A stretch of DNA of 23,272 nucleotides, from contig CAZBPC010000051.1 of the NCBI GenBank assembly GCA_964493715.1, positions 1 to 23,272 of the forward strand, read 5' to 3'. This document shows, piece after piece, positions 1 to 23,272 of the stretch. Every line of letters begins with the position of its first letter. The stretch's first letter is position 1. A model generated the notes under the pieces. It did no database searches and was not told the DNA's origin. It worked only from the letters and a program-made list of their open reading frames with translations. This stretch comes from an uncultured archaeon. GTDB taxonomy: Archaea > Asgardarchaeota > Lokiarchaeia > Sigyniarchaeales > SOKP01. A program made the position numbers and the translations under genes.

Positions 1-43
1 CTGAAGCATGGCAAGATTGAGCGCACTTTTTTCCCGTACCCAT
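1..43 (-). CDS. 5' end of a probable gene running off the window ([14 protein letters not shown]...)
   Basis: ATG at 43-41 with AGGA about 10-13 nt upstream; frame open to the window edge; CxxxCH present; too short to identify. Confidence 0.45.
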
Positions 44-141
44 TTTTAAATCTGTCCTAATAAGGATTACTTGTTTATATTCTTCCACGATATTTAAAAC
101 CTATAATGTATTAAGGAATCAGTTTATATATTGATTTTGAC

Positions 142-657
142 TCATTCAAATTCTATGCGAGTAACATTGCCAGTTAGCTCAAGAACTAATTCCTCAAGTT
201 CTTCCGGGGTGAAAAGTAGTTTTTCCTTATCAGATTGAGTAAGTATTGCCCTAAACTCAATTTCACCAGTTGCGAGAAAAATTTCATTCAAGGAAAGGAG
301 CTTGTATGGAGCAATTAATGCATCTATAACTGGTCTTGGCTTGCTTGTTTTTTCAATTAATATTAAATTGTCAATTTCATAAGTTTCTTTTAACCAATTA
401 ATCAGTTCAGGCTTGATACGTAATTTATCCTTTTTTCCAACAACAAGAATTACTACATCTTCATAATCTATAGCTTTGAAAAATGACACTTCTCGTAAAA
501 AGGAAAAATTTTCATTTTGTTCTTCTGCTTCAAGTAAACTCTTTGCTATATCCAACTCAAACTCAGTAAGCTCCCCATTATCAAGTTTATCTTGACAAGA
601 AGTACAAAGGAATCCAGAATGAACACATGTTTTACACGCTGGTAATGTCTTAACCAT
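142..657 (-). CDS. Archaeal NusA-like paralog (N-terminal Zn-binding Cys cluster plus degenerate KH-like region)
   Basis: LPACKTCVHSGFLCTSCQDKLDNGELTEFELDIAKSLL matches the CxxC-x6-CxxC start of the archaeal NusA-like family (recalled as PRK06418); C-terminus LTGNVTRIEFE is typical. Confidence 0.8.
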   Translation of the reverse strand: MVKTLPACKTCVHSGFLCTSCQDKLDNGELTEFELDIAKSLLEAEEQNENFSFLREVSFFKAIDYEDVVILVVGKKDKLRIKPELINWLKETYEIDNLILIEKTSKPRPVIDALIAPYKLLSLNEIFLATGEIEFRAILTQSDKEKLLFTPEELEELVLELTGNVTRIEFE

Positions 658-695
658 TTCAACTCAATATTTTTAATATATAATAGTAATTAATA

Positions 696-890
696 CTACA
701 ATTCAATTACATCGCATTTAACATTCATCAATAATCGATCTGCAGTCGTTGGGTCCGTTTTAAACGTAAATAAATGTTTTTGTGTCCTTAATTTTAATTT
801 AACAAAACCTTTTACCCGTTTCACTCTACAATGAACAGCATATTCAGAATATCTAATAAAATCTTCTTCACTAAAAATTTCCTTCGGCAA
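696..890 (-). CDS. rpl38e: 50S ribosomal protein L38e (TTG start)
   Basis: 64 aa; MPKEI...CRVKRVKGFVKLKLRTQKHLFTFK is the eL38 signature (KxKxRTxxxLYT). Confidence 0.9.
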   Translation of the reverse strand: MPKEIFSEEDFIRYSEYAVHCRVKRVKGFVKLKLRTQKHLFTFKTDPTTADRLLMNVKCDVIEL

Positions 891-1036
891 TTTTACTCAA
901 CTAACTTTACGTTTACTAATAAATCAATTAACTAATAGAAATTTTAATAGAATTTTAATTTTTTCTTTATAATTACATTAGATACAAAAATTTTAATTCT
1001 TAAAACAATTTTAACTCATATTATTTAGGTTGGCAA

Positions 1037-1045
1037 TTTTATATA
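1037..1045 (+). promoter_or_regulatory. Candidate TATA box for rpl40e
   Basis: TTTTATATA about 30 nt upstream of the GTG start; GAGGA SD-like motif at 1062-1066. Confidence 0.45.
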
Positions 1046-1074
1046 CAACCTACAAGAATACGAGGAAATGAACA

Positions 1075-1239
1075 GTGAGCCCTATAGATGATTTAGAAAA
1101 ACGAAAAATCGCCAGATTTCACTTACTCGATAAAAGCGTTTGCCGAAGATGTGGCGCTCTTAATCCCGTAAAAGCAAAAAAGTGTCGTAGATGTCACGGA
1201 AAAGATCTTCGCCCGAAGAAAAAAGAACTGGCGAAATAA
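1075..1239 (+). CDS. rpl40e: 50S ribosomal protein L40e (54 aa, GTG start; absent from the ORF track)
   Basis: Manual translation [54 protein letters not shown]; CRRC-x10-CRRC-LRPKK is the eL40 Zn-ribbon signature. Confidence 0.95.
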
Positions 1240-1292
1240 TTCAAATCTGACCTCTAGCTTCTTTTATATTATCTTAAACAATAATTCAAAGT

Positions 1293-1508
1293 ATGTCAAA
1301 ATCATATCTTTTAGTAAATGATATTTTGAGGAAATTATTAAATATCATTATGAATGAGATTCCTTATAACCTCTTAAAAGACATCATAATTACTCCTATA
1401 GGCGTGATCAAATCAGAAATTATCGAAGATGATATAAAGGGAGAATATAACTTAGCCGTTATTTTCATCCAATTATATAACGAAGAATTTGTCCAAACAG
1501 AAAAATAG
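1293..1508 (+). pseudogene. Short ORF, possibly a remnant of a TsaA/TrmO-like N-terminus
   Basis: IIITPIGVIKS resembles the conserved xxPIGxIxS start of TrmO/TsaA; the rest of the domain is absent. Confidence 0.25.
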
Positions 1509-1534
1509 TTTTATCACGTTTTTCTCAATGCAAA

Positions 1535-3448
1535 TCAGAGGTTTTTCAATTTTTCCTGTTCTTTTTTCTTTCTTTTTTCTATTTTTTTCTTTTGTTTTTC
1601 TAGCTTTTTTCGCTCTTTTAACTTTTGTTTCGTTTCTTTTTCTTTCTGCTTTCTTTCTTGTTTCAGCTCCTGAAGTTCCTGTTTTTCTCTTTCAATAGCT
1701 TCTCGTTCTTCTCTCTCCTTTTCTAGTCTTTCCCTTTCTAACCTAAGGATCTCTTTCTTCTCTCTTTCAATTTTTTCTAGTCCTTCTCTTTCTAATTGTT
1801 CTTGGGCCAATCTTTCTTTTTCTAGATGAATTCGTTCGAGATGCTCTCGTTCTTTTCTCTCCCTCTCTTGCATTTCTCTTTCTCTTCTTTCTCGTTCTAA
1901 CCTTTCTAATCGTTCTTTCTCTAAGCGGGCTTTTTCTAATCGTTCTCTTTCCAATCTTTCGTTTTCCTCGATCTCAAAAAGCCATTTATCTACCTTTCGC
2001 GCTAAATCCACTTTTTCTTTTTCAGGTAATCCAAAACCTGATTCTTTTTTAACATAAATATTAGCGTATTTACTCATTTCCCAGATTTTATTCTGATGTA
2101 ATGTGGTTGCGCTAACACCCATATGTCTTGCACTCTCTCTCGCGAGTTCAAAAGCTTGTCCAATAGATCGCATTTCATAATTTTCTTCAATAACTTTTTT
2201 TAGATATAGAAGTATTTGTTTAATGTCTGCTTTAGGGGGTGGGGGTAATGGTTTAACTTCAACACTTTCAGACTTTAAAGTATCCAATTTAAAGGTTTCT
2301 TGTTCGATTTCTCGTATTTCCACGAGTCCAATATCAGAACTTGGGACAACTTCTTTGGTCCATTCTGCGGGTGGTTCAACTAGTTTAGGCAATACTTTGG
2401 GTTCTTTTTTTGCTCTTCTTTTAAATTGCGTCGGCCAACTGATAAATTCAAAAAGACGATCTTCCGCAGAAGCAAAGATAGACGCTTTAGAAGGCCCCCT
2501 AGCACCGGAAGTTCTTTGTTTTGAAGAAATTGGTGGCATATTCTGACCTAAATTCAATGCTGCTTGTTCTATTATAGAAAATAAGTACATGGGATCTAAC
2601 TCAAGATTAGAATAAATACTCTTCAAAATCTTGATATTATCCTCAATAATGGTGAGATTTATAGGAGAGATAGTATCCTCTAAAAGTTTGTCGACCGCAA
2701 AGTTGATCGCATCTAATCCCGCTGTTGAATCGAGGTATGTAAAATCATCGATTGCAGTTAATGCATATATTTCATTAGACACTAAAATTTGGTTAAAAAA
2801 GTCCCAATGTGCGCTTAAAATCATATGACCCGAGTTTGAAATCTGGTAGGAATCCTCCATACGAACTTTTTCCATCATTTCCAAAAAAATATCCTTATTA
2901 GGGATGAACACATTTCGCATTAATGCCCCCTTTATAAAGGTTAAGTGATCCTCTGATTTGTTAGACAGATCAATAGGTACTTTTATCACTTTCTCTGCTA
3001 TAATTACGTCGGGATCCTCTTCTAAAGTTACATTTTCTGAAGTAGCCATGTGATCATATACAAAGTCTGTTAGTATTAATCCGGTTAGTATTCTATTATC
3101 TGTAATATATTTACCAGATTCTAATTCAAATTTTAGGAAATAATATCCCAAGCCAAACAGGTAGTGAAGAGCCCCTTTCGCAGTCTGGATTGAATAGTCA
3201 TAACCGCTTAAAAACATAACTGTGTCCGAAACTATTTTTGATACGGGATGATGAGCATAAATGCCTAATGTGGGATAACCTAATAAATCGCTCCAACTAG
3301 GAATTATAAAAAGACAGTAGTTAGGAAATAATTTATTCTCCATTTTCTGTTTTTCAAGTCGGTCCTTTTCAAATTTTTCTCTTTCAAGTCGTTCATTTTC
3401 TAACCTTTCCTTTTCTAACTGTTCTTCATTTATTTTCTCTATTCCCAT
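1535..3448 (-). CDS. Hypothetical 637-aa protein: globular core, Pro-rich linker, ER/K-rich helical repeats at both ends
   Basis: Long clean ORF; (E/K)RLE(K/R) pentad repeats at aa 7-36 and in the last ~145 aa; KPLPPPPK linker. Confidence 0.85.
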   Translation of the reverse strand: MGIEKINEEQLEKERLENERLEREKFEKDRLEKQKMENKLFPNYCLFIIPSWSDLLGYPTLGIYAHHPVSKIVSDTVMFLSGYDYSIQTAKGALHYLFGLGYYFLKFELESGKYITDNRILTGLILTDFVYDHMATSENVTLEEDPDVIIAEKVIKVPIDLSNKSEDHLTFIKGALMRNVFIPNKDIFLEMMEKVRMEDSYQISNSGHMILSAHWDFFNQILVSNEIYALTAIDDFTYLDSTAGLDAINFAVDKLLEDTISPINLTIIEDNIKILKSIYSNLELDPMYLFSIIEQAALNLGQNMPPISSKQRTSGARGPSKASIFASAEDRLFEFISWPTQFKRRAKKEPKVLPKLVEPPAEWTKEVVPSSDIGLVEIREIEQETFKLDTLKSESVEVKPLPPPPKADIKQILLYLKKVIEENYEMRSIGQAFELARESARHMGVSATTLHQNKIWEMSKYANIYVKKESGFGLPEKEKVDLARKVDKWLFEIEENERLERERLEKARLEKERLERLERERREREMQERERKEREHLERIHLEKERLAQEQLEREGLEKIEREKKEILRLERERLEKEREEREAIEREKQELQELKQERKQKEKETKQKLKERKKLEKQKKKIEKRKKKEQEKLKNL

Positions 3449-3644
3449 AATGTTAACTCTTAAAAAATTTTTTAATTTTTCAAAATATAAATATGATAAT
3501 AATAGATGTATTAAAAGTTACTTATAACACTTAAAGGACATTTCTTTATGGTTCAAGATATTTCATCTTTAGAGTAGTTCCTTCTCGCGGCATTATTATA
3601 AATTTTAAAAACCTCATAAGCAGAGAACTAAAATCTTTCAGTTA

Positions 3645-4379
3645 TCAATGTATAGCTTTTTCTTCTTCAGCTTTTCCCTCTACTTTAGACATTTTTTTCA
3701 CAACCTTTTGGTACGTTAATACATAGCCAGTAAGTAATCCAAACGATCTTAAAGCAGCTTTATGGATTTCGGGACTCCAAGCTGCACAACAGTCTTCCAC
3801 GATAACGGCTTGAAAACCATAGTCGGCAGCCTCTTGTGCTGTTGCGTATACACAAAAATTTGTTACTACTCCTGTTACTAAAACGGTCTCAATATCCATA
3901 TTTCTTAAAAAGCTCTCTATTCTAGTAGACATGAATGTTCCGCTGGTGTTTTTCTGAATAACAAAATCTCCCTCATCGGGCATTAATTCATCGATTATAT
4001 CAGAGCTATGGTGACCTATATATGGAAATGCCACTTCTCCTACGAGATTCTTGCTAAAATTATTTAAGAACTTAGTGCTTTTTGTAAGATCACTTCCATC
4101 AGGCATGAAGCTCGAATATTTTGTGTATATTATGGGGATTTTAGCTTCACGACAAAAATCTATCAATTTTCGTAAATTTGGAGTAACTACGTTTTCCACT
4201 TCTTTTATAAAATAATCAAATATTCCGGGAGTAACCTTGTTCATTGCCTTATAAGCAGCGCAATCCTTCTGCACTTGATATTTTTGCATGTCAACCACAA
4301 TTAAAGCTGTTTGCTTCGGTGATATATCCCCAATTAGCCTTTGGTGAAATTTATAAAAGTCTTTTATTTTGTCCTCCAT
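3645..4379 (-). CDS. Isochorismatase-family cysteine hydrolase
   Basis: TALIVVDMQ (Asp), IQKNTSGTF (Lys) and GVVTNFCVYATA (Cys) catalytic triad motifs. Confidence 0.92.
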   Translation of the reverse strand: MEDKIKDFYKFHQRLIGDISPKQTALIVVDMQKYQVQKDCAAYKAMNKVTPGIFDYFIKEVENVVTPNLRKLIDFCREAKIPIIYTKYSSFMPDGSDLTKSTKFLNNFSKNLVGEVAFPYIGHHSSDIIDELMPDEGDFVIQKNTSGTFMSTRIESFLRNMDIETVLVTGVVTNFCVYATAQEAADYGFQAVIVEDCCAAWSPEIHKAALRSFGLLTGYVLTYQKVVKKMSKVEGKAEEEKAIH

Positions 4380-4592
4380 AAAATCACGTATTTTTTTTCT
4401 GACTAGTTTGTAACTATTGGATATATTCTAATTTTTGATCCATTCATTTTAAATCTTATTGGTTCCACGTATATGAGGATCAATTTACTGAAAATATACA
4501 TATTATGGTGACCTATTCAATAGATTAATTCTGTAATTTTTTTTTATATTGATTCTTTCTAAAAATAATGAATTTGTTAGAGGTAATTAGAT

Positions 4593-4985
4593 ATGCAAAA
4601 TAATAGATATGATAGAGGATGGGAAAAATTAAAAGAAATTGATGGTGAAGCTGGAGAGAAAATTATTGAAAGTCTTAAAGAAGTTGCTCCAGAATTCGGA
4701 AAGTTTATCATCGAATTTCCTTTTGGAGATATTTATTCTCGATCAGGATTAGATTTAAAATCACGAGAAATAGCTACTGTTGCAGCATTAACAGCCTTAG
4801 GACATGCTTTACCTCAGCTAAAGGTACATGTTCATGGAGCATTAAATGTGGGATGTAGTCGTAAAGAAGTGATTGAAGTTATCATTCAAATGGCTGTTTA
4901 CGCAGGTTTTCCAGCTGCTTTGAATGCCATATTTGCAACTAAAGAGGTTTTTGATGAACGGGATAAAAAAGGACTCGATAAATAA
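4593..4985 (+). CDS. Carboxymuconolactone decarboxylase (CMD) family protein
   Basis: FGDIYSRSGLDLKSREIATVAAL, QLKVHVHGALNVG, AVYAGFPAALNA; no AhpD CxxC; GAGGT SD upstream. Confidence 0.93.
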   Translation: MQNNRYDRGWEKLKEIDGEAGEKIIESLKEVAPEFGKFIIEFPFGDIYSRSGLDLKSREIATVAALTALGHALPQLKVHVHGALNVGCSRKEVIEVIIQMAVYAGFPAALNAIFATKEVFDERDKKGLDK

Positions 4986-5054
4986 ATCTATTTATTTTTT
5001 TTTATATTTTACTTAAATTTTTATTGAAATCAGACGCTGAATTTATCTTTGAAA

Positions 5055-6932
5055 TTATAACAAACCCTCTTTTTTAAGCTTCAATTCCACATCTTCTAAG
5101 TCCAACTTTCGTAATATTTCAGAAGTGGGCACTCCTTTTTCGTTCCACCCCACCGCGGTATAATATTCGGATTTTAGCTTCTCAAACGCATTTTTATCTA
5201 TTGATTTTCCTTTATGCGGTCCCGAGGGGAGAGGTTCCCAAAATCTAGACGGTAGCGTATCATCTTGCTTTGATCTCCATTCAGCATCCGGTCCCCCAAG
5301 CAGTGACACCGTTCTCTGTAATTGTAAAATTCTTAAACCATTTTCGCTGAACCAACTTTCTTTTGTTAATTCCCAACCTGTAACTGCTTGATAAAAACTT
5401 GCAATTTGATCGAAATCTAGGGTAAAGGTGGTAAAGAAACAATACACTGCAGAATCGCTCAGAATTGAGTGTAATTCGCTTTCTTCTCCGTCAATAGGTA
5501 GGGCTGCTGACGAGGTATGGTCTCCTGCTTGAACCGATACGCTATATCCAATCGAAGTTGTTGTAACCATATCTTCACCGCTTCTGATGCCGTGAGCTCC
5601 GATTGCCATACCTTTAAGCTGAACTGCATACTTGAGAACTTCTGATTTTTTCGTTTCTTCAAGTTTCAAGGCCGCCCGATATATACCTTCTGCTAATATG
5701 TCTCCAATCCCTTCTCTAAAAGCAATTTTTCTGGCTAATTCTGCAAACGCATCAACATTTCCCCATTCGAGATTAATTCCTCCTAAATCTTCTTTTGAAA
5801 GGATACCTCTTTGGAATAATTCTCCGGTAAAACCCAAAATTGCTCCGCCTTGAATACCACAAAATCCTAATTCTTCAATTACATACGATAGATAAATGTT
5901 CTGCTCCGGTGAAAAAATGCCCAAGTTAGTCCCCAGGAATGCCTCAAGCTCGTAATCGGGATTATCACAGATTGCTCCAGCGTATTTTCCATCTCTTAAC
6001 ACCCCCAATTTTAGGCATGTAACAGGACAACCGTAATCTCCCCAGTATTTTTTTACCCAAAGTTTGTCGAATTCTTCGCCTTTATAACTTTTCTCATTAT
6101 GCCATTCTTCCTGCCAATTTCTGACTGGCTCTGAACTTGAGTCAGCGCCAAACGTATATCCTCCCGAGCCCGTACCCCAACGTCTAAAAAATTCTATCTT
6201 AAAACAATTATTAGAAAATTCCTGCGATAGTTCGAGCATTTTATCCTGATCAATCACATCTGGTAAGGACCCAAAACCTTTCACAACCACAGCTTTCAAG
6301 TTTTTAGAACCCATTACACCACCGTATCCACCGTAACCAGCAGCGTGTGCATACTTTGCTTCTACGGCTGCTACTCTGGATTTATTTTCTCCCGCCGGAC
6401 CTATGTAAAGCACCGAAGGTTCCTTAAACTGTCCATAATTAGGATGAATCTTTTTGATGTCGTTAATCGAATCCTTTACGAGATAACGCATAGATTCTCT
6501 GCCATTTTTCCCCCATATGTGTGAAGCATCTTTAATTTCTATGTGATCGTCACAAATAAATACGTAACTCGGTTTTTCAGCCTTTCCCGTAAAAATTATT
6601 CCGTCATAACCTGCACATTTTAATTCCACACCAAACTCTCCTGCGACTGTGGAACCTATAATTCCATTACCTTGGGGGGATTTTCCAGTTACGCAAATTC
6701 TAGCACCAAGAAAATATCCCGTTAAAGGACCAGTAAGCATGAGTAAAATATTTTCAGGACCTAGAGGATCAATCGTCTCCCACTTATTTCCAAGCCGATT
6801 CCACAATATCTTTACTCCTAAACCCCTTCCTCCCATATAATCCTGTAGAATTTTATCTGAAAACGTAATTTCTTCAACTTTTTTATTTGTCAGATTTATT
6901 TCCAGAAATTTTCCTGCATAACCATTCACCAT
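5055..6932 (-). CDS. Tungsten aldehyde:ferredoxin oxidoreductase family, WOR4-like
   Basis: GGRGLG, DPLGPEN, ELKCAGYD, IGPAGEN, GGVMGSKNLKAV; HAAGYGGYG, EPVRNWQEE, KKYWGDYGCP and GAHGIRS match my recollection of Pyrococcus WOR4. Confidence 0.9.
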   Translation of the reverse strand: MVNGYAGKFLEINLTNKKVEEITFSDKILQDYMGGRGLGVKILWNRLGNKWETIDPLGPENILLMLTGPLTGYFLGARICVTGKSPQGNGIIGSTVAGEFGVELKCAGYDGIIFTGKAEKPSYVFICDDHIEIKDASHIWGKNGRESMRYLVKDSINDIKKIHPNYGQFKEPSVLYIGPAGENKSRVAAVEAKYAHAAGYGGYGGVMGSKNLKAVVVKGFGSLPDVIDQDKMLELSQEFSNNCFKIEFFRRWGTGSGGYTFGADSSSEPVRNWQEEWHNEKSYKGEEFDKLWVKKYWGDYGCPVTCLKLGVLRDGKYAGAICDNPDYELEAFLGTNLGIFSPEQNIYLSYVIEELGFCGIQGGAILGFTGELFQRGILSKEDLGGINLEWGNVDAFAELARKIAFREGIGDILAEGIYRAALKLEETKKSEVLKYAVQLKGMAIGAHGIRSGEDMVTTTSIGYSVSVQAGDHTSSAALPIDGEESELHSILSDSAVYCFFTTFTLDFDQIASFYQAVTGWELTKESWFSENGLRILQLQRTVSLLGGPDAEWRSKQDDTLPSRFWEPLPSGPHKGKSIDKNAFEKLKSEYYTAVGWNEKGVPTSEILRKLDLEDVELKLKKEGLL

Positions 6933-7462
6933 TCATACACCTCCTCAGTTGCTTTTTCACCCAATAGTTTTCTTGCAATTTCATATGCAAGTTCCTTAGG
7001 AGTTTTTGTGGATGATTTTTCCGTTTCCGCGTCTTGACCCTCTAAAAGAATCAAAGTATCCCACTTACCTTCTTGACAAGCCGCTGTACATTTCGGTTTT
7101 CCACCACATAAATCGCAAATCACTATATAACCCTCTTGAGGATGGAGATGGGGTACACTTCCAGGACAGGCATTAATGCACGTTCCACATGCGGTACATT
7201 TCGATTTATCAGTGATTACGGCTCCTGTATGATCGTCTATTGATAGAGCTTCCTCGGGACACGCTTCAACGCACGGATAATCTTCACATTGAAAACAGAG
7301 ATGAGGTATTTCAACACCTGGAACAAACATGAAAACTCTAACCCTTGAAGCTTCCGGCCAAATTTTCCCTTCGTGATGTAGAGAACATGCAATCTCACAT
7401 CTTCTGCATCCGCTGCATTTTTCATAAATTCTTTTTATCCACAGATTATTTACATCTTCCAT
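6926..7462 (-). CDS. 4Fe-4S dicluster (DmsB/CooF-like) electron-transfer subunit
   Basis: CSGCRRCEIAC, CFQCEDYPCVEACP, CTACGTCINACP, CDLCGGKPKCTAAC; 7-nt overlap with the AOR start suggests translational coupling. Confidence 0.92.
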   Translation of the reverse strand: MEDVNNLWIKRIYEKCSGCRRCEIACSLHHEGKIWPEASRVRVFMFVPGVEIPHLCFQCEDYPCVEACPEEALSIDDHTGAVITDKSKCTACGTCINACPGSVPHLHPQEGYIVICDLCGGKPKCTAACQEGKWDTLILLEGQDAETEKSSTKTPKELAYEIARKLLGEKATEEVYEW

Positions 7463-7903
7463 ATCAATACCTGACTACTTTTAAATGACCATTTGTTATT
7501 AATTCTTTTCTTATTTTTTGTAAATTAATAAACGATGATAGAATTGCTAATTATTAAGCCAAACGCTTAAAGAATTAAAAAGGATAATCATTAACTCACT
7601 ACGGAAATACTTACAAACTCAAATAAAGTAAATCTAATGAAAAAAAATTAAGATCTTAATAATGAGGTTATATAAAGTATAAAAAAACTTTTTGTTAGTA
7701 ATTCCAAGTTTTTTGAGTTTTAATTTTAAGCTCATAAGTGAATCTCGAATTTCAGGAACATTTTTATCTTTCCACGTTAATAAGTGAATATTCATTATTT
7801 ACATAATTTAGTCATTCTATTAAAAATATACACTCCAAGGAATAATGAATCTTAAGCACTTTTGCCATAGAGTTTCTTTAATTTATCCTTGCAAATTTTG
7901 AAA

Positions 7904-8485
7904 TTACTTCTCCTTACTTTGTAAAGAGGTAGGTGCTTCTTTTTTTGGTCTTCCCAAATATCTCGGAGTAGTTTTTAGATATTGCTGATAAGCTTCACCA
8001 TATTTCTTCTTTAAGAAAGTTTCTTCAAGGATGACAGTCCAGTGAAAATAAGGTATAGTAATAATGAAATAAATTAAAAAAATGATGCTCCAGATTGATT
8101 CTGACCAACCCATTAGGGTTAAACCTAAATACAAGATTGTTGTACCTACATAAATTGGATTTCGTGAGTAATGATGAATTCTGGAAGTCGTAAGTCCTTT
8201 ATTATATGCAAATGAATGTAATGCTATCTCTCCAATAACCAAACCTACAATAAATATTGGGAATCCAATAAAAAATAACACCCCAAAATTAACGGGAACA
8301 AAAAAACTAATTGCTAACCCTCCAAATAGCCAGATCATTGCAATAACAATAATCTTTTTATCAGCAAATAAAAATTCGGGATCATCAAAAGGTTTTCCTC
8401 GTTTATGATTTGCCCATACTTGCGTAGAATATGCTATTATATAACTAATTCCATAAAAAATCCATAAATTATTGAGAATTGACAT
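7904..8485 (-). CDS. Isoprenylcysteine carboxyl methyltransferase / PEMT-like membrane protein (paralog 2)
   Basis: Multiple TM helices; LTTSRIHHYSRNPIYVG and EETFLKKKYGEAYQQYLKTTPRYL are Ste14/ICMT motifs. Confidence 0.88.
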   Translation of the reverse strand: MSILNNLWIFYGISYIIAYSTQVWANHKRGKPFDDPEFLFADKKIIVIAMIWLFGGLAISFFVPVNFGVLFFIGFPIFIVGLVIGEIALHSFAYNKGLTTSRIHHYSRNPIYVGTTILYLGLTLMGWSESIWSIIFLIYFIITIPYFHWTVILEETFLKKKYGEAYQQYLKTTPRYLGRPKKEAPTSLQSKEK

Positions 8486-8496
8486 AACAATTTCAC

Positions 8497-9051
8497 TTAA
8501 TTAGGTTCTTTTTTTCTTGATTTTCCTAGATATCTTGGTGTTTTTTCTAAATATTCTTTATAAGATTCACCATATTTCTTGGAAAGAAATTTTTCTTCGT
8601 TTAATACAACCCAATGAAGGTAAGGTATGGTTATTAGAAAGTAAATGAAAAAGATGATACTCCAAATCGATTCAGACCACCCCATTAAAGCTAATCCAAA
8701 ATAAAATATGACCCATCCCACATAATTTGGATTTCTTGAATATTGATGTATTTTTGATGTAACAAGTCCAGATTTCTGTGCAAAGCTGTAGAAAGTGAGT
8801 AAAACTATAATAAACCCTATTGCACCAAAGATTAATCCAATGTAAAAGAGGAGCACAAAATTTACGGGTACAAAAAGGCTAATAGCAAATCCTCCAAAGA
8901 TCCATATCAAGGAAAGCACAAAGCCAAACTTTTTACTCTTTAGAAATTCTGGGTCTTCAAATGGTTCTCCACGTTTTTTATTAGCCCAAATCTGAACAAT
9001 CATAGCAATACCATAACCGCTGACATAAACTACCCATAAATTTATTGACAC
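8497..9051 (-). CDS. ICMT/PEMT-like membrane methyltransferase (paralog 1, GTG start)
   Basis: LVTSKIHQYSRNPNYVG and EEKFLSKKYGESYKEYLEKTPRYL; collinear with the neighbouring paralog. Confidence 0.88.
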   Translation of the reverse strand: MSINLWVVYVSGYGIAMIVQIWANKKRGEPFEDPEFLKSKKFGFVLSLIWIFGGFAISLFVPVNFVLLFYIGLIFGAIGFIIVLLTFYSFAQKSGLVTSKIHQYSRNPNYVGWVIFYFGLALMGWSESIWSIIFFIYFLITIPYLHWVVLNEEKFLSKKYGESYKEYLEKTPRYLGKSRKKEPN

Positions 9052-9067
9052 CGTTCTATCACACTAA

Positions 9068-9100
9068 TTACAAGCTTTTTTTGTAAAGTAAATATTACAA
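9068..9100. promoter_or_regulatory. Candidate operator: TTACAA-N7-TTGTAA-N8-TTACAA
   Basis: Overlapping inverted hexamers 17-49 nt upstream of the 9051 start, between it and a TATA-like element at about 9114-9122. Confidence 0.35.
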
Positions 9101-9349
9101 TAAATTTAAGACATTATATAATTTAAAAAACTAATTCTTAATAAATATTAAAAAAATTAGCTATTTAAAGCTTTATTAAATTTGGGATGATAGGTTTTAA
9201 CGTGTTATTCAAAATCATTCCAATATTTCGATATTACTAGGGTTTATGGATCCATGTATCATTTTTTCTTTGATTTATTAAATTCTTTATCATTTATCAA
9301 GAAACAAGGGCACTAATTCATTTATCAAGCTTACCTTGGTTTTCTTAAT

Positions 9350-9460
9350 ATGCACCAAAGAGGTACATCGGTTTTAGGGATTATAGCCCTAAAAAGTGCA
9401 ATTGGAGATTATAGTTGGAGTGGAGCTATTAATACATTCTTTGACGTAGATCCTGTGAGT
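9350..9460 (+). pseudogene. Remnant of a beta-lactamase-family serine hydrolase C-terminus
   Basis: AIGDYSWSGAINTFFDVDP resembles the GxYxWxGAxxTxFxIDP motif of EstB/class C-like serine hydrolases; no SxxK N-terminal half nearby. Confidence 0.45.
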
Positions 9461-9473
9461 CATCCTTCTTCTT

Positions 9474-10328
9474 TCACGGAATCTCAACACCCGGGACTTC
9501 AACATGTAAAAATTCAATTCTCCCACTTGATCTTTTGCCCTCTAAATATTGACTAGTGCAAAGAAAAAGAGTTCTTCCATCATCTCCACCCAGAGCGCAA
9601 GCATAAACATTTGTACCTTTTACTTTAATAGTAGAAGTGATTTCACCTCCCTCCAAAACACGTAAGACTTCTGCTTTGGATGGATTTGCAACCCAGATGG
9701 CGCCTTCTTCATCAAGACATATCCCATCTGGTGTAAAATCTTTAATTTCCGCCCAAATTCTTCGATTTATTAGATTTCCTGAATTATCAATATCAAAGGC
9801 AGTCAACTTACTTCCAAAAGTTTCTGCTACAATAAAAGTTTTACAATCGGGAGTCACAATACATCCATTGGGAAAAATAAGATTTTCTGCAACTATTCTT
9901 ACATCCCCTTCTTTTGTTACCAGGATGATGCTTGTGGGTTCAGCTGGGGATTCAAGGGACTTAGTGCCCCAATTTCCTATGTAAGTTCGTTCATGGATAT
10001 CAGTTACGGAGTCATTGCAGTTATATTCTGTAAATTTGCTTAAATCCGCATGAATTTTCAATCCTTCAGGATCTAAACGCATTAGGAAACGTCTTTGCAT
10101 TGAGACTATAAGCATCTTACCATCATTCAAAAAACCCAATCCCGACGGGGAATCCTGCAATTCTACTACAATTTCTGATTTAGCTTTTTCATCAACGGCA
10201 ATGACTTTTCTTCCAATAAAATCTGAAAAGAACAACTTTCTGTTCCGCCAACGAGGGCTCTCTGGAAATTCAAGACCAGACAATAATATTTTAGTCTCCA
10301 TTGTCATATTTATCAATTTGTTGCTCAT
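9474..10328 (-). CDS. SMP-30/gluconolactonase/LRE family beta-propeller
   Basis: LEFPESPRW, NCND, LIFPNG, TPDGICLDEEGAIWVA, ACALGGDDGRTLF. Confidence 0.93.
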   Translation of the reverse strand: MSNKLINMTMETKILLSGLEFPESPRWRNRKLFFSDFIGRKVIAVDEKAKSEIVVELQDSPSGLGFLNDGKMLIVSMQRRFLMRLDPEGLKIHADLSKFTEYNCNDSVTDIHERTYIGNWGTKSLESPAEPTSIILVTKEGDVRIVAENLIFPNGCIVTPDCKTFIVAETFGSKLTAFDIDNSGNLINRRIWAEIKDFTPDGICLDEEGAIWVANPSKAEVLRVLEGGEITSTIKVKGTNVYACALGGDDGRTLFLCTSQYLEGKRSSGRIEFLHVEVPGVEIP

Positions 10329-10653
10329 TTTAATAAAGTTACCTTTTTTATATATTCACCAAAACACTATTGAAAAAACATTCATAAAATTTTCCCATTC
10401 CACGGCATCTCAATCCATGCGGAAGTATTATCTCTAATATTTTTTCTTCTGTAATTTTCTTGGTTAAAATGGACACAAGTTTAACCTAACAAAGCGGGAA
10501 TTAATTGTTATTGTATAAAGTTTTATTATTTCAAAAATTCTATTTATAATTAATTCTGGACGGATAAAAAAGAAATTAAAAGAAAGCATGATGTAAAGCT
10601 TGGTCAAGATGTATTAGAGACCAATAATAGTTATCCAATTGGAGTTATTCTAA

Positions 10654-12021
10654 TTGGAGATATTGGAGATGCTAGATAACATGATAGATGAAGATTATGA
10701 TATAGTGATTATTGGATCAGGTTTGGGGGGATTAACAGCAGCAAGTCTCCTCTCCTGTAAGGGATTTAATACTCTTGTAGTGGAGAGTAGAAGTCGTATA
10801 GGAGGGCGATTTTCCACTTTTGAGTATGAAGGTTTCAAATTACCCACTGGTGCGATTCTTATCCCAGATGGGTGGGTGGTAAAATTACTTGAGGAGATGG
10901 GAATCAGAACTGAAAATTTAAGACCAATAACACGAGTTTATTATAGAATTGATGGTGAAAGTTATGAAATCCCATCTGAAATAGGAGTACCAAAAGCACT
11001 TGATATAATAGATAAGCTTGAAAGAAAGGAAGCTGAAGAGAAGAAGCGCTCAACGAATCCTGTCGAATTAAGTAAGATTATGCGTGGTTATTATAAAAAA
11101 TTGCTGGGAATAAATCAAGAAGAAATTATAACTGTTCGAGATTGGCTTCTTCAATATACTGAGAATGAAAAAGTGCACGATGCTTTTGATACACTCTGTA
11201 CAGGATTGATGATGGCTCATTCTTGGGAGCTACCTGTCTCAAAATTTTTCCTCTTCCAAGAAATGAGTAAATTTTACATATCACCTGACGGAAACCTCAA
11301 CATAGCACAAGAACTTGCTAAAGTAGTTGAGAAAAATGGTGCTGTATGGACTAATTCCCCAGCAAGGAAAATAATTGTCAAAGAGGGAAAAGTTACAAGT
11401 GTAATTGTTGAAAAAGCAGGAAAAGAAATTGAAATAAGATGTAAGATGGTTATTAGTAATACAGGAGTTAAATCGACAGTAAATCTAGCAGGAAAAGAAA
11501 ATTTTGATAAGGAATATCTTGAACAGGTGCGTATTAAACTCCGACCAAGTCCATGTTTATTGGTTCTAGTCGCAAGTGATAAGCCTCTGTGCTTGGAAGG
11601 AATACATGATGGATTGGAAATAATAATGGGATCGCGAAGAATTAAGACTGTTATCCCTATTAGTAATATCTGTCCCGAACTTGTCCCATCGGGGCAACAT
11701 CTTATGTACACTTCAGCTAAGTCCGAATCGACCCTCCATCCTATGGATATAAAATACGAAATGCAACAAGTTAAAAGTGATATTAAAGCGTTTTTTCCAG
11801 ATTTCAAAAAGCACGGTCGGATTTTAAAAATGAGAGCATGCGGTATTATCAATGAATGGCCTGAAGGTCGAACTTGGCTTGGTTATGGTATGCCATTAGA
11901 GACGCCGATATCTAATCTATTTAACGTAGGAGATTCATGCATCGCTCCAGGTCTTATAGGAACTCCTGGTTCTGTAGAAAGTGGTTACCGGGTGGTTGAT
12001 AGTGTTGAAAAATTATTATAA
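10654..12021 (+). CDS. FAD-dependent oxidoreductase, phytoene dehydrogenase-like (true start probably ATG 10669 or 10681)
   Basis: YDIVIIGSGLGGLTAA...VVE...IGGRF...GFKLPTGA Rossmann and GG motifs; C-terminal TPISNLFNVGD...G..GSVESG. Confidence 0.88.
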   Translation: MEILEMLDNMIDEDYDIVIIGSGLGGLTAASLLSCKGFNTLVVESRSRIGGRFSTFEYEGFKLPTGAILIPDGWVVKLLEEMGIRTENLRPITRVYYRIDGESYEIPSEIGVPKALDIIDKLERKEAEEKKRSTNPVELSKIMRGYYKKLLGINQEEIITVRDWLLQYTENEKVHDAFDTLCTGLMMAHSWELPVSKFFLFQEMSKFYISPDGNLNIAQELAKVVEKNGAVWTNSPARKIIVKEGKVTSVIVEKAGKEIEIRCKMVISNTGVKSTVNLAGKENFDKEYLEQVRIKLRPSPCLLVLVASDKPLCLEGIHDGLEIIMGSRRIKTVIPISNICPELVPSGQHLMYTSAKSESTLHPMDIKYEMQQVKSDIKAFFPDFKKHGRILKMRACGIINEWPEGRTWLGYGMPLETPISNLFNVGDSCIAPGLIGTPGSVESGYRVVDSVEKLL

Positions 12022-12052
12022 TCCAATTTGAAGAAATAAAAAATTTGATTTT

Positions 12053-13177
12053 ATGGACATTAGTGATCTTAAGATAGGAAGAGAGGGAACATTTATACCC
12101 CCATTTAAAAGTAATATCGCCACAGTTAAAAGTTATGAAAATGAGGGGTATGATTCCATATTTTTTGCCGATCATATCTTAAATTGGATACCGGAATCTA
12201 TATGGACTCCAGATATTACTGATCTTGCTAATATTTATCCCAGTCCCCATCTAATATATGATGTTTTTACTATGATGACTGTTGCTGCCTTAAACACAAA
12301 AAAGATTTACCTCGGAACAGGAGTAACCGAAGCTTTTAGAAGGAATCCCGCGGTACTTGCGCAAACCTTTCTGACTTTAGATGAATTATCCAGAGGGAGA
12401 TCAATATTGGGGATAGGAGCGGGTGAAAAAGCAAATACCGTTCCCTACGGAATTAAATGGGAAAAGCCTGTAAGTAGATTAGAAGAAGCCGTTATAATTA
12501 TTAGAAAATTATGGGAAAATGATGAAGAAATAAATTATGATGGAAATATTTGGAAGTTAGAAAATGCCCTCCTCAGATTAAATCCTTTTAAAAAAGGAAA
12601 ATTTCCCCCAGTATGGATTGCCGCTCGTGGTAACAGAATGCTAGATATAACCAGCAGATTAGGTGATGGTTGGTTACCTATATTTTTAAAACCAGAAGTT
12701 TATAAAGAAAAACTAAGGATTCTTCGAAAATACACGCTGAAAGCAGGTAGAAATGTGGATGAGATTACTCCTGCAGTTATTTTGGGAGTTATCACTGATG
12801 AGAATAGTGAAGAAGTCGATAAAATGCTCAAAAATCCAATTACAAAAAATAATTTAATGACGTTATATCATGAAGATTTCAAGCCATATGGATTATCACA
12901 TCCTCTTGGAGAAAATATTGATGGGACTTTAGAATTTATTCCTACACATTACGATAAAGAGTCATTGCTGCAAACAATTGAAAAGATCCCTGATAAAATG
13001 TGTCATGATTTTTACTTAAATGGTAGTCCTGATGAAATTATTGGTCAAATTGAAAATTATGGCAAAGTTGGTGCAAAACATATAATTCTATTTAATGTTT
13101 CAATATTATGTGGTCTTAAATATATTCCAAGTTCAAATAAATGCATGAAAAAAATAATTACATATTTTAAAAACTAA
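12053..13177 (+). CDS. LLM-class (probably F420-dependent) oxidoreductase, phthiodiolone-ketoreductase-like
   Basis: GYDSIFFADH, LGTGVTEAFRRNPAVLAQTFLTLD, ILGIGAGEKANTVPYG, PPVWIAARGNRML...GDGWLP. Confidence 0.88.
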   Translation: MDISDLKIGREGTFIPPFKSNIATVKSYENEGYDSIFFADHILNWIPESIWTPDITDLANIYPSPHLIYDVFTMMTVAALNTKKIYLGTGVTEAFRRNPAVLAQTFLTLDELSRGRSILGIGAGEKANTVPYGIKWEKPVSRLEEAVIIIRKLWENDEEINYDGNIWKLENALLRLNPFKKGKFPPVWIAARGNRMLDITSRLGDGWLPIFLKPEVYKEKLRILRKYTLKAGRNVDEITPAVILGVITDENSEEVDKMLKNPITKNNLMTLYHEDFKPYGLSHPLGENIDGTLEFIPTHYDKESLLQTIEKIPDKMCHDFYLNGSPDEIIGQIENYGKVGAKHIILFNVSILCGLKYIPSSNKCMKKIITYFKN

Positions 13178-13235
13178 TGAATTAGGCGTTCTTCTCCAAA
13201 ACATTCTATAAAAATTAAAAAATTATTAGATAAAT

Positions 13236-14165
13236 ATGCCAATAACCTCTCAAAAAATTGATGTTCACCATCACATTGTACCTAAAGAATACCTTGCCGC
13301 TTTAGCCTCAATAGGCATTAAAAATGCTGTTGGTGAACCTTTCCCACAGTGGGATATTGAAAATACTATTGCTTTTATGGATAGACAAGGGATAGCTATA
13401 GCAATTAATTCAATCTCTGCACCAGGTATTTATTTTGGAGATAATGATTTTACTCAAAAATTAGCACGCAAATGTAATGAAATCTCTGCTCGTATTGTGA
13501 ATGAATACCCAAATCGCTTTGGTACGTTTGCTATTTTACCCCTACCAGATATAGAGGCATCCATAGTTGAATTGGAGTATGCTCTAGATACCTTAAAACT
13601 TGATGGGGTGGTTTTACTTTCAAATTTTGGGGGTATATACATCGGAGATGCCCATTATGATGATCTTTTTTATGAGCTAAATCGCAGGAAAGCTGTGGTT
13701 TTTGTACATCCAAGCGTACCTCCTTTAGATACATTACCCATGATAATAAAACCCGCAATTTTAGAATTCGTTTTTGATACCACAAGAGCAATTGTTAATC
13801 TTATACATAGAGGAGCGACAAAACGCTTTCCGGATATAAGTTTTATTTTTTCGCATGGAGGAGGAACTGTTCCCTTTATAACGTGGAGAATTACTTTTGG
13901 AAATAATAAGATCATTAATCAGTTAAAACGCTTTTATTATGATACAGCAGTGTCAGCAACCCCCTATACATTAAGTTCCCTGCTGAGTTTAGTGGAACCA
14001 ACGCAAGTATTATATGGGAGTGATTATCCATTTTTGCCCGAAAGGGTTGTAAAACTAATGAATGAAGGTCTTCAAAATTATGATTTTGAAAGAGAAACCC
14101 TCACGAAAATTGTCCAGCAAAATGCAGTTACTTTATTTCCAAGGTTTAAAGAAATTATATTTTAA
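13236..14165 (+). CDS. Amidohydrolase_2 family (6-methylsalicylate decarboxylase/ACMSD-like)
   Basis: IDVHHH, VFVHP, FSHGGGTVPF, YYDTA and LYGSDYPF metal-binding motifs. Confidence 0.9.
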   Translation: MPITSQKIDVHHHIVPKEYLAALASIGIKNAVGEPFPQWDIENTIAFMDRQGIAIAINSISAPGIYFGDNDFTQKLARKCNEISARIVNEYPNRFGTFAILPLPDIEASIVELEYALDTLKLDGVVLLSNFGGIYIGDAHYDDLFYELNRRKAVVFVHPSVPPLDTLPMIIKPAILEFVFDTTRAIVNLIHRGATKRFPDISFIFSHGGGTVPFITWRITFGNNKIINQLKRFYYDTAVSATPYTLSSLLSLVEPTQVLYGSDYPFLPERVVKLMNEGLQNYDFERETLTKIVQQNAVTLFPRFKEIIF

Positions 14166-14355
14166 AAAATTTTATTTTTCGATTCTCCAAAACCTTTCAA
14201 TCTTGTTATGTTTTCTTACATTTTTTCAAGAGAATTTGCATTGAAATCTGAGGATAAGTTACTAAGTTATTCTGGTATAAAATTCAATAAATTTTAATGA
14301 GCCTTCGAACAAATAGAATATTTATACGTAAAATTGAAAAGAAATTTTATTAGAT

Positions 14356-15231
14356 TTATTCTCTAATCAGTCTCTGATATTTAACTATATTGACAATTGT
14401 CAATATACTTGAGATAAGGATTATAACTCCTCTTCCTATTTCAATGAGATATTGTCTTAAGTGATGCATATAGTAGAAAATTAGTACATCATTGTGTGTT
14501 CCACTAATATAAGATACAACTATTGGCATAAAAGCACAATTTCTAAGAATATAAAATAATACTGAAGCAAATATACCAATTAGTGCAAAAATGAAAATAA
14601 TTTTGATGTAATTTTCATGATATATAAAAGAAAATATTTTGGGAAAATGGGCGTCTGTATTCTGAAGATGATACAATCTTATCAAAATGAAGAGTGAGAA
14701 GATCAGAACAATCGAGCATGTAATTAAGTTAAAAATTGCTTGAGGAATGCTACTAACAAATATATAATAATCCATAGTTGAGCCTACTGCTGTATAAATG
14801 AAAGTATTTACCCATTGTAACAAATGAAAAGTATACATGATAATTCCAAACAGAGAAGTTCCTAACAAAATTAATCTTTTTTCATCATCTATGTGAAAAG
14901 CAAATAATTTATTTTTCTCATCTGAACGAAAAAATTTATTCTGATATAAATATATTTTAATGAGTACGTATAAACACAAGATTACTATTACCAGTTGACC
15001 CAATACAAAAAATCCAATTAATGGGCCATAAGTAAATAATAATTCAATGAATTGTGAAGGAGAGAGTGATCCTGTGAAATAAATGAAATACATCAAATAA
15101 TCTGAAGTTCTGAATAAACCGATTGGTAATCCAAATAGAGCAATGATAAATAGGTAGAATCGATATTTTTCATCTAAGTTGATTCCAAAAATCCTAAAAT
15201 TATCTATAAATGGAAAATTGTCTTTATCCAT
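14356..15231 (-). CDS. Multi-pass membrane protein built from three internal repeats
   Basis: About 6 TM segments; repeats begin at RIFG (aa 13), KLFA (aa 108) and KIFS (aa 198). Confidence 0.8.
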   Translation of the reverse strand: MDKDNFPFIDNFRIFGINLDEKYRFYLFIIALFGLPIGLFRTSDYLMYFIYFTGSLSPSQFIELLFTYGPLIGFFVLGQLVIVILCLYVLIKIYLYQNKFFRSDEKNKLFAFHIDDEKRLILLGTSLFGIIMYTFHLLQWVNTFIYTAVGSTMDYYIFVSSIPQAIFNLITCSIVLIFSLFILIRLYHLQNTDAHFPKIFSFIYHENYIKIIFIFALIGIFASVLFYILRNCAFMPIVVSYISGTHNDVLIFYYMHHLRQYLIEIGRGVIILISSILTIVNIVKYQRLIRE

Positions 15232-15659
15232 AATGATTAATAAATTATTTTTTATGAATATAAATATTATTAATCTCCTCTAGTGTTAATTCCCACATCA
15301 ATATCTATATCATGTATTAATTGAAAAAGTGATTCTACTACCACGCCCGCTTAATCGAACAATGCAATACTAGTATTTTAATCTTGTCCTAATTTTTTTT
15401 GCTCCTATATTAGTGTAGTTTTCACTAAAATTCCTTCAAAATCTGACTCTGAATTTACCTTTCCATCCAATTTTCACAGAAAATTGACACAAAATTTAAA
15501 AAGACTCGAATCTTGTGTCTCTTAAAATGGAGGAAAATACAAATATAGCATGATCCTTGAATTTGAGTCTTCTGAATTTAAATCTTTTTAAATTGTCATA
15601 AAATCTAAATATATCATTGACTATGTTAATCCTTATATAATAAAAAAATGTGATTACAT

Positions 15660-16175
15660 ATGGCTAGTGGAAAAGGAATCGCGTATGCGGGATTAATTTT
15701 AGGATTAATTGGTGCTGGTTTAGGAGGATATGTATTTTTCGATTATACTATAGCTCCAATGTTAGGTTTGACTGAAAATCCTACTGAAGTAACTGAAGTT
15801 AATTCTTATTATGCTGAAAAATATAGTGCTACATTATCCTCGACGGGTTCTTATTTACCTCTTCCTGAGGTTAAAGTCTCATTTGAAACGACCAAAACTG
15901 TCAGTCTGCATATATTATATACTTCTTATGTTAGGATCATAACTTCTTTAGGTAGTAGCGTATTTATAAATATACGTCTAAATAGTACTACAATAACAGA
16001 TGATTATTACATAGAGAAGTTAAATGTTGCGCCTCAAGAACGATTTGCTGTCAACATGCAAAGCTATAACGCCGCTCTTCCTGCAGGAAGTTATAATGTA
16101 ACAGTATGGGCAATAGTGGATGCCACATCAACTATTTTTTACATGAATTCGCTTTACGTGCAACTAAATACCTAA
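15660..16175 (+). CDS. N-terminally anchored surface protein with a beta-rich domain
   Basis: Gly-rich TM GIAYAGLILGLIGAGLGGYVFF; beta-strand-rich C-domain ending LPAGSYNVTVW; NxT sequons. Confidence 0.8.
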   Translation: MASGKGIAYAGLILGLIGAGLGGYVFFDYTIAPMLGLTENPTEVTEVNSYYAEKYSATLSSTGSYLPLPEVKVSFETTKTVSLHILYTSYVRIITSLGSSVFINIRLNSTTITDDYYIEKLNVAPQERFAVNMQSYNAALPAGSYNVTVWAIVDATSTIFYMNSLYVQLNT

Positions 16176-16213
16176 TAACTTCTTCTTCTCTTTTTTTTAT
16201 TCTCTCTTTTTTA
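16176..16213 (+). terminator. Pyrimidine/oligo-T terminator
   Basis: T8 and T6 runs directly after the stop of 15660..16175. Confidence 0.45.
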
Positions 16214-16367
16214 GACTTATTATGATTTACCCATTCGATCATTTTTGATTGAGAAATTTGATTAGTTAAATTGAATTTTTCAAATGATCACGAAATGATG
16301 ATGGGATGGAATTCCAACCTTTGAATGAAAAAGCGTAATTCTTAAATTTTTCAGTATATTTTGATAG

Positions 16368-16379
16368 TTATATATAAAG
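16368..16379 (+). promoter_or_regulatory. Candidate TATA box of the thermosome gene
   Basis: TTATATATAAAG about 60 nt upstream of the ATG; GGTGA SD at 16426-16430. Confidence 0.5.
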
Positions 16380-16438
16380 ATGTTCAAATCATAATAAAAT
16401 TTAAATTGAGGAATTTAACTAAAATGGTGAATAGATAA

Positions 16439-18133
16439 ATGTGTGCACAACTTGGCGGACAACCGATTTTCATAATGAAAGAGGGAACTCAAAGAACCCG
16501 TGGTAAAGATGCAATGGAAAATAACATTGCTGCTGCGAAAGTAATTGCTGAGGCAGTCCGAACATCACTAGGTCCAATGGGCATGGATAAAATGCTCGTC
16601 GATCAATTCGGCGATGTAGTCATCACCAACGATGGTGCTACAATTTTAAAAGAAATCGACGTGCAACATCCTGCTGCAAAAATGATGGTAGAAGTCGCGA
16701 AAACTCAGGATTCTGAAGTTGGAGATGGTACCACGACCAGCGTGATTATCGCAGGAGAATTATTAAAGCGGGCGGAAAAGCTCTTACAACAGAAAATTCA
16801 TCCAACAGTGATTTCTGAAGGATTTAGAAAAGCCGCTGATAAAGCAGTCGAGATCTTGGAAGAAATTTCCATTAAAAGTGGTATTGATGACTTGGAGGGC
16901 TTAAAAAATTGCGCAATGACTTGCATGTCGAGCAAGATTGTCTCTGAATCAAAAGCCATGCTTGCTGATATTTGCATTCAAGCAATTAAAGCTATAGCCG
17001 AAAAAGGCGATAATGGTAAATGGACCGCTGACATCGAGAAAGTTCAGATTCAAAAGAAAGAAGGCGAAAGCATTGATGATACCAAATTAATCAAGGGCAT
17101 CATCCTTGACAAGGAAGTTGTAAGTCCAGGAATGCCTAAATCCATAAAAGATGCTAAAATTCTATTATTACAAAGCGCTATCGAGATCGAAAAAACAGAA
17201 TTCGACGCAAAACTCCAAATCACGAGCCCAGACCAAATCCAACAATTCTTGGATGAAGAAGAACACATGCTTCGAACCATGGTTGAAAAGATCGTGAACT
17301 CTGGAGCAAATGTTCTAGTTTGTCAAAAAGGAATTGATGATTTAGCTCAACATTTCTTATCCAAAGCTGGCGTGATGGCAGTCAGGAGAGTCAAGAAATC
17401 CGATATCGAAAAGCTTTCCAAAGCAACCGGTGGAATGGTTTATACGAACCTTGATGATATTACCACTGCTAAATTAGGATACGCTGGATTGGTCGAAGAA
17501 CGAAAGATCATGAATGATAGCTGGATTTTCATCGAAGAATGCAAGGAACCAAAATCAGTCGTGATTTTAATTCGCGGTGGAACTGAATTAATCATCGATG
17601 AAGTCGAAAGAGCAATTCACGATACTCTTTGCGTCATTCGAGATGTGGTTCAAGATGAAAAAGTCGTTGGAGGCGGTGGCGCTCCAGAAATCGAAACTGC
17701 CATCCGATTGCGAAAATATGCCTCAACCTTAGGCGGTCGTGAGCAATTAGCCGTCGAAGTTTTTGCTGACAGCCTCGATATCATCCCAAAAACACTCGCA
17801 GAAAATTCAGGACTCGACCAAATTGACATCCTAATGCAATTACGAGCCGCACATCAAGCAGGCAACAAATTTGCTGGATATGATATGGATGCTGGTAAAG
17901 TCATAAATAACATGATGGATAGTGGTGTAGTAGAACCAACAATTGTCAAGATTCAAGCCATCAAGAGCTCATCAGAAGCCGCTAGCATGATTCTCAGAAT
18001 CGATGATGTCATCGCAGGCGCCAAATCTGCCGGACCCCCAGGTGGAATGCCTCCTGGTATGCCGCCGGGGATGGGAGGCATGGGTGGTGGTATGCCTGGT
18101 GGTATGGGTGGCTATCCTGGTATGGATTACTAA
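16439..18133 (+). CDS. ths: Thermosome (group II chaperonin) subunit
   Basis: [43 protein letters not shown]-rich tail; alpha/beta assignment cannot be made by eye. Confidence 0.98.
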
Positions 18134-18198
18134 AATCTTATATCTTTTTTATTTATTTTTTCTTTCTATTATTCTTTTAATTTTTTAGAGATATTTTG
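18097..18198 (+). repeat. Direct repeat copy 1: thermosome 3' end plus oligo-T terminator
   Basis: 18145-18198 is identical (54/54) to 20758-20811; 18097-18133 matches 20714-20750 at 32/37. Confidence 0.95.
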
Positions 18199-18447
18199 AG
18201 AACTTTCACATTCAGGAATTTCAATCTCGCTTAATAATTTTTTAAATTCTTCCTTGGATTCTTTTTAATTGACAAATTATTTTAGAACAATTAATTCAAT
18301 AAAAGATTGGATTGCAGAACAAAAAGAGTTACACGAAAAGTTGGGATTTTAATCAATAGGATATTTTATTACTTTTTCTATTCTTCAATTTTTTTCTATT
18401 AAATTAAAAAAAAGTTAAAATTTGAAAGTTGTTTACGTTCAATTCTT

Positions 18448-18777
18448 CTATTCTGGTGGTTTTTGTCCTATCGACGAATAAGCTTCTTCTACGGTCGACC
18501 AAACTTCTATTGTATATTCAAAGCCTGCAATAGACATGGCAAATAAATTAGCGATAGACTGCATGCGAAAGTAGGCTTCCTCAAGTTTTCCTTTATTTAC
18601 ATGAAGAATAGATATGGTTTTTGCACCTTCCTTCGTTGATTTAATAGCATTTCCAGGTGTTAAATCTACACCTAATGACTCATCAGGGGGGAATTTTTTA
18701 TTTGATTCGATAACTTTTTTTATTACTTCACCTGATTTGTCGCTAGGCCATTTTGTGAAAGTAAATAAATATGGCAT
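18448..18777 (-). CDS. Small hypothetical protein (DUF3303/GYD-like)
   Basis: Clean ORF with GAGGT SD on the minus strand; MPY..WP..K..EV.KK...FPPDESLG...IEVW.TVEEA pattern recalled from expanded archaeal small-protein families. Confidence 0.7.
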   Translation of the reverse strand: MPYLFTFTKWPSDKSGEVIKKVIESNKKFPPDESLGVDLTPGNAIKSTKEGAKTISILHVNKGKLEEAYFRMQSIANLFAMSIAGFEYTIEVWSTVEEAYSSIGQKPPE

Positions 18778-19316
18778 ATTTTATACCTCTTTTCTATTAC
18801 TCAATTTAAATGAATTTTTGAGTTAGTTTTTAAATCAGATTTCGTTGTGATTAATAATTAGTTTAGAAGGTATTTAAAATTTATACGTACTTGTCAGAAA
18901 ATTGCATGGTCTATAAAAACTTCATAAAACTAGTTATTGTTTTACATTTTTTCTTTCTATTTTTCTAGTAATTTTTTACACATATTTTGGTAGAGCATAC
19001 ATCCAAAATTATCGATTCCATTAAATTATCACTCGGAAAAATATTTTCTCCCTATTCGTAGTTTAAAGCGAGTAAAAATGATATCTTAAAAGAATTCGGC
19101 ACGTTCAAATTTGGAGAAATCAGCAATTTATTATTAAGTGATTTTGAAAGAGCTCTAAATCTATTTTTTTATACTATTTAGATTATTTATTTTTTCCAAA
19201 TCTAAACAATTTTTCTAAATAAAGTATTCTATAAGCAAGAAACTTTAGATAACTTTCAAAATTGCTTTTTCGCTTTCTTTCGTGTTGCAAGACCTTTAAA
19301 AAAGATGATATAACTT

Positions 19317-19871
19317 TTAATCAGGGAAAACTTCGATAGATTCTCTAGGTTTTATTCTATGTATTAGAAAAAGCCAAAGTATAACTCCAACAACAAGTAA
19401 GATGGCAAGAATAGGTGTTATGTAAAGGAATGGATCCTCATTATCAAACAAAAGCGAATAATGGAAAAGGGTTGATTCTTCATTCGATTCGTCGTTAATA
19501 AACACAATATTCCAATAATCCTCTTGATGCACTTCATAACGCCCAGATGCACTATTTTGCGGACCATCAGACAAATAAAATGCAGCATAACCCATTCCAT
19601 GTTGAAATAAATCAAAATAATCATCGTCCATTAAAAAACCTGTTACGTGCACATTTGGATTATCACACTGAAATGAAAAAACAATAACACTTATCACATA
19701 ATGATGAACATGCACATATTCCCCCGGATCAAGTTGAACAACATCAGATTCTCCATTAATCGTTATAGATGCGGGATAATGATCGTAAAATGCCGTTGTT
19801 CTCACCATATTAGTAAATATGACAAGAATTAAAATAAAATTGAGAATTACGCTACATATTTTAATTTTCAT
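19317..19871 (-). CDS. Type I membrane protein: signal peptide, small beta-sandwich, C-terminal TM
   Basis: Hydrophobic N-terminus; SASGRYEVHQEDYWNIVFIN; TM ITPILAILLVVGVILWLFLI followed by HRIKPR. Confidence 0.8.
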   Translation of the reverse strand: MKIKICSVILNFILILVIFTNMVRTTAFYDHYPASITINGESDVVQLDPGEYVHVHHYVISVIVFSFQCDNPNVHVTGFLMDDDYFDLFQHGMGYAAFYLSDGPQNSASGRYEVHQEDYWNIVFINDESNEESTLFHYSLLFDNEDPFLYITPILAILLVVGVILWLFLIHRIKPRESIEVFPD

Positions 19872-19894
19872 TTGATTATCTTCTCCTTCTGATA

Positions 19895-20551
19895 CTAATT
19901 CCCTCTAAAATACATTAATATTAATTGAACGAAATACGATGAAAAAAAGAATATAAAGATAAAAGTTCCGCTCATAATTATCCCGGTATTCCTAAACAGT
20001 GGTTGTTTATTTAAAACTCCATGAAAAATCAGAAAAGTATAGGCGGCCAAAATTATACCAAAAATCATATATCTCAAGAACAAAAATAGGACGATATTTT
20101 CTAGATATGAGGAAGGGTCTGTTAATCTCATCAAGGTAGAGGTAAAAAATGAAATTAAATGATAAGCAAGTAGTAAAGTACCGGCAAGAAGTAAATAAAA
20201 CTTGTATCGATCCTTATTGAAATAGCCGAAAATTAAGAGAGATAAAGCAGGAATAAATTGTGTAGGAAGAGAAATAAGTAATGATAGCCATATAAAGTAG
20301 AGATTAAGAATGAGCATTTCCTCTGCAGAGATATTTCTTGCTTCAACTCCGGGAATAAAGAAAAAAGCAAGGGACACACCTAACGCGATTAAAGAAGATA
20401 TGAGGAGTAATCTCGGTAATTTAAACTCTTCTTTATAACGCCAAATTGTTGAATAAATCAGGAGATTATATAAAATGATAGGAAAACTCGAAAAAAGTTG
20501 TAAGAAAAAAGTTTCTGGGTCTAAAAAAGGAAATACGAGATTAATATTCAT
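19895..20551 (-). CDS. Hypothetical multi-pass (~6 TM) membrane protein
   Basis: 218-aa hydrophobic ORF, 23 nt upstream of 19317..19871 with GGAG SD (probable operon). Confidence 0.78.
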   Translation of the reverse strand: MNINLVFPFLDPETFFLQLFSSFPIILYNLLIYSTIWRYKEEFKLPRLLLISSLIALGVSLAFFFIPGVEARNISAEEMLILNLYFIWLSLLISLPTQFIPALSLLIFGYFNKDRYKFYLLLAGTLLLAYHLISFFTSTLMRLTDPSSYLENIVLFLFLRYMIFGIILAAYTFLIFHGVLNKQPLFRNTGIIMSGTFIFIFFFSSYFVQLILMYFRGN

Positions 20552-20713
20552 AATATTTCATTTATAATGTGTTAAATCATTGGATAAACTGAATTTCTTT
20601 CAAATTATGTTTAAGTTGATGAGATTTAAAAATTTTATTCTTTACATAAATATTTATAAAAAAAAGAATCGATACTTTGGGGATTAAAGACATAACATCT
20701 CTTAAATTTCAGG

Positions 20714-20811
20714 TGGTGGTATGGGCGGTTATCCTGACATGGATTATTAACTTCTTATTTTTTATTTATTTTTTCTTTCTATTATTCTTTTAATTTTTTA
20801 GAGATATTTTG
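20714..20811 (+). repeat. Direct repeat copy 2: orphan thermosome 3' end (GGMGGYPDMDY*) plus terminator
   Basis: Aligns to 18097-18198; in-frame TAA at 20703-20705 upstream, so it is not part of a longer ORF. Confidence 0.95.
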
Positions 20812-20831
20812 GCAGAGCCCACATCTGCCAA
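20809..20831. other. GC-rich hairpin TTGGCAGA-N7-TCTGCCAA
   Basis: Perfect 8-bp inverted repeat at the distal edge of repeat copy 2. Confidence 0.7.
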
Positions 20832-21007
20832 TAATAGATCACTAAATATTCTTGATACTATTCATTGTTTGTAGGTCGCTTGTTTCGAAATTTTTCGGTT
20901 CTTTTCTTTCTCATTTCTTTGGATTTTTCAAGAAACCGTTCAAATTCTTCCTTTCCGGCTTTTACTGCATCTAAATCTTCTTTGGATACCTCTCCAAGTA
21001 CATTTTT

Positions 21008-21772
21008 TCATGTTGAAGAGATATCTTTTCCTTCCTTTTCACCCATTCGTCTCAGGAAATCTTTAAACTCAGGAGGTTCATTATCAGGACCGACGAACGT
21101 GAGATGATATGGCCAACCGTGTTCATTCCTCTCCGATTCAGCCATTTTTGAGACAATGAATTTCGTTCGGGTAGTCACTTTTTTACCCGTCCAGAGCCAG
21201 ATTCTAGAATATTTCGGATCTTTAAACGGGTAGATTTCATCATCATCCAACACTTCAGATAGTTTTATACCTGGACTTAATTTGATCTCTTTGAAATCTT
21301 GAAACAAGGAATCAAAGTAATGTGAAGCTAATTCTTTAGGAAACTCTTTTGCTTCAAGGAACTCTATCACGTGACCATTAACAATGGTAATGAGGTCGTT
21401 AAGTCCAAAAAAGTAAATCAGGAAGGATGGTAAAGTGGGAAGTCCGTCAGGGATTTGAATGCTAATTAAGTTAGGACTTATTATTTCATGAAGGTATTTC
21501 CTATCTATCGTAATTACTTTTAAGTTATCTTGCTTTAATATTGACTTCACTTGTATTGCCGCATTTTGAATATCCATTACAAGTTCTTTTGGGAGTGGCA
21601 ACAATTTTGTAAACCATCCAAGAAGCTCTTCAGGACGTTCCTTTATCGTCCCACTAAAAACATGGGTATCTATTACGTCATTTTTCTTGAGAAGCCTTAC
21701 AGCCATTTTCTCATTTATCAATCCAAATTGGAGATGATGGGATGTGCCTAAAATGTTAAATTCGGAACTCAT
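21008..21772 (-). CDS. Protein with a C-terminal Asgard gelsolin-like domain; frame continues past the TGA to a TAG at 20858
   Basis: aa ~147-241: LSEVLDDDEIYPFKDPKYSRIWLWTGKKVTTRTKF...VGPDNEPPEFKDFL fits the gelsolin pattern L-x2-D...IWxWxG...K...V..gxE.xxF. Confidence 0.72.
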   Translation of the reverse strand: MSSEFNILGTSHHLQFGLINEKMAVRLLKKNDVIDTHVFSGTIKERPEELLGWFTKLLPLPKELVMDIQNAAIQVKSILKQDNLKVITIDRKYLHEIISPNLISIQIPDGLPTLPSFLIYFFGLNDLITIVNGHVIEFLEAKEFPKELASHYFDSLFQDFKEIKLSPGIKLSEVLDDDEIYPFKDPKYSRIWLWTGKKVTTRTKFIVSKMAESERNEHGWPYHLTFVGPDNEPPEFKDFLRRMGEKEGKDISST

Positions 21773-21929
21773 TTCTAAGATATAATTAGTATTTCAAGTA
21801 ATAAATATACTCATAATTGCGTAATGAAATACGACTGAAAAAATAATTGATATTTGTTAGTAATATTAATATACTAAATAAAAAATATTTAAATTAATCC
21901 AAGTATCATAAAATAGAGGGTGTAAATCA

Positions 21930-22391
21930 ATGAGAAATTACAAAAAAATCTGGATTTTGTTATTTTTTCTTACTTGTTGTTTTTTAATTCCAAATACTAA
22001 AGGAATTGAGAGAATAGAAGAGACTTTTTATTGCCCGAAAAATATTCATACCCCTATTATTGAAAATCTTAATATAGAAAAGGACGAAGTAATTACTTGG
22101 GATTTTACCACTTTCAATAGTTCCTTCGAAGCGATATTAGGCTTATGGATTAGTACATTTACGTTTGTTGTTGCTTTATGTGTTCAAGAAACAAACGGTA
22201 GGGGAGAATATAAATTTACTCAAACGGGAGATTATCGTATTACTGCAGGTAATTTTGGTATAAATGATGGTTATATTCATATAGTTTTAGAAAACAAAAA
22301 TGGAATATCGAGTTATCCGCTTTTCATAATATTTGGAATAATTGGAACGACTATTATAATTAAGTCCATAAAAGTAAAGAGATCAAATTAA
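21930..22391 (+). CDS. Secreted/anchored beta-sandwich protein with a Loki-CTERM-like tail
   Basis: Signal peptide; tail GISSYPLFIIFGIIGTTIIIKSIKVKR resembles the IPGY + TM + basic Loki-CTERM pattern. Confidence 0.75.
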   Translation: MRNYKKIWILLFFLTCCFLIPNTKGIERIEETFYCPKNIHTPIIENLNIEKDEVITWDFTTFNSSFEAILGLWISTFTFVVALCVQETNGRGEYKFTQTGDYRITAGNFGINDGYIHIVLENKNGISSYPLFIIFGIIGTTIIIKSIKVKRSN

Positions 22392-22394
22392 ACA

Positions 22395-23102
22395 ATGGAA
22401 AATCTCAAGAATTTATTAGATAGAGATGAAAATGTTCTCTGGAAACGAGAAGTTATACGAGATATAGTTCCTGATAAAAAGAAAATTAAAATAATTAAAG
22501 CGTCAAAAATAATTTTTCCCATTTTCATTGGTGTCATTATTCTCTTGAATCTCTTGGTTCTAATGACTACATCATCTCCATTGATGGGTAGTATTTTTCT
22601 AATTTTTTCCCCTTTGATGTTGTTGTGTCCTGTCTTAAATTTTCGGATGCAGGTGCATAATTCATTTAATCAACAAATTGAATTGCATGAAATCATGAGA
22701 AAGTATTATCCGGATGAAATTTTAAGTAAAGTCCCCTTTCTTGAAGTAATTACTAATAAACATTTTATTATGACAGAACCTTTTAGTCATGAGATATATC
22801 CTCTCTGGCTTGGTGTTGATATTGCACATGAATATGAACCAAGAAATGAATTTATCTTCTATAATTTAGATAAATTAACAGATATATGTAAGTATATCAA
22901 GCCAAAAAAAGATAGATATGAAATTGGGTTATACTTTGATTTGAAGGAGCATAATCTTATTGGAGATGATGCTCCTCATTATTGGTTTGAGGGATTAACT
23001 AATTTACAGTATAAAAACATCCTAAGTGCCTTACTAAAGACAACTCCTGATGTACCTATCAGTTTTTTATTTAAAAACCAAGAGGATTTTGAACATCTGT
23101 AA
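22395..23102 (+). CDS. Membrane protein with 2 TM helices and a probable PH-like domain
   Basis: LDRDENVLW N-terminal motif, two TM helices, then VITNKHFIM resembling the (Y)xxTNxRxx strand of prokaryotic PH domains; 3 nt from the upstream gene. Confidence 0.65.
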   Translation: MENLKNLLDRDENVLWKREVIRDIVPDKKKIKIIKASKIIFPIFIGVIILLNLLVLMTTSSPLMGSIFLIFSPLMLLCPVLNFRMQVHNSFNQQIELHEIMRKYYPDEILSKVPFLEVITNKHFIMTEPFSHEIYPLWLGVDIAHEYEPRNEFIFYNLDKLTDICKYIKPKKDRYEIGLYFDLKEHNLIGDDAPHYWFEGLTNLQYKNILSALLKTTPDVPISFLFKNQEDFEHL

Positions 23103-23192
23103 TATCTTTTGAAGATAATCAATCAAAATTCATCTTTACCATCATAATTCATCATCATATAATTAAAATACATTAAAAAGGGGATTTTTTTT

Positions 23193-23272
23193 TTAAATCT
23201 CTAAAATTCCATCCCATGCTTTCCTTTCTTTTTCGAATAACGCATTAGCGATTTTGATTTCATTTCCTAATA
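23193..23272 (-). CDS. 3' end of a gene entering from the right edge (...LGNEIKIANALFEKERKAWDGILEI*)
   Basis: Frame open from the window end to TAA at 23195-23193; protein-like composition. Confidence 0.55.
   Translation of the reverse strand, partial: LGNEIKIANALFEKERKAWDGILEI

Follow-up and report, generated by a model that had tools for sequence, protein, structure and literature searches.

Integrative elements and integrase-less, cis-mobilisable elements accrete in tandem at the 3' ends of housekeeping genes (ICESt-type elements, fda, streptococci), and ICESt-type sites possess a fixed core, with a cognate tyrosine integrase present in at least some elements of each array. Tycheposon-type arrays at the tRNA genes of Prochlorococcus are said to consist of tandem cargo-only islets, split by partial copies of the 3' end of the gene. 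Additionally, bacterial pangenomes contain integrase-free hotspots of horizontal transfer and defence islands between core genes. Chromosomal integrons have also been reported in Archaea, according to extracts of PMC9668308. For the C-terminal displacement arrays of Rhs, CDI and T6SS effector-immunity genes, homology-facilitated illegitimate recombination is proposed in extracts of Kirchberger et al. 2017 (PMC5361080).

The locus described here lies behind the thermosome gene of an Asgard archaeon, in a stretch of 23,272 nucleotides that we analysed as a whole (the window), and is built around a repeated unit in which a T-rich core lies between the thermosome tail and the 3' end of a small ORF of convergent orientation ('orfX'). 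As in ICESt-type accretion, insertion is at the 3' end of a conserved gene, the gene end is restored and the old end displaced, arrays are split by repeated sites, and some packets carry no integrase; however, no integrase was found here at about 105 loci, and the ends of the copies are scattered. Cargo-only tandem islets beside a conserved gene, with partial 3'-end copies between them, are shared with tycheposon-type arrays, yet a tycheposon-like island at a tRNA site is not supported, given that ARAGORN detected no tRNA gene in the window or in the loci of 8 relatives and that no tyrosine recombinase was found. Rfam searches of 62 kb returned no family at the gathering score. A one-sided array of packets, a repeated element between them and the newest packet beside a fixed point are reminiscent of integrons, whereas the packets here hold one to many genes on either strand and there is no intI gene; an integron is not supported, in that no integrase was found and the unit has no imperfect palindrome able to fold into a hairpin (folded as single strands, both the canonical unit and the first copy in the window, copy A, gave z +0.8). 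Pangenome hotspots similarly present a variable segment between conserved genes that is rich in defence-type genes and accessory enzymes, but here a recognisable repeated unit, to which the end of the core gene itself belongs, punctuates the array.

The likeness to Rhs, CDI and T6SS arrays, as these appear in the extracts of PMC5361080, extends to a conserved upstream gene as homology anchor, a newcomer that brings a 3' end together with genes, an old 3' end kept downstream, strings of same-strand orphans produced by repetition, and the combination of no integrase with junctions that do not fall at one site. By the same extracts, the piece displaced in those systems is a toxin tip with its immunity gene, whereas here it consists of a terminator, preceded by 0-12 codons from the tail of a chaperonin gene and followed by the end of a small convergent ORF; moreover, the cargo here has no relation to the anchor gene, an Asgard archaeon is the host, and a crossover in the anchor is what we infer rather than observe.

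The repeated thermosome end and the islet

The thermosome gene (16439..18133, plus strand) encodes a group II chaperonin of 564 aa with a Gly/Met/Pro-rich tail (Cpn60_TCP1, PF00118, residues 36-526, Pfam E 5.1e-184). Its orthologues share 83-89% amino acid identity in 17 genomes of the same genus, and it would form the conserved anchor of the hotspot. The last 11 codons and the stop (18097-18133) recur at 20714-20750 with 32/37 identical positions, and a T-rich flank (18145-18198) recurs at 20758-20811 with 54/54, at spacings of 2617 nt and 2613 nt, respectively, the 4-nt length difference lying just past the stop; the figures given in an earlier note on this DNA for the coding part, the flank and the spacing of the flank all hold. 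That note had described the flank as a repeated 3' UTR, and while the identity stands, the flank is partly coding on the opposite strand, as the 3' end of the convergent ORF. In BLASTN searches of the whole 3.68-Mb assembly, copies A and C of the unit match at 89.2% over 102 nt (one gap, E 1e-32), and since the best match to copy A outside the contig is only a T-rich stretch of 64 nt (79.7%, E 2.8e-8), the unit is not a dispersed genome-wide repeat. A thermosome tail with its stop is readable in both copies, translating in copy C as GGMGGYPDMDY plus stop. Three of the five differences between the tails are silent third-base changes and two lie within one Gly-to-Asp codon; these differences and the kept stop fit a second working allele and not decay.

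Copy A (18097..18337, plus strand) comprises the working tail, a spacer, the T-rich core with the identical block and an orfX-like end (nhmmer match 18087-18337, model positions 2-249, 79 bits). The orfX-like 3' end, on the minus strand, is strongly diverged and reads KEEFKKLLSEIEIPECESSQNISKKLKE followed by two stops. Cargo gene 1 (18448..18777, minus strand, 109 aa) belongs to a small Asgard-only family that recurs as cargo in other arrays (cluster cl14, 6 members across genome loci); it matches no Pfam, NCBIfam or PADLOC family, and in a protein atlas it falls at 0.95-0.96 with clusters from Promethearchaeota that are likewise without a Pfam family. Copy B (18929..19024, plus strand) is partial and older, with core and orfX end and no thermosome tail (nhmmer model positions 46-145, 41.6 bits), and is 88.6% identical to copy A over 44 nt and 81.8% to copy C over 77 nt. 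Because this third, partial copy parts cargo gene 1 from cargo genes 2 and 3, the islet consists of two packets. Copy B had been overlooked in the earlier note, which listed the same three minus-strand ORFs between the outer copies. Cargo genes 2 (19317..19871, minus strand, 184 aa, hydrophobic stretches at both ends) and 3 (19895..20551, minus strand, 218 aa, mostly hydrophobic along its length and probably a membrane protein) yielded no family in our searches, and each is a singleton cluster among 304 ORFs.

Homology to copy A resumes at the join between cargo DNA and the displaced tail (20713..20714; ...AAATTTCAG / GTGGTGGTATGG...), which we read as the scar of a non-homologous join, and which is crossed with 0 differences by contigs from two other runs (X3 record 7, 20632-20751; X7 record 30, 20697-20886, covering the whole of copy C). 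Copy C (20714..20831, plus strand) comprises the displaced tail and stop, the T-rich core and a canonical orfX end cut at 20825, beyond which other strains continue into canonical orfX; over 65 nt it shares 95% identity with the unit in L085, a close relative. Copy C alone contains a local hairpin, formed at its truncation point. Further cargo (20858..21772, minus strand) includes a 254-aa ORF (21008-21772), then an in-frame TGA and 49 more in-frame codons, and this ORF is missing from this place in L085. Pfam gave nothing for its product at E up to 1, and in the atlas gelsolin-bearing clusters lie at 0.85-0.89, below the 0.9 line, the nearest (0.88-0.89) having PF00626 in 13-28% of members; the gelsolin-domain label that the earlier note gave it is only a lead. 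A cargo pair of 153 aa and 235 aa (21930..23102, plus strand), without a match in family searches, is present in L085 (98% and 92% amino acid identity) and not in another relative, L088. The right edge of the variable array (23059..23272, minus strand) begins at TCAGTT (23059), from where the DNA corresponds to that just 5' of orfX in L088 (84% over 215 nt) and includes the end of a minus-strand carboxylesterase gene, which in L088 has a Pfam match. The contig of the window ends 214 nt beyond this edge.

Distribution of the unit across relatives

Copies of the unit recur on the same strand, and only downstream of the thermosome gene, in this Asgard genus. All 35 matches at E<=1e-11 among 41 genomes of the genus fall on 20 contigs, 19 of which carry the thermosome gene or its 3' piece while the remaining one breaks off near the unit, and 31 of 32 orfX-like translations are on unit-bearing contigs. 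Each of 176 unit matches (44 in 25 genome loci, 132 in 80 metagenome loci) lies on the thermosome strand, and downstream of the gene wherever it is on the same contig. Arrays of 2-5 copies (taken as copies >300 nt apart) surround differing cargo at 9/25 genome loci and 31/80 metagenome loci. Much of this cargo has the look of defence genes (SIR2-TPR, DUF4062-TPR, TIR, Schlafen/AlbA_2, HEPN AbiV, AAA_15/21 with HNH, PemK, DNA methylase), and it includes accessory enzymes as well. Empty forms also exist, namely L088 (thermosome, one unit, esterase) and a contig of depth 15 in run X4 that joins 18088 to 20715. The suggestion of the earlier note that the thermosome 3' end is a recurrent insertion point, to be checked against empty sites and alternative cargo in relatives, is consequently well founded.

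The left ends of 103 displaced copies are scattered over model positions 30-140 (about 100 nt), and in several (window copy C, L114, L125) 8-37 nt of thermosome coding sequence persist. The unit is joined to a serine-dehydratase cargo at different points in genomes G014/G015 and G020, and the 153/235-aa packet of L085 is flanked by a repeat of only 10 nt (TCAGTTATTT), so that repeat length at the locus varies by event. In a comparison subject to best-of-many bias and to some duplicate loci, 33/41 displaced copies are closer to the proximal copy of another locus than to their own (the displaced copy of G015, for example, shares 63.5% with its own proximal copy and 90.5% with that of G014), so that the copies of an array do not look like recent local duplicates. 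Nearly all copies contain the T-rich core, and in 76/91 genome pairs its conservation exceeds that of the thermosome gene, although low complexity inflates this figure.

Proposed homology-anchored insertion and competing explanations

Our preferred explanation, which we hold at about even confidence, is an insertion that is anchored by homology, needs no integrase and pushes the resident 3' end aside, in the manner of the 'C-terminal displacement' arrays of Rhs/T6SS. Incoming chromosomal DNA of a relative, in which cargo follows a thermosome tail, T-rich terminator core and orfX end of its own, would pair by homology with the resident thermosome 3' region, and its far end would be joined at the resident stop codon or immediately past it, either non-homologously or via a few bases in common. 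The thermosome gene would then use the newcomer's tail and terminator, and the resident tail, terminator and orfX end would be pushed downstream as an orphan copy. Repeated insertions would produce cargo packets split by same-strand orphan units, the newest beside the gene, and existing repeats would let ordinary homologous recombination delete, circularise or swap packets. The window may record at least two such steps (packets 18199-18928 and 19025-20713) atop older cargo (20826-23058).

Two features expected of a displacement array are present: the 3' end of the anchor recurs as same-strand downstream orphans (176/176 unit matches), and distal junctions are variable and not site-specific (the copy ends, the L085 packet and the serine-dehydratase cargo). 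The presence of a homology anchor within the thermosome gene, the non-homologous nature of the join and the order of events are what we infer from this pattern. As to a third feature, a recombination breakpoint within the anchor gene, a co-occurring strain is near-identical up to about 18000 and increasingly different after 18004, within a length-variable Gly/Met repeat. Among 21 species-level thermosome genes no clear mosaic appears in the 3' part, and since these genes are only 76-93% identical in DNA, the anchor is not demonstrated, and exchange would need much closer strains. Two further observations provide a counterpoint to homology-anchored insertion, in that the 54/54 block, set within copies that have diverged elsewhere, could represent a recombinase core, and the conservation of the T-rich core could mean a functional site.

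Under the strongest alternative, which we nonetheless consider unlikely, the unit is a true attachment site at which integrase-less packets, possibly resembling cis-mobilisable or decayed integrative elements, accreted in tandem through a site-specific recombinase that a helper element or the host provided in trans. Each packet lies between same-strand repeats, the newest beside the gene, and the gene end is restored, a pattern that fits tandem accretion at a gene 3' end, as do the identical block in the window, the well conserved core and the occurrence of empty and filled forms side by side. However, a scan of 219 proteins from about 105 loci yielded no match to PF00589 or PF00239, and hence neither integrase nor resolvase (21 proteins came from the window, 104 represented the 304 ORFs of 25 genome loci, and 94 represented those 138 of the 318 ORFs of 80 metagenome loci that had remained unmatched). 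The genome of the window (G000) has a single PF00589 gene (tyrosine recombinase), on another contig, and no PF00239 (serine recombinase). Nor is there one fixed crossover, given the scattered left ends and a single cargo with differing junctions, although later erosion could blur a fixed site. Free viral, plasmid or excised forms were likewise absent from IMG/VR (0 exact core matches, 0 orfX relatives) and from the contigs of 4 runs, where no back-joint of an excised circle appeared, although contigs cannot show rare forms. The att-like role in integrative elements proposed in the earlier note is thus not borne out, despite the empty sites in L088 and X4; of the places where it had recommended looking, the viral contigs of IMG/VR yielded no copy of the unit, and the excision junctions or ~2.6-kb circle did not appear in run contigs, with the same reservation as to rare forms.

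It is improbable, in our estimation, that the thermosome 3' flank is cut, in genomes without the nuclease gene, by a free-standing homing-type endonuclease of the GIY-YIG kind whose gene is often a neighbour of orfX, with donor repair copying nuclease and cargo and so triggering recombination. A candidate exists in a 663-688-aa protein whose N-terminus carries a GIY-YIG domain (Pfam E 1.5e-8) and which also resembles TIGR01453, 'group I intron endonuclease', though below the threshold of that family (E 2e-11; 44 bits, cut-off 56). Its gene adjoins full-length orfX in G020, G052 and G004, followed by a HerA-like ATPase in G020 and G052, and its cluster is the commonest cargo match in metagenome loci (25/318 ORFs); extracts of PMC8813620 propose that an Asgard element employs a homing endonuclease in a comparable way. 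However, the gene is not in the window (whose contig ends so close to the array edge), many arrays are without it, and the protein is far longer than known homing enzymes and may, with HerA, be a defence system. We give a similarly low rating to the idea that the T-rich core and orfX end are the dedicated recombination site of a genus-specific gene-capture platform of integron-like logic, run by proteins other than tyrosine or serine recombinases, for which the GIY-YIG/HerA pair or the site's own small product, the orfX protein, would be candidates; cassettes would be stacked behind a fixed, strongly expressed gene, and the conserved TGA/TCAGTT boundary would be the second edge.

Less probable still is tandem duplication of the thermosome end and flank in place, followed by divergence and unrelated insertions. 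The repeats are direct and local, and the identical 54-nt block would suit recent duplication or conversion, but this block has 5/37 differences to one side of it and wholly diverged sequence to the other, the orfX part of copy A is far more diverged from the canonical form than that of copy C, most displaced copies match other genomes better than their own proximal copy (33/41), and cargo varies among genomes.

Contigs of four other runs match 18198-20751 and 20788-21500 with 0 differences. Sequencing depth in X3 and X4 is about 15 over the thermosome body versus 4-6 over the islet, and islet-free strains occur in the same samples as the islet strain: in the commoner strain the thermosome gene runs straight into a copy-C-like tail (contigs, other samples), and X3 and X4 contigs run from 20825 into canonical orfX. 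Over the core of copy A (18139-18178), which no Logan contig spans, the link rests on the original assembly and on elimination. An assembly artefact in which the thermosome flanks of two strains were fused via the shared 54-nt core is highly improbable, for although the DNA comes from a metagenome-assembled genome (160 contigs), the thermosome gene is shared by at least two strains of the same samples and the copy A core is unbridged, contigs of other runs reproduce the islet and the cargo/tail-C join without differences, the depth of the tail-A piece (3.3-6) agrees with that of the islet, and the same architecture appears in many independent assemblies.

A gene entry point in Asgard archaea

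The stretch just behind the thermosome stop is a gene-acquisition hotspot in this Asgard genus, and the repeat may well be the footprint of entry. It represents a known kind of recombination hotspot in a new place, behind the Asgard thermosome and apparently without an integrase. The earlier note knew of no such description in Asgard archaea, and our searches of full main texts yielded none either; 'thermosome' and 'chaperonin' each occur 0 times in the main text of the Asgard mobile-element papers that we examined for them. A duplicated gene end alone is not proof of an att site.

Gene gain by Asgard archaea is central to ideas on the growth of their genomes and on the origin of eukaryotes, and few mechanisms have been documented. 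The locus offers a concrete, repeatedly used point of gene entry with a readable footprint, in an array that records the order of acquisition and holds many defence-type and accessory genes. Furthermore, because the unit is a specific marker (among 185,579 species genomes, 14 stretches match the 31-nt core exactly, 13 with archaeal titles, 12 of these naming Asgard lineages), the locus could be used to track strain-level gene flow in sediment populations.

The repeated thermosome 3' end and its islet

The 23,272-base window is an entire contig of an assembly of 160 contigs (3.68-Mb, 31% G+C), and the end of its thermosome gene (16439-18133, plus strand; Pfam Cpn60_TCP1, E 5e-184) recurs downstream. 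The identities that the earlier note gave for this duplication are borne out: the final 11 sense codons and stop (18097-18133) match 20714-20750 at 32/37 bases, and, beyond a spacer with a 4-nt length difference, 18145-18198 and 20758-20811 are identical at 54/54. Each coding copy translates as a thermosome tail ending in a stop, and of their five differences three are silent, while the other two fall in one Gly-to-Asp codon. Three minus-strand genes do lie between these copies, as had been described, but a third, partial copy (18929-19024) was overlooked at the first reading. It splits the islet into two packets, the first consisting of a 109-aa gene and the second of 184-aa and 218-aa genes. 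Searches of Pfam, NCBIfam and PADLOC give nothing above noise for any of the three proteins.

A dispersed repeat is ruled out, as no comparable match exists elsewhere in the assembly and the exact core is rare among species genomes. Against the whole assembly the copy pair scores E 1e-32, and the strongest match beyond the window's contig is a T-rich one of 64 nt at 79.7%. A scan of the same genome for other repeat-flanked islets, run with a low-complexity filter that masks the thermosome unit itself, yields 19 local direct repeats.

The unit, orfX and their distribution

In relatives of the same genus, the thermosome stop is followed by the same T-rich stretch as in the window and then by the minus-strand end of a small convergent ORF (orfX, ending in KEELKWAINGIDIVGCGLSQNISKKLKEK before its stop), the final codons of which fall within the T-rich core. 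The window's array in full runs from the thermosome stop codon to 23058, and from 23059 the sequence matches the DNA immediately 5' of orfX in L088, a plain locus with a thermosome gene, one unit and an esterase. The orfX frame is open for at least 76 codons in 8 genomes, with a conserved in-frame TGA ahead of it that is kept in 8/8 (e.g. L011:1024-1026); that position is Trp in the metagenome homologues P0005 and P0007. In the window, a 254-aa ORF (21008-21772) stops at a TGA (21008-21010), after which the frame is open for 49 further codons. Both TGA codons could be sites of read-through or recoding, or could be only a conserved boundary.

Searched with an orfX profile, a set of 1.84 billion proteins yields 56 matches of 27-202 aa, bar one repetitive protein of 1798 aa, and these sizes rule out a leftover of a split integrase of the SSV type. 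Since its relatives are small, and the intact forms are 58-107 aa with a methionine start, we regard orfX as a small gene rather than an integrase stump. It gives nothing above noise in Pfam, NCBIfam or PADLOC. No tRNA or Rfam family was found in the unit, and the canonical unit shows no stable single-strand fold (z +0.8).

Among the 41 genomes of the genus searched, all 35 unit DNA matches at E<=1e-11 are confined to 20 contigs, 19 of which hold the thermosome gene, whole or as a 3' piece. Translations resembling orfX occur in 21/41 genomes, with 31/32 matches on unit-bearing contigs; 0/5 genomes from four other genera of the order contain one, an empty answer that is weak evidence here. In a set of 185,579 species, one genome each, 14 stretches match the 31-nt core exactly. 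Archaeal titles are attached to 13, of which 12 are Asgard by name; the title of the remaining one (L154) is that of a bacterial bin (Nanopelagicaceae), and its contig is probably mis-binned or mislabelled. IMG/VR contains neither the exact 31-nt core nor orfX. Searched with a model of the unit, the 25 genome loci yield 44 copies and the 80 metagenome loci 132, every one on the thermosome strand. Arrays (copies more than 300 nt apart) are present at 9 of these genome loci and 31 of these metagenome loci. The largest at a genome locus, in G020, has 5 copies spanning 20 kb. Several relatives' contigs break at the thermosome stop or shortly past it, as expected at a repeat. In the genome bin G010, the thermosome gene is complete on contig C129 (L010), and contig C133 (L057) has at its end a second 3' piece, of 157 aa and about 80% aa identity, and then a unit array. 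Either the bin contains another strain, or the piece is a long 3' end that was displaced.

Cargo and surroundings

The genes between unit copies vary from genome to genome. They include enzymes (serine dehydratase, an SMP-30/gluconolactonase-like enzyme, amidohydrolase, alpha/beta hydrolases), small GTPases, and abundant defence-type genes (SIR2-TPR, DUF4062-TPR, TIR, Schlafen/AlbA_2, HEPN AbiV, AAA_15/21 with HNH, PemK, DNA methylase). A GIY-YIG protein and a HerA-like ATPase are very frequent cargo. The former (663-688 aa; G020, L047:1349-5342; G052; G004; many metagenome loci) carries its GIY-YIG domain at the N terminus and scores below threshold against group I intron endonucleases, and its gene adjoins a full-length, divergently transcribed orfX; the HerA-like ATPase comes next in G020 and G052 (PADLOC mad8/HerA matches). 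Either the two form a defence pair or the GIY-YIG protein is a homing-type nuclease. Past the array, beginning 2.7-26 kb beyond the thermosome stop, most relatives possess a conserved block of genes for a 741-747-aa protein, a histone-deacetylase-like protein, profilin and ABC transporter components.

The window's neighbours are not shared by the relatives' thermosome loci, the one exception being remote homologues of the 109-aa protein; this reflects the variability of the sequence to either side of the gene. In nine relatives, the thermosome gene has an L38e-like gene (64-67 aa) and a gene for a 169-179-aa protein at about 0.5 kb on its upstream side. Their window counterparts (696-890 and 142-657, respectively) are followed by about 15 kb of accessory genes (1240-16330) before the thermosome, encoding aldehyde:ferredoxin oxidoreductase, ferredoxin, two PEMT-like proteins, isochorismatase, a luciferase-like oxidoreductase and amidohydrolase; this block has no copy of the unit at either edge. 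Within it, the tandem PEMT/DUF1295-like paralogues (7904-9051; 193 and 184 aa) match each other at 572-nt spacing in stretches of 208 and 68 nt with 73-74% DNA identity, and a 637-aa minus-strand ORF (1535-3448) with arrays of 15-nt-period repeats (families D1, D2, D6) and no Pfam family probably encodes a low-complexity protein or a coiled coil. The SMP-30/gluconolactonase-like gene at 9474-10328 has 90.6% DNA identity to a downstream-array gene in a metagenome locus (L074) and clusters with array cargo of G002, G011 and G048, so cargo passes between the two flanks of the thermosome gene.

Junctions and the origin of displaced copies

The left ends of 103 displaced copies are scattered over model positions 30-140, covering thermosome tail, spacer and T-rich core, and their right ends are spread just as widely. 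The thermosome coding sequence kept amounts to 37 nt in the window's distal copy (copy C, 20714-20831), about 15 nt in L125 and 8 nt in L114. The junction is usually constant for a cargo type across genomes, and so cargo is inherited or moved as blocks; for the serine dehydratase, the unit join in G014/G015 differs from that in G020. L085, a close relative's locus, has 95% DNA identity to the window over 1.4 kb, and its 153/235-aa gene pair is flanked, by comparison with the plain locus L088, by a direct repeat of only 10 nt, TCAGTTATTT (reverse strand, about 245-260 and 2130-2145), with the resident flank contributing the 14 final codons of the 235-aa gene.

Displaced copies share 63-95% identity with the proximal copy in the same array, and 33/41 are nearer to a proximal copy elsewhere, in a best-of-many comparison that includes duplicate loci. 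For example, the displaced copy in G015 is 90.5% identical to the proximal copy of G014 vs 63.5% to its own. In the window, the orfX part of the proximal copy (copy A, 18097-18337) is strongly diverged, and copy C is canonical, with 95% identity to L085 over 65 nt. A process of 3'-end displacement fits these data. Under this process, DNA from a relative carrying a thermosome tail, terminator, orfX end and cargo would pair with the resident gene, its far end would be joined without a specific site, the resident thermosome end would be left downstream, and later recombination between unit copies could reshuffle the packets. We place this reading near an even chance, because the crossover in the anchor is one that we only infer, insertion events are frequent and tightly placed, and the T-rich core is conserved above the thermosome gene itself (76/91 pairs). 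The 21 species-level thermosome genes show no mosaic signal, in a comparison that is uninformative on this point.

The tight focus of insertions would be accounted for by a site-specific enzyme acting in trans, yet this is unlikely given scattered copy ends at array loci, no fixed core and no integrase. The islet had been called integrase-free, and indeed neither a tyrosine nor a serine recombinase domain turned up among the 21 window proteins, 104 representatives of 304 genome-locus ORFs, or 94 representatives of the 138 metagenome-locus ORFs (of 318) unmatched to the first set. One TnpB-like gene in G016 lies within the conserved block, outside the array, and the window's genome, estimated to be complete, lacks PF00239 genes and contains just one of PF00589, located on a different contig (C33:13736-14257). 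A triggering nuclease, for which the GIY-YIG protein is a candidate, would likewise explain the focus, and we consider it less likely again. Duplication of the thermosome end in place is poorly supported and improbable.

An assembly artefact, similarly poorly supported, is the most improbable of all, since assembled contigs from four further public runs match the islet with 0 differences. Those contigs span the join between cargo and the tail of copy C (in the run X7, all of copy C); none of them reads across the repeated core of copy A. In X6 and X7, contigs cover the stretch only in part. In the runs X3 and X4, depth is about 15 over the thermosome body and 4-6 over the islet, an X4 contig at depth 15 joins 18088 directly to 20715, and contigs from both runs depart from the window at 20825, continuing as canonical orfX. 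Together these observations indicate that a commoner, islet-free strain lives alongside the window's strain, and, with the plain locus L088, they supply the empty sites for which the earlier note had suggested a search.

An attachment site, as then proposed, is not supported for this locus, where neither integrase nor fixed core was found. Its layout resembles that of integrons and tandem accretion sites, but it lacks the features that define either, with no integrase, fixed core or folded site. In agreement with the earlier note, which knew of no description in Asgard archaea, we found no mention of a thermosome-linked hotspot in full-text literature searches or in the main texts of two Asgard mobile-element papers (PMC8813620, PMC11529989). 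Displacement has been proposed for Rhs, CDI and T6SS effector-immunity arrays (PMC5361080), with which the thermosome locus would share its working logic.
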